Source of the DNA: Nitrosomonas communis
GTDB taxonomy: Bacteria > Pseudomonadota > Gammaproteobacteria > Burkholderiales > Nitrosomonadaceae
DNA length: 64,000 bases
Direction of reading: 5' to 3'
NCBI RefSeq assembly: GCF_024102715.1
Contig: NZ_JAGFJM010000009.1
Location: 4,041 to 68,040, forward strand
Shown: in pieces, positions 1-64,000 of the stretch
Layout of the letters: each line of letters begins with the position of its first letter
How positions within the stretch are numbered: the stretch's first letter is position 1
The notes under the pieces: model-generated
The model's input: only the letters and a program-made list of their open reading frames with translations
What the model was told of the DNA's origin: nothing
Database searches by the model: none
Translations under genes and position numbers: made by a program

Positions 1-30
1 ATGACGTAACTCAAGCATATATTAATTATT

Positions 31-64
31 TTCATAATTATTGAAAAAACTTTCATTTGATTCA
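31..64. promoter_or_regulatory. Possible LysR/MetR-type operator upstream of metE
   Basis: AT-rich run of TTCA/TGAA half-sites: TTCA-N7-TGAA-N6-TTCA (31-55) plus TTCA at 61-64. The known MetR consensus is TGAA-N5-TTCA, so the spacing here is one base off. No metR gene is visible in the window. Confidence 0.3.
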
Positions 65-121
65 TAGTTTAGCATGCCACACAATGATTGCTCTCTCAAT
101 ACAATAAAACGAATAGCAATC

Positions 122-2395
122 ATGGCTTTGACACATAATCTGGGGTTCCCGCGGATAGGCGCACGCCGGGAGCTAAAACAGGCACTGGAAGCATATTGGC
201 GCCAAGACATCGATGTAAAACAGTTACAACATCAGGCAAAAGCCATTCGCGAACATCACTGGCTTGCGCAAAAGGAAATCGGCATTGATCTGATTCCCGT
301 CGGCGATTTTGCACTGTACGATCATGTGCTCAACATGACCGCACTGCTTGGCGCAATACCCGAGCGTTTCCATTCAAATCAAAATGAAACCATACTCGAT
401 ACGTATTTTGCCATGGCACGCGGTGCATCGCATCAGCCCGCAATGGAAATGACCAAGTGGTTTAATACCAACTACCACTACATTGTGCCGGAGTTCAACA
501 AACGCAGCCAATTTCAGATAACTTCAGAGCAGTTGTTTGACGAAATCGCCGAAGCCCAGACACTGGGAATTACACCCAAGGTGGTGCTGATTGGACCATT
601 GACCTACTTATTTCTGGGCAAGGAAACCGACGCAGATTTTAACCGCTTGGATTTACTACCCCGCTTGCTGCCTGTTTATCAAGAAATTCTGACTAGAGTC
701 GCATCGCTTGGCGTGCAATGGGTACAAATGGATGAGCCATTTTTGGCATATGATCCGACGGAAATCTGGTTAGAGAAGTTGAGCGAGGCTTACACAACGC
801 TGCAAGGAAGTGGCCCACGCGTGCTGCTGACAACCTATTTTGATGCCGTCGATAACCATGCGGCAAAGCTCAAAGCCTTGCCTGTTGCTGGCTTGCATCT
901 CGATCTATGCCGCGCACCCGATCAGCTCAACGCCTTTCTGACCGATTACCCCGTTGATAAAGTGCTGTCACTCGGCATCATCGATGGACGCAACGTATGG
1001 CGCGCCGATCTCTCCCAGGCATTGGCAACCTTGACCCAAGCACAAGCTATTTTAGGAGAACGATTGTGGATCGCACCAAGCTGCTCGTTATTGCACTGCC
1101 CCGTCGATCTTGAGCTGGAAACCCGGTTGGATGATGAAATCAGAAACTGGCTAGCTTTCTCGGTACAAAAACTCAACGAAGTTGCATTGCTTGGGCGTGG
1201 CCTGAACCAGGGAGAAGCCTCCATCCAAGCAGCATTGGAAGAAGCTGCTCATGCCAGGCAGTCAAGGCAGCAGTCTAGCCGCATACATAATCCGGTCGTG
1301 CAAGAGCGATTGCGCAGACTAACCCAGCGCGATTGCCAGCGTAACCATCCGTTTGCGCAGCGGCAGTCTTTGCAACGGCAGCATTTTCAATTACCACTAC
1401 TGCCAACCACCACCATTGGCTCGTTTCCGCAAACAACCGAGATTCGCAAAGCGCGAGCCGCTTTCAGAAAAGGACAGCTCAACCATTTGGACTATCTCAA
1501 AGCGATGCGTGCTGAAATTCAGAATGTCATCAAGCAACAGGAAGAAATCGGCCTCGACGTGCTGGTGCATGGCGAAGCCGAGCGCAACGATATGGTCGAG
1601 TATTTCGGAGAACAGCTATGGGGATACGTTTTTACCGAACATGGCTGGGTACAAAGCTACGGTTCACGTTGTGTCAAACCACCCATCCTCTATGGTGATA
1701 TTTACCGCCCAGAAGCGATGACAGTCAACTGGATCGGTTATGCCCAAAGCCTGACCAGCAAACCGGTCAAAGGCATGCTGACCGGTCCCGTCACCATGCT
1801 GATGTGGTCATTCGTGCGCGATGACCAACCTTATGCAGAGACTGCATTGCAGCTAGCCCTTGCCATCCGCGATGAAGTAAAAGATTTGGAGCAGGCAGGA
1901 ATTAGCATGATTCAGATCGATGAGCCTGCTTTCCGCGAGGGGCTTCCGCTGAAAAAATCAGCTTGGGCTGAATACCTGCAATGGGCGGTAAAGGCATTTC
2001 GCATTGCGAGTTCTGGCGTAAAAGATGAAACTCAGATTCATACTCATATGTGTTACTCGGAATTTAACGACATCTTGCCGGCAATTGCCGAAATGGACGC
2101 GGACGTCATTACCATTGAAACCTCGCGTTCACGCATGGAATTGCTGGATGCATTCGTACAGTTTGCTTATCCCAATGAAATCGGACCGGGTGTGTATGAC
2201 ATTCACTCTCCACGTGTCCCGGACACCAATGAGATGCTGGTATTGCTGGAAAAAGCGCTGCGCCACATCCAACCCCAGCAATTATGGATCAATCCAGACT
2301 GCGGCCTGAAAACACGAGGCTGGCCGGAAACACAAGCCGCATTGGAAAAAATGGTCAATGCCGCACGCATCCTGCGCGATAGGTTCGCTGTTTGA
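122..2395 (+). CDS. metE: Cobalamin-independent methionine synthase
   Basis: N-terminal [47 protein letters not shown], Zn ligands THMCYSEF and [11 protein letters not shown]. The ORF opens at 74; the ATG at 122 matches the usual N-terminus. Confidence 0.97.
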
Positions 2396-2736
2396 TCTTC
2401 ATCAGCGGCTGCCATATGCAGAGGGAAAAACATGCCGCAACTGACAACCCGCTGGGGCTTACACTCGACATGAATCAATAGCTGAAAACGAGTATTGATT
2501 GAACAAGCTTCTGAGTCGTTCTGCAGAAATAACAATGTTGCGACTCATTCCTCTTCAATCATCGAAATGAGCGAGCAGTCACTTTGCGTTAGGCATTATA
2601 ATTTGCCTCTACTAGAATTAATGGTTTGGAAACCTACGAATCAATCTTCAAATAACTTTATTTATAAGCAACTTTATTATGCTCTCTGGTAAACTAGGGA
2701 GCATAAGCAAGTCATTATTCAATCTTCAGCATTATC

Positions 2737-3156
2737 ATGGATGAACAATCAAGTCTGCTGGCGTTGTTTACCAGTAGTTTCCTGGCTGCTACTCTGCTTC
2801 CCGGCGGTTCGGAGGCGGTGCTTGTCGGTGTGCTCATGACTTATCCTGAGCTGTATGCAGCGGCCTTAGGCGTGGCAACAGTCGGCAACACGCTAGGAGG
2901 GTTGAGTTCTTATGTGATAGGTCGTCTTTTGCCAGATGAAAAAGCAATGCATAGCAAAATCGGCAGTAAATCCCGTGGACTGGAGTGGACGCGCCGTCAT
3001 GGCGCGCCGATACTCTTTCTTTCTTGGTTACCCTTGATCGGTGATGTACTGTGTGTCGCTGCAGGCTGGCTACGCATCCATTGGCTTGGAGCTGTTATCT
3101 TCATTGCTGCAGGGAAATTTACACGCTACTGGGTCATTGCCAGCGCAATCAGTTAG
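2737..3156 (+). CDS. yqaA: YqaA family (DedA/VTT-like) inner membrane protein
   Basis: FLAATLLPGGSE, GNTLGG, LSWLPLIGDVLCVAAGWLR and GKFTRY motifs; 139 aa, hydrophobic. Confidence 0.85.
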   Translation: MDEQSSLLALFTSSFLAATLLPGGSEAVLVGVLMTYPELYAAALGVATVGNTLGGLSSYVIGRLLPDEKAMHSKIGSKSRGLEWTRRHGAPILFLSWLPLIGDVLCVAAGWLRIHWLGAVIFIAAGKFTRYWVIASAIS

Positions 3157-3178
3157 CCCCCCTCTTAATCGCTGGGGG
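3157..3178. terminator. Possible terminator hairpin between convergent yqaA and grxD
   Basis: CCCCCC-TCTTAATCGCT-GGGGG immediately after the yqaA stop; no clear U-tract. Confidence 0.35.
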
Positions 3179-3200
3179 TAACTGACCATTATCTGCATTC

Positions 3201-3509
3201 TTATTTCTCTAATAATTTCTGCAGTTCTCCACTTTGATACATGTCAGTCATGATATCTGAGCCACCGATAAATTCACCGTTCACATAAAGCTGTGGAATA
3301 GTCGGCCAATTAGAATACTCTTTGATTCCCTGACGAATTTCCGGCTCAGCCAGCACATCAACCGTGAAAAAGTCTTGAACACCACATGCATTGAGTATCT
3401 TAACGGCATTGGCAGAAAACCCGCATTGCGGAAACTCGGGTGTACCTTTCATGTATAGCACTACCGAATGGGAATTGACTTGTTGCTCAATCAGTTCATT
3501 TACGTTCAC
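3201..3509 (-). CDS. grxD: Monothiol glutaredoxin (Grx4)
   Basis: PQCGFS active site, WPTIPQLYV, GGSD; AAGGAGG RBS upstream of a GTG start. Confidence 0.96.
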   Translation of the reverse strand: MNVNELIEQQVNSHSVVLYMKGTPEFPQCGFSANAVKILNACGVQDFFTVDVLAEPEIRQGIKEYSNWPTIPQLYVNGEFIGGSDIMTDMYQSGELQKLLEK

Positions 3510-3660
3510 GTCTTAATATCCTCCTTAAATGATTATCTTGAAAGTTAGTTCTGTTATTGGATAACGAAGCAACACTATGGTTCTCTTTCTTATCAGGAAT
3601 TATTGCGGTATCTCACGATAGAGTCAGTGGTCTCGGAAAGACACTCCTTAGTCATATTCT

Positions 3661-3702
3661 AGCAGCTAGCTTGTTGCTAGCAGCAGTTAGCTTGTTGCTA
3701 GC
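3661..3702. repeat. 21-bp tandem duplication spanning the prmC stop codon
   Basis: AGCAGCTAGCTTGTTGCTAGC (3661-3681) and AGCAGTTAGCTTGTTGCTAGC (3682-3702), one mismatch. Confidence 0.9.
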
Positions 3703-4532
3703 GGACGATCATAATGTTGCCCACCGCTCACGCGTAATATTCCCGCCAAATCTAGGTGAGAAAAAATGTTAATGAAATTGGATTCTGCCAGCAATTGCTG
3801 GCAAATAGCGGCTTGATCGTAACCATGCTCCAGCAACAACTCACCTCCTGACACAAGAAATTGGGGAGCGTTTGCGATGATCTGGCGGATACATGCCAAG
3901 CCATCACCAACTGCTGTCAACGCCAGACGCGGCTCAAAGCGTAAATCACCCTGCTCCAGATGCGGATCTCCATCGGCCACATAAGGGGGATTGGAAACGA
4001 TCAGATCGAATTTTTCCTGATCAAGTCCATCGAACCAGCTTCCTGCAAGCATCCGTACATTATCTACCTTCAGTTTTTCTGCATTCAACCGGGCGACTGC
4101 CAAGGCATCTGGTGAGAGATCGACTGCGGTAACATGCGCAAGCGGCCGGTGCTTCGCGATCGTGAGCGCGATTGCGCCACTTCCAGTACCCAAATCGAGA
4201 ATGTTGCACGCTTGATTCACTGGAATGCGTGATAAGGCAAGCTCTACCAGTAATTCTGTTTCCGGTCGCGGAATCAGCACGGCAGGCGTGACTTTAAACG
4301 TCAAATCATAGAATTCGCGTTCACCGATAAGATAGGCGATCGGCTCCCCTGCAATCCGCCTTGCGACCAGTAACTGGAAAGAATCAGCTTGCTCGTGATT
4401 CAGTACAAAGTCTGAGTAAGCAGTAAGAAAGACGGTATTTATATTTAGCACATACTGCAGCAGCAAACGCGCCTCTATGTCATCTATCTGACAACGCGCG
4501 CCTTGCAGTGCACGTGCAATGGTAAGCTGCAT
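3687..4532 (-). CDS. prmC: Release factor glutamine methyltransferase
   Basis: GEPIAYLIG, VLIPRPETE, LDLGTGSG, NPPY, LEHG. The ORF extends to a TTG at 4541; ATG 4532 preferred. Confidence 0.97.
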   Translation of the reverse strand: MQLTIARALQGARCQIDDIEARLLLQYVLNINTVFLTAYSDFVLNHEQADSFQLLVARRIAGEPIAYLIGEREFYDLTFKVTPAVLIPRPETELLVELALSRIPVNQACNILDLGTGSGAIALTIAKHRPLAHVTAVDLSPDALAVARLNAEKLKVDNVRMLAGSWFDGLDQEKFDLIVSNPPYVADGDPHLEQGDLRFEPRLALTAVGDGLACIRQIIANAPQFLVSGGELLLEHGYDQAAICQQLLAESNFINIFSHLDLAGILRVSGGQHYDRPLATS

Positions 4533-4572
4533 ATTGCACAACCACTATGAAGCGGTTATTCCCTTCTATTCG

Positions 4573-5652
4573 TCACTTTTCCATCAAGGATGCGAGTTGT
4601 TCTGCTTGATGTTCTGCCATTAGTGCCGAACAAAGCTCATCGATATCTCCATCCATGATTTGATCCATCTTGTACAGCGTGAGATTGATACGGTGATCTG
4701 TTACCCGTCCTTGTGGAAAGTTATAGGTGCGGATCCGCTCCGAGCGCTCTCCGGTTCCCACCAGTGATTTGCGTGTTGCCGCTTGTTCTGCCTGCTGCTC
4801 ACGCATTTGCTTATCAAGAATCCGGGCAGCCAATACGCTCATTGCTTGTGCCTTGTTCTTATGTTGAGAACGGCCCTCCTGGCATTCGACCACGATGCCT
4901 GTTGGCAAATGGGTAATGCGTACAGCCGAATCCGTTTTATTGATATGCTGGCCACCTGCACCGGATGCTCGGAACGTATCGATTCTCAAATCAGCAGGAT
5001 TCAGCTCAACCCCGGTAATTTCATCTGCCTCTGGAATAACTGCCACGGTACAGGTCGAAGTATGTACTCTTCCCTGGGTTTCTGTCACAGGCACCCGTTG
5101 CACGCGATGGCCACCCGATTCAAACTTGAGCCGGGAATAAGCACCATAGCCGATAATCCTGGCGATGATTTCCTTGTATCCACCTACATCAGACGGGCTT
5201 TGCGAAATGATCTCGACTTGCCAGCGCTGGCGCTCAGCGAAGCGCGTATACATACGAAACAGGTTCCCTGCAAACAAAGCAGATTCATCCCCTCCTGTGC
5301 CAGCACGGATCTCTAAAAAAATATTGCGCTCGTCACTAGGATCTTTGGGCAATAACTGCTTCAGTAGTTCGGTTTCAATTTTCTGAAGTTTTTCTTTCCC
5401 TGTCACAATTTCAGCATCAGCAAAATCACGCATTTGAGGATCTGCACTCATCTCGCGCGCGGTTTGAATATCCAGCTCGGTCTGATGATGGGCCTGATAT
5501 AGCTCGACTACTGGTACAATCTCGGCACGCTCGCGCGTAAGTTTGCGATAATTATCCAGATCAGCCGTGATCTTCTCGCTACTTAATAGCTGATTCAATT
5601 CCTCCAGCCGCACACTCAAACGAGTGAGCCGGTCTGTAATACTTTTATTCAT
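4573..5652 (-). CDS. prfA: Peptide chain release factor 1
   Basis: GGQ motif ([15 protein letters not shown]), RF1 PxT motif in [18 protein letters not shown]; located in hemA-prfA-prmC. Confidence 0.98.
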
Positions 5653-6902
5653 TGTGGGTAGTGTAGTTGATATAACCGATTGATCAGCTCGACCAGCTTA
5701 TCCCGCTCATCATCGGCGGCATGATTCAGTATACTGGAAGGAAGGTGTAAAAATTTATTGGTCAGCCCATTACTGAGCAATTCGAGTATTTTCTCTGGAT
5801 CTTCGCCTTTAGCCAACAGCTTCTGAGCACGCGCCAGCTCATGCCTGCGAAACCGGTCGGCCTGATCGCGTAATGCCCTGATGGTCGGAACCACTTCACG
5901 CGTTGCCAACCAACGCATAAAATCGATCACATTAGATTCAATAATGGTCTCAGCTTGCGCCACCGCACTGAGACGTGAATCCAGTCCCTCCTTAACGATA
6001 TCCGCCAGATCATCCACATAATAAAGAAAAACATCGTCCAGCTCTGCAACTTCCAGCTCGACATCCCGGGGTACAGCCAGATCGACAATAAAAATAGGCC
6101 GATGTTTGCGGATCTTGATAGCGCGCTCCATCATTCCTTTACCCAGAATCGGCAGTGGGCTCGCGGTACAGGTAATCACAATATCGTGCAAGGCTAGTTG
6201 CTCGGGTAATTCACTGAGTGGAATAGGTCGCGCATTAAAGCGCCGCGATAAAACCTCGGCCCGTTCAACCGTGCGATTGGCAACCGTAATCCGTTTAGGA
6301 CGCCTGGCAGCAAAGTGGCTGGCACAAAGCTCGATCATCTCTCCCGCACCAATAAACAGTACATTCTGTTCACTGATATCACCAAATATCCGTTCCGCCA
6401 GGCGAGCCGCCGCCGCCGCCATTGATACGGAGCATGCACCGATTTCAGTAGACGTCCGCACCTCCTTTGCTACAAAAAAAGTACGTTGAAACAGCTTATG
6501 CAGCAACAAACCTAGCGTACCTGCATTCTCCGCTGATTTGATCGCGTTTTTCATCTGACCGAGTATCTGTGGTTCGCCCAGCACCATGGAATCCAGTCCA
6601 CTGGCAACCCGGAAAGCATGCTTAACTGCCTGCTCACGGGGTAATTGATAAAGAAAAGGATCTAACTCACGTGCAGGTAAGCGATGAAAATCTGTGAGCC
6701 AGTGAATAGCCGCATCAGGTTTTTCAGTGCTACAGTATATTTCGGTACGATTACAAGTTGAAACGATCGCTGCTTCTTTAACTGCATGATGTCCCACCAG
6801 ATCATGCAAGGCATGTTCCATTGTATCTTCTGAAAATGTAACCTGCTCACGGATGCTGAGCGGCGCCGTATTATGATTGATACCAAAAGCAAATAGCTGC
6901 AT
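5649..6902 (-). CDS. hemA: Glutamyl-tRNA reductase
   Basis: [38 protein letters not shown]; ATGA overlap with prfA. Confidence 0.98.
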
Positions 6903-7028
6903 GAGAGATGATCTTTAAATGGCTAAAAATCGGAAAAGCGTAATTATAGCGAAAGTTTAAGCACCATCAACGAAACGAATATACTTGTCATACATTACTC
7001 CTTCCTACCTAAGCTCGAAATAATCAGA

Positions 7029-7520
7029 CTAACGCCACGACATAATCGGAATGGTTGAGATACTGTTTTTAGGCGATCCCTCAATGATTCTATCGCTATA
7101 GGCCAGATAAACCAGCACATTGCGTTTTGGGTCGTAAAAACGTACCACCTGCAATGTTTTAAAGAGTAATGAGGTACTTTTCTTGAATACCTCCTTGCCA
7201 TCTCTCTGACCATTCTTTATATTTTCTGGCAGCTCTATCGGACCCACCTGACGACAGGCTATGGACGCATCAGCCGTGTCCTCAGCGACTCCTACCGTAC
7301 CACTAATGCCACCTGTTTTTGCCCGGCTGAGATAGCAGGTAGCGCCAGCAATCTCCGGATCATCAAATGCTTCAATGACAATTTTATCATTAGCACCCAG
7401 TATCTTGAATTTGGTGGACACACTGCCGATCTGCTCAGCCGCTAAAGGCGAAGCAAACAGCAGTAGTAAAATAAATATAGAAAATCTGGTTTGTTTTAAA
7501 ATAGTTAAGAGACAACTCAT
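7029..7520 (-). CDS. creA: CreA family protein
   Basis: [50 protein letters not shown] before ATG 7520; the ORF extends to 7595. Confidence 0.9.
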
Positions 7521-8419
7521 TGCACGACCCTCCATTTTCATCATGCTCTCATCACGACTCAGTTGAGCTTTTAATCCAACATCTACTTGCAGCATTAGAT
7601 GACAGAAAGCAGTAAATGTTTAGTCATACCTATTGACAACCAATACAGCTGCATTGCTCACTCAAAGCATTGCCAAATTCACCTCTCCACTCCCGGGCAA
7701 GCTCAGACAAGAGTATCCATATGAATGGACAGGAATTTTAGCGCGCATCTCCTGACGATAAAAGTGTTTTGTGAAGTTAATCACTCTAATACGCAATATT
7801 ATGAAAAATATCACTTTCTTATTCCACTGCAGAATTGATCCAGACTTGCGCTAGCTCAGCAATAAATCGAATAGCTCGAGCCAATTTGCTTATTTATTAT
7901 AGATAAAGCAATAGAGCAGAAAAATAATCCGAACCTAAACTTTACAGCAAAGCATTTGTCTTGAGTAATGATAAAAAAAATATATCAATCTATGCTTATG
8001 TACGTGTACGCTCGTGCTGTAAGCAGAAAAACGAAGTGGCGCAAGGTAAGTAAACTATAATGAGCAAGGAATTGCCATTTAACACTACGGGATTGAATCT
8101 GAGCATATCATTCTAAAAACAAGGATTGCGTGTCATGCAGCACAACAAGGCAGGCGCAGTGCGTGCGTACTTTTTCTGATCTCTCAATCTTTATACTAGT
8201 CGCGCTGGATTTAGTCTTTTTTCTGTTTTGTATTGCTATTACAGCACGCAGAAACAAAGCGATTGCTCTGATATTTATAAAAAATTATATTTAATAATCA
8301 TATTGTTAAACATGATAGCATGTATAATCAATTTAACTCGATTAATGAATGAAATTCTGGCGATCTTTGCGTCAAGGATTCTTGTCAAATTCCTCGATCT
8401 CGTCTGAAAGGATCATTCC

Positions 8420-10276
8420 GTGAACGTTTTTTATGAAGAATCTGGTATTTTTAAGGTTGGCGCTATTCTTGCTGACAATACGACTTCCTTGCAAGTAGAA
8501 GCATCGCACGGCAAGCGCTCTAAAATCAAGGCTTCATCGGTGCTATTACGGTTTGAAGCGCCGCCCTTGTACGAATTTATGCATCAGGCACAGCAAGTTG
8601 CCGCCAATCTGGATACTGATTTCCTCTGGGAATATTGCGCAAATAGCGAAGAATTCTCGAGCTATACTTTAGCCACCGATTACTTTGGGCACTCACCTAG
8701 CCCGGTCGAGGTGGCGGCAATCATGATCCTGCTGAACAGCGCCCCCATGTATTTCTACAGAAAAGGACAAGGGCGTTATAAAGCTGCTCCGGCTGAAGCA
8801 TTACGAGCAGCACTTGCCAGTCAAGAAAAAAAACGGCTGGAAGCAGAGCAACAGGCTCGTTATAAGCAGCAGTTGAGCACCTACGTGCTACCTGAGGAAT
8901 TCAGACCACGATTGGACGAGTTGCTATATAAACCAAACAAAAACACCATAGAATGGAAAGCGCTTGATTCCGTCTGCATTGCAACCAAGCTCAGCGTTCC
9001 CAAATTATTAGCAAAATGTGGCGCTATACCCTCTACACACGATTATCACTTTAATCAATTTCTGCGAGAGCATTTTCCTGAGGGAACCACCTTTAACCTA
9101 CACGAGACGGATTGTGTATTTAACGATCCTGAAAATTTGCCGATAGCTAACGTGGCAGCATTTAGTATTGACGATGCCACCACTACTGAAATTGACGATG
9201 CTTTCTCAGTCACACCGCTTGCCCTGGGAAGCTTCCGTATTGGCATCCATATCGCTGTACCGGCCTTGGGTATTACGCCTGGCTCACTTTTAGATAAAGC
9301 TGCTGCAAAACGCCTTTCGACTGTCTATTTGCCTGGTAGAAAAATTACCATGCTTCCTGAGAAAACGATTCACTTCTATACTCTCAGCGAGACACGATTG
9401 TGTCCGGCAGTTTCACTCTATCTGGATGTAGCCGACGATTTTACTGTTACAACTTGCCAAAGCCGCTTAGAAAAAATCAAAATCGTCGCCAACTTGCGTC
9501 ACGATACCTTGGAACAACAGTTCAATGAGGATACGCTGAGAAAAAATCTCACAAATTACTCTTTTGCCCATGAATTGTATTTACTGTGGAATTTTTCCCG
9601 CAAAATGGAAATACTGCGTGGCAAGGAAAATGACATCAACAATGAAAAAATTGATTATAACTTCGTCGTCGAGCAAGATCACATCACCATTCAGGAACGT
9701 CGGCGCGGTTCACCGATCGATAGAGTCGTCTCTGAATTAATGATTTATGCAAACACCGAATGGGGCAAGCAGCTTGCTGATGCTGGCGTTGCGGGAATTT
9801 ATCGTAGCCAGAATGGGGGCAAAGTAAAAATGAGTCTTTCTCCAGCGCCCCATCAAGGCTTAGGTGTCGCGCAATATGCCTGGAGCACGTCGCCGATGCG
9901 CCGTTACGTAGACTTAATCAACCAGCGGCAGCTGATCGCATTACTGATGGATACAGCACCGCCTTATTCTAAAGACAGCGATGAATTGTTGATATCGATG
10001 CGGGATTTCGAACAGGTTTATAGCGTATATAGCGATTTCCAGCGCGCCATGGAACGCTATTGGTGTCTACGCTGGCTACTACAGGAAAACATTCAAATAA
10101 CCAGCGCGCAAGTCATCAAAGAAAATTTGGTAAAGCTTGATCGCATCCCTTTGATCGTGCGCGTACCCTCATTACCAGATATTTTACCGGGCACACTTGT
10201 TAAGCTAGAAATATCCCAAATTGATTTAATTGAATGCACCTTGAACGCACGATTCCTTCATAAGGAACAAGCTTGA
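8420..10276 (+). CDS. RNB-domain exoribonuclease (RNase II/R family, betaproteobacterial type)
   Basis: Catalytic SIDDATTTEIDDAFS, VSELMI, HQGLG, STSPMRRYVDL. Confidence 0.92.
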   Translation: MNVFYEESGIFKVGAILADNTTSLQVEASHGKRSKIKASSVLLRFEAPPLYEFMHQAQQVAANLDTDFLWEYCANSEEFSSYTLATDYFGHSPSPVEVAAIMILLNSAPMYFYRKGQGRYKAAPAEALRAALASQEKKRLEAEQQARYKQQLSTYVLPEEFRPRLDELLYKPNKNTIEWKALDSVCIATKLSVPKLLAKCGAIPSTHDYHFNQFLREHFPEGTTFNLHETDCVFNDPENLPIANVAAFSIDDATTTEIDDAFSVTPLALGSFRIGIHIAVPALGITPGSLLDKAAAKRLSTVYLPGRKITMLPEKTIHFYTLSETRLCPAVSLYLDVADDFTVTTCQSRLEKIKIVANLRHDTLEQQFNEDTLRKNLTNYSFAHELYLLWNFSRKMEILRGKENDINNEKIDYNFVVEQDHITIQERRRGSPIDRVVSELMIYANTEWGKQLADAGVAGIYRSQNGGKVKMSLSPAPHQGLGVAQYAWSTSPMRRYVDLINQRQLIALLMDTAPPYSKDSDELLISMRDFEQVYSVYSDFQRAMERYWCLRWLLQENIQITSAQVIKENLVKLDRIPLIVRVPSLPDILPGTLVKLEISQIDLIECTLNARFLHKEQA

Positions 10277-10461
10277 AAATATATTTTTCGATTATGAAAT
10301 ACACTTCATCAATCACCCATTGTTCCCCCTTCAGAATAAGTGAAAATGAAACTCCGCTAAAATTTGCAGCGAATATCTTAAATGTATCCAACTATCGGAA
10401 TATTGCGCAGCAAGCGCTTATTTGATCTGGTTAAGTTTAGCTATCTGTTACTCGCGTTACG

Positions 10462-11394
10462 ATGTTAAATTACAGCCTTACGATGCCACCTCCTTGGTCA
10501 TCTTATCAGCCCAAACGTTTCTACATCGCAGTTCTGATCTCACTGCTCCTGCACGCCATCATCCTCTTGGGCGTCACTTTCAAGCTACCGGAACCTCCTT
10601 CCAAACATACCGCGAAATCACTGGAAGTTGTTCTGGTTAACAGCAAATCTGAGCAAAAACCCATCGATACCAATATATTGGCACAAACTAATCTGGAAGG
10701 AGGCGGTAACATTGATGATGACCGGCATGCTAAATCGCCGCTTCCGGTATTACCACAAACCAAACCATTAGTTGATCTTGCTCAAGCAACCCAAAAAACA
10801 AAACAACTGGAAGATGAAGTCAAGAAACTTATAACTGCCGCCAAAAGTAAACCACGCGTTGTCCAACCCGCTCCTCAACCAGAACAATCTGAAAACGGGC
10901 CCACATCGCCCAAACCTGCTGAGCCCGAACCTGCGTCTCCTTTAGATAGCACAGACTTATTACAACGCAGTCTTGAAATCGCTCGCTTGGAAGCTCAAAT
11001 TGCCAAAGAATACGAAGAATATCAGAAGCGGCCCAAGCGCAGGTTTATCGGCGCACGCACAAAAGAATATCGTTTCGCTCGCTATGTGGAAGACTGGCGG
11101 CTCAAAGTCGAACGTATCGGCAATCTGAACTATCCGGAAGAAGCCAGAAAGCAGAAGCTTTATGGCAGTCTGCAGCTGACTGTTGGCATACGATCCGATG
11201 GTAGTCTTGAGTCCATCGGTATCGATCGTTCCTCAGGAACAAAGATTCTCGATGATGCAGCCATACGTATCGTCAGACTAGCGGCACAAAACGGTTTTGC
11301 GCCCTTTCCACCTGAGATAAGTCGTGACACGGATATTTTGCACATTACCCGTACCTGGGTATTTGCACGTTCAGAAAAATTGCTCAGCGAATAA
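10462..11394 (+). CDS. TonB family energy transducer
   Basis: N-terminal TM ending SLLLH, Pro-rich linker, C-terminal YPEEARKQKLYG and SSGTKILDDAA domain. Confidence 0.85.
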   Translation: MLNYSLTMPPPWSSYQPKRFYIAVLISLLLHAIILLGVTFKLPEPPSKHTAKSLEVVLVNSKSEQKPIDTNILAQTNLEGGGNIDDDRHAKSPLPVLPQTKPLVDLAQATQKTKQLEDEVKKLITAAKSKPRVVQPAPQPEQSENGPTSPKPAEPEPASPLDSTDLLQRSLEIARLEAQIAKEYEEYQKRPKRRFIGARTKEYRFARYVEDWRLKVERIGNLNYPEEARKQKLYGSLQLTVGIRSDGSLESIGIDRSSGTKILDDAAIRIVRLAAQNGFAPFPPEISRDTDILHITRTWVFARSEKLLSE

Positions 11395-11475
11395 TCTCTA
11401 AATTACAGCAACTCATTGACTTGACCGCCATCCAGCGTTTTATTCTCCAACCTATTTTACAAACGAGCTTATCTT

Positions 11476-12291
11476 ATGCCTGATTTTTATGCTGTGATTG
11501 GTAATCCGATACGCCATAGCAAATCGCCGATCATCCATATGGAATTTGCCCGGCAAACCCAGCAGGATATGCACTATGAGGCTATTCTAGCGCCACTGGA
11601 TGGTTTCGAGGCGGCAGTTAGAACATTTCAGCAAAGTGGAGGCAAGGGAATGAATGTCACTCTCCCGTTCAAGCTGGATGCTTATGCAATTTCAACTCGC
11701 CTAACAGATCGGGCAACTGCCGCACAAGCAGTCAATACCCTTAAATTTGACGAAAACCATGGCATCCTTGGCGACAACACTGATGGCGCCGGATTGATTC
11801 GGGATATCGAGGTGAATCAAGGTGTTACCATTGTCGGTAAAAGTGTTCTATTAATGGGCGCAGGCGGCGCTGCCCGTGGTGCCATTTTACCGCTGCTGGA
11901 ACGCAAACCATATCTGCTTGCCCTCGCCAACCGCACCAAAGAGAAAGCACAAGTGCTACAGAAGCAATTCTCTTCACACGGCAATATATTATCTGGTCAT
12001 TATCAGGACATTGCTGGAAAGAACTTTGACATCGTTATCAATGCCACATCAGCGAGTCTTCATGGTGAACTGCCTTTTTTACCGACAGGTATTTTTAACA
12101 AAGCATCCCTTGCTTACGACATGATGTATGGCAAAGAACTGACGCCATTCTTAAAATTCGCCCGGCAACAGGGTGTGGATAATCTGATAGATGGCGTTGG
12201 CATGCTGGTCGAACAGGCTGCAGAATCTTTTTTCATATGGCGTGGCATCAGACCTGAAACGAGGAGAATCATTGAAATTTTGAAAAAATAG
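11476..12291 (+). CDS. aroE: Shikimate dehydrogenase
   Basis: GNPIRHSKSP, NVTLPFK, AVNT, GDNTDG, GAGGAARG, GMLVEQAA. Confidence 0.97.
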   Translation: MPDFYAVIGNPIRHSKSPIIHMEFARQTQQDMHYEAILAPLDGFEAAVRTFQQSGGKGMNVTLPFKLDAYAISTRLTDRATAAQAVNTLKFDENHGILGDNTDGAGLIRDIEVNQGVTIVGKSVLLMGAGGAARGAILPLLERKPYLLALANRTKEKAQVLQKQFSSHGNILSGHYQDIAGKNFDIVINATSASLHGELPFLPTGIFNKASLAYDMMYGKELTPFLKFARQQGVDNLIDGVGMLVEQAAESFFIWRGIRPETRRIIEILKK

Positions 12292-12369
12292 CCAATCACA
12301 AACCAAAAGTACTCCATCCATTAAGCTCAGAGTATCAGTCACTCAATTTATACTGCACACATGATCTAA

Positions 12370-13083
12370 TTGCGCACGAGATACATGGCAAAATTACTCA
12401 AACGCTGGCCATGGCGGCTGTCGCTGCTCGCTAGCTGTGCTGCCCTGCTCTATCTAACATGGATACTTCTCCATATTGTTTACTGGAATACTTACAACCC
12501 ACGTACCAGTGCGTTCATGCAGAGTCGTCTGGAAACTTTAAGGCAACTTCATGCTGACGCTACAGTACGCCATCAATGGGTAGCTTATGAGCATATCTCC
12601 CCCCATTTGAAACGGGCCATCATCGCTGCGGAAGACAGCCAGTTCATGAAGCATAATGGTTTCGATTTTCAAGCGATTCAACATGCGCTTGAGAAAAATA
12701 TCAAGCAAGGCGAATGGGTTGCCGGTGGCTCAACCATCAGTCAGCAACTTGCAAAAAATTTGTTCCTGTCAGACCAGAAAACGGTTTGGCGTAAATTTGA
12801 AGAAATGATCATCACCATCATGCTCGAGCACATGATGCCCAAACGCCGGATACTGGAAATTTATCTTAACATGATCGAATGGGGCCATGATGTATTTGGT
12901 GCAGAAGCAGCAGCCCTTCATTACTTCGGCGTATCGGCCTCGGGCTTGTCTGCCAGGCAGGCAGCGTTTCTTGCCTCAATGATCCCTAACCCACGCTATT
13001 ATGATCGAAACCGCAAGACACAGAAGTTACTGAAGAAAAGCAATATCATACTCAGCCGCATGCCTTTAGCCCAGATCCCATGA
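12370..13083 (+). CDS. mtgA: Monofunctional peptidoglycan transglycosylase
   Basis: AAEDSQF, GGSTISQQLAKNLFL, ILEIYLN, FGAEAAA; N-terminal TM. Alternative ATG at 12385. Confidence 0.95.
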   Translation: MRTRYMAKLLKRWPWRLSLLASCAALLYLTWILLHIVYWNTYNPRTSAFMQSRLETLRQLHADATVRHQWVAYEHISPHLKRAIIAAEDSQFMKHNGFDFQAIQHALEKNIKQGEWVAGGSTISQQLAKNLFLSDQKTVWRKFEEMIITIMLEHMMPKRRILEIYLNMIEWGHDVFGAEAAALHYFGVSASGLSARQAAFLASMIPNPRYYDRNRKTQKLLKKSNIILSRMPLAQIP

Positions 13084-13336
13084 GATAGATCTCATCCAGC
13101 AGTCGATTTCCTGGAAGTTTATCGGACCTGGCACATCGCAACCTTGCCACTGCACTGTTAACGCTCTTCTATTCACATTCTTCTATTTCTGCTAGTTGGC
13201 TTAATAGGCCAGACTGGGTTAACATCCCCCCCTTTCTTTTGCTTTTGTTTCATGAATAACAAATCTGTAAAAACAGACGCTCATTCCTGTGATATAACAA
13301 AAAAGACAATATTTGAATCACTCTGTCTGGCAGCTG

Positions 13337-13364
13337 ACAGGAGCTGATTTCCTGTTTGTTTATT
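13337..13364 (+). terminator. Terminator-like hairpin in the mgtE upstream region
   Basis: ACAGGA-GCTGATT-TCCTGT followed by TTGTTTATT, about 30 nt before the mgtE start. Confidence 0.35.
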
Positions 13365-13396
13365 ATGACAACCCTTCTTCTACTGGATAATCTGCC

Positions 13397-14839
13397 ATGA
13401 GTGAAGATAATAATCACCATGAAAATGAAGACTTGCAAAGTAAACTGGAGCGAATAATTTATTTGCTCCGCAAGTACAGGCTGGTAGAAGGATTGGTGCG
13501 TCTGCAAGATTCACCACGGCAAGAACTGGTCGAATCCGTTATCCAGAAACAAAATCTGGCGAGCATTCAGAATGTGCTCGAAAAGCTTCACCCAGCTGAT
13601 ATCGCACATATTCTGGAAACATTGCCACTGGAAGATCGCCTCTTCATATGGGGTCTGGTCAAGGCGGAAAATGATGGAGAGGTACTGCTTGAAGTATCCG
13701 ATGCCGTGCGCGAAACGCTCATTGCTGATATGGGCAGCAGCGAATTGGTGGCAGCAGCCGAACAGCTTGATGCAGATGAAATTGCCGATCTGGCACCGGA
13801 TTTACCCAGCGAAGTCATTGAGGACGTATTCCGGGCACTGCCTCTGGCAGAGCGAGAGCAGCTGCGCGCTGCCATGTCCTACCCAGAAGACTCCGTGGGT
13901 GCGCTCATGGATTTCGACGTCATTACGATACGAGAAAATGTCAGACTTGAGGTGGTATTGCGTTATTTACGGCGCTTGGGTGAATTACCAGACCATACCG
14001 ATCAGCTGTTTGTCGTTGATCGCAATGAATATCTTAAGGGCGTGTTGCTGCTGAATCAGCTGTTAGTCACCGATCCTGAGGTCATGGTCAGCGATGCGAT
14101 GACCAAAGAAATCGCTAAATTTCACCCTCATGACAAAGCACAACAAGTAACCCAGGCTTTTGAACGCTACGATCTTGTTTCTGCCTCAGTGGTTGATGTC
14201 GATGGCAAATTACTTGGACGAGTGACCGTTAACTCAGTCATAGATTTCATCCGGGAAAAAGCCGAAAGTGAAGCACTCAGCCAGGCTGGCTTGAGTGAAG
14301 AGGAGGATTTGTTTGCGCCAATCTGGAAAAGTGTCAGGAACCGATGGGCATGGCTTGCCATCAATCTGGTGACGGCTTTCATTGCCTCACGTGTCATTGG
14401 CTTGTTTGAGGATTCCATCGAAAAACTGGTTGCACTGGCTGCGCTCATGCCGATCGTAGCAGGAGTCGGCGGCAATTCTGGCAATCAAACGATCACCATG
14501 ATTGTTCGCGCGATTGCACTCGGCCAGGTCAGTACCGACAGCACTCTCAAACTGATTGGCAAGGAAATTGGTGTCGGCCTGGTAAATGGCTTAGTATGGG
14601 GCAGCATCGTTGGCTTATTCACCTATCTCATTTATCAGAATATTTCGCTTGGCCTAGTCATGGCTTTGGCCATGGTGCTAAACCTGCTGCTGGCTGCGCT
14701 GGTGGGAGTGCTTATTCCATTGACACGTAAAAAATTGGGTCGCGACCCAGCCATTGGCTCCAGCGTCATGATCACTGCTGTCACCGATAGCGGTGGTTTC
14801 TTCATTTTTCTGGGGCTTGCCACGCTGTTTTTGTTATGA
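13397..14839 (+). CDS. mgtE: Magnesium transporter MgtE
   Basis: Acidic N-domain (LHPADIA), CBS pair, TM domain with MPIVAGVGGNSGNQT and TAVTD. Confidence 0.97.
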   Translation: MSEDNNHHENEDLQSKLERIIYLLRKYRLVEGLVRLQDSPRQELVESVIQKQNLASIQNVLEKLHPADIAHILETLPLEDRLFIWGLVKAENDGEVLLEVSDAVRETLIADMGSSELVAAAEQLDADEIADLAPDLPSEVIEDVFRALPLAEREQLRAAMSYPEDSVGALMDFDVITIRENVRLEVVLRYLRRLGELPDHTDQLFVVDRNEYLKGVLLLNQLLVTDPEVMVSDAMTKEIAKFHPHDKAQQVTQAFERYDLVSASVVDVDGKLLGRVTVNSVIDFIREKAESEALSQAGLSEEEDLFAPIWKSVRNRWAWLAINLVTAFIASRVIGLFEDSIEKLVALAALMPIVAGVGGNSGNQTITMIVRAIALGQVSTDSTLKLIGKEIGVGLVNGLVWGSIVGLFTYLIYQNISLGLVMALAMVLNLLLAALVGVLIPLTRKKLGRDPAIGSSVMITAVTDSGGFFIFLGLATLFLL

Positions 14840-15133
14840 GCAATCCATAATCTTGTGCTTACATTTTCCGGGTTTCCACAAAGCTCCAATCGACTCTACG
14901 CCCTACGCCAGTTATTTTGTATTTTGGGAAAGTAAGAAATTACTTTATGAGATGCTCCAGTTCTTTGATTAAATTTAGGGTGCGCGTTGACTCGATATAT
15001 TTTTTGAAACAGTTTATTACCCTTTCTTTCATATTTGTATGGATATCTAAATATTATCCATGTTATCTCCTTATACTTTAAGGTAATTGCTTAACTTAAC
15101 TATCATTATATTAAACTCCTTTTGATCGACAAA

Positions 15134-18322
<3,189 letters not shown>

Positions 18323-18348
18323 TCACTCCGCCTAGATGACTGCTCAAA

Positions 18349-19881
18349 CTAGTGATCATGGGTTGCGCCAGCTTTACCCAGCTCAGCTTTGATGGCAAAA
18401 CTGTTGCCGGTTGCATATTTTTCCCCGGCAGACAATCCCTTGAGCACTTCAACCATCGTGCCATCGCTGCGGCCAAGCTCCAGCGGACGCGCTTCGAAAT
18501 AATTGCCATAGCGGCCAAATACAACTGACCAGTCACGAAATGTTTGAATTGCTTCTACCAACACAGCCACGGGCACTTGTATTTCTTCTGCCACCAGTTC
18601 GGCAGTCACAAACATGCCAGGCCGCCATCTCCCATCATGGTTATCCAGCTCGACACGCGCTGTCGCAGCACGCGTTGGCCCACCAATCAACGTCGTTACG
18701 TATGTGACGGTTCCCTCTCCTTCCACATCAAATGCAGTTGCTTTAATTGCTGCTTGCTGCCCTACTTTAACCACATTCAAATCTTTTGGATAAACCGTGA
18801 TCGCTGCCCACACTGTCGACACATCGGCAATCGTAAAAATCGCTTTATCTTCTTTTACTGCTTCTCCTAGAACGATTGCTTTCGCAGTGATAATGCCTGG
18901 AATCGGCGCACGAATTTCATAACGGGAAAGATTTTTTCCCGAATGAGCAGACTCAGGACTTACCCCAAGCGCGAGCAACCGCTCGGATGCAAGCTCCAGC
19001 GCAATACTGGCTTCATCCCATTGCTGCTGTGCCGTTAGATATTCCTGCTTGGCAGTAATCTTTTCTTCCCATAATTGCTTTTCACGTTCATAGGTAGTTT
19101 GCGCCAGCGCTAATCGCTTGCGTGCAATGAGATATTGGCTGCGCAAATCTGCCAGCATGGGACTCTCGATAATCGCCAGGATCTCGCCTTTCTGCACATG
19201 CTGGCCATGATGGCGCTCAACCGCAATCACCATGCCTGGCATGCGCGGCACAACCTGCAAGATGGTGTGTTCATTAAAAATGATTTCACCAGGTAATCTG
19301 AGCGTTGGTTTAATGATTGCTGGGATAGCAGTAGCAATTTGAACCCCACTGCTTTTCAAGGTCTCGTCTGACATTTCTACGCGGGCCTCAACTTGGCTAT
19401 AACCCCAGCGGAAAGTGCTGCCATTCCACTCCGCGACAATCGCCAGATCAAAAGAATGCGGTTCTTCTACTTCCTGATCGCCAATCAGATAATCGCTTTC
19501 GGGCGTAAAGCGGAATAACTGGGCGGGTGCGCCAAGCCGCGTCAATGTAATACCAACATTGGCTTCAGTGGGTGGAATCAATTTGCCTTTATGATAAAGA
19601 TAAAGTCGAAATTGGGGCGCTACCCCTTTTTCAAAAATAGTCACCTCCACACTAAAATCATCTGCCGTAAAAAGCTTTCCTCCTCTTGGCCCTTGCGCCG
19701 GTTGATACCGATCACTCCCTCCTCGCTCCTGCAAAGCAGAATCAATGACAAATGGCGCCTCCTTATCACTTGCTACATCACGCACATCAGATGGACGATT
19801 TGCCGGCGTCAGGATGATTATGCCTACGATAATGCCGATGATAATGACAGTAATGATGGGCGCCCATCGTGTTTTCTCCAT
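18349..19881 (-). CDS. czcB: Heavy-metal RND periplasmic adaptor, CzcB type, with N-terminal extra domain
   Basis: N-terminal TM, lipoyl/hairpin core (IRAPIPG), WRPGMFV, LELGRSDG, C-terminal HDH. Confidence 0.9.
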   Translation of the reverse strand: MEKTRWAPIITVIIIGIIVGIIILTPANRPSDVRDVASDKEAPFVIDSALQERGGSDRYQPAQGPRGGKLFTADDFSVEVTIFEKGVAPQFRLYLYHKGKLIPPTEANVGITLTRLGAPAQLFRFTPESDYLIGDQEVEEPHSFDLAIVAEWNGSTFRWGYSQVEARVEMSDETLKSSGVQIATAIPAIIKPTLRLPGEIIFNEHTILQVVPRMPGMVIAVERHHGQHVQKGEILAIIESPMLADLRSQYLIARKRLALAQTTYEREKQLWEEKITAKQEYLTAQQQWDEASIALELASERLLALGVSPESAHSGKNLSRYEIRAPIPGIITAKAIVLGEAVKEDKAIFTIADVSTVWAAITVYPKDLNVVKVGQQAAIKATAFDVEGEGTVTYVTTLIGGPTRAATARVELDNHDGRWRPGMFVTAELVAEEIQVPVAVLVEAIQTFRDWSVVFGRYGNYFEARPLELGRSDGTMVEVLKGLSAGEKYATGNSFAIKAELGKAGATHDH

Positions 19882-19884
19882 TGC

Positions 19885-21270
19885 CTACTCCTTATATTCC
19901 TGGTTGCCGTCAGATTGGCGTGTGCTGTTCATGCCAAGAAGACCATCGAGTGGCGCTGCAATTAAACGCTCGATTTCATTGATCAAGCGCTGATAATTAG
20001 CAAGCGCGCGCACGTACAAAACTCGGTTCTGAAACAAGGCGCGCTGCGCATCTAGCATTTCCAGGAAACTGAATCTGCCTAACTCATAACCTCTATTCGC
20101 CACTTCAAAAGCACTTCTAGCCCCCGGCAGCACCTCGTCATGCAATAACTTAATCTCATTCTGCGCTGCCAGTAATGACTGATAAGCACGCGTCAGCTCC
20201 GTTCTGAGCAGCAAATCTACTGTCATCTGCTCATCCTTAGCCTTGTTCAAACGCTGATAAGCTTCCTGCAGATTACCCTGATTTCGGTCGAATAATGGAA
20301 TGGGTATGGATAAATTCACCACAGCAGTGGTATCTTCCGATATCAAGTAACGCCTTACCCCACCTCCCAGCGTCACATCAGGAATACGCCGCGACTTTTC
20401 AAGTTCGATCAATGCTGCACGATGCTCGACATTTTTTACTCCACGCTGCGCCAAGGGATTATTCAGAATGTGATGCTCAAGTACTTCAAATGCTGGTATC
20501 AAAACAGTTGCTTCAAGATCTCCCAGTACTTCGCCAAATTGTGGGATAGCACTGCCCCACAAAAGTGACAATTGCGTCCTGGCTGAAGCAAGATCCCGTC
20601 GTGCTTGTTCGAGTTCAATGGTTGCCGTTGAAAGCGCGACTCTGGAGCGCGTTTCTTCAATAGGTGGCGCTTTACCTGATTCAACTCGCTTATAAGCTGT
20701 ATCCACCACTTTCCGGGTCAATTGTAAAGTTTCCTCTGCCACCCGCAACCGCTCTTGTCCTGCCAATACATCGATAAACGTATTGGCTGTTCTTGCAATC
20801 AGCTCTAGTCTTTTTACTTCATAACTTTTATCAGCCAGCTCCTGACCTAGTGAAGCAACATCCATGCGGGCACGACGCTTTCCGCCGAGCTCAATCAGCT
20901 GACTAATACGGAAAGTGGTAAAACGCTGCAGCGCCGGGTTAGAGGAATTAACATCTTCTGCCTCAACTGTAAAATCAGGATTTCTGAACTTGCTGGCCTG
21001 AAGTTTTGTTCCTTCAAAAGCGAGTATCTCCTTAGAAAAAGAAGCAAGTTCAGGATTGTTTTGCAACATAAGCGCCAACACATCGCGCAAGGTTAAATTG
21101 GCTTCCTTGCGAAGTAACAGCTGTGCTGACTGATTCATATTCAAATCTAGCGAATCAGAATTTGCCTCTGCCCGGAACGGGTAATAAAAAAATATCAGAA
21201 GCAGTATTAAGATTTGCATCTTATGCAGCAAACATGAACATAATAGCGCGCCCTGTGATTTAAATTTCAT
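19885..21270 (-). CDS. czcC: TolC-family outer membrane factor, CzcC type
   Basis: QLIELGGKRRAR, IPIPLFDRNQG, YELGRFSFLEMLDAQR; GAGGA RBS. Confidence 0.9.
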   Translation of the reverse strand: MKFKSQGALLCSCLLHKMQILILLLIFFYYPFRAEANSDSLDLNMNQSAQLLLRKEANLTLRDVLALMLQNNPELASFSKEILAFEGTKLQASKFRNPDFTVEAEDVNSSNPALQRFTTFRISQLIELGGKRRARMDVASLGQELADKSYEVKRLELIARTANTFIDVLAGQERLRVAEETLQLTRKVVDTAYKRVESGKAPPIEETRSRVALSTATIELEQARRDLASARTQLSLLWGSAIPQFGEVLGDLEATVLIPAFEVLEHHILNNPLAQRGVKNVEHRAALIELEKSRRIPDVTLGGGVRRYLISEDTTAVVNLSIPIPLFDRNQGNLQEAYQRLNKAKDEQMTVDLLLRTELTRAYQSLLAAQNEIKLLHDEVLPGARSAFEVANRGYELGRFSFLEMLDAQRALFQNRVLYVRALANYQRLINEIERLIAAPLDGLLGMNSTRQSDGNQEYKE

Positions 21271-21305
21271 TGCATCCTCTGCAAAAGCATTAAATACTTA
21301 TAGCT

Positions 21306-21327
21306 TGTGCTCATAATGATGAGCACA
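21306..21327. promoter_or_regulatory. Perfect 9-4-9 inverted repeat upstream of czcC (operator or RNA hairpin)
   Basis: TGTGCTCAT-AATG-ATGAGCACA; the core CATAATGATG recurs at 21381-21390. Confidence 0.5.
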
Positions 21328-21442
21328 TTACCAGCATTGTTGAATTAAGCTAAATCTACACCGCAAGAGATACTTACTTGCATAATGATGCGTATAACTA
21401 CCGCCAAAAAAGTACTGCTACAAGTGTGACCTAACGATTCAA

Positions 21443-21826
21443 CTATAAAGTGGCAGAAATGCTTCGAGGAGGACGAAATGGAGAATCTGGAATAGATTCA
21501 GGGATAATGTCAGAAACAAATACCATCAAAATTTCTGTTTCAGCAACCGAGGCCAATATCGACAACGATGCGTTCACAAAAAAAGGCTGATATTGCCCGG
21601 CTGCATGAAGACATAAATGCGTTGCCGCATCCAGCTCACCGCTATCACCCAGGGCATGATGCAAATCAAGATGCTTCTGTGGATCAGCAGTAAATAAGGC
21701 AGCATGATAGTGATGATCCAGTTCATGAGCGAAGACTTTGTCATTAAACGACCAACCTAATGTATTCGTGAGCATACTCACAAGAAAAATCAGAATGACA
21801 GAATTCGTAACTAATTGCTTATGCAT
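21443..21826 (-). CDS. His-rich exported small protein, CzcI/DUF2946-like
   Basis: Hydrophobic N-terminus, HELDHHYH/HLDLHH/HLCLH, C-terminal PDSPFRPPR; first gene of the czc run. Confidence 0.7.
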   Translation of the reverse strand: MHKQLVTNSVILIFLVSMLTNTLGWSFNDKVFAHELDHHYHAALFTADPQKHLDLHHALGDSGELDAATHLCLHAAGQYQPFFVNASLSILASVAETEILMVFVSDIIPESIPDSPFRPPRSISATL

Positions 21827-21911
21827 ACTTGCATTCCATCGCTGCTCATGACTTTTATTTGAGGTATAAATGATTAGGCTAATCGGTCTTCTGCTGACTG
21901 TAAAGAAAAAA

Positions 21912-22508
21912 TTAAATAACTTCTACTCCTTCTGCCAGCAACATATCCACTAATGCGATAAGCGGCAATCCAATCAGAGCATTTGGATCATCACCCTTCA
22001 TCTGTTCGATCAATGCAATTCCGAGTCCTTCAGATTTGGCACTTCCCGCACAATGATAAGGCTGCTCTTTGGACAAATAACGCTCGATTTGCTGATCGCT
22101 TATCTCGCGAAATTTAACAAAATAGGGAACAACACATTTTTGTAGCCGATGATTACGGCTATTTAATAAACATAGCGCTGTATGAAAAATAACCTCTTTA
22201 CCTCGCATTAAACGTAATTGCTTGACTGCATTAGCATAATTCAGCGGTTTACCCAATTGAACACCTTCCAGCACAGCGACCTGATCTGCCGCGATGATGA
22301 GCGCATCGTTATAAATTGCGGCAATAGCACGTGCTTTTTCTTCCGCTAATCTAAGTGCGGTGGCTTCAGGTATTTCATCTTGCAAAGGCGCCTCATTAAT
22401 AGCCGGATTTGCCGATTCAAAAGGAAGTTTTAGCCGCTGGAGAAGTTCGTGACGATATAACGAACTGGATCCCAAAATAAGTCTTGGGTGAACATACTGT
22501 GTTTTCAA
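21912..22508 (-). CDS. yceF: Maf family nucleotide pyrophosphatase (YceF-like)
   Basis: [31 protein letters not shown]; divergent from yceD. Confidence 0.9.
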
Positions 22509-22571
22509 AATGTTATAATGCTTATAATAGATTTTGACACTTAATTATAAAAAATATAGCATGTATCGGTT

Positions 22572-23081
22572 ATGCGTAAACGTTTTATCATAAATTCTCT
22601 CAATTTTGTCCGCAATACCGGAGTACATCATGGTAAAATTCTGCCCGCTGAATTGGAACGTTTACGCGAATACTTGTCAGATCATGCTGGAGAGATCGCT
22701 TACTCGATAAGTGGTATTCTTGACGAAAAAGGTAGACCGGTACTTAAAATAATAATTACAGGAATGATCACGCTTTGCTGTCAACGTTGCCTTAGTAAGC
22801 TAGAACATACATTGGATGTGAAAACTCATTTGCTGATAGCAAGAACTCAAGACGAGTACTCATCTTATGATGAAGATAATTCAGTTGATGCCATTCTAGC
22901 ATCTCCTGATATGGATGCACTAACACTTATTGAAGATGAGATCATTCTGAGCTTACCCATTTCTCCTCGTCATCTGGAAAATGAGTGCTCAATAAATAAC
23001 ATTACTATCAACACTTCAGAAGCAACAAAAGCAGTCGTTAAGAAACACCCCTTTGCTTCACTGAAGTCGTTGAAAAAATAA
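22572..23081 (+). CDS. yceD: YceD/DUF177 ribosome-biogenesis protein
   Basis: CQRCL, LIEDEIILSLP, HPFASL; directly upstream of rpmF. Confidence 0.9.
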   Translation: MRKRFIINSLNFVRNTGVHHGKILPAELERLREYLSDHAGEIAYSISGILDEKGRPVLKIIITGMITLCCQRCLSKLEHTLDVKTHLLIARTQDEYSSYDEDNSVDAILASPDMDALTLIEDEIILSLPISPRHLENECSINNITINTSEATKAVVKKHPFASLKSLKK

Positions 23082-23114
23082 ACATACTAAAGTTTAATTT
23101 GGAGTCAACATATT

Positions 23115-23297
23115 ATGGCTGTTCAGCAAAATAAAAAATCCCCTTCCAAGCGTGGCATGCATCGTTCTCACGATTTTCTGACTAACCCACCTTTAGCCAT
23201 AGAACCTACTACTGGAGAAGTACACTTACGTCACCATATTAGTCCGAATGGATACTATCGCGGCAAGAAAGTTATTAAAACTAAAAACGACGAATAG
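23115..23297 (+). CDS. rpmF: 50S ribosomal protein L32
   Basis: [31 protein letters not shown]; Zn-free variant with no Cys. Confidence 0.98.
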
Positions 23298-23378
23298 ATT
23301 CTGTAGACATTTCTGATCTTGATTTTATCAAACACCACCCCCACAACTGTCATAGCGTCTTATTAAGAGTAATCCAAA

Positions 23379-24425
23379 GTGAACATCACTGTGGCGATTG
23401 ATTGTATGGGCGGTGATCATGGCCCGCATGTTACAGTCCATTCAGCAGTGGAGTACTTGCTCCACGATCCGGAGGTAGACATTATTCTGGTTGGCATTCC
23501 TGATGCGATCGAGGCTGAGTTACGTGCCATTAACATGCCTCTTGGTCCACGAATAAGGCTATATGCTGCAAGTGAAGTCGTAGGTATGGATGAACCCCCG
23601 GCGCTAGCTTTGCGAAACAAAAAAGACTCATCCATGCGTGTCGCAATTAACCTGGTTAAAAGTGGTGAAGCGCAGGCGTGTATTAGCGCTGGCAATACAG
23701 GTGCATTATTAGCGACATCCCGATTTGTTCTAAAAACCATTCAGGGTATCGATAGACCAGCGCTTGCAGTTGTTTTGCCCACCATTACAGGACATACCTA
23801 TATATTGGATTTAGGTGCAAACGTTAATTGTACTGCCGAACACTTGTTACAATTTGGTATGATGGGCGCCACGCTGGTTTCTTCTATTGAAAACAAGAAA
23901 GCTCCTAGCATTGGTTTACTAAATATAGGCGAAGAAGACATCAAAGGTAATGAAGTGGTCAAGCAAGCAGCAGAATTACTGCGAGACAGCGGGTTAAATT
24001 TCTACGGTAACATCGAAGGCGATGATATCTATAAAGGAACAACAGATGTCGTAGTTTGCGATGGCTTTGTTGGCAACGTTGCCTTAAAAACATCAGAAGG
24101 CGTGGCGCAAATGCTCGCTACTTTTTTACGCCAAGAATTTAAGCGCAATATATTTACAAGAGCCGCAGGGTTTGTAGCACTGCCTGTGATCAACGCTTTC
24201 AAACAGCGAGTTGATCATCGTCAGTATAATGGCGCCAGCCTGCTAGGGTTACGCGGCATTGTTATAAAAAGTCATGGATCTGCTGATAAGCATGCATTCT
24301 GCGCGGCCATCAAACGAGCTACTGAAGAGGTGCGTGGAGGGATGTTACGCCATATCAGTGAGCACATAGCAGAATTACAGCACAATATCAGAAAAAACAA
24401 ATTAAATTCAGTCACTGCGGAATAA
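23379..24425 (+). CDS. plsX: Phosphate acyltransferase PlsX
   Basis: [43 protein letters not shown]. Confidence 0.97.
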
Positions 24426-24428
24426 ATA

Positions 24429-25385
24429 ATGTATTCAAAAATCATTGGAACAGGCAGTTACTTGCCTGAGAAAATTCTGACTAATCATGATCTCGAGCGC
24501 ATGGTGGATACCAGTGATGAATGGATACGTGCTCGTACTGGCATTATTCAACGTCATATTGCAGCTGAAGGGCAAATGGCTAGCGATCTCGCACTGGAAG
24601 CAAGCCGCAAGGCCATAGATGCAGCGGGTATTCAAGCGCAAGAAATTGATTTGATCGTTCTGGCTACGACAACGCCAGATATGATATTTCCGAGCACAGC
24701 TTGTATCTTGCAACATAAACTTGGCATCAGTGGTGGGCCGGCATTTGATGTACAAGCAGTATGCAGCGGCTTTATTTACGCCCTGGCTACGGCTGATATG
24801 TTTGTTAGTTCCGGCAAGTGCCGGAATGCGCTGGTTGTAGGAACCGAAGTATATTCACGCATCCTTGACTGGACCGACCGTAGCACCTGTGTTTTATTTG
24901 GTGACGGTGCTGGCGCAGTAGTGTTAACGCAAAGCAATCAGCCCGGAATACTCTCAAGTCATCTGCATGCCAATGGAAGTTATAACAATGTACTAGCAGC
25001 ACCTGGCAATATCTGTGGTGGTAAGATACAAGGCTCACCCTTTATTACCATGGAAGGAAACACTGTATTCAAATTTGCAGTTAAAGTCTTAGAAGAAGCG
25101 GTATTCGAGGCTATCACAGCCAATCATTTACAAGCATCCGATATTGACTGGCTGATTCCTCATCAAGCTAACATCCGTATCATAAAATCTACCGCCAATA
25201 AAGTTGGCATTCCAATGGAAAAAGTGGTTGCGACTGTTGATCAGCATGGTAATACTTCTGCCGCCTCTGTGCCGTTAGCTTTGGACATCGCTGCACGCGA
25301 TGGTCGGATTAAAACTGACCATTATGTTTTACTGGAAGGCGTAGGCGGTGGTTTTACTTGGGGGTCAGTGCTTCTGCGCTGGTGA
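24429..25385 (+). CDS. fabH: 3-oxoacyl-ACP synthase III
   Basis: AVCSGF (catalytic Cys), [20 protein letters not shown]. Confidence 0.97.
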
Positions 25386-25388
25386 CAT

Positions 25389-26327
25389 ATGAAAACTGCA
25401 TTTGTTTTTCCTGGACAGGGCTCACAATCCATCGGCATGATGAAGGGCTACGCAGATCTCCCATTGATGCGTGAAACATTTTCTGAAGCGGCTGATATCC
25501 TTAAACAAGATTTATGGACATTGGTCAATGAAGGTCCAGCAGAAGCTCTTAACTCAACCATCAATACGCAACCAATTATGTTGACAGCCGGGATTGCAGT
25601 TTACCGCGCATGGGAAAGTCTAGGAGGAAAAAAACCAGATTACTTGGCAGGCCACAGTCTAGGAGAATATACCGCGCTCGTGGCATCAGGAGCTTTAACT
25701 TTTTCGGATGCACTAAGGCTGGTGAGTTATCGCGCAAAAATCATGCAAGAGTGTGTTCCGGAAGGTGTGGGCGGTATGGCAGCGATTGTAGGATTAGATG
25801 ATGATGAGATACGAGTAGTTTGCGCTGAGACCATGCGCAACTGTGAAGGAATGCTATTAGAGCCTGCCAATTTCAACTCACCCGGACAGGTAGTGATCGC
25901 CGGTCATAAAAATGCAATACAACAAGCAATGGAACTATCCAAAGCAAAAGGTGCGAAGTTAACAATATTGCTGCCAATGAGCATTCCGTCACATTGCTCG
26001 CTCATGAAGCCCGCAGCGGAGCAAATGCGTCAATTGCTTGAGAAAATATCATTTGCATCACCCACCATCCCCGTCTTGCATAATGTGGATGTTCAACAGC
26101 ATCATGATGCTGCATCTCTTAGAGAAATATTGGCAAAGCAGCTATATAGCCCTGTACGATGGACTGAAACCGTTCGTACTTTTGCATCAACGGGAGTAGA
26201 TCATGTCATCGAATGCGGACCTGGCAAAGTATTAGTCGGTTTGACAAAGCGTATCGATGGGAAATTAAAAAGTTTATCGCTAACAGACAGCAATGTTCTC
26301 AAACAGACAATCGATCTATTGAAATAA
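25389..26327 (+). CDS. fabD: Malonyl-CoA:ACP transacylase
   Basis: FPGQGSQ, GHSLGEY, NFNSPGQ, PSHC. Confidence 0.97.
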   Translation: MKTAFVFPGQGSQSIGMMKGYADLPLMRETFSEAADILKQDLWTLVNEGPAEALNSTINTQPIMLTAGIAVYRAWESLGGKKPDYLAGHSLGEYTALVASGALTFSDALRLVSYRAKIMQECVPEGVGGMAAIVGLDDDEIRVVCAETMRNCEGMLLEPANFNSPGQVVIAGHKNAIQQAMELSKAKGAKLTILLPMSIPSHCSLMKPAAEQMRQLLEKISFASPTIPVLHNVDVQQHHDAASLREILAKQLYSPVRWTETVRTFASTGVDHVIECGPGKVLVGLTKRIDGKLKSLSLTDSNVLKQTIDLLK

Positions 26328-26360
26328 ATTGCACCCAATATATTATCAAATGGAGAAATC

Positions 26361-27101
26361 ATGTTAGGCACTCAAGTTGCTTTAGTTACAGGCGCCAGTC
26401 GAGGAATTGGACAAGCTATAGCCTCTGAACTGGGCAAACATGGCGCTATTGTAATTGGTACGTCAACAACGCTGAATGGCGCAGAAACTATCAATCAATA
26501 CCTAAAAGAAGCCCAAATAAAAGGAATGGGCTTGGTAATGGATGTAAATAGCATAGAGCAGATTAATAACGCCATTGAAACTATCCGCAAAACATTTGGT
26601 GAAATTAGCATATTGGTCAATAATGCTGGAATCACGCGCGATAATCTATTGGCCAGGATGAAAGATGAAGAATGGGATGAAATCATCGACACTAACCTCA
26701 AATCGGTATTCTGGCTAAGTCGCGCAGTGCTGCGATCCATGATGAAAGCTCGTTCAGGACGCATTGTCAATATTTCGTCTGTTGTCGGGGTAACTGGTAA
26801 TCCCGGACAAACAAATTATGCTGCAGCCAAAGCTGGTATGATCGGTTTCAGTAAATCATTAGCGCGTGAAGTAGGGAGTCGAAATATCACCATTAATTGC
26901 ATTGCTCCTGGATTTATCGATACAGATATGACGCGATCTCTGACTGCTGAGCAGCAGCAAAATCTAATTCAGCATATTCCATTGGGAAGATTGGGGCGCC
27001 CGGCAGACATAGCGTCAGCGGTAGTCTTTCTGGCTTCTCCTGCAGCGAGTTATATTACAGGCACGACTTTGCACGTGAATGGTGGAATGTATATGGATTA
27101 A
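26361..27101 (+). CDS. fabG: 3-oxoacyl-ACP reductase
   Basis: TGASRGIG, NNAGITRD, NYAAAK, PGFIDTDM. Confidence 0.97.
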   Translation: MLGTQVALVTGASRGIGQAIASELGKHGAIVIGTSTTLNGAETINQYLKEAQIKGMGLVMDVNSIEQINNAIETIRKTFGEISILVNNAGITRDNLLARMKDEEWDEIIDTNLKSVFWLSRAVLRSMMKARSGRIVNISSVVGVTGNPGQTNYAAAKAGMIGFSKSLAREVGSRNITINCIAPGFIDTDMTRSLTAEQQQNLIQHIPLGRLGRPADIASAVVFLASPAASYITGTTLHVNGGMYMD

Positions 27102-27112
27102 TCGAATTTAAT

Positions 27113-27143
27113 CATTTTTTGGAAAAAAAATTTCCAAAAAATG
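27113..27143. other. Perfect 13-bp inverted repeat between fabG and acpP
   Basis: CATTTTTTGGAAA-AAAAA-TTTCCAAAAAATG. Confidence 0.6.
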
Positions 27144-27288
27144 GTATTAATTCTTATGTCAAATGATTTTATTAATAAATGAGTTTTGTTAAAAATGACC
27201 TGAATGCAGTAAAGGTGTTAGTTTTGTTAGTTTAGGAAATTTGTTAAAATTGACTAGTTTTTCTCACGTAGAAAGGAAGGATGCATAG

Positions 27289-27534
27289 ATGGAAAATACA
27301 GATATAGAGCAACGCATCAAAAAAATTGTAGCTGAACAATTAGGTGTAAATGAAGCAGATGTCAAAAATGAATCTTCTTTTGTTAATGATTTAGGTGCTG
27401 ATTCGCTTGATACCGTAGAACTTGTCATGGCGCTGGAAGAGGAATTTGAATGCGAAATTCCTGACGAACAGGCCGAAAAAATTAATACTGTACAAGAAGC
27501 GATTGACTACGTTAATCAGCATACTTCTCACTAA
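27289..27534 (+). CDS. acpP: Acyl carrier protein
   Basis: [20 protein letters not shown]. Confidence 0.98.
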
Positions 27535-27558
27535 TTTCTTTATCTACTGGAGTTTTTT

Positions 27559-28800
27559 TTGTCCAAACGCAGGGTAGCTGTTACAGGGCTGGGCATAGTT
27601 TCACCTGTTGGAAACAATGTTTCTGATGCCTGGCAGAATATTGTTGCGGGGAAATCCGGCATTACTAAAATTACTCGCTTTGATGCTTCGCTTTTCTCTT
27701 CACAAATTGCAGGCGAAGTTAGAGACTTCGAAATAACGCAGTACATATCAGCCAAGGATGCACGACGAATGGATATTTTTATTCATTATGGTATGGCAGC
27801 GGGAATCCAAGCAATAAAAGATGCCGGAATTGAAGATCTAGCAGGGCTTGATCCAGAACGAATAGGCGTTAATATTGGTTCTGGTATCGGTGGCTTGCCC
27901 ATGATTGAAGATACTGACACAGCTTATCATGCTGGCGGTCCGCGTAAAATCTCTCCGTTTTTTATACCCAGCACCATCATCAACATGATATCCGGTAATC
28001 TATCTATCATGTTCGGGTATAAAGGTCCTAATTTAGCGATTGTTACTGCATGCACCACTTCCACTCATACTATTGGCAGCTCTGCGCGCATGATCGAATA
28101 TGGTGATGCAGATATTATGGTGTGCGGTGGTGCTGAATCATGCGTAACGCCGCTTGCAATTGGAGGGTTTTCTTCAGCTCGCGCCCTGTCAGTCAGGAAT
28201 GATGATCCAGCTTCAGCCAGTCGCCCTTGGGATAAAGGGAGAGATGGATTTGTTTTAAGTGAAGGTGCGGGCATTCTAGTTTTAGAAGAAATGGAGCACG
28301 CCAAGCGACGTGGCGCAAAAATATATACGGAACTTGCCGGGTTCGGTATGAGCGCAGATGCCTATCACATGACTGCTCCGTGTGAAGATGGCGAAGGAGC
28401 TGCCCGCTGTATGTCAAATGCTCTTAAGGTTGCAAATGTCAACACTGATGAAGTCGACTATATCAATGCTCATGGTACATCAACTCCCTTAGGTGATATA
28501 GCGGAAACAATTGCAGTCAAACGATGCTTTGGTGATCATGCAAAAAAACTTGTTATCAATTCTACCAAATCAATGACAGGACATTTATTGGGTGCTGCTG
28601 GTGGAGTAGAAGCAATATTTTCAGTATTGTCTCTCTATCATCAAGTTGTACCACCTACTATCAATCTTTTCGAATCTGATCCAGAATGTGATTTGGATTA
28701 TGTTCCTAATACCGCCAGGGATATGAAAATAAATTTAGCAATATCAAATTCCTTTGGATTTGGGGGAACAAACGGTACGTTGGTATTCCGTAAGATTTAG
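27559..28800 (+). CDS. fabF: 3-oxoacyl-ACP synthase II
   Basis: TACTTS, DAYHMT, NAHGTST, GHLLGAAG, NSFGFGG; TTG start with GGAG RBS. Confidence 0.97.
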   Translation: MSKRRVAVTGLGIVSPVGNNVSDAWQNIVAGKSGITKITRFDASLFSSQIAGEVRDFEITQYISAKDARRMDIFIHYGMAAGIQAIKDAGIEDLAGLDPERIGVNIGSGIGGLPMIEDTDTAYHAGGPRKISPFFIPSTIINMISGNLSIMFGYKGPNLAIVTACTTSTHTIGSSARMIEYGDADIMVCGGAESCVTPLAIGGFSSARALSVRNDDPASASRPWDKGRDGFVLSEGAGILVLEEMEHAKRRGAKIYTELAGFGMSADAYHMTAPCEDGEGAARCMSNALKVANVNTDEVDYINAHGTSTPLGDIAETIAVKRCFGDHAKKLVINSTKSMTGHLLGAAGGVEAIFSVLSLYHQVVPPTINLFESDPECDLDYVPNTARDMKINLAISNSFGFGGTNGTLVFRKI

Positions 28801-28815
28801 CGATATATTTGGCGT

Positions 28816-29826
28816 ATGTGGGTACTAAAGTGCCTATCCCAGAAACTGAAGTTACTTTTTGCACTCACTTTCATAGGAATCGCTTTATTTCTTGGCTGGT
28901 TTTATTATCTTGTTAATACTGCAACCAAGTTACCATTTATCCCGCATGAATTTTCGATTGAATCCGGGAGCAACTTAAAGAATATTTCTAATCAATTAAC
29001 TACTGATCATTTGCTCCCCAATGCATGGTCTTTCATCTTGCTAGCAAAAGTGCTTAATTATGAATCATCGATAAAAGCGGGTGAATATGTGCTGGTTGAG
29101 GATACTTCCCCATTACAATTACTGGAATATCTGGTTAAGGGTGACGCAAAACAAAATGAAATCCAGTTCATTGAAGGATGGACATTTTCTCAGCTCAGAA
29201 AGGCGTTAGATGAACACCCTGCAATTCGGCACGATACACTTAATCTTAGTGAGCAAGAGATCCTGCAACTAATCGGCGCCAGTGAATCAAAAGCAGAAGG
29301 TTTATTTTTTCCGGATACTTATTTTTTTGTAAAAAATAACAGCGATGTCAGCATACTAAAGCGTGCTTATCGCGCAATGCAACAACATCTAAAAGCAGCT
29401 TGGTCTTGTCGCAAAGAATCGCTTCCATTGAAATCAGAATATGAAGGTTTGATTCTAGCTTCGATCATTGAAAAAGAAACTGGTAATGAAAGTGACCGCG
29501 CTATTATTGCGGGTGTATTAATTAATCGGCTACGTTTGGATATGAAACTACAAGTTGATCCAACTGTTATCTATGGAATCGGTGACAAATTTGATGGAAA
29601 TTTACGCAAACAAGATTTGCTTACTGACCAGGAATACAATACTTATACACGCCCAGGTCTTCCTCCCTCCCCTATTGCCATGCCAGGACTAGCTTCAATT
29701 CAGGCAGCTTTTAATCCTGCAGAAACTGATGCACTTTATTTTGTTGCAAAAGGTAATGGCGAATCGCATTTTTCAGTCGATCTGAAAGAGCACAACCGTG
29801 CCGTGCATCAATACCAGAAACGGTAG
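28816..29826 (+). CDS. mltG: Endolytic transglycosylase MltG
   Basis: EGLFFPDTY, LASIIEKET, LQVDPTVIY, YNTY, GLPPSPI, LYFVA. Confidence 0.95.
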   Translation: MWVLKCLSQKLKLLFALTFIGIALFLGWFYYLVNTATKLPFIPHEFSIESGSNLKNISNQLTTDHLLPNAWSFILLAKVLNYESSIKAGEYVLVEDTSPLQLLEYLVKGDAKQNEIQFIEGWTFSQLRKALDEHPAIRHDTLNLSEQEILQLIGASESKAEGLFFPDTYFFVKNNSDVSILKRAYRAMQQHLKAAWSCRKESLPLKSEYEGLILASIIEKETGNESDRAIIAGVLINRLRLDMKLQVDPTVIYGIGDKFDGNLRKQDLLTDQEYNTYTRPGLPPSPIAMPGLASIQAAFNPAETDALYFVAKGNGESHFSVDLKEHNRAVHQYQKR

Positions 29827-29876
29827 CAATTACTATGCCTGACATATTTGAAACTCATGCTCTTTTACAAAGTTAA

Positions 29877-32492
29877 ATGATGCAGTTTTCCGTCGTTGTC
29901 CCCACTCTTAACGAATCAGAAAATGTGGATTTGCTGTTAACGCGCTTGCTTGCGCTTGATTTGTTACCAGGAAGTTTCGAAGTTATTTTTGTTGATGATG
30001 GCTCAAAGGATGGCACGCCAGAAAAAATACGTAGATGGGAAGCAAAGCATAAAAACATTCATCTTGTCGAGCGGCAGGAAAAGCCTGATCTGACGGCATC
30101 AATTCTAGCAGGCGCCTCTATCGCCAAGAGCGACATTATCGTTGTAATGGATGCAGATCTAAGTCATTTGCCTGAGCAGTTACCTGCTGTCGTTGCACCA
30201 GTACTCAATGGTAATTATGATGTTGCTGTAGGTAGTCGTTACATCTCAGGAGGAAGCACAAAAGGGTGGCCTCTGCATCGACAGTGGCTGTCGCGTATGG
30301 GCGGCCTGCTTGCACGCCCTATTTGTGATGTGAATGATGCTACTTCAGGTTTTTTTGCATTTCGTCGGGAGCTTATCAGCAATATCCCTGAAAAAGCCCG
30401 CGGATACAAAATTCTGCTTGAGTTGCTAATGTCAGGTCAAGAGAAGCTTAGAGTCATAGAAGTACCCATTTCCTTTCACGACCGAACATATGGCACCTCG
30501 AAATTATCTCTTTCCCATCACTTGATTTATCTGCAACGACTGATCACTCTGGCTGGCGGCACAGTATCTATCGGCACAGCCAGTCGTTTTGCTCTTGTCG
30601 GTTTTGCAGGTATTTTTGTCGATGCCTTGGTATTCCAATGGATGCTAAGCTGGAGCTCTGGGCTCGCATTAGCTCATATTACGAGTTTTTTAGCAGCCGT
30701 TATTGTAAATTATACCCTTAACTCTAAATGGTCATTCCGACCATACAGTGGAGGCAATCTAACTTGGCAACAGTTTAGCCGGTTTCTGATAGTTGGATTA
30801 TTTGCGTTGCTTCTGCGCGGCGGCGTACTGGCGTTACTTGTCTATACTTGGCACTTACCGGCTGAACTGGCAATATTTCCCGCAATTGCTGCAACAGCAG
30901 TAGTTAATTATCTAGGCTCGGCATTTTATGTATTCCCGGAAAATAAAAACCGCCCATCGCTGGAAATACGCTGGCGAATAGCTGCACTTGGAGTTGTTCT
31001 TTTTATCATCTTGCTGCGCCTCGTTTATCTTGGTCTGGCCCAACTCATTCCTGACGAGGCCTATTATTGGCAATACACTCAACACATGGATTTGAGTTTC
31101 TTCGATCATCCCCCAATGGTAGCTTGGCTAATCTGGCTAGGTACCACAATTGCAGGTCAAAATGAATTTGGTGTCAGAATCGGCGCCTTTATCTGCGGTT
31201 TGATAACAATGAGCTACCTCTACGCATTTGCACGCAATCTACATGATAAATCAACAGGTATGCGCGCAATCATGCTGCTATCTGTGCTGCCTTTTGGCTT
31301 TGCTTCTGGATTAATCATGACTCCTGATGCACCATTGATTGCTTGCTGGGCTGCTACTTTATACTATATGGAACGTGCGCTTGTGGTTGGACGAAGCATA
31401 GCGTGGCTTGGTATGGGGATTGCTTTTGGTCTAGGCTTATTATCAAAATATACACTTGGCTTATTGGGCATTGCGGCTTTAGTCTTTGTTATCCTGGATC
31501 CAACTGCACGCCGCTGGTTGCGTCGGCCTCACCCCTATTTTTCAGCGCTTCTGGCCCTCTTACTGTTCTCACCCGTGATCATCTGGAATTCTGAGAATAA
31601 CTGGGTTTCTTTCTTATTTCAAACTGAAAGACTGGGAGGAGGCGGGCATGTATTCTCCGTTCATTATCTGATCCTTTATATGGCTATCATTCTGACACCG
31701 GTAGGTTTATACGCCGCCATGCAGGCGTTAAGACATGTTTGCACTAAGGGTAATCATTATGATGAATGCGAGTGTAGGCGCCGCTTGTTTGTATGTATAT
31801 TTACCGGTGTTCCATTAATAATTTTTATGGGTATCAGTACCTTTGATACACCACGATTTCACTGGACCAGCCCTCTCTGGCTAGCAATTCTGCCAACTAT
31901 CGCCTGGATGATGGGACAAAGCGGTACCTTACATGCTATCTCCAGCCGCCTGCGAGCAATATGGCAACCAACCATTATTATTTCGTTACTTGCGTATGCC
32001 TTCCTACTCCATTATGTGGTACTGGGTATCCCTGGAATACCATATCAGTTTCTCACTGAACATTATTTCTGGAAAGAGGCAACCAGTGAGGTTGAAAAAA
32101 TAGCCGAAGAACTCGGATCTCAGACAGGACAAGCACCCATTGTAGTAGGAATGAGTAAGTGGTCAATTGCAAGCGCATTATCTTTTTACAATAAGGGCAG
32201 CAACAAAATAGATATCCGCTCGCGAAACATGTTTGGCGACAATAGTGCTATGTACGATTTCTGGTATCCATCGCACCCACCTACTGACCGCCCGATTATT
32301 TTAGTGGGAATGAAACGTCATATGCTTGAACGTAATCGGACTGGAAGCGAAATTGATCACATGCTTGACCAGCCAGGCACCGTGCAGTTCAAAACAATAA
32401 CACGAAACGGTACGCCTTTGCGTCGTTTATACTACCGGACTGCACAAGGATACCATGGCAACGCGATCTCAAATCTCACCAGAATCCAATAA
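29877..32492 (+). CDS. Fused polyprenol-phosphate glycosyltransferase (GT2) - GtrA - ArnT/PMT-type GT-C transferase
   Basis: aa about 1-225 DPM-synthase-like (VVPTLNE, VDDGSKDGT, MDADLSH, GSRY, DATSGF); aa about 235-355 GtrA-like (RFALVG, NYTLNSKWSF); from about aa 365 ArnT/PMT-like (PDEAYYW, FDHPPMVAW, SKYT). Confidence 0.85.
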   Translation: MMQFSVVVPTLNESENVDLLLTRLLALDLLPGSFEVIFVDDGSKDGTPEKIRRWEAKHKNIHLVERQEKPDLTASILAGASIAKSDIIVVMDADLSHLPEQLPAVVAPVLNGNYDVAVGSRYISGGSTKGWPLHRQWLSRMGGLLARPICDVNDATSGFFAFRRELISNIPEKARGYKILLELLMSGQEKLRVIEVPISFHDRTYGTSKLSLSHHLIYLQRLITLAGGTVSIGTASRFALVGFAGIFVDALVFQWMLSWSSGLALAHITSFLAAVIVNYTLNSKWSFRPYSGGNLTWQQFSRFLIVGLFALLLRGGVLALLVYTWHLPAELAIFPAIAATAVVNYLGSAFYVFPENKNRPSLEIRWRIAALGVVLFIILLRLVYLGLAQLIPDEAYYWQYTQHMDLSFFDHPPMVAWLIWLGTTIAGQNEFGVRIGAFICGLITMSYLYAFARNLHDKSTGMRAIMLLSVLPFGFASGLIMTPDAPLIACWAATLYYMERALVVGRSIAWLGMGIAFGLGLLSKYTLGLLGIAALVFVILDPTARRWLRRPHPYFSALLALLLFSPVIIWNSENNWVSFLFQTERLGGGGHVFSVHYLILYMAIILTPVGLYAAMQALRHVCTKGNHYDECECRRRLFVCIFTGVPLIIFMGISTFDTPRFHWTSPLWLAILPTIAWMMGQSGTLHAISSRLRAIWQPTIIISLLAYAFLLHYVVLGIPGIPYQFLTEHYFWKEATSEVEKIAEELGSQTGQAPIVVGMSKWSIASALSFYNKGSNKIDIRSRNMFGDNSAMYDFWYPSHPPTDRPIILVGMKRHMLERNRTGSEIDHMLDQPGTVQFKTITRNGTPLRRLYYRTAQGYHGNAISNLTRIQ

Positions 32493-32548
32493 GATACAGC
32501 CAGCACAACAAACACTCCTCCTACACTACTTGTGTCCAGCCACCTTTT

Positions 32549-33343
32549 CTAGTGGCTATGCTTGAGCATAGTCTCAACCAGCCAAATAGAGCCAATTCCG
32601 GAGCTAATTAACACTACTTGTTGCACTGTGGCAGCAATCTCAGGTCGCTTATGCAAACCTGGAATCAAATCTGCCATTGCGACATATATCATGCACGCTG
32701 TTGCAATGGCAAGCATTGGCAAAACGAGATGATTAAGTTGATGCAGCATAAAGTAAGCAAGTATCCCCCCCACTAAAGTTGCAGCACTCGATAGTAAATT
32801 AAGTAGCAGCGCATGCGCGCGGCTATAGCCTGAATTGAGCAGAATGATAAAATCACCAGCTTCCTGGGGAATTTCATGGGCAATAATTGCGATAGCGGTC
32901 ACAATGCCAAGCTGAATATCAACCATAAAGGCTGCTGCAATCAGGACACCATCTACAAAATTATGAAATGTATCGCCTAACGTGATCATCATACCGCTAC
33001 GACCATAATCGCCTGGAACCTGGCAAATCGAATGACCATGCTCGGGATCGTGCGCCTCACACTCATCCATATGGCAATGTCGCCACAATACCAGTTTCTC
33101 CAGGATAAAGAAAACGAGTATACCTAGCAGCACTATGATCGTTATTTGTTTGGGATCCTCAGAAAGTTCAAGAGCCTCGGGGAGAGTATTTAAGAATGCT
33201 GCCCCTAGCAGCGCCCCGATCGCGTATGAAACCAACATAGATACCCATGAGCTACGGGTGTTCAAAGTCAATATAGCTGCAAACAGTATACTCAGCAAAC
33301 CACCAAATAGGCCTGCCAGAATGATCCAGGTGAGGGTCGACAT
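32549..33343 (-). CDS. ZIP family divalent metal transporter
   Basis: GDTFHNFVDG and AHEIPQE metal-site helices; His/Cys loop RHCHMDECEAHDPEHGH. Confidence 0.93.
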   Translation of the reverse strand: MSTLTWIILAGLFGGLLSILFAAILTLNTRSSWVSMLVSYAIGALLGAAFLNTLPEALELSEDPKQITIIVLLGILVFFILEKLVLWRHCHMDECEAHDPEHGHSICQVPGDYGRSGMMITLGDTFHNFVDGVLIAAAFMVDIQLGIVTAIAIIAHEIPQEAGDFIILLNSGYSRAHALLLNLLSSAATLVGGILAYFMLHQLNHLVLPMLAIATACMIYVAMADLIPGLHKRPEIAATVQQVVLISSGIGSIWLVETMLKHSH

Positions 33344-33369
33344 AAAATTTATTTTTGCAGGAAACTATG

Positions 33370-33404
33370 AAAAAACTGGTAGCACTATACTATAGTGCTA
33401 CCAG
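33370..33404 (-). terminator. Perfect 14-1-14 palindrome plus U6 tract (intrinsic terminator and/or operator) upstream of the ZIP gene
   Basis: CTGGTAGCACTATA-C-TATAGTGCTACCAG at 33376-33404; A6 at 33370-33375 reads as U6 after the stem on the minus strand. Confidence 0.65.
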
Positions 33405-33585
33405 CTCAAATGATTAAACAGCCCTTCTTTCTTAAAAATAAGTAGTTAATATAGTTTATTATTTGATTGTCACGGCACCCAATCACAACCTCTTCACTTA
33501 CATGATAGATTCAGTTAGGCACTACCCAATATATTCACGTAACTAACTCGCCTTGCTCTTGTGCATCTACATGACTTTGCTTTAT

Positions 33586-34350
33586 TCAGATCGTATCCGT
33601 TAACCAAATCAGTGCTGCCATTCTTCCTGTTTTTCCATCCCGACGGTAAGAATAGAATCTTAATGGGTTGCTAAAAGTACATTCATTACCACCGTAAACT
33701 TTGGTGACCCCAGCTTCTGCCAATCGCAGCCGCGCCAAGGTAAATAAATCAGCAAACCATTTGTTACCATCATGACTGAGAGTAAAGGCAGAACTGGATT
33801 TGCTATCTTGTTTCAGGAACACTTCTCGCACTTCTTCACCTACCTCAAAATGCTTGGGGCCAATTGCCGGTCCAAGCCAGGCAATAATTTCGTCTCCCTT
33901 ACTAGACATTTCTGCAATAGAATTCTCGATGACTCCAGCAGCCAATCCTCGCCAGCCAGCATGAACAACGCCGACAACACTACCTGCAGTATCACATAGA
34001 AATACCGGTAAACAGTCTGCCATCAATATCGCACACACTTTTTCACTGCAGCAGCTCAACGCTGCGTCACCTTGCGGTGTTACTTCATTCTTGTCCACCC
34101 AGATGGGTTTTGCTCCATGAACCTGTTTCAACCAGTAGGGATCATTCGGTAAATATTTGCGCAGCAATGCACGATTCTGTTGCACCAATAATAAATCATC
34201 ACCTACATGATCACCTAAATTCAGTTCTGCGTACGCACCGTTTTGGTTTCTACTCACACCACCCTTCCGAGTAGTGAGGATTGCTTTAACACTTGGTGGC
34301 GCTGGCCAGTCCGGAATAATCCAATCGTGCATAAAGAGAGAATGATTCAA
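33586..34350 (-). CDS. pgeF: Peptidoglycan editing factor / purine nucleoside phosphorylase YfiH
   Basis: LNLGDHVGD, LKQVHG, ADCLPV, HAGWRG, WLGPAIG, FYSYRR. Confidence 0.95.
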   Translation of the reverse strand: MNHSLFMHDWIIPDWPAPPSVKAILTTRKGGVSRNQNGAYAELNLGDHVGDDLLLVQQNRALLRKYLPNDPYWLKQVHGAKPIWVDKNEVTPQGDAALSCCSEKVCAILMADCLPVFLCDTAGSVVGVVHAGWRGLAAGVIENSIAEMSSKGDEIIAWLGPAIGPKHFEVGEEVREVFLKQDSKSSSAFTLSHDGNKWFADLFTLARLRLAEAGVTKVYGGNECTFSNPLRFYSYRRDGKTGRMAALIWLTDTI

Positions 34351-34417
34351 TTTATAGCTAATCGGAAAATAGCATAATGTATATTGTCAGTATTCTAATG
34401 CGCTCTAGAAAAATTTT

Positions 34418-35605
34418 TCACCGAGCAAGTGACGAATGCAACATGGTAAAAGTTCTACAAACGTGTTCGATTTGCTCAAAAGTGTGCGCTGCATTTACGC
34501 TGCAGCGCACCAATGATTTACCCTCAGGTGCAGCAGGAGGAAGAATCAAATTAACGTATATGCCATTCTCAAGCAAGCCATTCCATAAAGCCAATGCCTG
34601 CTGGGGATTATCTAATATAACTGCTACGACAGGCCCAGGCTCTGGACCAACCTGATATCCGAGCATCTTAAGATGCGAATAGAGCTGTCGTGCATTTCTC
34701 CAAAGCTGCTCACGTAATTTACTACCGTTTCGTAACAACCTCAAAGCCGCACGTGTTGCTGCAATGGTGGCCGGCGAAGGCGAAGCGGTAAAAATATAAG
34801 GATGACTAACATAACGCAACTGATCAAGCTGCGGATGATTACTGACACAATAGCCACCTACCCCACATAAACTTTTACTAAAGGTACCCGTAATAAAATC
34901 AACTTCATTGATGAGCCCAGTTTTTTCAACGAGGCCTTGTCCGGTTTCACCCAGAACACCGAGCGAATGAGCTTCATCCAGCAGTAACGTGCTGTTATAA
35001 GCATTTTTCAGGTTCACAATTTCCGCCAAAGACGCTTGATCACCCAACATACTATAAATACCTTCAACGATAATGAGCGTATTTCTGCTACGATCACCTA
35101 GTCGACGAAGACGTTTTTCTAAATCCACCATATCATTGTGCCGAAAGCGAATGATATCTGCTCCGCTTAGAATACATCCATCATAAATACTTGCATGGGA
35201 ATCGCCATCAATAAGCGCTACGTCACCCGCACCTATTAGGCCTGAGATCGTGCCAAGATTAGCTTGATAACCTGTGGTAAAAACGATACAGGAGCGGCAT
35301 TGGTAAAAATCGGCAAACTCTATCTCTAATGCGCGATGCCCTGAATAATTTCCATTTGCCATTCGAGAGCCTGTGGTACCCGTTCCTTCCTTATCGATTG
35401 CTTCATGCGCCGCTTCCCGACATTCCGGTGCAAAACTAAGTCCCAAGTAATTATTAGTACCAAGAAGCAAAATATGACGATCACCAATCCTTGCTTCTGT
35501 TGGAGAATAGATTTCTTCTATGGGTATTCCAAAAGCACTTAACCCAGTTGGCAATTGCGCCTTCCTGGCGGCAGCGGCTGCATCAAGCTTCTCTAGTAAA
35601 TTCAT
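34418..35605 (-). CDS. spt: Serine palmitoyltransferase (alpha-oxoamine synthase family)
   Basis: GTNNYLGL, GSRMANG, HASIYDG, DEAHSLG, PLP lysine in GTFSKS; operon with ACP and FAAL. Confidence 0.85.
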   Translation of the reverse strand: MNLLEKLDAAAAARKAQLPTGLSAFGIPIEEIYSPTEARIGDRHILLLGTNNYLGLSFAPECREAAHEAIDKEGTGTTGSRMANGNYSGHRALEIEFADFYQCRSCIVFTTGYQANLGTISGLIGAGDVALIDGDSHASIYDGCILSGADIIRFRHNDMVDLEKRLRRLGDRSRNTLIIVEGIYSMLGDQASLAEIVNLKNAYNSTLLLDEAHSLGVLGETGQGLVEKTGLINEVDFITGTFSKSLCGVGGYCVSNHPQLDQLRYVSHPYIFTASPSPATIAATRAALRLLRNGSKLREQLWRNARQLYSHLKMLGYQVGPEPGPVVAVILDNPQQALALWNGLLENGIYVNLILPPAAPEGKSLVRCSVNAAHTFEQIEHVCRTFTMLHSSLAR

Positions 35606-35859
35606 TTTGGAACCGCCTTGATTCTGTAAATCAAATTAGCAAGATCACGAACAGTAAGTACATCTGCAAGTGCGTTTAATGGTATAGAAATATCAAAGTT
35701 GTCCTCTAGCTCCATGATAAGATTCAATAATTTTATGGAATCAATCGCTAGTTGAGTAATGAGATTTGTTTCTGGTGTAATTTCAAGCTCTGCATTCGCA
35801 AAACTCGCCAGACGTTCACATAATAAATGCAGAATATCTTCTTGCTTAATTTCTACCAT
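35602..35859 (-). CDS. Specialised acyl carrier protein for SPT
   Basis: LAIDSIKLLNLIMELEDNFDISIP (phosphopantetheine Ser); overlaps the spt start by 4 bp. Confidence 0.9.
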   Translation of the reverse strand: MVEIKQEDILHLLCERLASFANAELEITPETNLITQLAIDSIKLLNLIMELEDNFDISIPLNALADVLTVRDLANLIYRIKAVPK

Positions 35860-35874
35860 TCGTTAATTAAAAAA

Positions 35875-36795
35875 TCAGAGTTTTATCAATTGTGGCAATG
35901 TATCACAGAGGCGAAAATTAGGATACCAGCATACTAGATCTCGCCTCAAAGGCGTAATATCGCACACCCAGTCAGGGTATTGTAATTCGCGTACTTTTCC
36001 TGGAGTTAACATTGGTGAATAGTTTAATAATCGAGATGCCCACAAATTAATACTGGCAATTAATTGAAGCATGAATGCGGGCACTCTAATACATCTAACC
36101 GGCTTGCCTAAAATATCTTGTGCAATAGCTGCCACTAATTGATAGGTATAACCACCCGCTCTACCATCATCAAGTTCGAAGGTCCCTATAATGGGTTTAT
36201 CAATTTGCAACCAGCAATGAATTGCTGCTACCAAATCATTAACGTGCAGCAATCCAAAACGATTAGTCAAACGACCTACTGATGGTAGTACACCATAACA
36301 AGTTGCCTTAAAAAGTGGCTGCAGCTCTTTATCACCTGGGCCATACACAGCCGCTGGACGGAAAATAGTGCATGACATCTTGTGCGAGCAATCATTAATC
36401 AGTTGCTCAGCTTTGAATTTACTCGTTGCATACCATGAAAGTTCAGGGTTTCTTGCAGCGAGCGAAGATATAAAAAGGAAACGTGGTTTAGAGTTCTGTT
36501 CAAAGGCTGCCTGCAGCAGATTACCTGTACCTGTTACGTTATTATGCAAAAAACTTCCCAGAGAGCTACCTCTTACCGCACCCGCACAGTGTATAACTGC
36601 GTATACTCCCCCAACAAGCTTTTGTAGCGCTGCATGATTATCTAAATCCCCATATATCCACTCTAGGTTTTCTCGCTTCGCAGTCGAGAACTGCCGAGTT
36701 AATGCGCGTACTTTCCAGCCATTTTCCAGCAGCGCATCAAGCAATGCTCGACCGATAAACCCAGTGGCGCCTGTTATTGCCACCACTCGTGACAT
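35875..36795 (-). CDS. NAD-dependent epimerase/dehydratase-type SDR, putative ceramide reductase (CerR-like)
   Basis: TGATGFIG, SSLAA, YATSK (YxxxK), VYGPGD; sits between FAAL and ACP as in the known sphingolipid locus. Confidence 0.75.
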   Translation of the reverse strand: MSRVVAITGATGFIGRALLDALLENGWKVRALTRQFSTAKRENLEWIYGDLDNHAALQKLVGGVYAVIHCAGAVRGSSLGSFLHNNVTGTGNLLQAAFEQNSKPRFLFISSLAARNPELSWYATSKFKAEQLINDCSHKMSCTIFRPAAVYGPGDKELQPLFKATCYGVLPSVGRLTNRFGLLHVNDLVAAIHCWLQIDKPIIGTFELDDGRAGGYTYQLVAAIAQDILGKPVRCIRVPAFMLQLIASINLWASRLLNYSPMLTPGKVRELQYPDWVCDITPLRRDLVCWYPNFRLCDTLPQLIKL

Positions 36796-36801
36796 TTAAG
36801 A

Positions 36802-38631
36802 TTATCTGTCTCCAGACTGAACTGCAGATATCTGATCAGTTATGTTTGCACGTTGAAGAAACCCTTGGCGTGCGGCAAAGCGCGACAGCTTACCCGATGA
36901 TGTTCTCGGCAACGTATGAGGCGGCACCAGCTCAACCAGACAATTAACACCAAAAGCCATATAAACCATCTGCTGCAGCCGACTCATCAGAGACTGTCTC
37001 TCCTCCACAGAAGCTAAACGGCACTCAACAACCAATACGACAATAGTCGTATCATCAGATCCATTAATCCCAAAAGCCGATGCTTCACGCGATCTGACTT
37101 CCGGCTGTTGCTCTGCAAGCTCTTCTATATCTTGAGCGCGAATATTTCGACCATTAACAATAATCACATCAGTACGGCGCCCTGTAATATACAAATCGCC
37201 ACCGAGAATAAACCCAATATCGCCTGTATCAAGCCACCCTCCCGGCTTTAATGCTTTATTAGTTTCTTCCTGATTATTAAAGTATCCGGTCATAATACTC
37301 TTTCCTTGGACCAGAACACTACCAATCATCATCTGAGGCAACTCCTCTCCATTATCATCAACAATCTTAACTGTATGATCAGGAAGTGGGCGGCCGCAAT
37401 TGACAAACTCATTAAATTTCCTACCTGCTGCTTGTACCCGTACCGCCATTTTCTTTTCAACCAGCGTTTTAGTATCAACTTGCAAACTCGTTGCACCCTG
37501 GTTAATTTTCGAAAAAGAAACTGCAAGCGTAGATTCTGCTAAACCATAGCATGGTAAAAAAGCACGTTCATCAAAGCCTGCTGCAGAAAATTTATCTGCA
37601 AAATTTCTTAAAATATCTGGCCGGATCATTTCGGCTCCAATTCCCGCTGCACGCCAACAGCTCAGATCAAGCTCCTTCAGATCTGACTCACGTACTCTTA
37701 ATGCGCAAAGCTTAAGTCCAAACGGTTGACTAAAAGCAACGGTACAACGGTTGCGGCTAATTAATCTTAGCCACTGCAGAGGTCTAATAGCAAAATCTCG
37801 GGTTGCCAAATAATCCACTGAGAGCTGGGCAGCCATTGGCGACAGTACAAGACCTACCAAACCCATATCATGATAAAACGGAAGCCAAGAAGCGCAACGA
37901 TCGTTAGCGTGCACTTCTAATCCATTGCGCACTATCCCCTGAAGATTACACATCAAAGCTCGTTCTGTTATAACGACACCGCGGGGCATTCGTGTACTAC
38001 CTGAAGTAAATTGTAAATAGGCGGTCTCTTCCGGAGAATTGGGCTGTAAAGCCACCTCAGCTTCTGGAAGCATATCAAGCTGACTTGGTGTACCCACCCA
38101 TTGTAAGCAATTGGTGCTTAAACCTTCTACTGCTTCTTCAAGAAATCCAACAAAATCGAGATTAGCTATTGCAATACTTGCCTGACTACTTTCAAGCATA
38201 CCTCGCAGCTGCCGAACATATATTGCGTGACTGCCAAGATTAACGGGTATTGGCATTGCAAAAGGTACTAGTCCTGCATAGCGACATGCAAAAAATAACA
38301 CAATAAACTCAGGTGTTGTATCAGCAATTAACGCCACCCGATCGCCGCGCACGAGCCCCAAGCTAGATAAACGGCGAGCAATCACACGCGCATTCTGCTT
38401 AAGTAAATTATAGGAAAGTACCGATCGCAACTCTCCCTTTGCATCGTAAAAATTATATCCTGTCGCCCCGTCTGCCGCATACTCCAGTGCGTCAGTCAGC
38501 GTATCAAAATCTGCTAACCGCTGAGTTAGCGTATTAGCAGTAGGTGTCGCTGCCATTGACAATTTGCTTGAAGGCTGAGTATCAGATTCTTGCATTAGCG
38601 GATCCCCCAGCGTAATTATTGTCGAACTCAA
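36802..38631 (-). CDS. Fatty acyl-AMP ligase / acyl-ACP synthetase
   Basis: YLQFTSGSTRMPRGV, SWLPFYHDMGL, CYGLAESTL, DTGD, PRTSSGK. The true start may be ATG 38595. Confidence 0.9.
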   Translation of the reverse strand: MSSTIITLGDPLMQESDTQPSSKLSMAATPTANTLTQRLADFDTLTDALEYAADGATGYNFYDAKGELRSVLSYNLLKQNARVIARRLSSLGLVRGDRVALIADTTPEFIVLFFACRYAGLVPFAMPIPVNLGSHAIYVRQLRGMLESSQASIAIANLDFVGFLEEAVEGLSTNCLQWVGTPSQLDMLPEAEVALQPNSPEETAYLQFTSGSTRMPRGVVITERALMCNLQGIVRNGLEVHANDRCASWLPFYHDMGLVGLVLSPMAAQLSVDYLATRDFAIRPLQWLRLISRNRCTVAFSQPFGLKLCALRVRESDLKELDLSCWRAAGIGAEMIRPDILRNFADKFSAAGFDERAFLPCYGLAESTLAVSFSKINQGATSLQVDTKTLVEKKMAVRVQAAGRKFNEFVNCGRPLPDHTVKIVDDNGEELPQMMIGSVLVQGKSIMTGYFNNQEETNKALKPGGWLDTGDIGFILGGDLYITGRRTDVIIVNGRNIRAQDIEELAEQQPEVRSREASAFGINGSDDTTIVVLVVECRLASVEERQSLMSRLQQMVYMAFGVNCLVELVPPHTLPRTSSGKLSRFAARQGFLQRANITDQISAVQSGDR

Positions 38632-39258
38632 GATCTTCCCCTCGAAGTAATGGTGCTGGTCATCTTATTCTAAAACCATTTTAACGCAATAATCCCCAAA
38701 GACACTTTTTATCAATGCGTTAGATAATCATCCATACGCTTCTATTTTTCGTTGCTTATTAAACACAACTGTCTCATATTCGTTGACGAAGGAGCTTATA
38801 GTAAGGGTGATTTCTCTGTCAAGGTTATATTGATCATCTGTTGTTTTATAACAACAGTCATGTTATTGATTCGATCACACCAACCTTGCTTGAAACCATA
38901 TTGCTCCTAATGGCAACCAGATAAAACACATTTATCTCAACTGACCACCCAGTAGCGCTATCAGCAAAGCGGCTCTAGTACCCCAGAAATCTCTAAAGTT
39001 AAAACTCTCTCACCAATTCTTTGATCCCCTTCTCAGAAGAAATAATGCCTTGCCCCGACAGGAGTCAACTCAACAATTCTTCACATAGCTCTGTTAACAG
39101 ATCAGATTAATGCTTTATATTCAGTTTGGCTGATAAAATCACTGCAATAAACCATGACATGGTATATCCCATGCTAACAACGAATAACAATAAGAAATCA
39201 ATCAATCTCGTGATCTTTCTTTTCGGTACATTTTAAAACATTTACCTTGACATCGCCC

Positions 39259-39711
39259 ATGTCCAAACTGCTGCTATTTGGTTACGGTAATCCAAGCCGT
39301 GGTGATGACGCGCTTGGTGTCAATCTTATCGATCGCATAACATTATTACGCTTTAATCGCGTTGAATGCCAAAGTGATATGCAGCTTCAAATTGAGCATG
39401 TGACAGATTTGATTAATTGCGATCAGGTATTGTTTATCGATGCAGATCTGTCTTGCGCGGAACCTTATGTTTATTCTAAAGTGGTGGCGGCAAAAGACGG
39501 CAGCTATACGACACATGCCATGACACCATCCGCTCTGTTACACGTGTATCAAGAAGTGTATGGATGCGCTGCACCACCATCTTTTCTACTAAGGATTCGC
39601 GGCTACCATTTTGGACTCGACACTGCACTAAGTATCAAAGCAACGGTCAATCTTGAAGTAGCGGTAGCGCTGACCAGCAGATTATGTAAAATTGGTAATC
39701 TCGAAATCTGA
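39259..39711 (+). CDS. [NiFe]-hydrogenase maturation protease (HyaD/HoxW family)
   Basis: GYGNPSRGDDALG, VLFIDA, TTHAMTP. The ORF opens at TTG 39247; ATG 39259 preferred. Confidence 0.88.
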   Translation: MSKLLLFGYGNPSRGDDALGVNLIDRITLLRFNRVECQSDMQLQIEHVTDLINCDQVLFIDADLSCAEPYVYSKVVAAKDGSYTTHAMTPSALLHVYQEVYGCAAPPSFLLRIRGYHFGLDTALSIKATVNLEVAVALTSRLCKIGNLEI

Positions 39712-40049
39712 TGAAAGACCTATATTATTCATGACGCTCGCCGATGAATAGATAAAAAACTTTGCTTTAATCTGTTCCACGCTTGCTTGTACGCTTTAAC
39801 GTATTGCAAGACTTGATTGATATATCAGCAGAAACAGATCCATCGGTCAGAAACACCCTGGCTCCCAGAAGCATATCTACTGCCAGCTAATTCTGCGGCA
39901 ATTAAAATTGTTATTAATTCAATATTATGCTTAACAATAAAATTGCCTAACCACTCAAATGATAAACAATCATTTAGAAATTATTGAAAATAAAAATGAA
40001 TCAATCTTATATCATGACAGCAAGACTGTCATTTGTTTGCAATTGATAG

Positions 40050-40712
40050 TTACCGCAGACTAATAATTGGCCAGCCATTCCTTTGCGCATGCCCTTCAAG
40101 CGTGGCATCAGGATCAACGGCAACGGGGTGCGTCACTTTCTTCAAAAGTGGCAAATCATTCAGTGAGTCACTATAAAACCAGCTTTCTAGAAAAGAAAGC
40201 CAAGTCAAATTATGCTCATCTAGCCATTTTTCCAATCGTGCGATTTTCCCTTCTCTGAAGCAAGGTATTCCTGATACTCGACCGGTGAATTGACCATCTT
40301 TCTGTTCTGGTTCGGTGGCAATCAGATGATCAATACCCAATATCCGCGCAATCGGTGCAGTAACGAAGCTGTTTGTTGCCGTTATGATGATGCATAAATT
40401 TCGCTCAAGTTTATGCTTTGCAAGCAGATCACGTGCGCCTCGTGCAATCAAGGGCCTGATTTTTTTCTGGATGAATTCACTGCGCCACGCATCAAGCTGC
40501 TCCCGTGGGTGCCTGGCAAGTGGCTTTAACTGGAAATCAAGAAACTCATGAATATCGAGCGTCCCTGCTTTGTATTGTTCATAGAATTCAATATTCCGCG
40601 CTTCATATACCTCTCGATCAAGCACTTTCTGTTCGATTAGAAATTGTGCCCATTGAAAATCACTATCCCCAGCGAGAAGCGTATTATCAAGATCAAATAA
40701 AGCTAACTTCAT
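40050..40712 (-). CDS. HAD-IB family phosphatase (SerB-like)
   Basis: FDLDNTL, ITATN, YSDSLNDLPLL; 4-bp overlap with hda. Confidence 0.9.
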   Translation of the reverse strand: MKLALFDLDNTLLAGDSDFQWAQFLIEQKVLDREVYEARNIEFYEQYKAGTLDIHEFLDFQLKPLARHPREQLDAWRSEFIQKKIRPLIARGARDLLAKHKLERNLCIIITATNSFVTAPIARILGIDHLIATEPEQKDGQFTGRVSGIPCFREGKIARLEKWLDEHNLTWLSFLESWFYSDSLNDLPLLKKVTHPVAVDPDATLEGHAQRNGWPIISLR

Positions 40713-41389
40713 GATGCAACCTGTAATAATTCACGTAATAAAGGAAGAGTTATTTGTCGCTGCTTAGCAAGCGAATAACGATCCAATGCATCAATCACTC
40801 TGATCAGAGTAGGCAAATCGCGCTGTTCGTGCCGTAGCAGGTAATCGCAAATCTCCTGAGGCAACTCAAACCCACAGCTGATTGCATGACTTTTCATAGC
40901 TTCTCTTTTCTCCTCATCATTTAATTCATGTATCTGATAAACTAATCCCCAGCCAAGACGCGTAACTAGATCCTGGCGTAAAGCCAGTTGTGCCGGAGAT
41001 ACTTCGCCACTTATCAATAATAATGCATCTCCTTCCTCTCGTAGCTGGTTATAAAAATTAAACAATCTGATTTGAGCCGCTGAGCCCAATCGCTCTACAT
41101 TATCGATCGCTACGCAGTCGATAAAATCCACCCCAAACGCAAATTCACTATTCATTTCACATGAAACATAAATTGCCCTGAGCTGCTTCCGGATAAATGC
41201 CTCAGTCACTGCCTGCAGCAAATGACTTTTACCACATCCGGCCCTCCCCCACACGTACATAAAACGCTCCGAATTCTGACTCGTTAAAATAGCTCGGAGT
41301 GTTTGCAGTAATTCAAGATTACGTCCCGGGATAAAATTTTCCAGAGTGGGAGGCCGTGGTGGCACAATATCGAGCAACAGCTGCTTCAT
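40709..41389 (-). CDS. hda: DnaA regulatory inactivator Hda
   Basis: N-terminal clamp motif QLLL, GRAGCGKSHLL, DNVE, LVTRLGWG, ITLPLLRE. Confidence 0.93.
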   Translation of the reverse strand: MKQLLLDIVPPRPPTLENFIPGRNLELLQTLRAILTSQNSERFMYVWGRAGCGKSHLLQAVTEAFIRKQLRAIYVSCEMNSEFAFGVDFIDCVAIDNVERLGSAAQIRLFNFYNQLREEGDALLLISGEVSPAQLALRQDLVTRLGWGLVYQIHELNDEEKREAMKSHAISCGFELPQEICDYLLRHEQRDLPTLIRVIDALDRYSLAKQRQITLPLLRELLQVAS

Positions 41390-41462
41390 AGACGCATACG
41401 GGGATTATTTCAGAAAAATAACTCCGCTTTATTCCTTAATAGCACAGATATCAGCACCTGTT

Positions 41463-41969
41463 TCAAGATAAACGTATCGTTCTGGACTCATTGTCTCCAA
41501 TTTTCGGCAGACAAACAGTCAGCACACCGTTTTTGTAATTAGCCTCCGCTCTTTCGGTATCCACATTGCGTGGCAACGGAATCGATCGCTGGAATGTTCC
41601 ATAGGCACGCTCCATAATATGGTAGGTACTATCATGCGTGACCCGCTCGAAGCGTTTTTCTCCACTTAGATAGAGCATGCTGCCATCAATGGTAATATGC
41701 CAATCTTCTTTTTCAATACCAGGCACTTCCACGCGCACAATGATCTCTTTATCTGTCTCCTCCACCTCCCCCGCTAAGAGGCTCCACCGTGGAAGTACGG
41801 GTAGCTGACTATCGCTTTCCGTCGCCGTTTCATCTTTACTATGTGAAAAATGAGTTAATGCTTCTCCGCTGCGACTAAGCAGTTCACGCCAGCCTTCAGA
41901 AAGATTTTCCCAGGCACGACCCAGTTCTCGGCCGATAGTTTTTCCTGCCTCTTTTAATGATTCCAACAT
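41463..41969 (-). CDS. Hsp20/alpha-crystallin small heat shock protein
   Basis: VEVPGI, ERAYGTFQRSIPLP, ANYKNGVLTVCLPK. Confidence 0.92.
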   Translation of the reverse strand: MLESLKEAGKTIGRELGRAWENLSEGWRELLSRSGEALTHFSHSKDETATESDSQLPVLPRWSLLAGEVEETDKEIIVRVEVPGIEKEDWHITIDGSMLYLSGEKRFERVTHDSTYHIMERAYGTFQRSIPLPRNVDTERAEANYKNGVLTVCLPKIGDNESRTIRLS

Positions 41970-42032
41970 GGTTATTCTCCTCTTTCATCATTAAAAAGTA
42001 TATTGATGGCGGTTTTATATTCACTGATAACA

Positions 42033-42548
42033 TCAACGCGACCAGTTCACTCGCAGCAAGTTTTCTTCTGGATTGTAGTGAAACTCGAGCTCACCCTGAT
42101 AGGAATGATGAATCGACTCACCCATCCCGCGAGCAAGATGAATATCCGTCGTAGTAATCAATGTGGAATCAGCTTTTTCTTCAACCTCCATGATCCGCTT
42201 GAGGGGGTGTTCTGCACGCTGATGTTTTTCCTCATTATGCACAAGATGCATGATCTCATCGCGATGCGCTAAAAAGAATGCTCCCTCCAGAGTCAAAAAA
42301 CCAGCAGGAAAATGATCATGGATGCGATGGCAGGCGGGACAGACTTCTTGATGCGCGTTAGCCGGTGTAGCCAGCCACTGCCAGCGTCCCTGATGATAAA
42401 CCGCATTACACTGCGGACATACGGTCGGTTCAGGTAACTTACTTTTGGCTTTATAAGCATCATGCACTTTTTCCTGAAAAATACCATCATGGCGAGTAAT
42501 CGTATGATAGCCCGCAGGAATTTTGGAATACCCTTTAGAATGACTCAT
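42033..42548 (-). CDS. BCAM0308-family (NMD3-like, two CxxC) protein
   Basis: HDAY, EPTVCPQC, GRWQW, CPACHRI, HPLKRIM, TTTDIHLARG. AAGGAG RBS before ATG 42548; the ORF extends to 42611. Confidence 0.75.
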   Translation of the reverse strand: MSHSKGYSKIPAGYHTITRHDGIFQEKVHDAYKAKSKLPEPTVCPQCNAVYHQGRWQWLATPANAHQEVCPACHRIHDHFPAGFLTLEGAFFLAHRDEIMHLVHNEEKHQRAEHPLKRIMEVEEKADSTLITTTDIHLARGMGESIHHSYQGELEFHYNPEENLLRVNWSR

Positions 42549-42787
42549 AGCACATATCTCCTTTAATAAACATGAAATATAAGCATCATGACTTGATTTA
42601 AGAAGGCTCAAAATTCAATGTAGCACATGACTGCTTACTGAGTAATCAAAACTACGAATCCTGCTTTCTCAAGTTTCATATCCTACCTGTCTTTTAAATG
42701 ATTAACCAGATTACCATTACAAAATCAATCACCAGTTAGTTATTTAAGCGTATGATTTGAGTAGCCGACAGAAAGAAGGAGAAGGAA

Positions 42788-43414
42788 ATGTTTCGTGATC
42801 GTAAAGAAGCAGCTATGTTATTGGCAAAGCAACTGCATCCGTATCATGGTCAACACCCACTTGTGCTGGCGATTCCACGTGGCGCAGTGCCCATGGCAAA
42901 AATTATTGCCAATGCGCTAGCTGGCGACATGGATGTGGTGCTCGTACGTAAATTACGTGCACCCGACAACCCCGAATTCGCAATTGGTTCAATAGATGAA
43001 ACAGGATGGACATATCTCGCCGAATATGCCCATCAAGTGGTAGACGATCCAAGTTATATTGAAAATGAGAAAACTACCCAGCTTGAGATTATGCGTGAAA
43101 GACGTAATAGTTACACACCCATTCGCCCACCTCTTGATCCACAAAAACGGATTGTCATCATCGTCGATGATGGCTTGGCAACCGGTTCTACCATGATTGC
43201 GGCACTGCATGCTGTACGCGCCAAGCATCCTCAAAAATTGATATGCGCAGTACCCGTTGCACCCGCTGAAACTTTGGCTAAGGTTGCGCCTTATGCAGAT
43301 GAAATAGTATGCCTTGACACCCCACAACTGTTTTATTCAGTAGGACAATTCTATCAGTCATTTCCCCAGGTTAGTGATGAAGAAGTGATTGAACTTTTGA
43401 AAAAAGATCAGTAA
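42788..43414 (+). CDS. Phosphoribosyltransferase-family protein
   Basis: FRDRKEA, LAIPRGAVP, PRPP loop IVDDGLATGST, VGQFYQSFPQVSDEEV. Confidence 0.9.
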   Translation: MFRDRKEAAMLLAKQLHPYHGQHPLVLAIPRGAVPMAKIIANALAGDMDVVLVRKLRAPDNPEFAIGSIDETGWTYLAEYAHQVVDDPSYIENEKTTQLEIMRERRNSYTPIRPPLDPQKRIVIIVDDGLATGSTMIAALHAVRAKHPQKLICAVPVAPAETLAKVAPYADEIVCLDTPQLFYSVGQFYQSFPQVSDEEVIELLKKDQ

Positions 43415-44053
43415 TTATTTTAGCATACTGAAATGTTGAGCAAACCAGTCTGCCGCATGACTCGCAACCTGTTCTAGTGTGCCAGGCTCCTCAAATAAAT
43501 GAGTCGCCTCCGCTATCAAGGTAAGCTGCTTTTTGCAGTTCAATAAAGCATAGGCCTGTTGATTCAATTCAATCACGCCAAAATCAGCACCACCAACCAA
43601 CAGCAAAGTGGGTGCAGTTACTTGCCTTAAAGCTTGCTCTCCAGCAAGATCAGGGCGTCCGCCGCGTGATACGACAGCAGCAATTTTATTGCCTAATTCT
43701 GCCGCAGCCTGCAGTGCTGCAGCTGCCCCTGTGCTGGCACCAAAATACCCCACTTGTAGTGATTGCATCTTCGACTCACCTTGCAACCATGACGTTGCTG
43801 CAAGCAAACGCCGTGTGAGTAATTCGATATCAAAGCGTGTGGCATAATCCCGATCTTCCTCCTGTGTCAGTAGGTCAAACAGCAGCGTGCCTATACCACG
43901 ATCCCTTAACACGTCAGCGACATAGGTATTACGCGGACTAAAGCGGCTACTGCCGCTACCATGAGCGAATAATACGATACCTGTTGCTGAAGCAGGCAAC
44001 ATCAATTCACCGCCTAGGCGGGCAGCACCATCCTGAATAAATATCGCACTCAT
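43415..44053 (-). CDS. Dienelactone-hydrolase-like alpha/beta hydrolase
   Basis: FAHGSGSSRFSPRN, nucleophile elbow GASTG, GGAD, ATHLFEE. AGGAG RBS; ATG 44053 overlaps the radical SAM stop (ATGA). Confidence 0.88.
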   Translation of the reverse strand: MSAIFIQDGAARLGGELMLPASATGIVLFAHGSGSSRFSPRNTYVADVLRDRGIGTLLFDLLTQEEDRDYATRFDIELLTRRLLAATSWLQGESKMQSLQVGYFGASTGAAAALQAAAELGNKIAAVVSRGGRPDLAGEQALRQVTAPTLLLVGGADFGVIELNQQAYALLNCKKQLTLIAEATHLFEEPGTLEQVASHAADWFAQHFSMLK

Positions 44054-45147
44054 ATTAAATCTCCTATAGCTACTGGAATACGCCACCTGCCAAATATTTC
44101 GGCATGTTCACCAAAGCGCCCGGCAATGACGGCATCACAATCGGGACAATGACTGTTGGTCGTCAGACGATATTGTGCAATCTCATACCAGTCACGCTCA
44201 ATCACGGTTGCACCGCATGATGGACAAAAAGTGGTATCACCTTCACGGTTATGCACGTTTCCTGTATAAACGTATTTGAGTCCTGCCGTTTGGGCAATTT
44301 TCCGCGCCCGAATCAGGGTACTCGCTGGAGTAGCCGGTATGTCAATCATCTTGTAGTCGGGATGAAATGCTGAAAAGTGTATCGGCACTTCCACACCAAG
44401 TTCCCTCGCTACCCATTCGCTCAGCGCCTCTAGTTCTTCGGTAGAATCATTGCACCCAGGAATTAATAATGTTGTTATTTCAAACCATACCTGTGTTTCA
44501 TGTTTGAGATATTTCAATGTCTCAAGCACCGGCTGTAAGTGCGCGCCGGTTTGCTTGACATAAAACTCTTCAGTAAATGCTTTTAGATCGACATTGGCCG
44601 CATCCATCTTGGCAAAGAAATCGCGTCGGGGCTCAGCATGGATATAGCCTGCTGTGACTGCCACGGTCTTGATATTCCGTGCATGGCACGCATCAGCCAC
44701 ATCCATGGCGTATTCTGCAAAAATAACTGGGTCGTTATAGGTAAACGCGACACTTTTGCAACCCAAACGTTCAGCGGTACGTGCAATAGCATCTGGACTT
44801 GCCTGCTCAGCCAGCTTGTCGAAACTGCGTGATTTGGAAATATCCCAGTTCTGGCAGAATTTGCAAGCAAGATTGCAACCCGCTGTGCCAAAAGACAAAA
44901 TACTGCTGCCCGGATAAAAGTGGTTCAATGGCTTTTTCTCGATCGGATCCACACAGAAACCGGAAGAACGACCATAGGTCGTCAGCACCATTTCATCACC
45001 TGCCCGGCCCCGTACAAAGCACGCACCGCGCTGCCCTTCATGCAATTTGCAATCGCGTGGACACAAGTCACACTGGATACGCCCATCACTCAGCCAATGC
45101 CAGTATCTGGCCGGATTTCGTTCTGCATTGCTAATTGGTTGATCCAT
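44050..45147 (-). CDS. amrS: AmmeMemoRadiSam system radical SAM enzyme
   Basis: CDLCPRDC, DPIEKKPLNHF, GCNLACKFCQNWDIS (CxxxCxxC), TYNDP, NVDLKAF, C-terminal CPSCG/CPDC. Confidence 0.93.
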   Translation of the reverse strand: MDQPISNAERNPARYWHWLSDGRIQCDLCPRDCKLHEGQRGACFVRGRAGDEMVLTTYGRSSGFCVDPIEKKPLNHFYPGSSILSFGTAGCNLACKFCQNWDISKSRSFDKLAEQASPDAIARTAERLGCKSVAFTYNDPVIFAEYAMDVADACHARNIKTVAVTAGYIHAEPRRDFFAKMDAANVDLKAFTEEFYVKQTGAHLQPVLETLKYLKHETQVWFEITTLLIPGCNDSTEELEALSEWVARELGVEVPIHFSAFHPDYKMIDIPATPASTLIRARKIAQTAGLKYVYTGNVHNREGDTTFCPSCGATVIERDWYEIAQYRLTTNSHCPDCDAVIAGRFGEHAEIFGRWRIPVAIGDLI

Positions 45148-45718
45148 TTGGATACTCCTCTACAACATCAATTTCATGCCATTTGGTAACGGTATAGCGC
45201 GACAGTTTGATTCCTTCTGCCCAGAAATCTGCAGGCAATCCAGCCTTTCGCTTCAATAAGGCCAGAAACAGTCGAGGTTGCGAAAGCTCCTGCCATACTT
45301 GCGGCAAAAAGGTGCTGCGATAATAGCCATATTCAAGCACGATGCCATCTATACCTGGCCGCAACTGCGCAAGCGCATCTGTTTCATCCCGCACATCCAT
45401 TGCCCACACCGGCGATAGCACTGAAATTTCGATTTCAATATCATCAAACTCAGCAGTGCGCAAAGGTGCAAAACGCGGATCATGTAAAGCAGCAGAAACC
45501 GCATTGCATTTGACATCCATTAGCAATGATTGTTGCGCCTGAAGTGAGCCGATGCAACCACGCAACTGTCCCTCCTGCATGAGCGTGACAAAACACGCGC
45601 CCAATTCTTGCAACCATGGCACGCGCTCATCAGCATCCGATTGATAAGCGACATTTAAAGCAGAGGCAATCGCCGCCCGCCCAATCGACAATAACTCCTT
45701 TCCTTGATCAACCCGCAT
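45131..45718 (-). CDS. amrA: AmmeMemoRadiSam system protein A (AMMECR1 domain)
   Basis: GACFVTL, LRGCIGS, DPRF, EISVLS, TFLPQVW. ATG 45718 preferred; the ORF extends to 45769. Confidence 0.92.
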   Translation of the reverse strand: MRVDQGKELLSIGRAAIASALNVAYQSDADERVPWLQELGACFVTLMQEGQLRGCIGSLQAQQSLLMDVKCNAVSAALHDPRFAPLRTAEFDDIEIEISVLSPVWAMDVRDETDALAQLRPGIDGIVLEYGYYRSTFLPQVWQELSQPRLFLALLKRKAGLPADFWAEGIKLSRYTVTKWHEIDVVEEYPNGSTN

Positions 45719-46529
45719 ATCCAGCGCTCTTTGAGGACAAATTAGACAATGTAAAAGCAAACGCGCCATAACCTACTACCTGATCGCGTGAACCCGCTGT
45801 ATCACCTGAGTTGCGCAAATCCAGCAGATGTGGCGTCAACTGATGCTTGCGCACCGTCGCAATCAGACCATTAATAGGCGTTGCCCCACAAGCCTGCTTG
45901 TGATCAATGAATTGGCGTAATTGAAGAATGGATAGAGCAGTCTCATTATCTTCGCGTTGCGCGAGACCATAGGGTAAATAGTGGGAAAGATCGGAACTGA
46001 TGATAATCAATGTTTCCTCCCCTCCCCATAAGCAGTCCAATACCGCGGCAACCTCTTCAGCGGAGGCCATTCCCACGACCAATGGCAAGATCGAAAAATC
46101 CGTTAAGATACTTTGCAAGAAAGGTAACTGCACCTCCAGTGAATGCTCCAGCACATGGGCTCGCGCATTGATTGCCAGTTGTGGCAGGTGTGCAACTTTA
46201 CCGATGCTAACGGTATCCACCGTCACCGTGCCCAAGGGGGTAGCAAAAGCATCTACACCTGGCAATGCCAGACCACGCACTGCAACCCTGTGTGCAGGAC
46301 CCAGCAAGATGACATGCCGGATACGCTGAGCAAAAGGATAAAGTGTGGCATATGCGGATGCTGCAACCGCACCCGAATAGATATAGCCCGCATGCGGCAC
46401 AATTAATGCTTTGGGTATTGATTTATGCGCCTGTGCAACGCGCAACAATTGCTTGATACTTTCAGTCAGTTGCTGAGCATCAGCTGAATAAAATAGCCCC
46501 GCTACCGCAGGATGACGGACAGTAACCAT
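45708..46529 (-). CDS. amrB: AmmeMemoRadiSam system protein B (MEMO1 family)
   Basis: PAVAGLFY, PHAGYIYSG, EHSLEVQLPFL, SSDLSHY, ACG, VVGY. Confidence 0.93.
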   Translation of the reverse strand: MVTVRHPAVAGLFYSADAQQLTESIKQLLRVAQAHKSIPKALIVPHAGYIYSGAVAASAYATLYPFAQRIRHVILLGPAHRVAVRGLALPGVDAFATPLGTVTVDTVSIGKVAHLPQLAINARAHVLEHSLEVQLPFLQSILTDFSILPLVVGMASAEEVAAVLDCLWGGEETLIIISSDLSHYLPYGLAQREDNETALSILQLRQFIDHKQACGATPINGLIATVRKHQLTPHLLDLRNSGDTAGSRDQVVGYGAFAFTLSNLSSKSAGYAG

Positions 46530-46699
46530 GGGTAAATTTCCATAAATCGGATGGCGCTAACATAAGGGCGATCTCTGGCAAATCAAGGAAATATCAATTA
46601 AAAAAATTACATTCTTCCGTAATTTATCGGTGTGCAATCATCCAAATTAAGCAGTGAAAGTTAAGTTACAAGAAGTAAATGATCGCCGCCAAGAACCAA

Positions 46700-47758
46700 T
46701 CAAGATTGCATTGTATCCAAATACTGCTTATGCAGATGCCTGAGCCATACCAGCAAGATAGCACTGATCGGCAGCGCTAATAAAATACCAATAAATCCAA
46801 ATAACTGACCAAAGGCTAGTAATGCAAAAATAACCATGACTGGATGCAGGCCAATGCGCTCGCCTACCAGCCAGGGCGTGATCAGCATGCTTTCGAGTAA
46901 CTGGCCTATAGCGAACACGCCCCAGACTGTCATCACGCCGCTCCATTCCTGAAACTGCATGACTGCGGCAAATGTCGCAAGTGCTAAACCCACAATTGCA
47001 CCCAGATAGGGTACAAATACCAGCATGCCCGCCAGAAGACCGATCGGTAAGGCAAATTCTAGCCCAACCATCCATAAGCCTGTCACATAAAAGCCGCTCA
47101 TCAGAATAATGACAGCAATCTGTCCGCGCAGGAATTCTGCCAAGACCCGGTCAGTTTCATGCACTAGCGGGTATAGCTGCTTTCGCCAAACTGGTGGTAT
47201 CCATCCATTGATCTGGGAAATCAAAGCATTCCAATCTCGCAGCAGGTAAAACAGCACAACCGGCACAAGCAGCAAATTCATTAAAAAATCCAATATCACC
47301 ATACCACCGCTCGTCAGTGAGGGCAGCATCTTGGCCGCAACACCCCCAGCGCTCTTCCAGTGTTCTGCCACAGCTTGCCTGAGCATGGCCACGTCCAGTT
47401 GCAAATCGATCCCCAGCGTTGTTTTCAGCCATGGAATCCACTGATTCTTAACGGTCTCAAGATAATCTGGAGCACGCTCCAGCAGCCGCATTATCTCACT
47501 CTCAAACAGTGGCATCATGACTAAAATCAAGGTAGTGAATGCTCCTAGTGATAACAGCATGACCAGCACCGTTGCCAAGGTGCGGGAAATTTTTCTGGTC
47601 GACAGCCATGAAACGAGCGGATTACCCATATAGGCAATCACTGCAGCCAGTAAAAATGGCGTCAATATTGGACTTAGAAGATATATCAACGCCCCCAGCA
47701 CACCGATCAAGATGATCCACCAAAGATAATGTTGATCCTCAGAGTGTTTAGAGTTCAT
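46700..47758 (-). CDS. AI-2E/PerM family transporter
   Basis: LTPFLLA, FLRGQ, FVPYLG, GERIGLHPV, GFIGILLALP; divergent from purM. Confidence 0.92.
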   Translation of the reverse strand: MNSKHSEDQHYLWWIILIGVLGALIYLLSPILTPFLLAAVIAYMGNPLVSWLSTRKISRTLATVLVMLLSLGAFTTLILVMMPLFESEIMRLLERAPDYLETVKNQWIPWLKTTLGIDLQLDVAMLRQAVAEHWKSAGGVAAKMLPSLTSGGMVILDFLMNLLLVPVVLFYLLRDWNALISQINGWIPPVWRKQLYPLVHETDRVLAEFLRGQIAVIILMSGFYVTGLWMVGLEFALPIGLLAGMLVFVPYLGAIVGLALATFAAVMQFQEWSGVMTVWGVFAIGQLLESMLITPWLVGERIGLHPVMVIFALLAFGQLFGFIGILLALPISAILLVWLRHLHKQYLDTMQS

Positions 47759-47820
47759 TTGCGGTAAAATTACGATTTCAGGAAAATGGCACTCTATCTG
47801 TAACCTAGCGAGAACTCAAC

Positions 47821-48879
47821 TTGACTTCATCCAATTCCCAACATCCGAAACCAGACCAGCTATCCTATCGCGATGCCGGTGTCAACATTGATGCAGGCAA
47901 TCTTCTGGTTGAGAAAATTAAACCTTTTGCCCAACGCACATGGCGCCCGGAAATACTTGCCGGCATTGGAGGCTTCGGCGCGCTGTTTGAAATTCCCCGA
48001 AAATACCGCAATCCGGTATTGGTAGCAGGAACAGATGGTGTAGGCACCAAATTAAAACTTGCCTTCCAGTTTAACCAGCACAACAACATTGGCATTGATC
48101 TGGTTGCCATGAGTGTCAATGATATTCTCGTGCAGGGTGCAGAACCATTATTCTTTCTGGATTACTTTGCCTGCGGTAGCTTGCATGTGGATACAGCTGC
48201 CCGGGTTGTTCAAAGTATTGCGGCAGGTTGCGAACAGGCTGGATGCGCCTTGATTGGCGGAGAAACAGCCGAGATGCCCGGCATGTATCCGGCAGGTGAA
48301 TACGATCTGGCTGGCTTTGCTGTCGGCATCGTAGAAAAAGATAACATCATTAATGGCTCTTCCATTGCGAAGAACGATATCATTCTAGGCATCGCCTCCA
48401 ATGGTGCACATTCCAATGGTTTCTCGCTGATACGCAAAATTATCGAAAAACGTGCTGTTGATTTAAACAGCACGTTTGGAGACAGCACTCTGCTAGAAGC
48501 CATCATGGCACCTACTCGTATCTACGCGAAACCTGTATTGGAGTTAATCAGACAATTGCCGGTAAAAGGTCTTGCCCATATCACCGGCGGCGGACTATTA
48601 GAAAATATTCCCCGTATTCTGCCTGTCGGCACAATGGCTACTGTTCAGAAGGATTCCTGGAAAATTCCTTCCTTATTTTATTGGCTGCAACAGCAAGGCA
48701 ACATTGCTGAGGAAGAAATGTTCCGGGTTTTCAATTGCGGCATAGGGATGGTTTTGGTGGTTGCACCTGAACATGCTGATCAAGCGATGGCCATTTTGCA
48801 TGCCTGTGGAGAAACTGTCTGGCGGATCGGCCATATCAAACAATGTCTTGCCCACGAACCCACGATTTCGATTATTTAA
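47821..48879 (+). CDS. purM: Phosphoribosylaminoimidazole synthetase
   Basis: [52 protein letters not shown]. Confidence 0.98.
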
Positions 48880-48892
48880 CCAGTAACAACGC

Positions 48893-49531
48893 ATGAAATC
48901 CCTGGTTATTCTTATTTCTGGTCGAGGCAGTAATATGCAGCAGCTGCTTGATGCAAAACTGCCAGCAAGCGCCATCACTGTAATCAGTAATAACCCAGCT
49001 GCAGCAGGACTAGAAGCTGCTCGATTGCGTCAGATTCAGACAGTTGTCGTCGATCATCGCGCCTACCCAGATCGTGCAACATTCGATGCTGCACTGGCAG
49101 AAAAAATTGATGCCTGCCAACCCGACTTGGTTGCACTCGCTGGATTCATGCGCATTCTTGGAGACAGTTTTGTAAATCGTTACCAGCACCGACTAATTAA
49201 TATCCATCCTTCCTTGTTACCCGCCTTTTCCGGTTTGAACACACACGCACGCGCATTACAGGAAGGCGTAAAGATCCATGGCTGTACGGTACACTTTGTT
49301 ACCTCGCAGCTAGATCATGGCCCCATTATTATTCAAGCTGCGGTTCCTGTGTTGCCTGAAGATACCACTGAAACTTTGGCTGCGCGCGTTCTCCAGCAGG
49401 AACACCTAATTTACCCGCAAGCTGTCCGCTGGTTTCTGGAAGATCGCGTTATGCTCTCTGATGGCTGCGTAAACATTCGGGCAGCTGCCATAGAAAACCA
49501 TGTTTTATATTCGCCTCGTTTAGATCAATGA
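48893..49531 (+). CDS. purN: Phosphoribosylglycinamide formyltransferase
   Basis: ISGRGSN, LAGFMRIL, NIHPSLLP, HGCTVHFV, LDHGPII. Confidence 0.98.
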   Translation: MKSLVILISGRGSNMQQLLDAKLPASAITVISNNPAAAGLEAARLRQIQTVVVDHRAYPDRATFDAALAEKIDACQPDLVALAGFMRILGDSFVNRYQHRLINIHPSLLPAFSGLNTHARALQEGVKIHGCTVHFVTSQLDHGPIIIQAAVPVLPEDTTETLAARVLQQEHLIYPQAVRWFLEDRVMLSDGCVNIRAAAIENHVLYSPRLDQ

Positions 49532-49673
49532 AAATTTGTTTGAAATATACTGATGATCCTGTAACAAATTCTTACGAGCCGTTAATTAGTCCGTTATGTC
49601 TGCTGCTGAGAAAAACTAAACCTCTCATGAATCAGTTTGAGGCACGTTCAAATTACTACCCGTTCCTTTAATC

Positions 49674-50930
49674 ATGCGCCCAACGCTTACTCAATTCGAT
49701 ATGGCCACAATCGCCATACGCACCATCTTACCGCTGAAATCCCCCGCCGATGTCCTGCTGCGTCAGTTTTTCCGGGATCATCCGGCAGCAGGTCAGAATG
49801 ATCGAGCTGTCATTGCAGAGATTGTCTTCGGTATTTTACGCCACAGATTTTTTCTGGAATGCTTGACCGAAAAAACCACGCCTCGCGCCTTGCTTCTGGC
49901 TTACCTAGTCAAATTTGAAGGTATGAATCTGCGCGAACTGACCACCTTCATCAATGAAAGCGAGGCTAAATGGCTCGCGCACATCAAGGCAGTCACATTG
50001 GCATCACAGCCGCTTGCCATTCAGGCAGAATTTCCTCAATGGTTCATGGAAAAGTTGCAAAAATTCTTATCCGATGCTGAGATTCTCAGACTGGGCCAGG
50101 CGTTACAGCAGCCAGCCCCTTTAGACCTACGCGTCAATACCCTCCTTGCAAAACGTGACGAGATACTTACACTATTAAATCAGAAAAGTATCGATGCCCA
50201 TGCTACACCCTACTCACCTATCGGCATTCGCCTAACTGGCAAACCCGCCATTAATAAAGATCCGCTCTTTCTTTCCGGAAAAATAGAAGTACAGGATGAA
50301 GGCAGTCAGATTCTGGGCTATCTGCTCGCACCACGGCGCAGCGAAATGGTGGTTGATTTTTGTGCAGGTGCTGGTGGCAAAGCATTGATGCTGGGAGCGC
50401 TCATGCATTCCCAAGGACGTATTTATGCTTTCGATATCTCTGAAAAGCGACTCAATAATCTGAAACCGCGTCTCAAGCGCTCTGGCTTGTCCAATTTACA
50501 TCCTCATCGCATCAACAATGAAAATGATGCCAGGATAAAGCGTCTGTACGGAAAAATAGATCGGGTACTGGTTGACGTCCCCTGTAGTGGATTAGGCACA
50601 TTACGCCGTAACCCGGATCTGAAATGGCGGCAAACACCGCAAAGTATCGAAGAATTAAAACACAAACAAGCAGACATCCTTTCTTCTGCAGCCAATCTTG
50701 TTAAACCAGGTGGCAGGCTCGTTTACGCTACCTGTAGCCTACTACCCGAAGAAAATCAGGAGATCATCGAATGCTTCCTCTCTGGCAACACTCTTTTCAC
50801 ACGGTTAAATTGCGCAAATCTGCTGGCACAACAAAAAATACCACTTGATACCGGAGAATACTTACAATTATCGCCGGCACTTCATCAGACTGATGGCTTC
50901 TTTGCCGCGGCTTTAGAGCGAAAAAAATAA
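49674..50930 (+). CDS. RsmB/NOP family RNA m5C methyltransferase
   Basis: VQDEGSQ, DFCAGAGGK, DVPCSGLG, YATCS, TDGFFAA. Confidence 0.92.
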   Translation: MRPTLTQFDMATIAIRTILPLKSPADVLLRQFFRDHPAAGQNDRAVIAEIVFGILRHRFFLECLTEKTTPRALLLAYLVKFEGMNLRELTTFINESEAKWLAHIKAVTLASQPLAIQAEFPQWFMEKLQKFLSDAEILRLGQALQQPAPLDLRVNTLLAKRDEILTLLNQKSIDAHATPYSPIGIRLTGKPAINKDPLFLSGKIEVQDEGSQILGYLLAPRRSEMVVDFCAGAGGKALMLGALMHSQGRIYAFDISEKRLNNLKPRLKRSGLSNLHPHRINNENDARIKRLYGKIDRVLVDVPCSGLGTLRRNPDLKWRQTPQSIEELKHKQADILSSAANLVKPGGRLVYATCSLLPEENQEIIECFLSGNTLFTRLNCANLLAQQKIPLDTGEYLQLSPALHQTDGFFAAALERKK

Positions 50931-50984
50931 CTTGATCTATTTTTTCCATCAGCGCAGTAGAATGTTTAATTTTAGCAATTGTAA

Positions 50985-53900
50985 TCAAGTCTCAGATGAG
51001 TGAAAGATCTCGTCACCAGCAGATGGTTTGCCAATATAGTAACCTTGGGCAAAATCCACTTCCATTTTCTCCAGTAGTATAAGCACCTCCTCATTCTCAA
51101 CAAATTCAGCGGTAATTTTCTTACCAAAACCTTTTGCTACGCTGCATAAGGCTTTAACCAGTATTTGATCAGCAGGATTGCTTGCCAGATTGCGTACAAA
51201 TGAACCATCTATTTTCACCGCGTCAACAGGTAATTCTCTCAAATAGTAGAAAGATGAAAAACCAACCCCAAAATCATCCAGCACAAAACCGCAACCTAAT
51301 TCCTTAATTTCTCGAAGCAGGTTTCGTGTTCCGGGTAAATTATCCAGAGCGGCAGTTTCTGTTATTTCAAACATTAAAAGCGTAGGATCAACACCACTAA
51401 GCATCAGCTCCTGCCTAATCACTGGCAACAATTCCGGATCGTTGAACGCGTGTGCGGATAAGTTGATGGATAAGCGAATCCGGCTACCCGATTTATTGAT
51501 CTTGGCTGCTTGTGCAATTGCTTTACGCAATACCATATGATCAATCTCATGAATCAGCCCGGTATGTTCCGCAGCAGCAATAAAAACCGCAGGCGAATGA
51601 ATGGTACCGTCCTGATCGCGCATACGCAGCAACACTTCATAATGAGCGATCGTTCTATCACGTAGCGCCATAATTGGTTGGAAATAAAGCAGATACTTAT
51701 CATATAAATTGGCATATTCGATTTTTTCTTTCCAATGTACAAGCGTGTGCATTCGTTCTCTCGTTTGATCATCATCGGAGAATAGATGCCAGGTTCCCCG
51801 TCCGATTTCCTTGGCCTGATACATAGCAAGGTCAGCTGCGGCCAATAAATCGTGTACATTGTTACCATGCTCGGGAAAAAGGGCAATACCGATACTGGCT
51901 GCAATTTTGTATGTTCTTCCATTTACGGTTAGCTGTGTTTCACTTAATCTGAACAGAATTTTCTTTGCAACTTCAATGGCTCCACTCGCTGTAATTTCTG
52001 GCAAAATAACCGCAAACTCATCTCCGCCCAAACGCCCCGTCACATCCGCAGCACGAATGGTATGAGACAGCATGTCCGCAACTATCTTAAGTAAAGCATC
52101 GCCAGCTTGGTGTCCACTGGTATCATTAATATACTTAAATCGATCGAGATCAAAAAATAACAATGCGCCGGGATGCTGATATCGCTCCGCCCAGCTGATC
52201 ATCTGCTCGAGTTCTTCACTGAAACGGCGACGATTGTATAGATTTGTCAATGGATCATGGTCAGCCAACCATGCTAAATGACCTTCCACTCGCTTGTATT
52301 CTGTGATATCTAAGCCTACCGAAAGTACTGATGGCTCCCCCTCTGATTGCCACGACAAACGGGAATGCAACCAAACAATATGTTTTTTTGAGCCATCATT
52401 ACATAAAGTAATGGTCTCATGCCTCAGTTGCTCACGTCGGCCATGACGCATCTCCTCTAAATATTGACCAAGATTGTACTGCTCACTGTCAGGTGACAGG
52501 ATTTCAAAAAAAGGCTTACCGCGAATCTCTTCTTCGGAATAACGCATCAGCATTTCGCCATAAGCGTTCAACATTATTATGTTACCTTTAACATCCTGGG
52601 TCAGCACGATGACTTGCGCTGTATCAAGCAAGTGCGCAATAAAATCTTTCTCTTTGCTTAATTCATCCCGTTGCTGTACCAGTAGCTTGGTACGATAAAC
52701 AACTTTATCCTCCAGCATCTCAAGCTTATGAGACAACGTTACGGTTGCTTCATAAAGAAGATCAATCTCATCCTTTAGCCATTGTTTCCTGTTAATGGAA
52801 GAAAGGGTTGCGCGGAAAATTCCAAAGCTACTCCCTGCCAATAGCGGCAAGTTAAATACAATATGCTTAAGTTGTGAGAGTGGCTTAGAGAGGATGGCAA
52901 ATAACAGTATTTCTGAAAATACTAATCCAATCAGGCCGATGATGATAATACGCCAGATAGAATCACGAATCGCCTCGATGGTCGCTGTGATATCAGTAAT
53001 GACAACCAAGTGTGCCTGATTAGCCACCCCAATCCCTTGTAATGGGAGCAATTTTATGCGCTGATAGCGATTATCCCAGTTGGTTTGAATGCCTTGCTTG
53101 AGGCTCACAAGATTTGGATACTCTTGCTCCGTTTGATAAAGAATGTGAAGATTATTTTCTTTGTTGGTCAATGCAGCCAGATGTATCCCCCAATCAGGAA
53201 ACCATACATCATTATGCTTGAGTGTCTGTTTTTTTTCTTTTAGAAATAATCCAATGTCAGAGCCAAATGCTCGCTTAAAACCTAAAAAAACATCCGTCAG
53301 AGAAGCGCCGATAACAATTGTTCCTGTACGCACGCCCTCCACCAGAAGCGGCTCTATCGTAAACTGTATGCAGCTTTCCACGCATATCAATGGATTAGCG
53401 GGCTGCTCATGCAAATTGACTTCGCGGACATGCTTCAATATAAGCGACTCTCGATAGGCATCCGCCTCGAAACTGTCCCAGCCTTTCAGAAGCTGATTAG
53501 ATTGGTCGTAAAACCTTACGGCTTCAATTCCATTTTGAAGCTGCAATAATGGCCAGTGATGCTCAAATGCGCTTGCAATTTGCTTATCATTTTGTGCAGA
53601 CAAGGCTGTATCCATTCCTTTCAGGAACGGAATCATCCGGATCAGTTGATGCGAGCTGTTTGATATTTGCTCAACAAGACTCTCGACCTCTCTGACATAG
53701 CGCTTATATTGCAGATTGCTTTGCTGATCGATATTATCAATCAGGCTCTTATAATTAATGACACTGAATATCGTCACGACAATCAGCAAAATCACGCTAC
53801 TGAGTAGCGAAATTTTCCAATTCAGGCTGACAAACTTGGATGATGCACGATCAGCAACTTTGACAAGTTGCGTCGATTTCTCCGGAACACTTGGTTTCAT
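50985..53900 (-). CDS. Membrane sensor diguanylate cyclase/phosphodiesterase (periplasmic Cache-like, PAS, GGDEF, EAL)
   Basis: Two TMs flanking about 265 aa; PAS-like segment; DPLTNLYNRR, DLDRFK, RAAD I-site, GGDEF; EVLLR, EITE, DDFG, KIDGSF, QGY. Confidence 0.93.
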   Translation of the reverse strand: MKPSVPEKSTQLVKVADRASSKFVSLNWKISLLSSVILLIVVTIFSVINYKSLIDNIDQQSNLQYKRYVREVESLVEQISNSSHQLIRMIPFLKGMDTALSAQNDKQIASAFEHHWPLLQLQNGIEAVRFYDQSNQLLKGWDSFEADAYRESLILKHVREVNLHEQPANPLICVESCIQFTIEPLLVEGVRTGTIVIGASLTDVFLGFKRAFGSDIGLFLKEKKQTLKHNDVWFPDWGIHLAALTNKENNLHILYQTEQEYPNLVSLKQGIQTNWDNRYQRIKLLPLQGIGVANQAHLVVITDITATIEAIRDSIWRIIIIGLIGLVFSEILLFAILSKPLSQLKHIVFNLPLLAGSSFGIFRATLSSINRKQWLKDEIDLLYEATVTLSHKLEMLEDKVVYRTKLLVQQRDELSKEKDFIAHLLDTAQVIVLTQDVKGNIIMLNAYGEMLMRYSEEEIRGKPFFEILSPDSEQYNLGQYLEEMRHGRREQLRHETITLCNDGSKKHIVWLHSRLSWQSEGEPSVLSVGLDITEYKRVEGHLAWLADHDPLTNLYNRRRFSEELEQMISWAERYQHPGALLFFDLDRFKYINDTSGHQAGDALLKIVADMLSHTIRAADVTGRLGGDEFAVILPEITASGAIEVAKKILFRLSETQLTVNGRTYKIAASIGIALFPEHGNNVHDLLAAADLAMYQAKEIGRGTWHLFSDDDQTRERMHTLVHWKEKIEYANLYDKYLLYFQPIMALRDRTIAHYEVLLRMRDQDGTIHSPAVFIAAAEHTGLIHEIDHMVLRKAIAQAAKINKSGSRIRLSINLSAHAFNDPELLPVIRQELMLSGVDPTLLMFEITETAALDNLPGTRNLLREIKELGCGFVLDDFGVGFSSFYYLRELPVDAVKIDGSFVRNLASNPADQILVKALCSVAKGFGKKITAEFVENEEVLILLEKMEVDFAQGYYIGKPSAGDEIFHSSET

Positions 53901-53912
53901 GCGGATTTCCGC

Positions 53913-55133
53913 TTAAAAACGGTAGGAAATCTGGGCAGCAAAAAGATTCCAATGTTGATCGGTAAAAGCAGGATCAGGATTATCCAATGTAGAGAGCCAG
54001 GCTGTGCCATTTACGCGATGATACTCACCGCGTAACATAATTGCAGGGGTGATATTCCAGCGCACTCCCACAGTCAAATCCTTAGCAAATCGACTATCAG
54101 CAGGGAGCCCGGTTTTAGCACGCCATTCACTGCCATCTCGATCCTTTCTATCTGTAAACAGTACATCATACCGCAAGACGGCTTCCCAGGCTGGATTAAA
54201 GCGGTAAATACCCTGGAAATAAAAACTTTCTCCGGTAAAGCTCTGATCAACGAGAGGATGAAAATTCTTCAACTCGATATAGCGCAGTGCATATTCTGAG
54301 GTAATACTCCAGTGCTCGGCATTATATTGCGCAGAAAAAATTAACGGAACGAATTCAATTGAACCTGCGCTCAAAAAATCCCTCGCTGCTGGATCATACC
54401 CTGCATTGACCTGTGCTCCACTTACTCCTAAACGCAACCGCCCGCCGTCTCGCTCATAAATCATACGACCTAAATATGATAGTCTCGTCGTTAGATCACC
54501 TGGTTGATTCTTTCGCAAAATAGCTGCTTCGGTGCTTTTATCGTCAACTTGCGGAAAACCCGTTACAAACTGAACAGTAATGTCGCCCCAGTCGGCACGA
54601 GACTCCCCATACAATTGCACCCCATCTGAGGCCAGCCCCAAATTACGCGCCCGATCGAAGTAAATCGATTGTGGCAGCAAAATACTCGGCCGGGTAAAGG
54701 GCACATCGCGAGTTTCATTATAAAAACCAAAAGGATTTTTGGTTCGCCCTAAACGTATTCCGAATTCTTTAGCCTCGGTAGTAATCGCAGTGTAATCGAC
54801 AAAGCCATAATCGATACGTATGCCACCTTTACTATCTTCGCCTGTCTGGCGCGACAGCAATTGCCCTGAGAATTGAAGATTCGTCAGAGGACGATACGAT
54901 GCATTCACCCCGATCTCTCTAAAATCGAAACTACCCCGCCCCCGGGTGCTATCGCCAAACACGTCATTTCTTGTTGACGTTGTCTTGATGTACCCTTGAC
55001 TCAAAAAACCATGCACTTGCAAGCTTTTCAGCTCTTGCGCATCTGCCGCCTTAATGCACGATGGATGCAGTATAGTCAATAGCAACACTAACCGGATCAA
55101 AGAACCAATCAATATGACAGATTTATTCAACAT
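53913..55133 (-). CDS. Outer-membrane beta-barrel protein (porin-like), unknown function
   Basis: Signal peptide, amphipathic strands, C-terminal QISYRF. ATG 55133 preferred; the ORF extends to 55154. Confidence 0.75.
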   Translation of the reverse strand: MLNKSVILIGSLIRLVLLLTILHPSCIKAADAQELKSLQVHGFLSQGYIKTTSTRNDVFGDSTRGRGSFDFREIGVNASYRPLTNLQFSGQLLSRQTGEDSKGGIRIDYGFVDYTAITTEAKEFGIRLGRTKNPFGFYNETRDVPFTRPSILLPQSIYFDRARNLGLASDGVQLYGESRADWGDITVQFVTGFPQVDDKSTEAAILRKNQPGDLTTRLSYLGRMIYERDGGRLRLGVSGAQVNAGYDPAARDFLSAGSIEFVPLIFSAQYNAEHWSITSEYALRYIELKNFHPLVDQSFTGESFYFQGIYRFNPAWEAVLRYDVLFTDRKDRDGSEWRAKTGLPADSRFAKDLTVGVRWNITPAIMLRGEYHRVNGTAWLSTLDNPDPAFTDQHWNLFAAQISYRF

Positions 55134-55578
55134 GAAGGATCTGGATGCTGTCATCTATATTCACTCTCTTCAAATAACCGATAGCGCCCGGGGTGGTAGC
55201 GACCCGCACGCGCATTTCTTCTTCAGAATTAACTAGAAAGGGTGCCTGACCTGTGCCTGAAAAGATAAGCCGATCCCATGCCGAACGTAATTGATAGGGA
55301 AAAATGTTGAGTTTCTCTTTGGCAAAAAGATTATGCAACGGTGCATCGTCTGGCAACACGAATACTCTGATAGGAGAACCATCCTGCCATGCTCTTAGAC
55401 GCATGCCAAAAATAGCACGTAAAGAATTTCTGGAAAGATGCCGGATACCAACACCTGAGTGGACGATTACCTCAACAGGATCGCTGGTTTGGGTTGCACT
55501 TACAGCGAGTGGCGCACAAATTAACAAAAAGAGCAGAAAAATACAACCCCAACAATGCTCAGTGATACGCGCAGCCAT
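55123..55578 (-). CDS. Small periplasmic protein resembling one lobe of a type II (PstS-like) binding protein
   Basis: Signal peptide ending AVSA, VEVIVH, LRAIF, W, GAIGYL; about 123 aa mature. Confidence 0.7.
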   Translation of the reverse strand: MAARITEHCWGCIFLLFLLICAPLAVSATQTSDPVEVIVHSGVGIRHLSRNSLRAIFGMRLRAWQDGSPIRVFVLPDDAPLHNLFAKEKLNIFPYQLRSAWDRLIFSGTGQAPFLVNSEEEMRVRVATTPGAIGYLKRVNIDDSIQILHVE

Positions 55579-55590
55579 ACTGAAAATGTG

Positions 55591-56406
55591 CTAGTAGGTT
55601 ACCATGCAAATATCAGTATAGGACGCTTCCTTCCGACAACTACATATCGATTTAAAAGCCTCGATATTTGCCGGCCAAATTCTGCCGTTATCAGTCGCAA
55701 GTTCCCAGATATCATGATGATTTGCGTGCAATCTCTCCAGCACGTCAAGCAAGCAAACATAATAAGGACGGCGCTCACCATAGTAATCCACTATTGGTCC
55801 AATAGGATTAAATTGCATGCCATAAAAACTAAATAACCTATTCAGAGCAGGATCCATTGCTGAAAACAAGTGGTAAATATCATATTTGGCACACAATTGA
55901 ATAATACCGATCGCCAACCCCAACATGGGATGTGGGAAGCGCCTGCGCCTACCTACATCTGACTGCCTTGGAATCTTGTTAACCGTAAAATCGAGATCAT
56001 TCTTTCGCCTGAAAAAATCACTAAGAATACCAAATCTAGAAATTTCAACTGCTTGCTTGCGTGGCACATTCAAATCTGCATATGCCGGGTAAAATTGAGT
56101 ATGTAATTCGACCGGAAATTTTTGCTCAATATCTGAGGAATTAGAACAAATCAAACGGGTAGTCCCCACAAATGTATTGGATGGTCTGTGCCTTAATAGT
56201 AAATGCAAAGAACGGTCATCATATTCATCACGCTCCAACTCGTCAGGATAACTTGTCGCATCGACATTTGGATATTTATTTTCAATACATAAAATCCGGT
56301 ATCTTAGATTAAATACATTTTCTAGTAATGATGGCGTGTCAGCAAAAACGACTTCGAAGTATTCATGAAATGCTGCAGTGATATCATTCATGACGATCCT
56401 TGGCAA
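55591..56406 (-). CDS. PEP-CTERM/exosortase-associated acyltransferase (LuxI/FeeM-like GNAT fold)
   Basis: LRYRILC, LERDEYDD, GTTRL, VEISRF, AMDPAL, GERRPY; divergent from prsK. Alternative ATG at 56391. Confidence 0.85.
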   Translation of the reverse strand: MPRIVMNDITAAFHEYFEVVFADTPSLLENVFNLRYRILCIENKYPNVDATSYPDELERDEYDDRSLHLLLRHRPSNTFVGTTRLICSNSSDIEQKFPVELHTQFYPAYADLNVPRKQAVEISRFGILSDFFRRKNDLDFTVNKIPRQSDVGRRRRFPHPMLGLAIGIIQLCAKYDIYHLFSAMDPALNRLFSFYGMQFNPIGPIVDYYGERRPYYVCLLDVLERLHANHHDIWELATDNGRIWPANIEAFKSICSCRKEASYTDICMVTY

Positions 56407-57181
56407 CCAAGCTGGTTAAATTCCCGGCAAATAATTAATTGAGCTCATTTTACCGCTCAGCATTCAACTCAAATCAATGAAATGGTTTGAAGTCTTCCTT
56501 TATTTCAAAGGAATCAACATTCGTTAGAGAATCTAGAACTATCTCATATAAAAAACTCCAGCCCGCTATATTCTTTAAAAATAAGAAAGTTAAAAGTATA
56601 AATACTATCGTTTTTTCAAACGCATTTAATCAGTTTTTGTTAAAACCTTATTCTTTGATGTTATTTATAATAATTGTCGCCAAAACACGACGAATTATTA
56701 TATTCGCCGAAACTATCATGAAATGATGAAAAAATATATAAAAAGAAAACACAACAAGAAAATTGAGTGGCACAAAATCAGAATGAATAATCCTATGTGA
56801 CTTTAAAACATTTAGACTGTTTGCAAATAATGCTTGCAATAATTTGTGTTTTTAAATAATCCCCCTGAGAAATTCTCACGACTCACATCAATATTGACGT
56901 TGTAGATGTAGTAAAAATGAAATTGACCAGCATTGAGAACAGAGGAATTCCAAGCTCAGTTGATGACAGATTTGCACTAGCAAAGGCCTATTCTCAATAA
57001 AACGGATGAAATGATCATGGAGCACAAGTCTGATAGCCGTATGCATTCTCGACAGGATATACAACCGAGAAACCGCAATATGTAAGAAATACAGCTTATT
57101 TCTTGGTCTCATCATAATAAACATGTAAGTATTGTTCTTTTAGATAAAAGTGGTGGATAAAAATCGAGTATTACTTCTATT

Positions 57182-59278
57182 ATGTTGACAACCATTACGG
57201 CAGCTAGTTATGCCACCGCAGCCGTGGCCTATTTTTTCTTATTTGTTCTTTTGCTGACGAACTGGCGCAACCGCCTATGTGGATTGCTGCTGGCAGTTGC
57301 CTGCCTGGTTTCTGTTTTCTGGACTGCAGCTATCGTAGGTCAATCACACTGGGGCTACCCGTCTCCTTTGTTGATACGAGTCCTGGAAATTTTCCGCAAT
57401 GCAGGCTGGTCCATATTCTTGATTGCGGTACTGAGTCCTTTTCAGCAGAGGAAAGAAGATTCTGCCTCTCTGAGCATAAGGTCAGTCATTGCAACAATTG
57501 CGGCGCTTTATCTTATTTTTTTCGCACTTGCTCTTTTTGTGAATAGTAGCAATGGCGCAGAATTCACCACACATGGGCTGCCTGACTCTTACAGCAATTT
57601 CTTTACCGGTGTGCTAATGGCTGTAATTGGCATGATTCTCGTTGAACAGTATTACAGGAATACGCTACCTGAACAACGCTGGGGAATAAAGTTCATCTGC
57701 TTAGGAATAGGAGGTATTTTTGTATATGATTTTTACTTATTTAGTGATGCGCTCTTGTTCAGAAAAATAAACAATGACATATGGATTGCTAGAGGGTGGG
57801 TAAATACTTTGGTTGTTCCTTTGATAGCGTTCTCAGCTGCACGCAAGCCAAAGTGGTCTGAAGGCATTTCATTATCACGGCATGTTCTATTCTATTCGTC
57901 TACCTTATTGGGTGCAGCCATCTACTTGCTTGTTATGGCAACTGTCGGCTACTACTTAAGGCTTTCTGGAGGGGCGTGGGGAACAGTTCTACAGCTGACT
58001 TTCTTATTTGGCGCAATTGTACTACTGATAATTTTACTATTTTCCGGCACTACTCGCTCATGGCTTAAAGTATTCATTAGTAAACATTTTTATAATTATA
58101 ACTATGATTACCGGGAAGAATGGTTGCGCTTTACCCGCACTCTTTCGGAGGGTGAACTTGAATTAAGAGCACGCGCAATCAAAGCGCTTGCTCAATTAGT
58201 GGAAAGTCCTGCTGGTGGACTATGGTTTAAACAGGAAAATGGAAGATATCAATTAATCGCATGTTGGAATATTTTTCTAGAAAATAAAATTGTCAAAGAT
58301 GACGACAAGCTTTGTCTATTCTTGAAAGAAAAAGCATGGGTTATCGATTTACGGGAATATTGCTTGGATCCCAAAAAATACTCTGCTTTGATATTGCCGG
58401 ATTGGTTATCTGATATTCCAAAATCCAGATTGATCGTGCCATTAATCTTGCATAGAGAATTGCTCGGATTTGTCGTATTGATCGAGCCCAGGAGTACTAT
58501 CAACTTAAATTGGGAGGTTAGGGATTTATTGCGGGTAGCAGGCACGCAGGTAGCAAGTTATTTGGCACAATACGAAGCTACCAATGCGCTCTCAATTGCA
58601 CGCCAATTCGAATCTTTCAATCGCATGTCAACTTTCATCGTGCATGACATCAAGAATCTGATTTTTCAATTATCTTTATTGCTTTCGAATGCTGAGAAGC
58701 ATAAAGATAATCCGGAATTTCAGAAAGATATGATTGAAACGGTAAATTTTTCGGTAAATAAAATGAAACGATTACTCGAAAAGTTAAGTAATGGCAGTCA
58801 ATCGGAAAAGCAGGAGGTACTTAACCTTGATCAATTATTACAGCAAATCATCGAGAGAAATTCCTTCAATATGCCAAGACCTGCGCTTGAAATTATTGAT
58901 TCCGGTCTGATGGTAGAAGCTAATTATCCTCGGCTTGAGCGAGTAATCAGCCATCTGGTTCAGAATGCGATTGAGGCCACCCCTAAAAATGGTCAGGTTT
59001 GGGTCCGACTCGCAAGAAAGGATAATTCTGCTGTAATAATAATCAAAGACACAGGTCATGGCATGAGTGAGCAATTTATTCAGAAAAAGCTTTTTGAGCC
59101 TTTTGAATCTACTAAAACAGCTGGTATGGGTATCGGTGTTTTCGAGAGCAAGGAATATATTAACGAGCTCGGAGGACAACTAGATGTTAATAGCCAGGAA
59201 TCAGTAGGAACAACTTTCTCGATTATTCTGCCGCTTTTTCAACACTATCAGGAAAATAAAGTTGCCTCTCAAGATTAA
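57182..59278 (+). CDS. prsK: PEP-CTERM (exosortase A) system histidine kinase
   Basis: Multi-TM N-terminus, YDYREEWL, GAF-like region, FIVHDIKN H-box, QNAIEA, DTGHGM, GMGIG. Confidence 0.92.
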   Translation: MLTTITAASYATAAVAYFFLFVLLLTNWRNRLCGLLLAVACLVSVFWTAAIVGQSHWGYPSPLLIRVLEIFRNAGWSIFLIAVLSPFQQRKEDSASLSIRSVIATIAALYLIFFALALFVNSSNGAEFTTHGLPDSYSNFFTGVLMAVIGMILVEQYYRNTLPEQRWGIKFICLGIGGIFVYDFYLFSDALLFRKINNDIWIARGWVNTLVVPLIAFSAARKPKWSEGISLSRHVLFYSSTLLGAAIYLLVMATVGYYLRLSGGAWGTVLQLTFLFGAIVLLIILLFSGTTRSWLKVFISKHFYNYNYDYREEWLRFTRTLSEGELELRARAIKALAQLVESPAGGLWFKQENGRYQLIACWNIFLENKIVKDDDKLCLFLKEKAWVIDLREYCLDPKKYSALILPDWLSDIPKSRLIVPLILHRELLGFVVLIEPRSTINLNWEVRDLLRVAGTQVASYLAQYEATNALSIARQFESFNRMSTFIVHDIKNLIFQLSLLLSNAEKHKDNPEFQKDMIETVNFSVNKMKRLLEKLSNGSQSEKQEVLNLDQLLQQIIERNSFNMPRPALEIIDSGLMVEANYPRLERVISHLVQNAIEATPKNGQVWVRLARKDNSAVIIIKDTGHGMSEQFIQKKLFEPFESTKTAGMGIGVFESKEYINELGGQLDVNSQESVGTTFSIILPLFQHYQENKVASQD

Positions 59279-59483
59279 ATGTACTTTGTTATATCCTGTT
59301 TCGCGTTCATTCTGATAGATTACGCATAAAACTTGGTTTGCTATCATGCATACTGGCTTTCGGAAAAATATTTTTAATTTACCCAGCAAAATGTCAATAT
59401 AGGCTTCTGATTTTTTATACATTTTAGTATCTGCAAGATACCCCAGCAAATTTAGTTAATATGTCGAAACGTAATGTAAAAAG

Positions 59484-60842
59484 ATGAAGGTAAATAGTAG
59501 CCAAAAAAAATTACTCGTGATCGAAGATGATCCCGGTTTACAAAAACAATTACGCTGGAGTTTTGATGATTACGAAGTTTTCGTAGCAGCGGATCGCGAA
59601 AGTGCGCTGGCACAAGTGCGCCGACATGAGCCTGCGGTTGTAACAATGGATCTTGGTTTGCCGCCAGATCCTGATGGTGCGTCGGAAGGGTTGGCTACCT
59701 TACAGCAGATCCTCGCGCTTGCGCCTGATACCAAAGTAATTGTTCTGACAGGTAATCAGAATCATGCAAATGCCTTGAAGGCAATTGAATTAGGTGCATA
59801 TGATTTTTATCAAAAGCCTTATGATCCCAAAATGTTAAGTCTAATCGTTGATAGAGCCTTTTATTTGTATAGTCTGCAACGTGAAAATCGTAGCCTTTTA
59901 CTATCTCATTTGGATTCTCCCATTTCAGGAATTATCACACGCGATCCGGACATGATTAAAATGTGCCGCAACATTGAAAGAGTTGCGACTTCAGATGCAA
60001 CAGTTATGTTGCTAGGCGAAAGCGGCACAGGCAAAGAAGTTTTGGCCAGAGCGCTCCACCAGTTGAGCAGCCGGAAAGAAGCACGCTTCATCGCGATTAA
60101 TTGTGCTGCTATCCCTGAGACATTACTCGAAAGTGAGTTGTTTGGTTACGAGAAAGGAGCTTTTACTGGTGCAGTTAAGCAAACGCTAGGTAAAATTGAG
60201 TTAGCCCAAGGTGGTACTTTCTTTCTGGACGAAGTAGGTGATTTACCGATATCGTTGCAGGCAAAACTACTTCGTTTTCTGCAGGAAAGAGTGATTGAGC
60301 GAATTGGAGGGCGGGAAGAAATTTCTGTCGATGTGCGCGTTGTTTGTGCAACCCATCGGAATCTCAAAAAACTAATTGAAGAAGGCTGTTTTCGTGAGGA
60401 CTTGTTTTATCGTTTAGGTGAAATTTCCATTAAGATTCCCCCTCTGCGCAACCGAGTAGGCGATGCAGTACTACTGGCACATCATTTCAAAAATAAGTTT
60501 TCTGCAAAAGAAGGACGTCAGCCGCTGAGTTTCAGCCAGGAAGCGCTGGCCGCAATTGAAGCTCACCAATGGCCGGGTAATGTCCGGGAAATGGAAAATT
60601 GCATAAAACGCGCTGTGATCATGACGGAAGGGCCGCAGATTAGCGCAGATGATTTGGGGCTTCAAGAGTCGGAAATCCCGACAGAACCAATGAATTTACG
60701 GGAAGTACGTGAACGAGAAGAATGCAAGGCCCTAGTTAGGGCGCTAGCAAAGGTAGATGGTAATATTGCAAAAGCAGCGGAATTGCTCGGCGTTAGCCGA
60801 CCGACTTTATATGATCTGATGAACCGGCACGGCCTCAAATAA
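59484..60842 (+). CDS. prsR: PEP-CTERM sigma-54 response regulator
   Basis: Receiver (EDD, MDLGLPP), GESGTGKE, GAFTGA, WPGNVRE, Fis-type HTH GVSRPTLY. Confidence 0.93.
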   Translation: MKVNSSQKKLLVIEDDPGLQKQLRWSFDDYEVFVAADRESALAQVRRHEPAVVTMDLGLPPDPDGASEGLATLQQILALAPDTKVIVLTGNQNHANALKAIELGAYDFYQKPYDPKMLSLIVDRAFYLYSLQRENRSLLLSHLDSPISGIITRDPDMIKMCRNIERVATSDATVMLLGESGTGKEVLARALHQLSSRKEARFIAINCAAIPETLLESELFGYEKGAFTGAVKQTLGKIELAQGGTFFLDEVGDLPISLQAKLLRFLQERVIERIGGREEISVDVRVVCATHRNLKKLIEEGCFREDLFYRLGEISIKIPPLRNRVGDAVLLAHHFKNKFSAKEGRQPLSFSQEALAAIEAHQWPGNVREMENCIKRAVIMTEGPQISADDLGLQESEIPTEPMNLREVREREECKALVRALAKVDGNIAKAAELLGVSRPTLYDLMNRHGLK

Positions 60843-61005
60843 GCGCCGCCCTGACATCGGTTATTTTAAGATGATTGACAAGTTACTCATTATTCTTGAA
60901 TTTTTAAAGCTCACTGGTGGATCGGTAAATGCCTCGCCTTTAGGTGAAGGATACTAAGACTACACGCATGCAAACCGCCGGCTTTTAACCGCTAGCGCAT
61001 TCACA

Positions 61006-62592
61006 ATGCCCCATCTTTTTCATGAATTGATTTTTAGCACTGCAAATCGAGGCATTGATACTGAAGCGCTCGTGTACCAACAGCAGAGATTGGATTATGC
61101 CGCCTTGGCGCGAGAAGTGGAGCTTGCAGCAGGCGGACTGCTGGCTCTGGGATTAGGAAAAGGGGAGCGTGTTGCGGTTTATCTGGAAAAACGATTCGAA
61201 ACGGTTATTGCCATGTTTGCCACATCTGCAGCAGGCGGCGTTTTTGTACCGATTAATCCACTACTTAAAGCAGAACAAATCGCTTACATTCTGAAAGATT
61301 GTAACGTCAGGATATTGGTCACTTCGGCTGAGCGGTTTAATTTAATCATATCAGTGTTACCACAGTGTCACGACCTGCGTGTTGTAGTCATAGCCGGTGC
61401 GGCGGAGAATTTACCTGTATTGACTGGTGTACATGTGCTGCGCTGGTCAGAAACACTGAGCGGAAGAAAATCAGTCTGTGCATTCCGGTGTATTGATAGC
61501 GACATGGCAGCAATTTTGTACACTTCGGGTAGCACAGGCAGACCCAAGGGGGTGGTACTTTCTCATCGTAATCTGGTCACTGGCGCAAAAAGTGTTGCCC
61601 AGTACCTAAAAAATAATCAGGATGACCGGATTTTATCCATTCTTCCATTCAGCTTTGATTATGGATTGAGCCAGCTGACGACAGCTTTTTATGTTGGTGC
61701 GACCAATGTGTTGATGAATTATTTATTACCACGCGACATCATCGACGAGGTAATACAAGAAAGCATCAGCGGTCTTGCTGCTGTCCCCTCGCTGTGGATT
61801 CAACTTGCTCAATTAAAGTGGGAAAAAGTTGTTTCACTGCGCTATATGACTAGTTCAGGGGGAGCAATGCCGCGGGCAACGCTGGAGCAGCTTCGTCGCA
61901 CGTTTCCACAAGCTCGCATATTTCTAATGTACGGCTTAACAGAAGCATTTCGTTCGACCTTTTTGCCGCCGGAGGAGCTAGACAGACGCCCCGATTCCAT
62001 TGGCAAGGCAATTCCCAATGTTGAAGTCTTCGTGTTACGCGAGGATGGTTCGCATTGCGCATCGGGTGAGCCTGGTGAATTGGTCCATCGCGGACCATTG
62101 GTGTCCATGGGTTATTGGAATGATGCTGAAAAAACGGCCAAATGCTTCAGACCATTATCACCGCGCCAACCTGGCCTGACCCTTCCTGAAATAGCAGTAT
62201 GGTCGGGTGATATCGTGCGTATGGATGAGGAAGGCTATTTATATTTTATTGGTCGCCACGACGATATGATCAAAACATCAGGCTATCGCGTCAGTCCTAC
62301 CGAAATCGAAGAAATCATCTATTCGACCAAGTACGTTGCAGAAGCAGCCGCACTCGGTGTGCCGCATCCTTCCTTAGGTCAGGCAATTGTCGTGGTAGCG
62401 GTACCTCTTGGCGGAGTAAATCTGGACTCAACGACATTACTGTCTGCTTGCAGACTTCACCTGCCTGCTTTTATGGTGCCTAGCCAGATAGTGTTACGGC
62501 AAGGTTACTTGCCGCGTAATCTCAATGGCAAAATCGATCGTAAAAGTTTGGCACAGGAGCTTCAATATACTTTTATGCCAGCAGAAACATGA
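61006..62592 (+). CDS. Acyl-CoA ligase (AMP-forming), exosortase A-associated
   Basis: YTSGSTGRPKG, SFDYGLSQ, YGLTEAFRST, SGD, KTSGYRVSP, NGKIDR; 4-bp overlap with the decarboxylase. Confidence 0.88.
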   Translation: MPHLFHELIFSTANRGIDTEALVYQQQRLDYAALAREVELAAGGLLALGLGKGERVAVYLEKRFETVIAMFATSAAGGVFVPINPLLKAEQIAYILKDCNVRILVTSAERFNLIISVLPQCHDLRVVVIAGAAENLPVLTGVHVLRWSETLSGRKSVCAFRCIDSDMAAILYTSGSTGRPKGVVLSHRNLVTGAKSVAQYLKNNQDDRILSILPFSFDYGLSQLTTAFYVGATNVLMNYLLPRDIIDEVIQESISGLAAVPSLWIQLAQLKWEKVVSLRYMTSSGGAMPRATLEQLRRTFPQARIFLMYGLTEAFRSTFLPPEELDRRPDSIGKAIPNVEVFVLREDGSHCASGEPGELVHRGPLVSMGYWNDAEKTAKCFRPLSPRQPGLTLPEIAVWSGDIVRMDEEGYLYFIGRHDDMIKTSGYRVSPTEIEEIIYSTKYVAEAAALGVPHPSLGQAIVVVAVPLGGVNLDSTTLLSACRLHLPAFMVPSQIVLRQGYLPRNLNGKIDRKSLAQELQYTFMPAET

Positions 62593-63824
62593 CGATTATG
62601 CATCCAAAACATGCTCCCATAATGCAATTTCCGATTCACGATAATTGCCTCTACATAGGAGGGATTTCTGTAGTACGGCTAGCACAGCGAGTAGGTCAGA
62701 CGCCCTTTTATGCTTATGATAGAAAACTTATTACTGAACGCATCAACCTATTACGTCAATATCTGCCCGAGGAGATTCAACTTCACTACGCAATGAAAGC
62801 TAACCCCATGCCCGCTGTCGTTCAGCATCTGGTTGGGCTGGTAGATGGCATTGACGTCGCCTCTGCCGGAGAGATGAAGATTGCGCTAGACACTGGAATG
62901 CCTGCTGACAGGATTAGTTTTGCAGGTCCAGGCAAGAATGAGCGCGAGCTTGCTTGCGCCATTGCTGCAGGTATTGTTATCAGCATGGAATCCGAGCAAG
63001 AACTGGAACGCATCATGCTGTTAGCTGAACAAATGGGTATTTGTCCTAAAGTTACTGTACGAGTCAATCCAAATTTTGAACTTAAATCTTCTGGAATGAA
63101 AATGGCAGGAGGAGCAAAGCAGTTTGGTGTCGATGAAGAACGCGTTCCCGCCATGCTTACCCGTATAGGTCAATTGGGATTAGATTTGGAAGGGTTCCAT
63201 ATTTTCTGTGGATCACAGAATCTTAAGGCAGAAGCTATCCAGGAAGCGCATGAAAAGACTTTACAGCTAGGTTTGCACCTGGCACAGAACTCCCCTGTTC
63301 CAATTCGTACGTTGAATATAGGGGGCGGTTTTGGGGTGCCTTATTTTCCTGGCGAAACACCACTTAATCTTGCTGCAGTGGGAGGGAATTTACGGCGTTT
63401 ATTACTTAAAGCAAGAGCAGAACTTGCTGGAACCCGGCTTGTGATTGAGCTGGGGCGCTACATTGTAGCGGAAGCCGGTATTTATGTCTGTCGTGTATTA
63501 GATAAGAAATTGTCGAGAGGACAGGTATTTCTCATCACAGATGGTGGCCTGCATCATCATCTGGCAGCTACAGGCAATTTTGGTCAGGTCATCCGCAAGA
63601 ATTATCCTGTAACTATCGGCAATAAAGCAGAAATTCCTGAAACTGAAATTGCATCGGTAGTGGGCCCCTTATGCACACCGCTCGATTTGCTGGCTGATCA
63701 GATCGAATTACCCAAGGCAGAAATTGGTGACTTGGTTGTCGTATTCCAGTCTGGTGCATATGGCCTGACAGCAAGTCCAACAGCTTTCCTGAATCACCCC
63801 ATTGCGCCAGAAGTGTTAGTCTAG
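62589..63824 (+). CDS. Pyridoxal-dependent decarboxylase (LysA-like fold), exosortase A-associated
   Basis: YAMKAN (PLP Lys), FAGPGK, HIFCGSQ, NIGGGFG, ELGRY, GPLCTPLD, SGAYG. Confidence 0.88.
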   Translation: MTIMHPKHAPIMQFPIHDNCLYIGGISVVRLAQRVGQTPFYAYDRKLITERINLLRQYLPEEIQLHYAMKANPMPAVVQHLVGLVDGIDVASAGEMKIALDTGMPADRISFAGPGKNERELACAIAAGIVISMESEQELERIMLLAEQMGICPKVTVRVNPNFELKSSGMKMAGGAKQFGVDEERVPAMLTRIGQLGLDLEGFHIFCGSQNLKAEAIQEAHEKTLQLGLHLAQNSPVPIRTLNIGGGFGVPYFPGETPLNLAAVGGNLRRLLLKARAELAGTRLVIELGRYIVAEAGIYVCRVLDKKLSRGQVFLITDGGLHHHLAATGNFGQVIRKNYPVTIGNKAEIPETEIASVVGPLCTPLDLLADQIELPKAEIGDLVVVFQSGAYGLTASPTAFLNHPIAPEVLV

Positions 63825-64000
63825 TTCTCTGGAGAATGGGGTTTAATCGCAGCAGCCTGTCTATGTTTGCTTGATACAATCGGCAATATTTTCATCGACC
63901 CCCTGCTGATCAGACACTGATGAGATTTATGATCAATTCAATACCGAGGCAGGATTAAAATCACGATTAATGGATAAACGCATTATGAAACTAAAATTTA

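Follow-up and report, generated by a model that had tools for sequence, protein, structure and literature searches.

Do four closely spaced genes in a Nitrosomonas genome encode the synthesis of ceramide lipids, and where are the missing steps encoded? The window, i.e., the whole 64-kb stretch of DNA analyzed, is from an uncultured Nitrosomonas species of the N. communis lineage in activated sludge (wastewater). We consider it highly probable that its four-gene locus is the proteobacterial ('rhodobacterial') ceramide operon aasR-cerR-acpR-spt in its Nitrosomonas form, and that the full pathway includes an unlinked bCerS gene.

Layout and conservation of the operon

The ORF list of the 64-kb window contained four minus-strand ORFs (aasR-cerR-acpR-spt) at 34418-38631. 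The features, from upstream to downstream, are as follows.

38632..39246, minus strand: upstream intergenic region of 615 bp, read from sequence
36802..38631, minus strand: aasR, fatty acyl-AMP ligase / specialised acyl-ACP synthetase; 609 aa from TTG 38631 or 597 aa from ATG 38595
35875..36795, minus strand: cerR (epi), NDUFA9-like extended SDR, predicted ceramide reductase; 306 aa
35602..35859, minus strand: acpR, dedicated acyl carrier protein; 85 aa, its stop overlapping the spt start by 4 bp
34418..35605, minus strand: spt, serine palmitoyltransferase (PLP-dependent alpha-oxoamine synthase), as supported below; 395 aa

The first-pass annotation had described a FAAL, an SDR, an ACP and an AOS enzyme separated by 6 bp, 15 bp and a 4-bp overlap. 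The ORF coordinates and domains agreed: FAAL and SDR are 6 bp apart, SDR and ACP 15 bp, and ACP and SPT overlap by 4 bp (ATGA), and the Pfam domains are AMP-binding, Epimerase/3Beta_HSD/NmrA, PP-binding and Aminotran_1_2, respectively. This arrangement and spacing suggest translational coupling. Gene callers placed the FAAL start differently on identical metagenome contigs, giving 609 or 597 aa.

The operon promoter is probably located within the 615-bp intergenic region. A candidate promoter, TTGACA-16 nt-TATAAG, was observed upstream of aasR at 38795-38822 as a consensus match only; it was read directly off the sequence, and the promoter scanner skipped the site because its -10 hexamer ends in G. 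Rfam gave no match in the intergenic region (38632..39246). The locus was found in metatranscriptome assemblies on contigs of 9-34 kb, and since these span both strands and intergenic DNA, the single transcription unit is only putative. The housekeeping acpP is located at 27289-27534; pgeF, a ZIP gene, a GT fusion, mltG and fabF lie between it and the operon.

Approximately 20 kb are syntenic with N. communis Nm2 at 81.5% DNA identity, and the window SPT is 92-93% identical to the N. communis, Nm33, Nm132 and Is37 proteins. It is this relatedness, rather than amo/hao genes in the window, that supports the description of the source as a probable ammonia oxidiser. Both N. communis Nm2 and a genome of the N. 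europaea type keep the operon and about 10 kb of synteny downstream of it, and the operon is a conserved core locus in at least three Nitrosomonas lineages.

Assignment of the four enzymes

The spt product scored 583.7 bits on NCBIfam NF047599 (serine palmitoyltransferase equivalog of the E. coli / betaproteobacterial type; cutoff 500), which E. coli SPT likewise passed with 597 bits. Scores were under the cutoffs (in brackets) on the other AOS models, namely bioF 330.8 (426), KBL 308.7 (460), ALAS 227.7 (338) and CqsA 220 (428), and also on the alphaproteobacterial equivalog NF047603, 433.8 (670). PDB matches to S. wittichii SPT (1e-119) and S. paucimobilis SPT (5e-112) preceded KBL (1e-62), and SPTs ranked far above KBL, AONS, ALAS and CqsA. 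Alignment with 2JGT and 2X8U revealed that the catalytic His159, Asp231 and His234, the PLP-binding Lys265, and Arg390 (S. paucimobilis numbering) are all kept. The SPT-type motifs GSRMANG and GTFSKS, which the first-pass annotation had pointed out, were located at residues 79 and 240, respectively, and DSHASI at residue 135.

The enzyme might instead condense glycine, alanine or cysteate with acyl-AcpR, which would give a 1-deoxy- or sulfono-type long-chain base and no sphingoid base. Other specificities occur within the family (e.g., cysteate-C-fatty acyltransferase 28eh, KBL and CqsA), and near the amino-acid site, Tyr73 and Arg378 of Sphingomonas SPTs such as that of S. paucimobilis, which lie close to the serine carboxylate, are replaced by Asn and Leu in the window SPT. 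However, both substitutions are present in E. coli SPT, whose gene has at least 95% DNA identity in almost all E. coli genomes carrying it, and in all Nitrosomonas homologues inspected. The E. coli (BL21) enzyme incorporated L-[14C]serine into 3-oxo-sphinganine, with palmitoyl-AcpR preferred (PMC9386255). Because an SPT with Asn73 and Leu378 thus uses L-serine, Tyr73 and Arg378 mark the Sphingomonas subgroup and not the SPT family. The cysteate enzyme matched the window protein at just 1e-53 compared with 1e-119 for SPT, and the SPT equivalog of this type was the only AOS model passed. A non-serine substrate is therefore very unlikely. These results support the assignment of the AOS enzyme, 53% identical to E. 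coli SPT, as a serine palmitoyltransferase predicted to condense L-serine with acyl-AcpR; the orthologues from E. coli, Caulobacter and S. wittichii have been demonstrated to form 3-oxo-sphinganine from L-serine and a long-chain acyl thioester (PMC9386255).

The FAAL scored 874 bits on NCBIfam NF006624 (fatty acyl-AMP ligase; cutoff 600). Among solved structures, the E. coli FAAL 3PBK came closest (E=5e-167), with an alignment covering almost the full length (residues 32-592), and the adenylation motifs TSGSTRMPRG, YGLAE, TGD and SSGK were located. The protein shares 47% identity with the FAAL of the E. coli cluster and 92% with its orthologue in N. communis Nm2. Caulobacter CC_1165 acylates AcpR, not CoA, and evidence for selective acylation of the cognate AcpR over CoA or AcpP comes only from the Caulobacter and E. 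coli AasR (PMC9386255). By orthology to CC_1165, the window AasR would also acylate AcpR. The AcpR carries the Pfam PP-binding domain (PF00550, 3.5e-11), with the phosphopantetheine serine kept in a DSI motif. With 39% identity to E. coli AcpR but only 25% to the housekeeping AcpP encoded in the same window, the protein is distinct from the latter.

CerR has the Pfam domains Epimerase, 3Beta_HSD and NmrA, with GATGFIG (GxxGxxG NAD site) at residue 9 and YATSK (YxxxK) at residue 122. No curated NCBIfam model matched it, and its top PDB relatives were NDUFA9 chains (about 1e-10), a homology also known for Caulobacter CerR (PMC11087976). Identity to the SDR of the E. coli cluster was 45%. Among the four proteins, CerR showed the weakest conservation (78% identity to N. 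communis, 54% to the N. europaea type); its gene sits between aasR and acpR, a position it also has in Caulobacter, in E. coli and in N. eutropha. Genetic and lipidomic evidence for the reduction of oxidised ceramide (or 3-oxo-sphinganine) by CerR is confined to Caulobacter (PMC11087976). These features support the SDR as a predicted ceramide reductase, acting on the 3-oxo group of an N-acylated intermediate.

N-acylation, head group and predicted lipid

The first-pass annotation had reported that bCerS and head-group genes are absent from the window, and tblastn against the 64 kb bore this out: neither E. coli YghO (the bCerS orthologue) nor any of the eight proteins of a Nitrosomonas bCerS/head-group cluster gave a match. 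The sole other acyltransferase-like ORF in the window (55591-56406) is a PEP-CTERM/exosortase-associated acyltransferase, TIGR03694. Other Nitrosomonas genomes harbor a separate bCerS cluster, unlinked to the operon, in which bCerS is accompanied by genes for a nucleotidyltransferase, LptF/G paralogues, and CDP-alcohol transferase-like and DAG-kinase-like (ceramide kinase-like) proteins. All of the Nitrosomonas lineages sampled (oligotropha, ureae, Is79A3, Nm84 and MAGs) contained bCerS, which was also found in >120 Nitrosomonas protein clusters; the bCerS/head-group/LptFG-like cluster is likewise common across the genus.

The search for bCerS was extended beyond the window, as had been proposed. 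Each of four metagenomes contained one contig of 9-17 kb with bCerS blocks, in preserved spacing and with the in-frame peptides LIERGTHHVS and QSEFAELGH, and this contig was collinear with the Nitrosomonas head-group/transport cluster. Its depth was 13.1, 12.2, 78.2 and 76.8, compared with 13.8, 13.0, 81.1 and 75.1 for the window's contig (ratio 0.94-1.02); the depth of a co-resident Nitrosomonas population differed by up to 5-fold. bCerS, on a separate contig, was assigned to the window organism indirectly, by this co-abundance. Given the second cluster in other Nitrosomonas and the matching depths, N-acylation in the window organism is very likely unlinked rather than novel. Of the earlier proposal that "unlinked or novel" enzymes supply N-acylation and the head group, the first alternative is thus favored. 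The window's species very probably carries both the operon and the bCerS/head-group/LptFG-like cluster.

The individual reactions, their order and the end product are all carried over from Caulobacter and E. coli, and the predicted pathway would proceed as follows. AasR would adenylate a free long-chain fatty acid and pass it to the phosphopantetheine arm of AcpR. SPT would condense L-serine with the acyl-AcpR to 3-oxo-sphinganine with loss of CO2, and the unlinked cytoplasmic N-acyltransferase bCerS (YghO/CC_1154 family) would attach a second acyl chain. CerR would then reduce the 3-oxo group, yielding dihydroceramide. Most likely, the products of the second cluster, in which bCerS comes first, would add an anionic phospho head group and export the lipid to the outer membrane.

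If no ceramide synthase acted, the operon would yield only a free long-chain base or a 3-oxo-sphinganine-like signal or metabolite, and no ceramide membrane lipid. The lack of bCerS in the 64-kb window and its assignment by co-abundance would be compatible with such an end product. However, bCerS is present in all Nitrosomonas lineages sampled and in N. eutropha (Neut_1100), and the collinear contig matches the window organism in depth in all four metagenomes. In addition, N-acylation precedes reduction in the published order (PMC11087976), so cerR in the operon points to an N-acylated substrate and would make little sense without one. We regard a free base as the sole product as highly improbable. 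FAAL-ACP-AOS triads are also contained in secondary-metabolite clusters, which together with the partial CqsA score (220 bits) might suggest that the triad loads some unrelated pathway for a natural product or quorum signal (CqsA-like alpha-hydroxyketone or lipo-amino compound) and resembles sphingolipid genes only superficially, but we give this almost no credence, since the CqsA score is far under the cutoff of 428, the operon neighbours are housekeeping genes (pgeF, ZIP transporter, mltG and fab genes) with no PKS, NRPS or tailoring genes in the profile/domain annotation of the flanks, the locus belongs to the conserved core of the genus, and each of the four proteins shares 39-53% identity with its counterpart in the characterised E. 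coli cluster.

What the analysis itself established for the ceramide pathway is the gene content and orthology, the intact catalytic residues, the conservation within the genus and a co-abundant bCerS contig. The gene-level assignments behind the first-pass claim that the organism makes sphingoid lipids survive; the claim itself stays a prediction, strongly backed by the genome but not demonstrated. It appears reasonably likely that Nitrosomonas, including the window's species, make anionic phosphosphingolipids (ceramide phosphoglycerate-type) as real envelope components. In the searchable literature, we found no report of sphingolipid detection in any Nitrosomonas or other ammonia oxidiser.

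The operon is already known, having been drawn for N. eutropha C91 in two papers (PMC9386255, PMC11324152), and the NCBI annotation pipeline already names Nitrosomonas SPT proteins serine palmitoyltransferase; the gain for genome annotation is therefore small. As the prediction has been published for N. eutropha, novelty would be confined to the chemistry and physiology. The present analysis adds the conservation of the operon in the genus, the wide occurrence of the second cluster and the very probable presence of both in the window's species. Sphingolipid synthesis is predicted for an entire guild of bacteria with environmental and industrial importance, and apparently nobody has looked for these lipids. 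If the prediction is true, these lipids would be candidate nitrifier biomarkers for environmental lipidomics (wastewater plants, soils) and a variable in membrane-targeted inhibition of nitrification, and may have a role in outer-membrane stability, polymyxin or detergent tolerance, or the organisation of the extensive intracytoplasmic membranes.

Comparison with known systems

The SPTs of Sphingomonas paucimobilis and S. wittichii (PDB 2JG2, 2X8U; E=1e-112 to 1e-119) share the fold family and catalytic residues of the window SPT. They belong to the NF047603 equivalog and have Tyr73 and Arg378, whereas the window SPT has neither feature. In Sphingomonadaceae, aasR is unlinked to acpR-spt, whereas the three genes are linked in the window.

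Caulobacter crescentus is the experimentally defined reference, in which the route runs from fatty acid via acyl-AcpR and 3-oxo-sphinganine to N-acylation and reduction (PMC9386255, PMC11087976). The order of CC_1165-CC_1162 (aasR, cerR, acpR, spt) matches that of the window, as the first-pass annotation had stated, and so does that of E. coli. In Caulobacter, bcerS (CC_1154), the cpg head-group genes and the operon are located in one 17-gene region, whereas in Nitrosomonas these genes are split among regions, and orthologues of CC_1166-1168 and CC_1158 are lacking. N. eutropha and Caulobacter proteins are 38-51% identical (PMC11324152).

The E. coli yghO-FAAL-SDR-ACP-spt cluster (BL21 ECD_02850-02854; E2348/69) has the same four-gene order, with identities to the window proteins of 47% (FAAL), 45% (SDR), 39% (ACP) and 53% (SPT). 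Both SPTs share the NF047599 equivalog and Asn73/Leu378. The E. coli FAAL structure has been solved (3PBK), and SPT, AcpR and AasR have been assayed (PMC9386255). In E. coli, bCerS (yghO) is adjacent and divergent and LptF/G paralogues are located downstream, whereas the window harbors neither.

The closest system is that of N. eutropha C91, in which Neut_0458-0461 correspond to aasR, epi/cerR, acpR and spt (PMC9386255 Fig. 9; PMC11324152 Fig. 7, Table S2D), and cerS (Neut_1100) and Neut_1101-1106 are located elsewhere in the genome; the assignment in those papers is bioinformatic only (PMC9386255; PMC11324152). N. eutropha represents another species lineage, whereas the window is from the N. 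communis group. A genome of the N. europaea type served as a proxy for the former group; identities of its proteins to those of the window were approximately 81% (SPT), 74% (FAAL), 67% (ACP) and 54% (SDR), and the upstream flank of the operon was different. N. eutropha C91 and the window share the genus, the four genes, their order and their separation from the cerS/head-group genes, and acpP of C91 (Neut_0467), six genes off the operon, fits the placement of acpP in the window.

The aasR-cerR-acpR-spt operon

To characterize the operon at 34418-38631, we analyzed its four minus-strand genes by ORF listing and Pfam assignment:

36802-38631, minus strand: AasR, AMP-binding protein, 609 aa, TTG start (Pfam AMP-binding)
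35875-36795, minus strand: CerR-like short-chain dehydrogenase/reductase (SDR), 306 aa (Pfam Epimerase/3Beta_HSD/NmrA)
35602-35859, minus strand: AcpR, carrier protein, 85 aa (Pfam PP-binding)
34418-35605, minus strand: serine palmitoyltransferase (SPT), class I/II aminotransferase-fold protein, 395 aa (Pfam Aminotran_1_2)

The ORF list bore out the genes, coordinates and spacings (6 bp, 15 bp and a 4-bp overlap) of the first-pass annotation, and the SPT motifs that it had named were located at residues 79 (GSRMANG) and 240 (GTFSKS) of the 395-aa protein. Its observation is confirmed, and its interpretation as a sphingolipid operon is right. The ligase scored 874 bits against the NCBIfam fatty acyl-AMP ligase (FAAL) subfamily NF006624 (cutoff 600), and its closest solved structure was E. 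coli FAAL 3PBK (5e-167, residues 32-592 aligned). The carrier protein contains the phosphopantetheine serine (DSI) and was 39% identical to E. coli AcpR, compared with 25% to the window's housekeeping AcpP (27289-27534). The SDR has GATGFIG and YATSK motifs. Its nearest solved relatives in a PDB search were NDUFA9 chains, a homology likewise described for Caulobacter CerR (PMC11087976). At 78% identity to its N. communis counterpart and 54% to that of the N. europaea type, the CerR-like SDR diverges much faster than its operon partners, of which SPT reaches 92% and 81%, and FAAL 92% and 74%.

The alpha-oxoamine synthase scored 583.7 bits against the SPT equivalog model NF047599 (cutoff 500) and fell under the cutoff on the BioF, KBL, ALAS and CqsA models. 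In the PDB ranking, the SPTs of S. wittichii (1e-119) and S. paucimobilis (5e-112) stood well ahead of KBL (1e-62) and AONS (1e-47). Alignment with the Sphingomonas structures revealed that the PLP lysine, His159, Asp231, His234 and Arg390 are kept, and that two positions near the amino-acid site are changed (Tyr73 to Asn and Arg378 to Leu). Arg378 of S. paucimobilis SPT contacts the serine carboxylate. The Asn/Leu pair was common to every Nitrosomonas homologue inspected and to E. coli SPT, which scored 597 bits on NF047599. The BL21 enzyme used L-[14C]serine to form labelled 3-oxo-sphinganine, with a strong preference for palmitoyl-AcpR over palmitoyl-CoA or palmitoyl-AcpP (PMC9386255). An altered amino-acid specificity through the loss of Arg378 was considered and rejected, and the pair marks an SPT subgroup rather than a substrate change, because the serine-using E. 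coli SPT carries both residues. The split between Asn/Leu and Tyr73/Arg378 coincides with NCBI's separate SPT equivalog models; it might be linked to the acyl-AcpR preference.

Lineage, neighborhood and transcription signals

All exact matches to the SPT sequence came from environmental assemblies, and one environmental contig of 65.9 kb was 99.986% identical to the window. The nearest named SPT proteins were those of Nitrosomonas sp. Is37, Nm33, Nm132 and N. communis (92-93%), and the N. europaea/eutropha group had approximately 81% identity. The DNA identity to N. communis Nm2 was 81.5% across 19.9 kb; the window organism is therefore a separate species of the N. communis lineage. The operon was present in 20 metagenomes from activated sludge, wastewater or soil. 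Synteny with Nm2 and an N. europaea-type genome covered the operon plus the downstream genes pgeF, ZIP transporter, GT2-GtrA-PMT_2 fusion, mltG, fabF, acpP, fabG, fabD and fabH.

The fusion gene (29877-32492, plus strand), three genes 3' of spt, encodes a single 871-aa protein with GT2 polyprenyl-phosphate glycosyltransferase, GtrA-like flippase and PMT_2/ArnT-like GT-C domains, and is also found in N. communis (862 aa) and the N. europaea type (892 aa). All three steps of a lipid-linked glycosyl transfer relay are thereby combined in a single polypeptide, which may act on lipid A, a protein or another envelope lipid. Divergent from the operon, an orphan hydrogenase-maturation-protease-like gene (39247-39711, plus strand; TIGR00072, 49 bits, just over the cutoff) has no hydrogenase genes nearby and occupies the same position in N. 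communis. Further along, an AmmeMemoRadiSam-type trio of overlapping genes (44050-46529, minus strand; radical SAM protein, AMMECR1 and Memo-like protein) adjoins a dienelactone-hydrolase-like gene and a BCAM0308-family protein (42033-42611).

Promoter and terminator scans of the window were at or below shuffle expectation, and it held no Rfam elements. The 615-bp spacer upstream of the operon contains TTGACA-16-TATAAG at 38795-38822, which is a consensus match only. Of the words sampled from the operon, at least 98% were present in metatranscriptome assemblies of two studies, on contigs of 9-34 kb. Because these contigs cover both strands and intergenic DNA, they are informative on neither expression level nor co-transcription.

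Ceramide synthase and the second cluster

To look for the missing N-ACYLTRANSFERASE step, the 64-kb window was searched by tblastn with E. coli YghO and the full protein set of the Nitrosomonas second cluster, which carries the bacterial ceramide synthase (bCerS) with head-group and transport genes. No match was obtained, in agreement with the earlier statement that the window lacks bCerS and head-group genes. The only other acyltransferase-like ORF, a GNAT-like protein at 55591-56406, was rejected as bCerS since it belongs to an exosortase A/PEP-CTERM regulatory and accessory locus (55591-63824):

55591-56406, minus strand: acyltransferase TIGR03694
57182-59278: PrsK histidine kinase
59484-60842: PrsR sigma-54 regulator
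61006-62592: exosortase-associated acyl-CoA ligase TIGR03098
62589-63824: PLP decarboxylase TIGR03099

The best 120 matches of a YghO homology search were all enterobacterial, and among 1076 clusters of a 50%-representative search the ten top ones were Deltaproteobacteria, Kiloniellales or unnamed sequences. Nitrosomonas bCerS was reached by a bCerS-alignment scan of a genome collection with one genome per species, which revealed four loci, one in N. oligotropha Nm45 and the others in three MAGs; their bCerS proteins were 46-50% identical to YghO. In all four, bCerS leads a cluster encoding a MobA-like nucleotidyltransferase, LptF- and LptG-like permeases, a CDP-alcohol phosphatidyltransferase-like protein and a DAG-kinase-like protein. 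Seeding a search with one of these bCerS proteins gave more than 120 clusters of the genus, with N. ureae, Is79A3 and Nm84 among them; the matches listed were of the oligotropha/ureae/Is79 lineage only, with no direct N. communis-lineage member.

We further examined whether bCerS contigs were co-abundant with the window organism. Contigs of four metagenome runs (X1, X2, X4 and X5) were placed on the bCerS cluster of one Nitrosomonas locus, L043 (region 9941-17329), at 80% stringency and on the window operon at 97%, and the assembler depths of the contigs were compared.

Table. Contig depths in four metagenome runs (window contig; prominent bCerS contig; second contig with length, depth and ratio)
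X1: 13.8; 10.2; 9.1 kb, 13.1, 0.95
X2: 13.0; 37.2; 13.4 kb, 12.2, 0.94
X4: 81.1; 218.7; 9.8 kb, 78.2, 0.96
X5: 75.1; 384.2; 17.0 kb, 76.8, 1.02

The prominent long bCerS contigs were rejected as the window organism's on depth, and therefore come from another, more abundant Nitrosomonas. The same sludge and wastewater samples thus hold a second Nitrosomonas population, up to 5-fold more abundant, with a bCerS/head-group cluster approximately 80% identical to L043; minor third variants were present too.

In all four runs, the second, depth-matched contig matched the two conserved blocks of bCerS at their original spacing of 221 nt and with identical flanks. These flanks were in frame (LIERGTHHVS and QSEFAELGH, versus LVERGTRRIS and REEFDELGS in L043). 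Summed depths at 12351-12447 and 17141-17191 imply further matches of the depth-matched contigs to the LptF-like gene and the last cluster gene; collinearity of the contig with the cluster is thus probable over approximately 6.8 kb. By these results, the window organism very likely has an unlinked bCerS/head-group cluster, as judged from co-abundance rather than physical linkage. The first-pass annotation had proposed unlinked or novel enzymes; the evidence favours unlinked orthologues of known enzymes over novel ones.

Proposed pathway and comparison with known systems

By orthology to Caulobacter and E. coli, AasR would adenylate a fatty acid and load it onto AcpR, and SPT would join acyl-AcpR and L-serine to form 3-oxo-sphinganine. 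The unlinked bCerS is predicted to N-acylate this product in the cytoplasm, and CerR to reduce the 3-oxo group. The second cluster most likely provides the phospho head group and outward movement of the lipid. In Caulobacter, CerR reduction takes place on the periplasmic face of the inner membrane, and its route to the periplasm and source of reducing equivalents are a published puzzle (PMC11087976). As in Caulobacter CerR, the Rossmann motif of the window SDR lies right at the start with no evident signal peptide, and the puzzle therefore holds here too.

A literature search found no paper on sphingolipids in any Nitrosomonas organism. The 3.1-Mb genome L010 has a compact complete sphingolipid locus, in which bCerS is flanked on one side by FAAL, SDR and an Sfp-type phosphopantetheinyl transferase, and on the other by a nucleotidyltransferase, metallophosphatase, DAG-kinase-like and Tam41-like proteins, LptF/G paralogues and an ABC exporter. 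A dedicated phosphopantetheinyl transferase was seen in neither the Nitrosomonas nor the E. coli loci.

In E. coli E2348/69, yghO is divergent from FAAL-SDR-ACP-spt genes in the same order as in the window (identities: FAAL 47%, SDR 45%, ACP 39% and SPT 53%), and RefSeq calls the last gene spt. E. coli spt was found at at least 80% coverage in 4093 of 5426 complete genomes, almost all at at least 95% DNA identity; most genomes of the species therefore carry the sphingolipid cluster that K-12 lacks.

Several Nitrosomonas proteins already carry the NCBI name serine palmitoyltransferase. Padilla-Gomez et al. (2022) drew the N. eutropha C91 operon as aasR Neut_0458, epi Neut_0459, acpR Neut_0460 and spt Neut_0461, with the N-acyltransferase Neut_1100 away from it and Neut_0467 as AcpP (PMC9386255). 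A 2024 PLoS Pathogens paper tabulated orthologues in N. eutropha for the Caulobacter region CC_1152-1168, gave Neut_1100-1106 as cerS, head-group and transport genes, and predicted ceramide phosphoglycerate lipids (PMC11324152). The second cluster of the four Nitrosomonas loci mirrors Neut_1100-1106. The system is thus already described for the genus, and is experimentally defined in two other proteobacteria.

Follow-up and report, generated by a model that had tools for sequence, protein, structure and literature searches.

Does the acyltransferase gene that heads a putative sensing operon in Nitrosomonas communis make the very molecule that its neighbours sense? The locus lies in the 64,000-nucleotide stretch of DNA analyzed here (the window). 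A sequence-only reading of it had proposed that a signal synthase, a receptor, and a c-di-GMP output are encoded together, so that the cell might respond to a signal of its own making.

Gene order and surroundings of the unit

The unit spans 50985-56391 on the minus strand and is composed of four genes, which encode the synthase, a small periplasmic protein, an outer-membrane porin-like protein, and a c-di-GMP enzyme (Table 1). The interval 55123-56406 considered in the sequence-only reading covers the synthase and the small protein only. The porin gene was left out of that account.

The synthase ORF (55591..56406) opens at an in-frame TTG at 56406, which is an unlikely start. The ATG at 56391 (‘MNDI...’) is the start common to all homologues and has an AAGGA sequence 6 nucleotides upstream. 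The TAG stop of the synthase occupies 55591-55593 and the ATG of the small protein is at 55578, which confirms the 12 bp spacing on the same strand that had been read from the sequence. The ORFs of the small protein and the porin overlap by 32 bp, and a 12-bp gap separates the porin ORF from that of the sensor enzyme. No terminator-like or promoter-like site was seen in the spacer between the synthase and the small protein, and no terminator-like site was found at any of the three gene junctions.

Table 1. Positions of the genes and other features in the window.
Feature	Position	Strand	Description
Sensor enzyme, inner membrane, 971 aa	50985..53900	minus	TM, periplasmic dCache_3, TM, PAS, GGDEF, EAL
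Outer-membrane beta-barrel, distant OprO/P-like porin, 413 aa	53913..55154	minus	Signal peptide, C-terminal ...SYRF
Small secreted protein, 151 aa	55123..55578	minus	Signal-peptide-like N-terminus, then single PstS-type PBP lobe
Spacer, synthase stop to small-protein start	55579..55590	minus	Exactly 12 bp
N-acyl amino acid synthase family gene (TIGR03694 / PF13444)	55591..56391	minus	266 aa from ATG at 56391
Candidate sigma-70-type promoter TTGATT-N19-TAAAAT	56447..56477	minus	From upstream-region alignment; ends 55 nt before ATG
Terminator-like hairpin with T-run	56677..56709	minus	Conserved in relatives, there 3’ of asparagine-synthase gene
Interval with inversion breakpoint relative to Nitrosomonas sp. 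Nm132	56740..57079		blastn
PrsK histidine kinase	57182-59278	plus	TIGR02916, 905 bits
PrsR sigma-54 activator	59484-60842	plus	TIGR02915, 768 bits
Exosortase-A-associated acyl-CoA ligase	61006-62592	plus	TIGR03098, 804 bits
PLP decarboxylase	62589-63824	plus	TIGR03099, 620 bits

The block that contains the candidate promoter is conserved in Nitrosomonas relatives. It was missed by the consensus scan, and its 19-nucleotide spacer is long. The terminator-like hairpin farther upstream indicates that a separate unit begins with the synthase. Rfam returned no match, neither a riboswitch nor another known leader RNA, at gathering score across the window or at E<=1 over 55400-57300.

The PEP-CTERM/exosortase association of TIGR03694 is present in the window, where PrsK, PrsR, TIGR03098, and TIGR03099 adjoin the synthase. 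Divergence of the unit from prsKR had been taken as a clue to PEP-CTERM/EPS control, but this arrangement results from an inversion specific to this genome. By blastn, positions 939-7610 of locus L001 correspond to window 57079-63839 in the forward direction, and its positions 9663-19154 correspond to window 56740-47247 reversed; independent assemblies read across the inversion junction. Other Nitrosomonas carry the PrsK-PrsR-ligase-decarboxylase-AsnB block on the same strand as the synthase, upstream. The block is not nearby in Nitrosospira, Nitrosococcus, or Nitrospiria, and exosortase-type neighbours are not general for the four-gene cluster, being absent from the Nitrosospira loci and from two metagenomic loci (L143 and L146). 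The suggestion that the ligase and the decarboxylase supply acyl and amine substrates is not borne out either, as it has only proximity behind it, and only in Nitrosomonas.

Control of the unit by sigma-54 and PrsR was considered and rejected. No TGG-N9-TGC match occurs in 56392-57181, and no conserved GG-N10-GC (-24/-12) element was found upstream of the synthase here or in 35 relatives. A sigma-54 match at 60918-60932, ahead of the ligase gene, has no counterpart in 24 relatives and probably arose by chance.

Public RNA contigs are compatible with one transcript and allow DNA carry-over equally. Contigs from wastewater metatranscriptomes cross the junction between the synthase and the small protein in four of four runs, and N. 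europaea RNA-seq contigs are unbroken from AsnB to the GGDEF-EAL gene; both data sets are strandless and may include DNA. The sludge ‘metatranscriptome’ contigs (10-110 kb) are DNA-like, and contigs of 20-110 kb in ‘RNA’ runs mean that carry-over has to be allowed for.

When Nitrosomonadaceae loci were retrieved with only the synthase as query, 77 of 80 kept the same order and strand of the four genes, and the gene order also held in all 19 Nitrosomonadaceae-like loci retrieved through the small protein. Median gaps in the synthase-anchored loci are 64, -20, and 11 bp. In the Nitrosomonas loci (L001-L025), 11-30 bp separate the synthase from the small protein; in Nitrosospira the distance is mostly 110-230 bp. 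A single scan of genome contigs for synthases returned matches almost only from Nitrosomonadaceae. Linkage of the synthase to the other genes is also found in Nitrosococcus oceani, there with no adjacent sensor, in Nitrospiria, and in at least two further metagenomic clades (L130/L143, and L136, L146, L148, L150, and L152, where the synthase is divergent). All of the synthases tested from outside the Nitrosomonadaceae (L081, L085, L086, L143, and L146) pass TIGR03694. In L143 and L146 the cluster sits amid housekeeping genes, which marks it as self-contained. The linkage is thus not unique to this genome, a possibility that the sequence-only reading had held against its own proposal. Ca. Nitrotoga is a counter-example, with a TIGR03694 gene and no cassette. 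The four genes probably form one functional unit, transcribed as one operon from its own promoter.

The synthase and its product class

The synthase scores 257 bits against TIGR03694 (cut-off 111.95), aligning to model positions 2-240 of 241, and also matches PF13444. Its match to PF00765, the autoinducer synthase family, is 21.3 bits, below the threshold of 24, and covers residues 54-133 only. The LuxI-like residues that had been recognized in the acyltransferase are all present and are invariant in 18 homologues: R30 (LRY), E53/D55/D58 (E-x-D-x-Y-D), R79 (GTxRL), and E116/S118/R119 (E-x-S-R-F). In HMMER alignments these motifs fall on their counterparts in the AHL synthases MesI and TofI. 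An AF2 model of the synthase has a pLDDT of 81, and the top Foldseek matches are BjaI, RpaI, LasI, TofI, and FeeM (E about 2e-8), in agreement with the earlier assignment to the LuxI/FeeM fold branch. FeeM has the same fold as the AHL synthases, so the catalytic residues and the GNAT-like fold do not separate the two families.

FeeM-type enzymes N-acylate an amino acid with a fatty acyl chain taken from acyl-ACP. The present synthase shares the fold branch of the FeeM/NasY-type synthases (FeeM 2g0b, TM 0.69) at an identity of about 12%. Unlike FeeM, its family carries a basic insert of ~20 residues (129-149), predicted to be disordered, followed by an invariant RRFPHP. The LuxI-type AHL synthases BjaI, LasI, and TofI are the best structural matches and have the R / E-x-D-x-x-D / R / E-x-S-R set in common with it.

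The product had been described as unknown, which is outdated. According to PMC9762135 and PMC7293339 (citing Craig et al. 2011), TIGR03694 family members expressed in E. coli produce long-chain N-acyl amino acids. NmNAT of N. meningitidis, annotated to the same family, makes N-acyl-Orn/Lys, again on expression in E. coli, and its product class is given in PMC9762135 as N-acyl amides. In Methylomonas LW13 with a mutated synthase, a polysaccharide band is lost (PMC11072679). By family, the first gene of the unit is predicted to encode a cytoplasmic GNAT-fold N-acyl amino acid synthase.

A cryptic acyl-homoserine-lactone synthase, and thus a source for the AHLs reported from Nitrosomonas europaea (C6-, C8-, and C10-HSL are listed in PMC9095614), would also account for the full set of LuxI-type catalytic residues and for the AHL synthases at the top of the structural match list. 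We consider this very improbable. The PF00765 score is sub-threshold, FeeM and the AHL synthases fit the model equally well, and the Trp that follows the first conserved Arg in MesI aligns with a gap, with no Trp conserved there in the 18 homologues. In the papers cited above, the family members tested by expression gave amino-acid amides and not homoserine lactones.

The small protein, the barrel, and the c-di-GMP enzyme

The small protein matches PF12849 at a sub-threshold 21.8 bits over profile positions 92-185 of 267, and its family profile matches residues ~78-188 of PstS1 (4exl) with E 4e-5. At 151 aa including the signal peptide it has one lobe and not the two that form a Venus-flytrap cleft. 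The SGT phosphate-binding motif that precedes the conserved Arg is absent, and P-Y-Q-L-R, conserved family-wide, stands in that position. The ‘binding protein’ of the sequence-only reading is therefore not a classical two-lobe receptor. The family has more than 1,000 members and forms 305 clusters at 50% identity (E<=1e-30), and among the 150 clusters listed the length is 94-295 aa throughout. An AF2 model built from 24 sequences (pLDDT 55) was too poor for a fold search. Apparent fusions of the synthase and the small protein (P0097, P0108, P0109, and P0120; 385-431 aa) were rejected as N-terminally over-extended gene calls.

The porin of the window gives weak OMP_b-brl/BBP2 matches only. It has no match to Porin_O_P (PF07396) at E<=10, while 13 of 26 orthologues do match, with a best E of 1.4e-7. 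A faint precomputed Porin_O_P match exists in one relative. A search of the PDB by sequence with the porin profile returned nothing significant. The protein has neither an OmpA C-terminal domain nor a lipobox.

The sensor enzyme contains RAAD-N5-GGDEF, EVL, EITE, DDFGVG, KIDG, EFVE, and QGY, so both catalytic motif sets are intact, as is the I-site. RxxD+GGDEF, DDFGVG, and EFVE are kept in 60 of 60 orthologues, and EVL is kept in 50. N. europaea ATCC 25978 seems to have an IS element within its EAL domain. From these motifs, the GGDEF and EAL domains both look active.

These three proteins also occur together elsewhere. The porin is the next gene after the small protein in 60 of 63 loci, and the dCache sensor is present in 42 of 46. 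The output is either GGDEF-EAL or a hybrid histidine kinase, and this interchangeability is the mark of a sensor. The cassette also lacks an adjacent synthase in 27 of the 57 loci that could be assessed, among them those of Motiliproteus and Sulfuriferula. The small protein, porin, and dCache_3 sensor are an autonomous cassette, and their anatomy and conservation show it to be an envelope-spanning sensory one. In the literature searched, no paper links the small protein, the porin, and the dCache_3 sensor, and the cassette is apparently a widespread, undescribed sensory module.

Self-made signal, lipid cargo, or outside solute

The sequence-only reading placed synthase, receptor, and c-di-GMP output in one operon. 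The tightly packed run and the GGDEF-EAL enzyme with a periplasmic sensor domain at its end agree with this; the receptor as proposed does not, with its one PBP lobe. As the circuit is now envisaged, the synthase would make an anionic long-chain lipoamino acid in the cytoplasm, and this product would pass to the periplasm or the outer membrane. There its level would be reported by the small protein, acting by itself or bound to the dCache_3 domain. The periplasmic dCache_3 domain would in turn control the cytoplasmic GGDEF and EAL domains, shifting the enzyme between c-di-GMP synthesis and breakdown, and the shift would tune a biofilm/EPS lifestyle. Tight spacing, conserved order, recurrence beyond the family, and intact catalytic motifs support the reading that the cell makes a lipoamino acid, senses it in the envelope, and adjusts c-di-GMP accordingly. 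Against it are the synthase-free cassettes, the set in Nitrosococcus oceani, which has the synthase, small protein, and porin and no adjacent sensor, and a small protein that is half a PBP with no predicted pocket. We put this reading at somewhat short of an even chance.

The same N. oceani set is what would be expected if the unit served lipid export or envelope monitoring. The synthase would then make an envelope aminolipid or biosurfactant (a lyso-ornithine/lysine lipid or N-acyl amino acid), which the small protein and the barrel would deliver to the outer membrane or move across it. In loci that have it, the dCache_3 enzyme would monitor this flux or the condition of the outer membrane, and no signal would pass between cells. 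PF13444 also includes OlsB, an enzyme of ornithine-lipid synthesis, and the N-acyl-Orn/Lys ascribed to the N. meningitidis member fits such a role. The overlap of the small-protein and porin genes suggests a stoichiometric pair, and N-acyl amino acids have surfactant character (PMC4897644, PMC6669457). The small protein and the porin nevertheless accompany the dCache_3 sensor far more often than they accompany the synthase (30 of 57 loci), and the 27 synthase-free loci have no synthase to supply cargo. The swap between GGDEF-EAL and histidine kinase outputs points to sensing and not transport, and the unit contains no inner-membrane exporter gene. Export is unlikely on this balance, if still credible.

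The cassette may instead sense an outside solute, for example an anion, with the synthase only co-expressed in the same biofilm programme and its product not the ligand. Occurrence of the cassette alone in about half of the loci agrees with this, as does its PstS-lobe and Porin_O_P ancestry. The conserved core residues of the small protein are identical in synthase-linked and synthase-free copies, as would be expected if all cassettes shared a ligand or partner. No convincing residue signature separates the two groups; Y95, Q96, and S107 are merely enriched. On the other side, a rare gene family has been recruited beside the cassette in at least three small-protein clades and in two orientations, a pattern that would be surprising if the two had no direct functional connection. 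The narrow spacing in the Nitrosomonas loci and the replacement of the phosphate-binding SGT motif by P-Y-Q-L also speak against an independent sensor, and we hold it to be rather improbable.

The self-made-signal reading had been likened to ScrABC, and at the level of architecture the analogy stands. ScrABC of Vibrio parahaemolyticus encodes a signal-synthesis gene, a periplasmic binding protein, and a GGDEF-EAL enzyme in one operon. Both systems begin with a small-molecule enzyme, continue with a periplasmic partner, and include a membrane-bound GGDEF-EAL protein that has a periplasmic domain as well as both motif sets. ScrA is PLP aminotransferase-like, whereas the present enzyme is a GNAT acyltransferase, and ScrB is a full two-lobe binding protein, whereas the present small protein has one lobe. 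ScrABC has no outer-membrane gene; the present unit adds a porin, and its sensor domain is dCache_3. The likeness is in operon logic, and no sequence relationship is claimed.

YfiBNR of Pseudomonas aeruginosa consists of an outer-membrane protein, a periplasmic repressor, and an inner-membrane diguanylate cyclase. It likewise brings together outer-membrane, small periplasmic, and inner-membrane c-di-GMP proteins across three compartments. YfiR is a DUF4154 protein, and no DUF4154 match was found in the present unit at E<=10. YfiB is an OmpA/Pal-like lipoprotein, unlike the porin-like barrel, and YfiN lacks an EAL domain.

In NspS-MbaA of Vibrio cholerae, a polyamine-binding protein controls a bifunctional GGDEF-EAL enzyme (PMC8967002). 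There too a periplasmic PBP-type partner adjoins a bifunctional membrane enzyme. NspS is a complete PotD-like PBP for outside or self-made polyamine, and its operon contains neither a synthase nor a porin. By analogy, we infer that the present circuit is ScrABC-like or NspS-MbaA-like, with different signal chemistry and an outer-membrane component.

A broader claim, made more tentatively and on present evidence doubtful, is that TIGR03694 synthases and the cassette constitute an unrecognised signalling system, in which self-made long-chain N-acyl amino acids would act as autoinducer-like cues that set c-di-GMP and elsewhere feed a phosphorelay. The role of exosortase-associated synthases is still called unclear (PMC4897644). 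A synthase with a fixed genetic partner and a readable output, c-di-GMP, makes that question directly testable. The cassette is of interest in itself, given the number of its small-protein clusters and its interchangeable outputs. Nitrification in soil and wastewater is driven by ammonia and nitrite oxidisers, and their floc and biofilm formation decides process performance. If the signalling claim is true, exosortase-associated synthases would gain a long-missing physiological role, and beta- and gamma-proteobacterial ammonia oxidisers and Nitrospira would have a common chemical language, possibly one used across species, in forming flocs and biofilms.

Layout and upstream region of the four-gene unit

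The unit is composed of four ORFs arranged head to tail, led by the TIGR03694 acyltransferase gene (synthase). In order, the first two genes are separated by 12 bp, the second and third overlap by 32 bp, and the third and fourth are again separated by 12 bp; a scan of the window found no terminator-like site in any of the three junctions. The sequence-only reading was thus accurate in its account of the spacing, strand, and order of the genes. Its coordinates cover the first two genes of what is a four-gene unit, and its end coordinate is accounted for by an in-frame TTG at 56406, upstream of the synthase ATG.

Coordinates of the unit and its upstream features
Feature	Length (aa)	Position	Strand	Remark
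Synthase ORF	266	55591-56391	minus	ATG common to all homologues
Small protein ORF	151	55123-55578	minus	
Porin ORF	413	53913-55154	minus	
Sensor ORF	971	50985-53900	minus	
Terminator-like hairpin		56677-56709		conserved
TTGATT-N19-TAAAAT block		56447-56477		conserved

The conserved hairpin and TTGATT-N19-TAAAAT block suggest that the synthase begins its own unit. No sigma-54 element of this unit was found in the upstream region here or in relatives. Public RNA assemblies, in which DNA carry-over is possible, span the synthase/small-protein junction. Three wastewater metatranscriptomes (X49-X51) all have contigs that break within 56645-56696, and that of a sludge run (X15) breaks slightly upstream (56693-56757). 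The breaks coincide with the hairpin and a strain SNP (56694 A>G) and could reflect a transcript boundary or an assembly effect.

The adjoining PrsK-PrsR-ligase-decarboxylase block is inverted relative to Nitrosomonas sp. Nm132, with a breakpoint within 56740-57079, and the inversion junction is spanned by independent assemblies. Positions 57079-57165 still match the 3' end of the Nm132 sugar-transferase gene, which precedes prsK in that strain, which places one breakpoint at this gene or within it. In other Nitrosomonas the block lies upstream with an asparagine synthase gene on the same strand, and in Nitrosospira it is absent within 10 kb. Divergence from prsKR had been read as a possible tie to PEP-CTERM/EPS control. 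Because the block is inverted here and placed differently in relatives, the arrangement carries no regulatory meaning. A sigma-54-like sequence, TGGATCGGTAAATGC (60918-60932), is located 74-88 nt before the ligase start and is not kept in 24 relatives; the prsR-ligase gap is 163 bp in the window vs. mostly 42-70 bp in these relatives. The left part of the window contains a CzcCBA-type heavy-metal RND efflux operon (15134-21270) and is otherwise housekeeping (MetE, PrmC, PrfA, HemA, MgtE). No exosortase gene was present among the ten large left-half ORFs scanned (within 74-32492).

Proteins of the unit

The synthase scores 257 bits against TIGR03694 (cut-off 112), also matches PF13444, and falls below the PF00765 threshold. 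The LuxI-like residues listed earlier are all present and are invariant in 18 homologues, and in HMMER alignments they fall on the corresponding motifs of the AHL synthases MesI and TofI. In the AlphaFold model (pLDDT 81), a GNAT-like core is present as expected, together with a disordered basic insert (residues 129-149). The synthase is unremarkable within its established family. AHL and N-acyl amino acid chemistry cannot be told apart by fold and motifs, but the literature distinguishes them. N-acyl-tyrosines that alter biofilm composition have been linked to related planctomycete enzymes (PMC7293339), and Methylomonas LW13 lost a polysaccharide band when its synthase gene was disrupted (PMC11072679). 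At the family level, the earlier description of the product as unknown is therefore outdated. It is very improbable that the enzyme is a cryptic AHL synthase.

The small protein begins with a signal-peptide-like segment. Of the 265-aa PstS proteins, its family profile covers residues ~78-188 alone, a single lobe, and P-Y-Q-L occupies the position of the PstS SGT phosphate motif. It is half of a binding protein. The family is large, and all 150 members among the matches listed are short (94-295 aa). The 413-aa protein, a barrel of the outer membrane, carries a signal peptide and ends in SYRF; weak matches to the OprO/P porin family occur in half of its orthologues. In the sensor, two membrane segments flank a periplasmic dCache_3 domain, followed by PAS, GGDEF with an RxxD I-site, and EAL. 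All of its catalytic motifs are intact by inspection, and RxxD+GGDEF, DDFGVG, and EFVE are retained in 60/60 orthologues.

Linkage across genomes and metagenomes

A scan with the synthase alone, one genome per species, gave 80 loci, nearly all from Nitrosomonas, Nitrosospira, or Nitrosovibrio. The small protein is next on the same strand in 77, followed by the porin and GGDEF-EAL genes wherever the DNA extends. Of the three exceptions, two lie at contig edges, and in Ca. Nitrotoga the synthase stands by itself. Spacing within the trio is tight throughout (medians -20 and 11 bp). The distance from the synthase to the trio is 11-30 bp in the Nitrosomonas loci L001-L025 and mostly 110-230 bp in Nitrosospira. 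Four Nitrosospira-like synthase gene calls (P0097, P0108, P0109, P0120) carry similar ~120-codon N-terminal extensions, which may reflect an upstream leader conserved in this lineage or mere close kinship.

Anchoring on the small protein covered seven genome or metagenome contexts and 68 metagenome loci. The porin is next in 60 of 63 assessable loci, and 42 of 46 go on to a dCache-type sensor, 34 of these being GGDEF-EAL enzymes. Pfam identified three of the remaining sensors as hybrid histidine kinases. Directly upstream of the cassette, a TIGR03694 gene occurs in 30 of 57 loci (25 co-directional, 5 divergent), with none in that place in 27. The synthase-positive loci include Nitrosococcus oceani, one Nitrospiria MAG, and further clades, and fall into three or more distinct branches of a rough small-protein tree. 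All those tested pass the TIGR03694 cut-off (L081, L085, L086, L143, L146), and two clusters are surrounded by housekeeping genes. That members of a rare gene family were recruited next to one and the same cassette across several lineages, and in two orientations, argues strongly that synthase and cassette are functionally linked.

Individual loci vary. Hybrid histidine kinases (HisKA-HATPase-REC-Hpt) replace GGDEF-EAL after the small protein and porin at L090:7242-10277, L094:6599-10228, and L097:6980-10246. The N-terminal region of the window sensor matches all three (phmmer), with a Pfam dCache_3 match in L090; by these matches, the predicted periplasmic module is unchanged and the output is different. 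The L086 locus (1-5944) has an NtrY-like kinase and a sigma-54 response regulator, then two full TIGR03694 genes and a truncated copy (199 aa), with the small protein, porin, and GGDEF-EAL gene downstream; the genes on either side of this locus are similar to those around the Nitrospiria MAG locus (L085). In Nitrosomonas europaea ATCC 25978 (L016:15041-15356) the reading frame of the GGDEF-EAL orthologue stops at position 15043 (836 aa), within the EAL domain. The DNA from 15041 is a multi-copy element (~10x depth in RNA contigs) whose minus strand encodes a transposase-like C-terminus, and an IS element appears to cut the phosphodiesterase half. The gene is full-length in a close relative (L019).

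Meaning of the association

A cytoplasmic output that varies while the small protein, porin, and dCache_3 domain are kept together marks these three as a sensory module. The simplest explanation, tentatively preferred, is that of the sequence-only reading: in synthase-bearing lineages the module would sense the synthase product, or its envelope effect, and set c-di-GMP. Against it stand the many loci that have the cassette only (Motiliproteus, Sulfuriferula, and others), and a comparison of small-protein sequences found no residues distinguishing synthase-linked from synthase-free members. That the cassette senses an outside ligand and is merely co-regulated with the synthase is a less likely possibility. 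The preferred reading is also weakened by Nitrosococcus oceani (L081:567-3095), where the synthase, small protein, and porin occur without a sensor gene and an aminotransferase gene is next. This arrangement suits a role of the unit in export or envelope lipids, itself less likely than the preferred reading.

By analogy, the four-gene unit may work like ScrABC and NspS-MbaA, with an enzyme product, a periplasmic partner, and a bifunctional c-di-GMP enzyme, and it resembles YfiBNR in its three-compartment layout. It belongs to none of these systems, as the enzyme class, half binding protein, porin, and dCache_3 domain all differ, and a literature search found no published description of the cluster.
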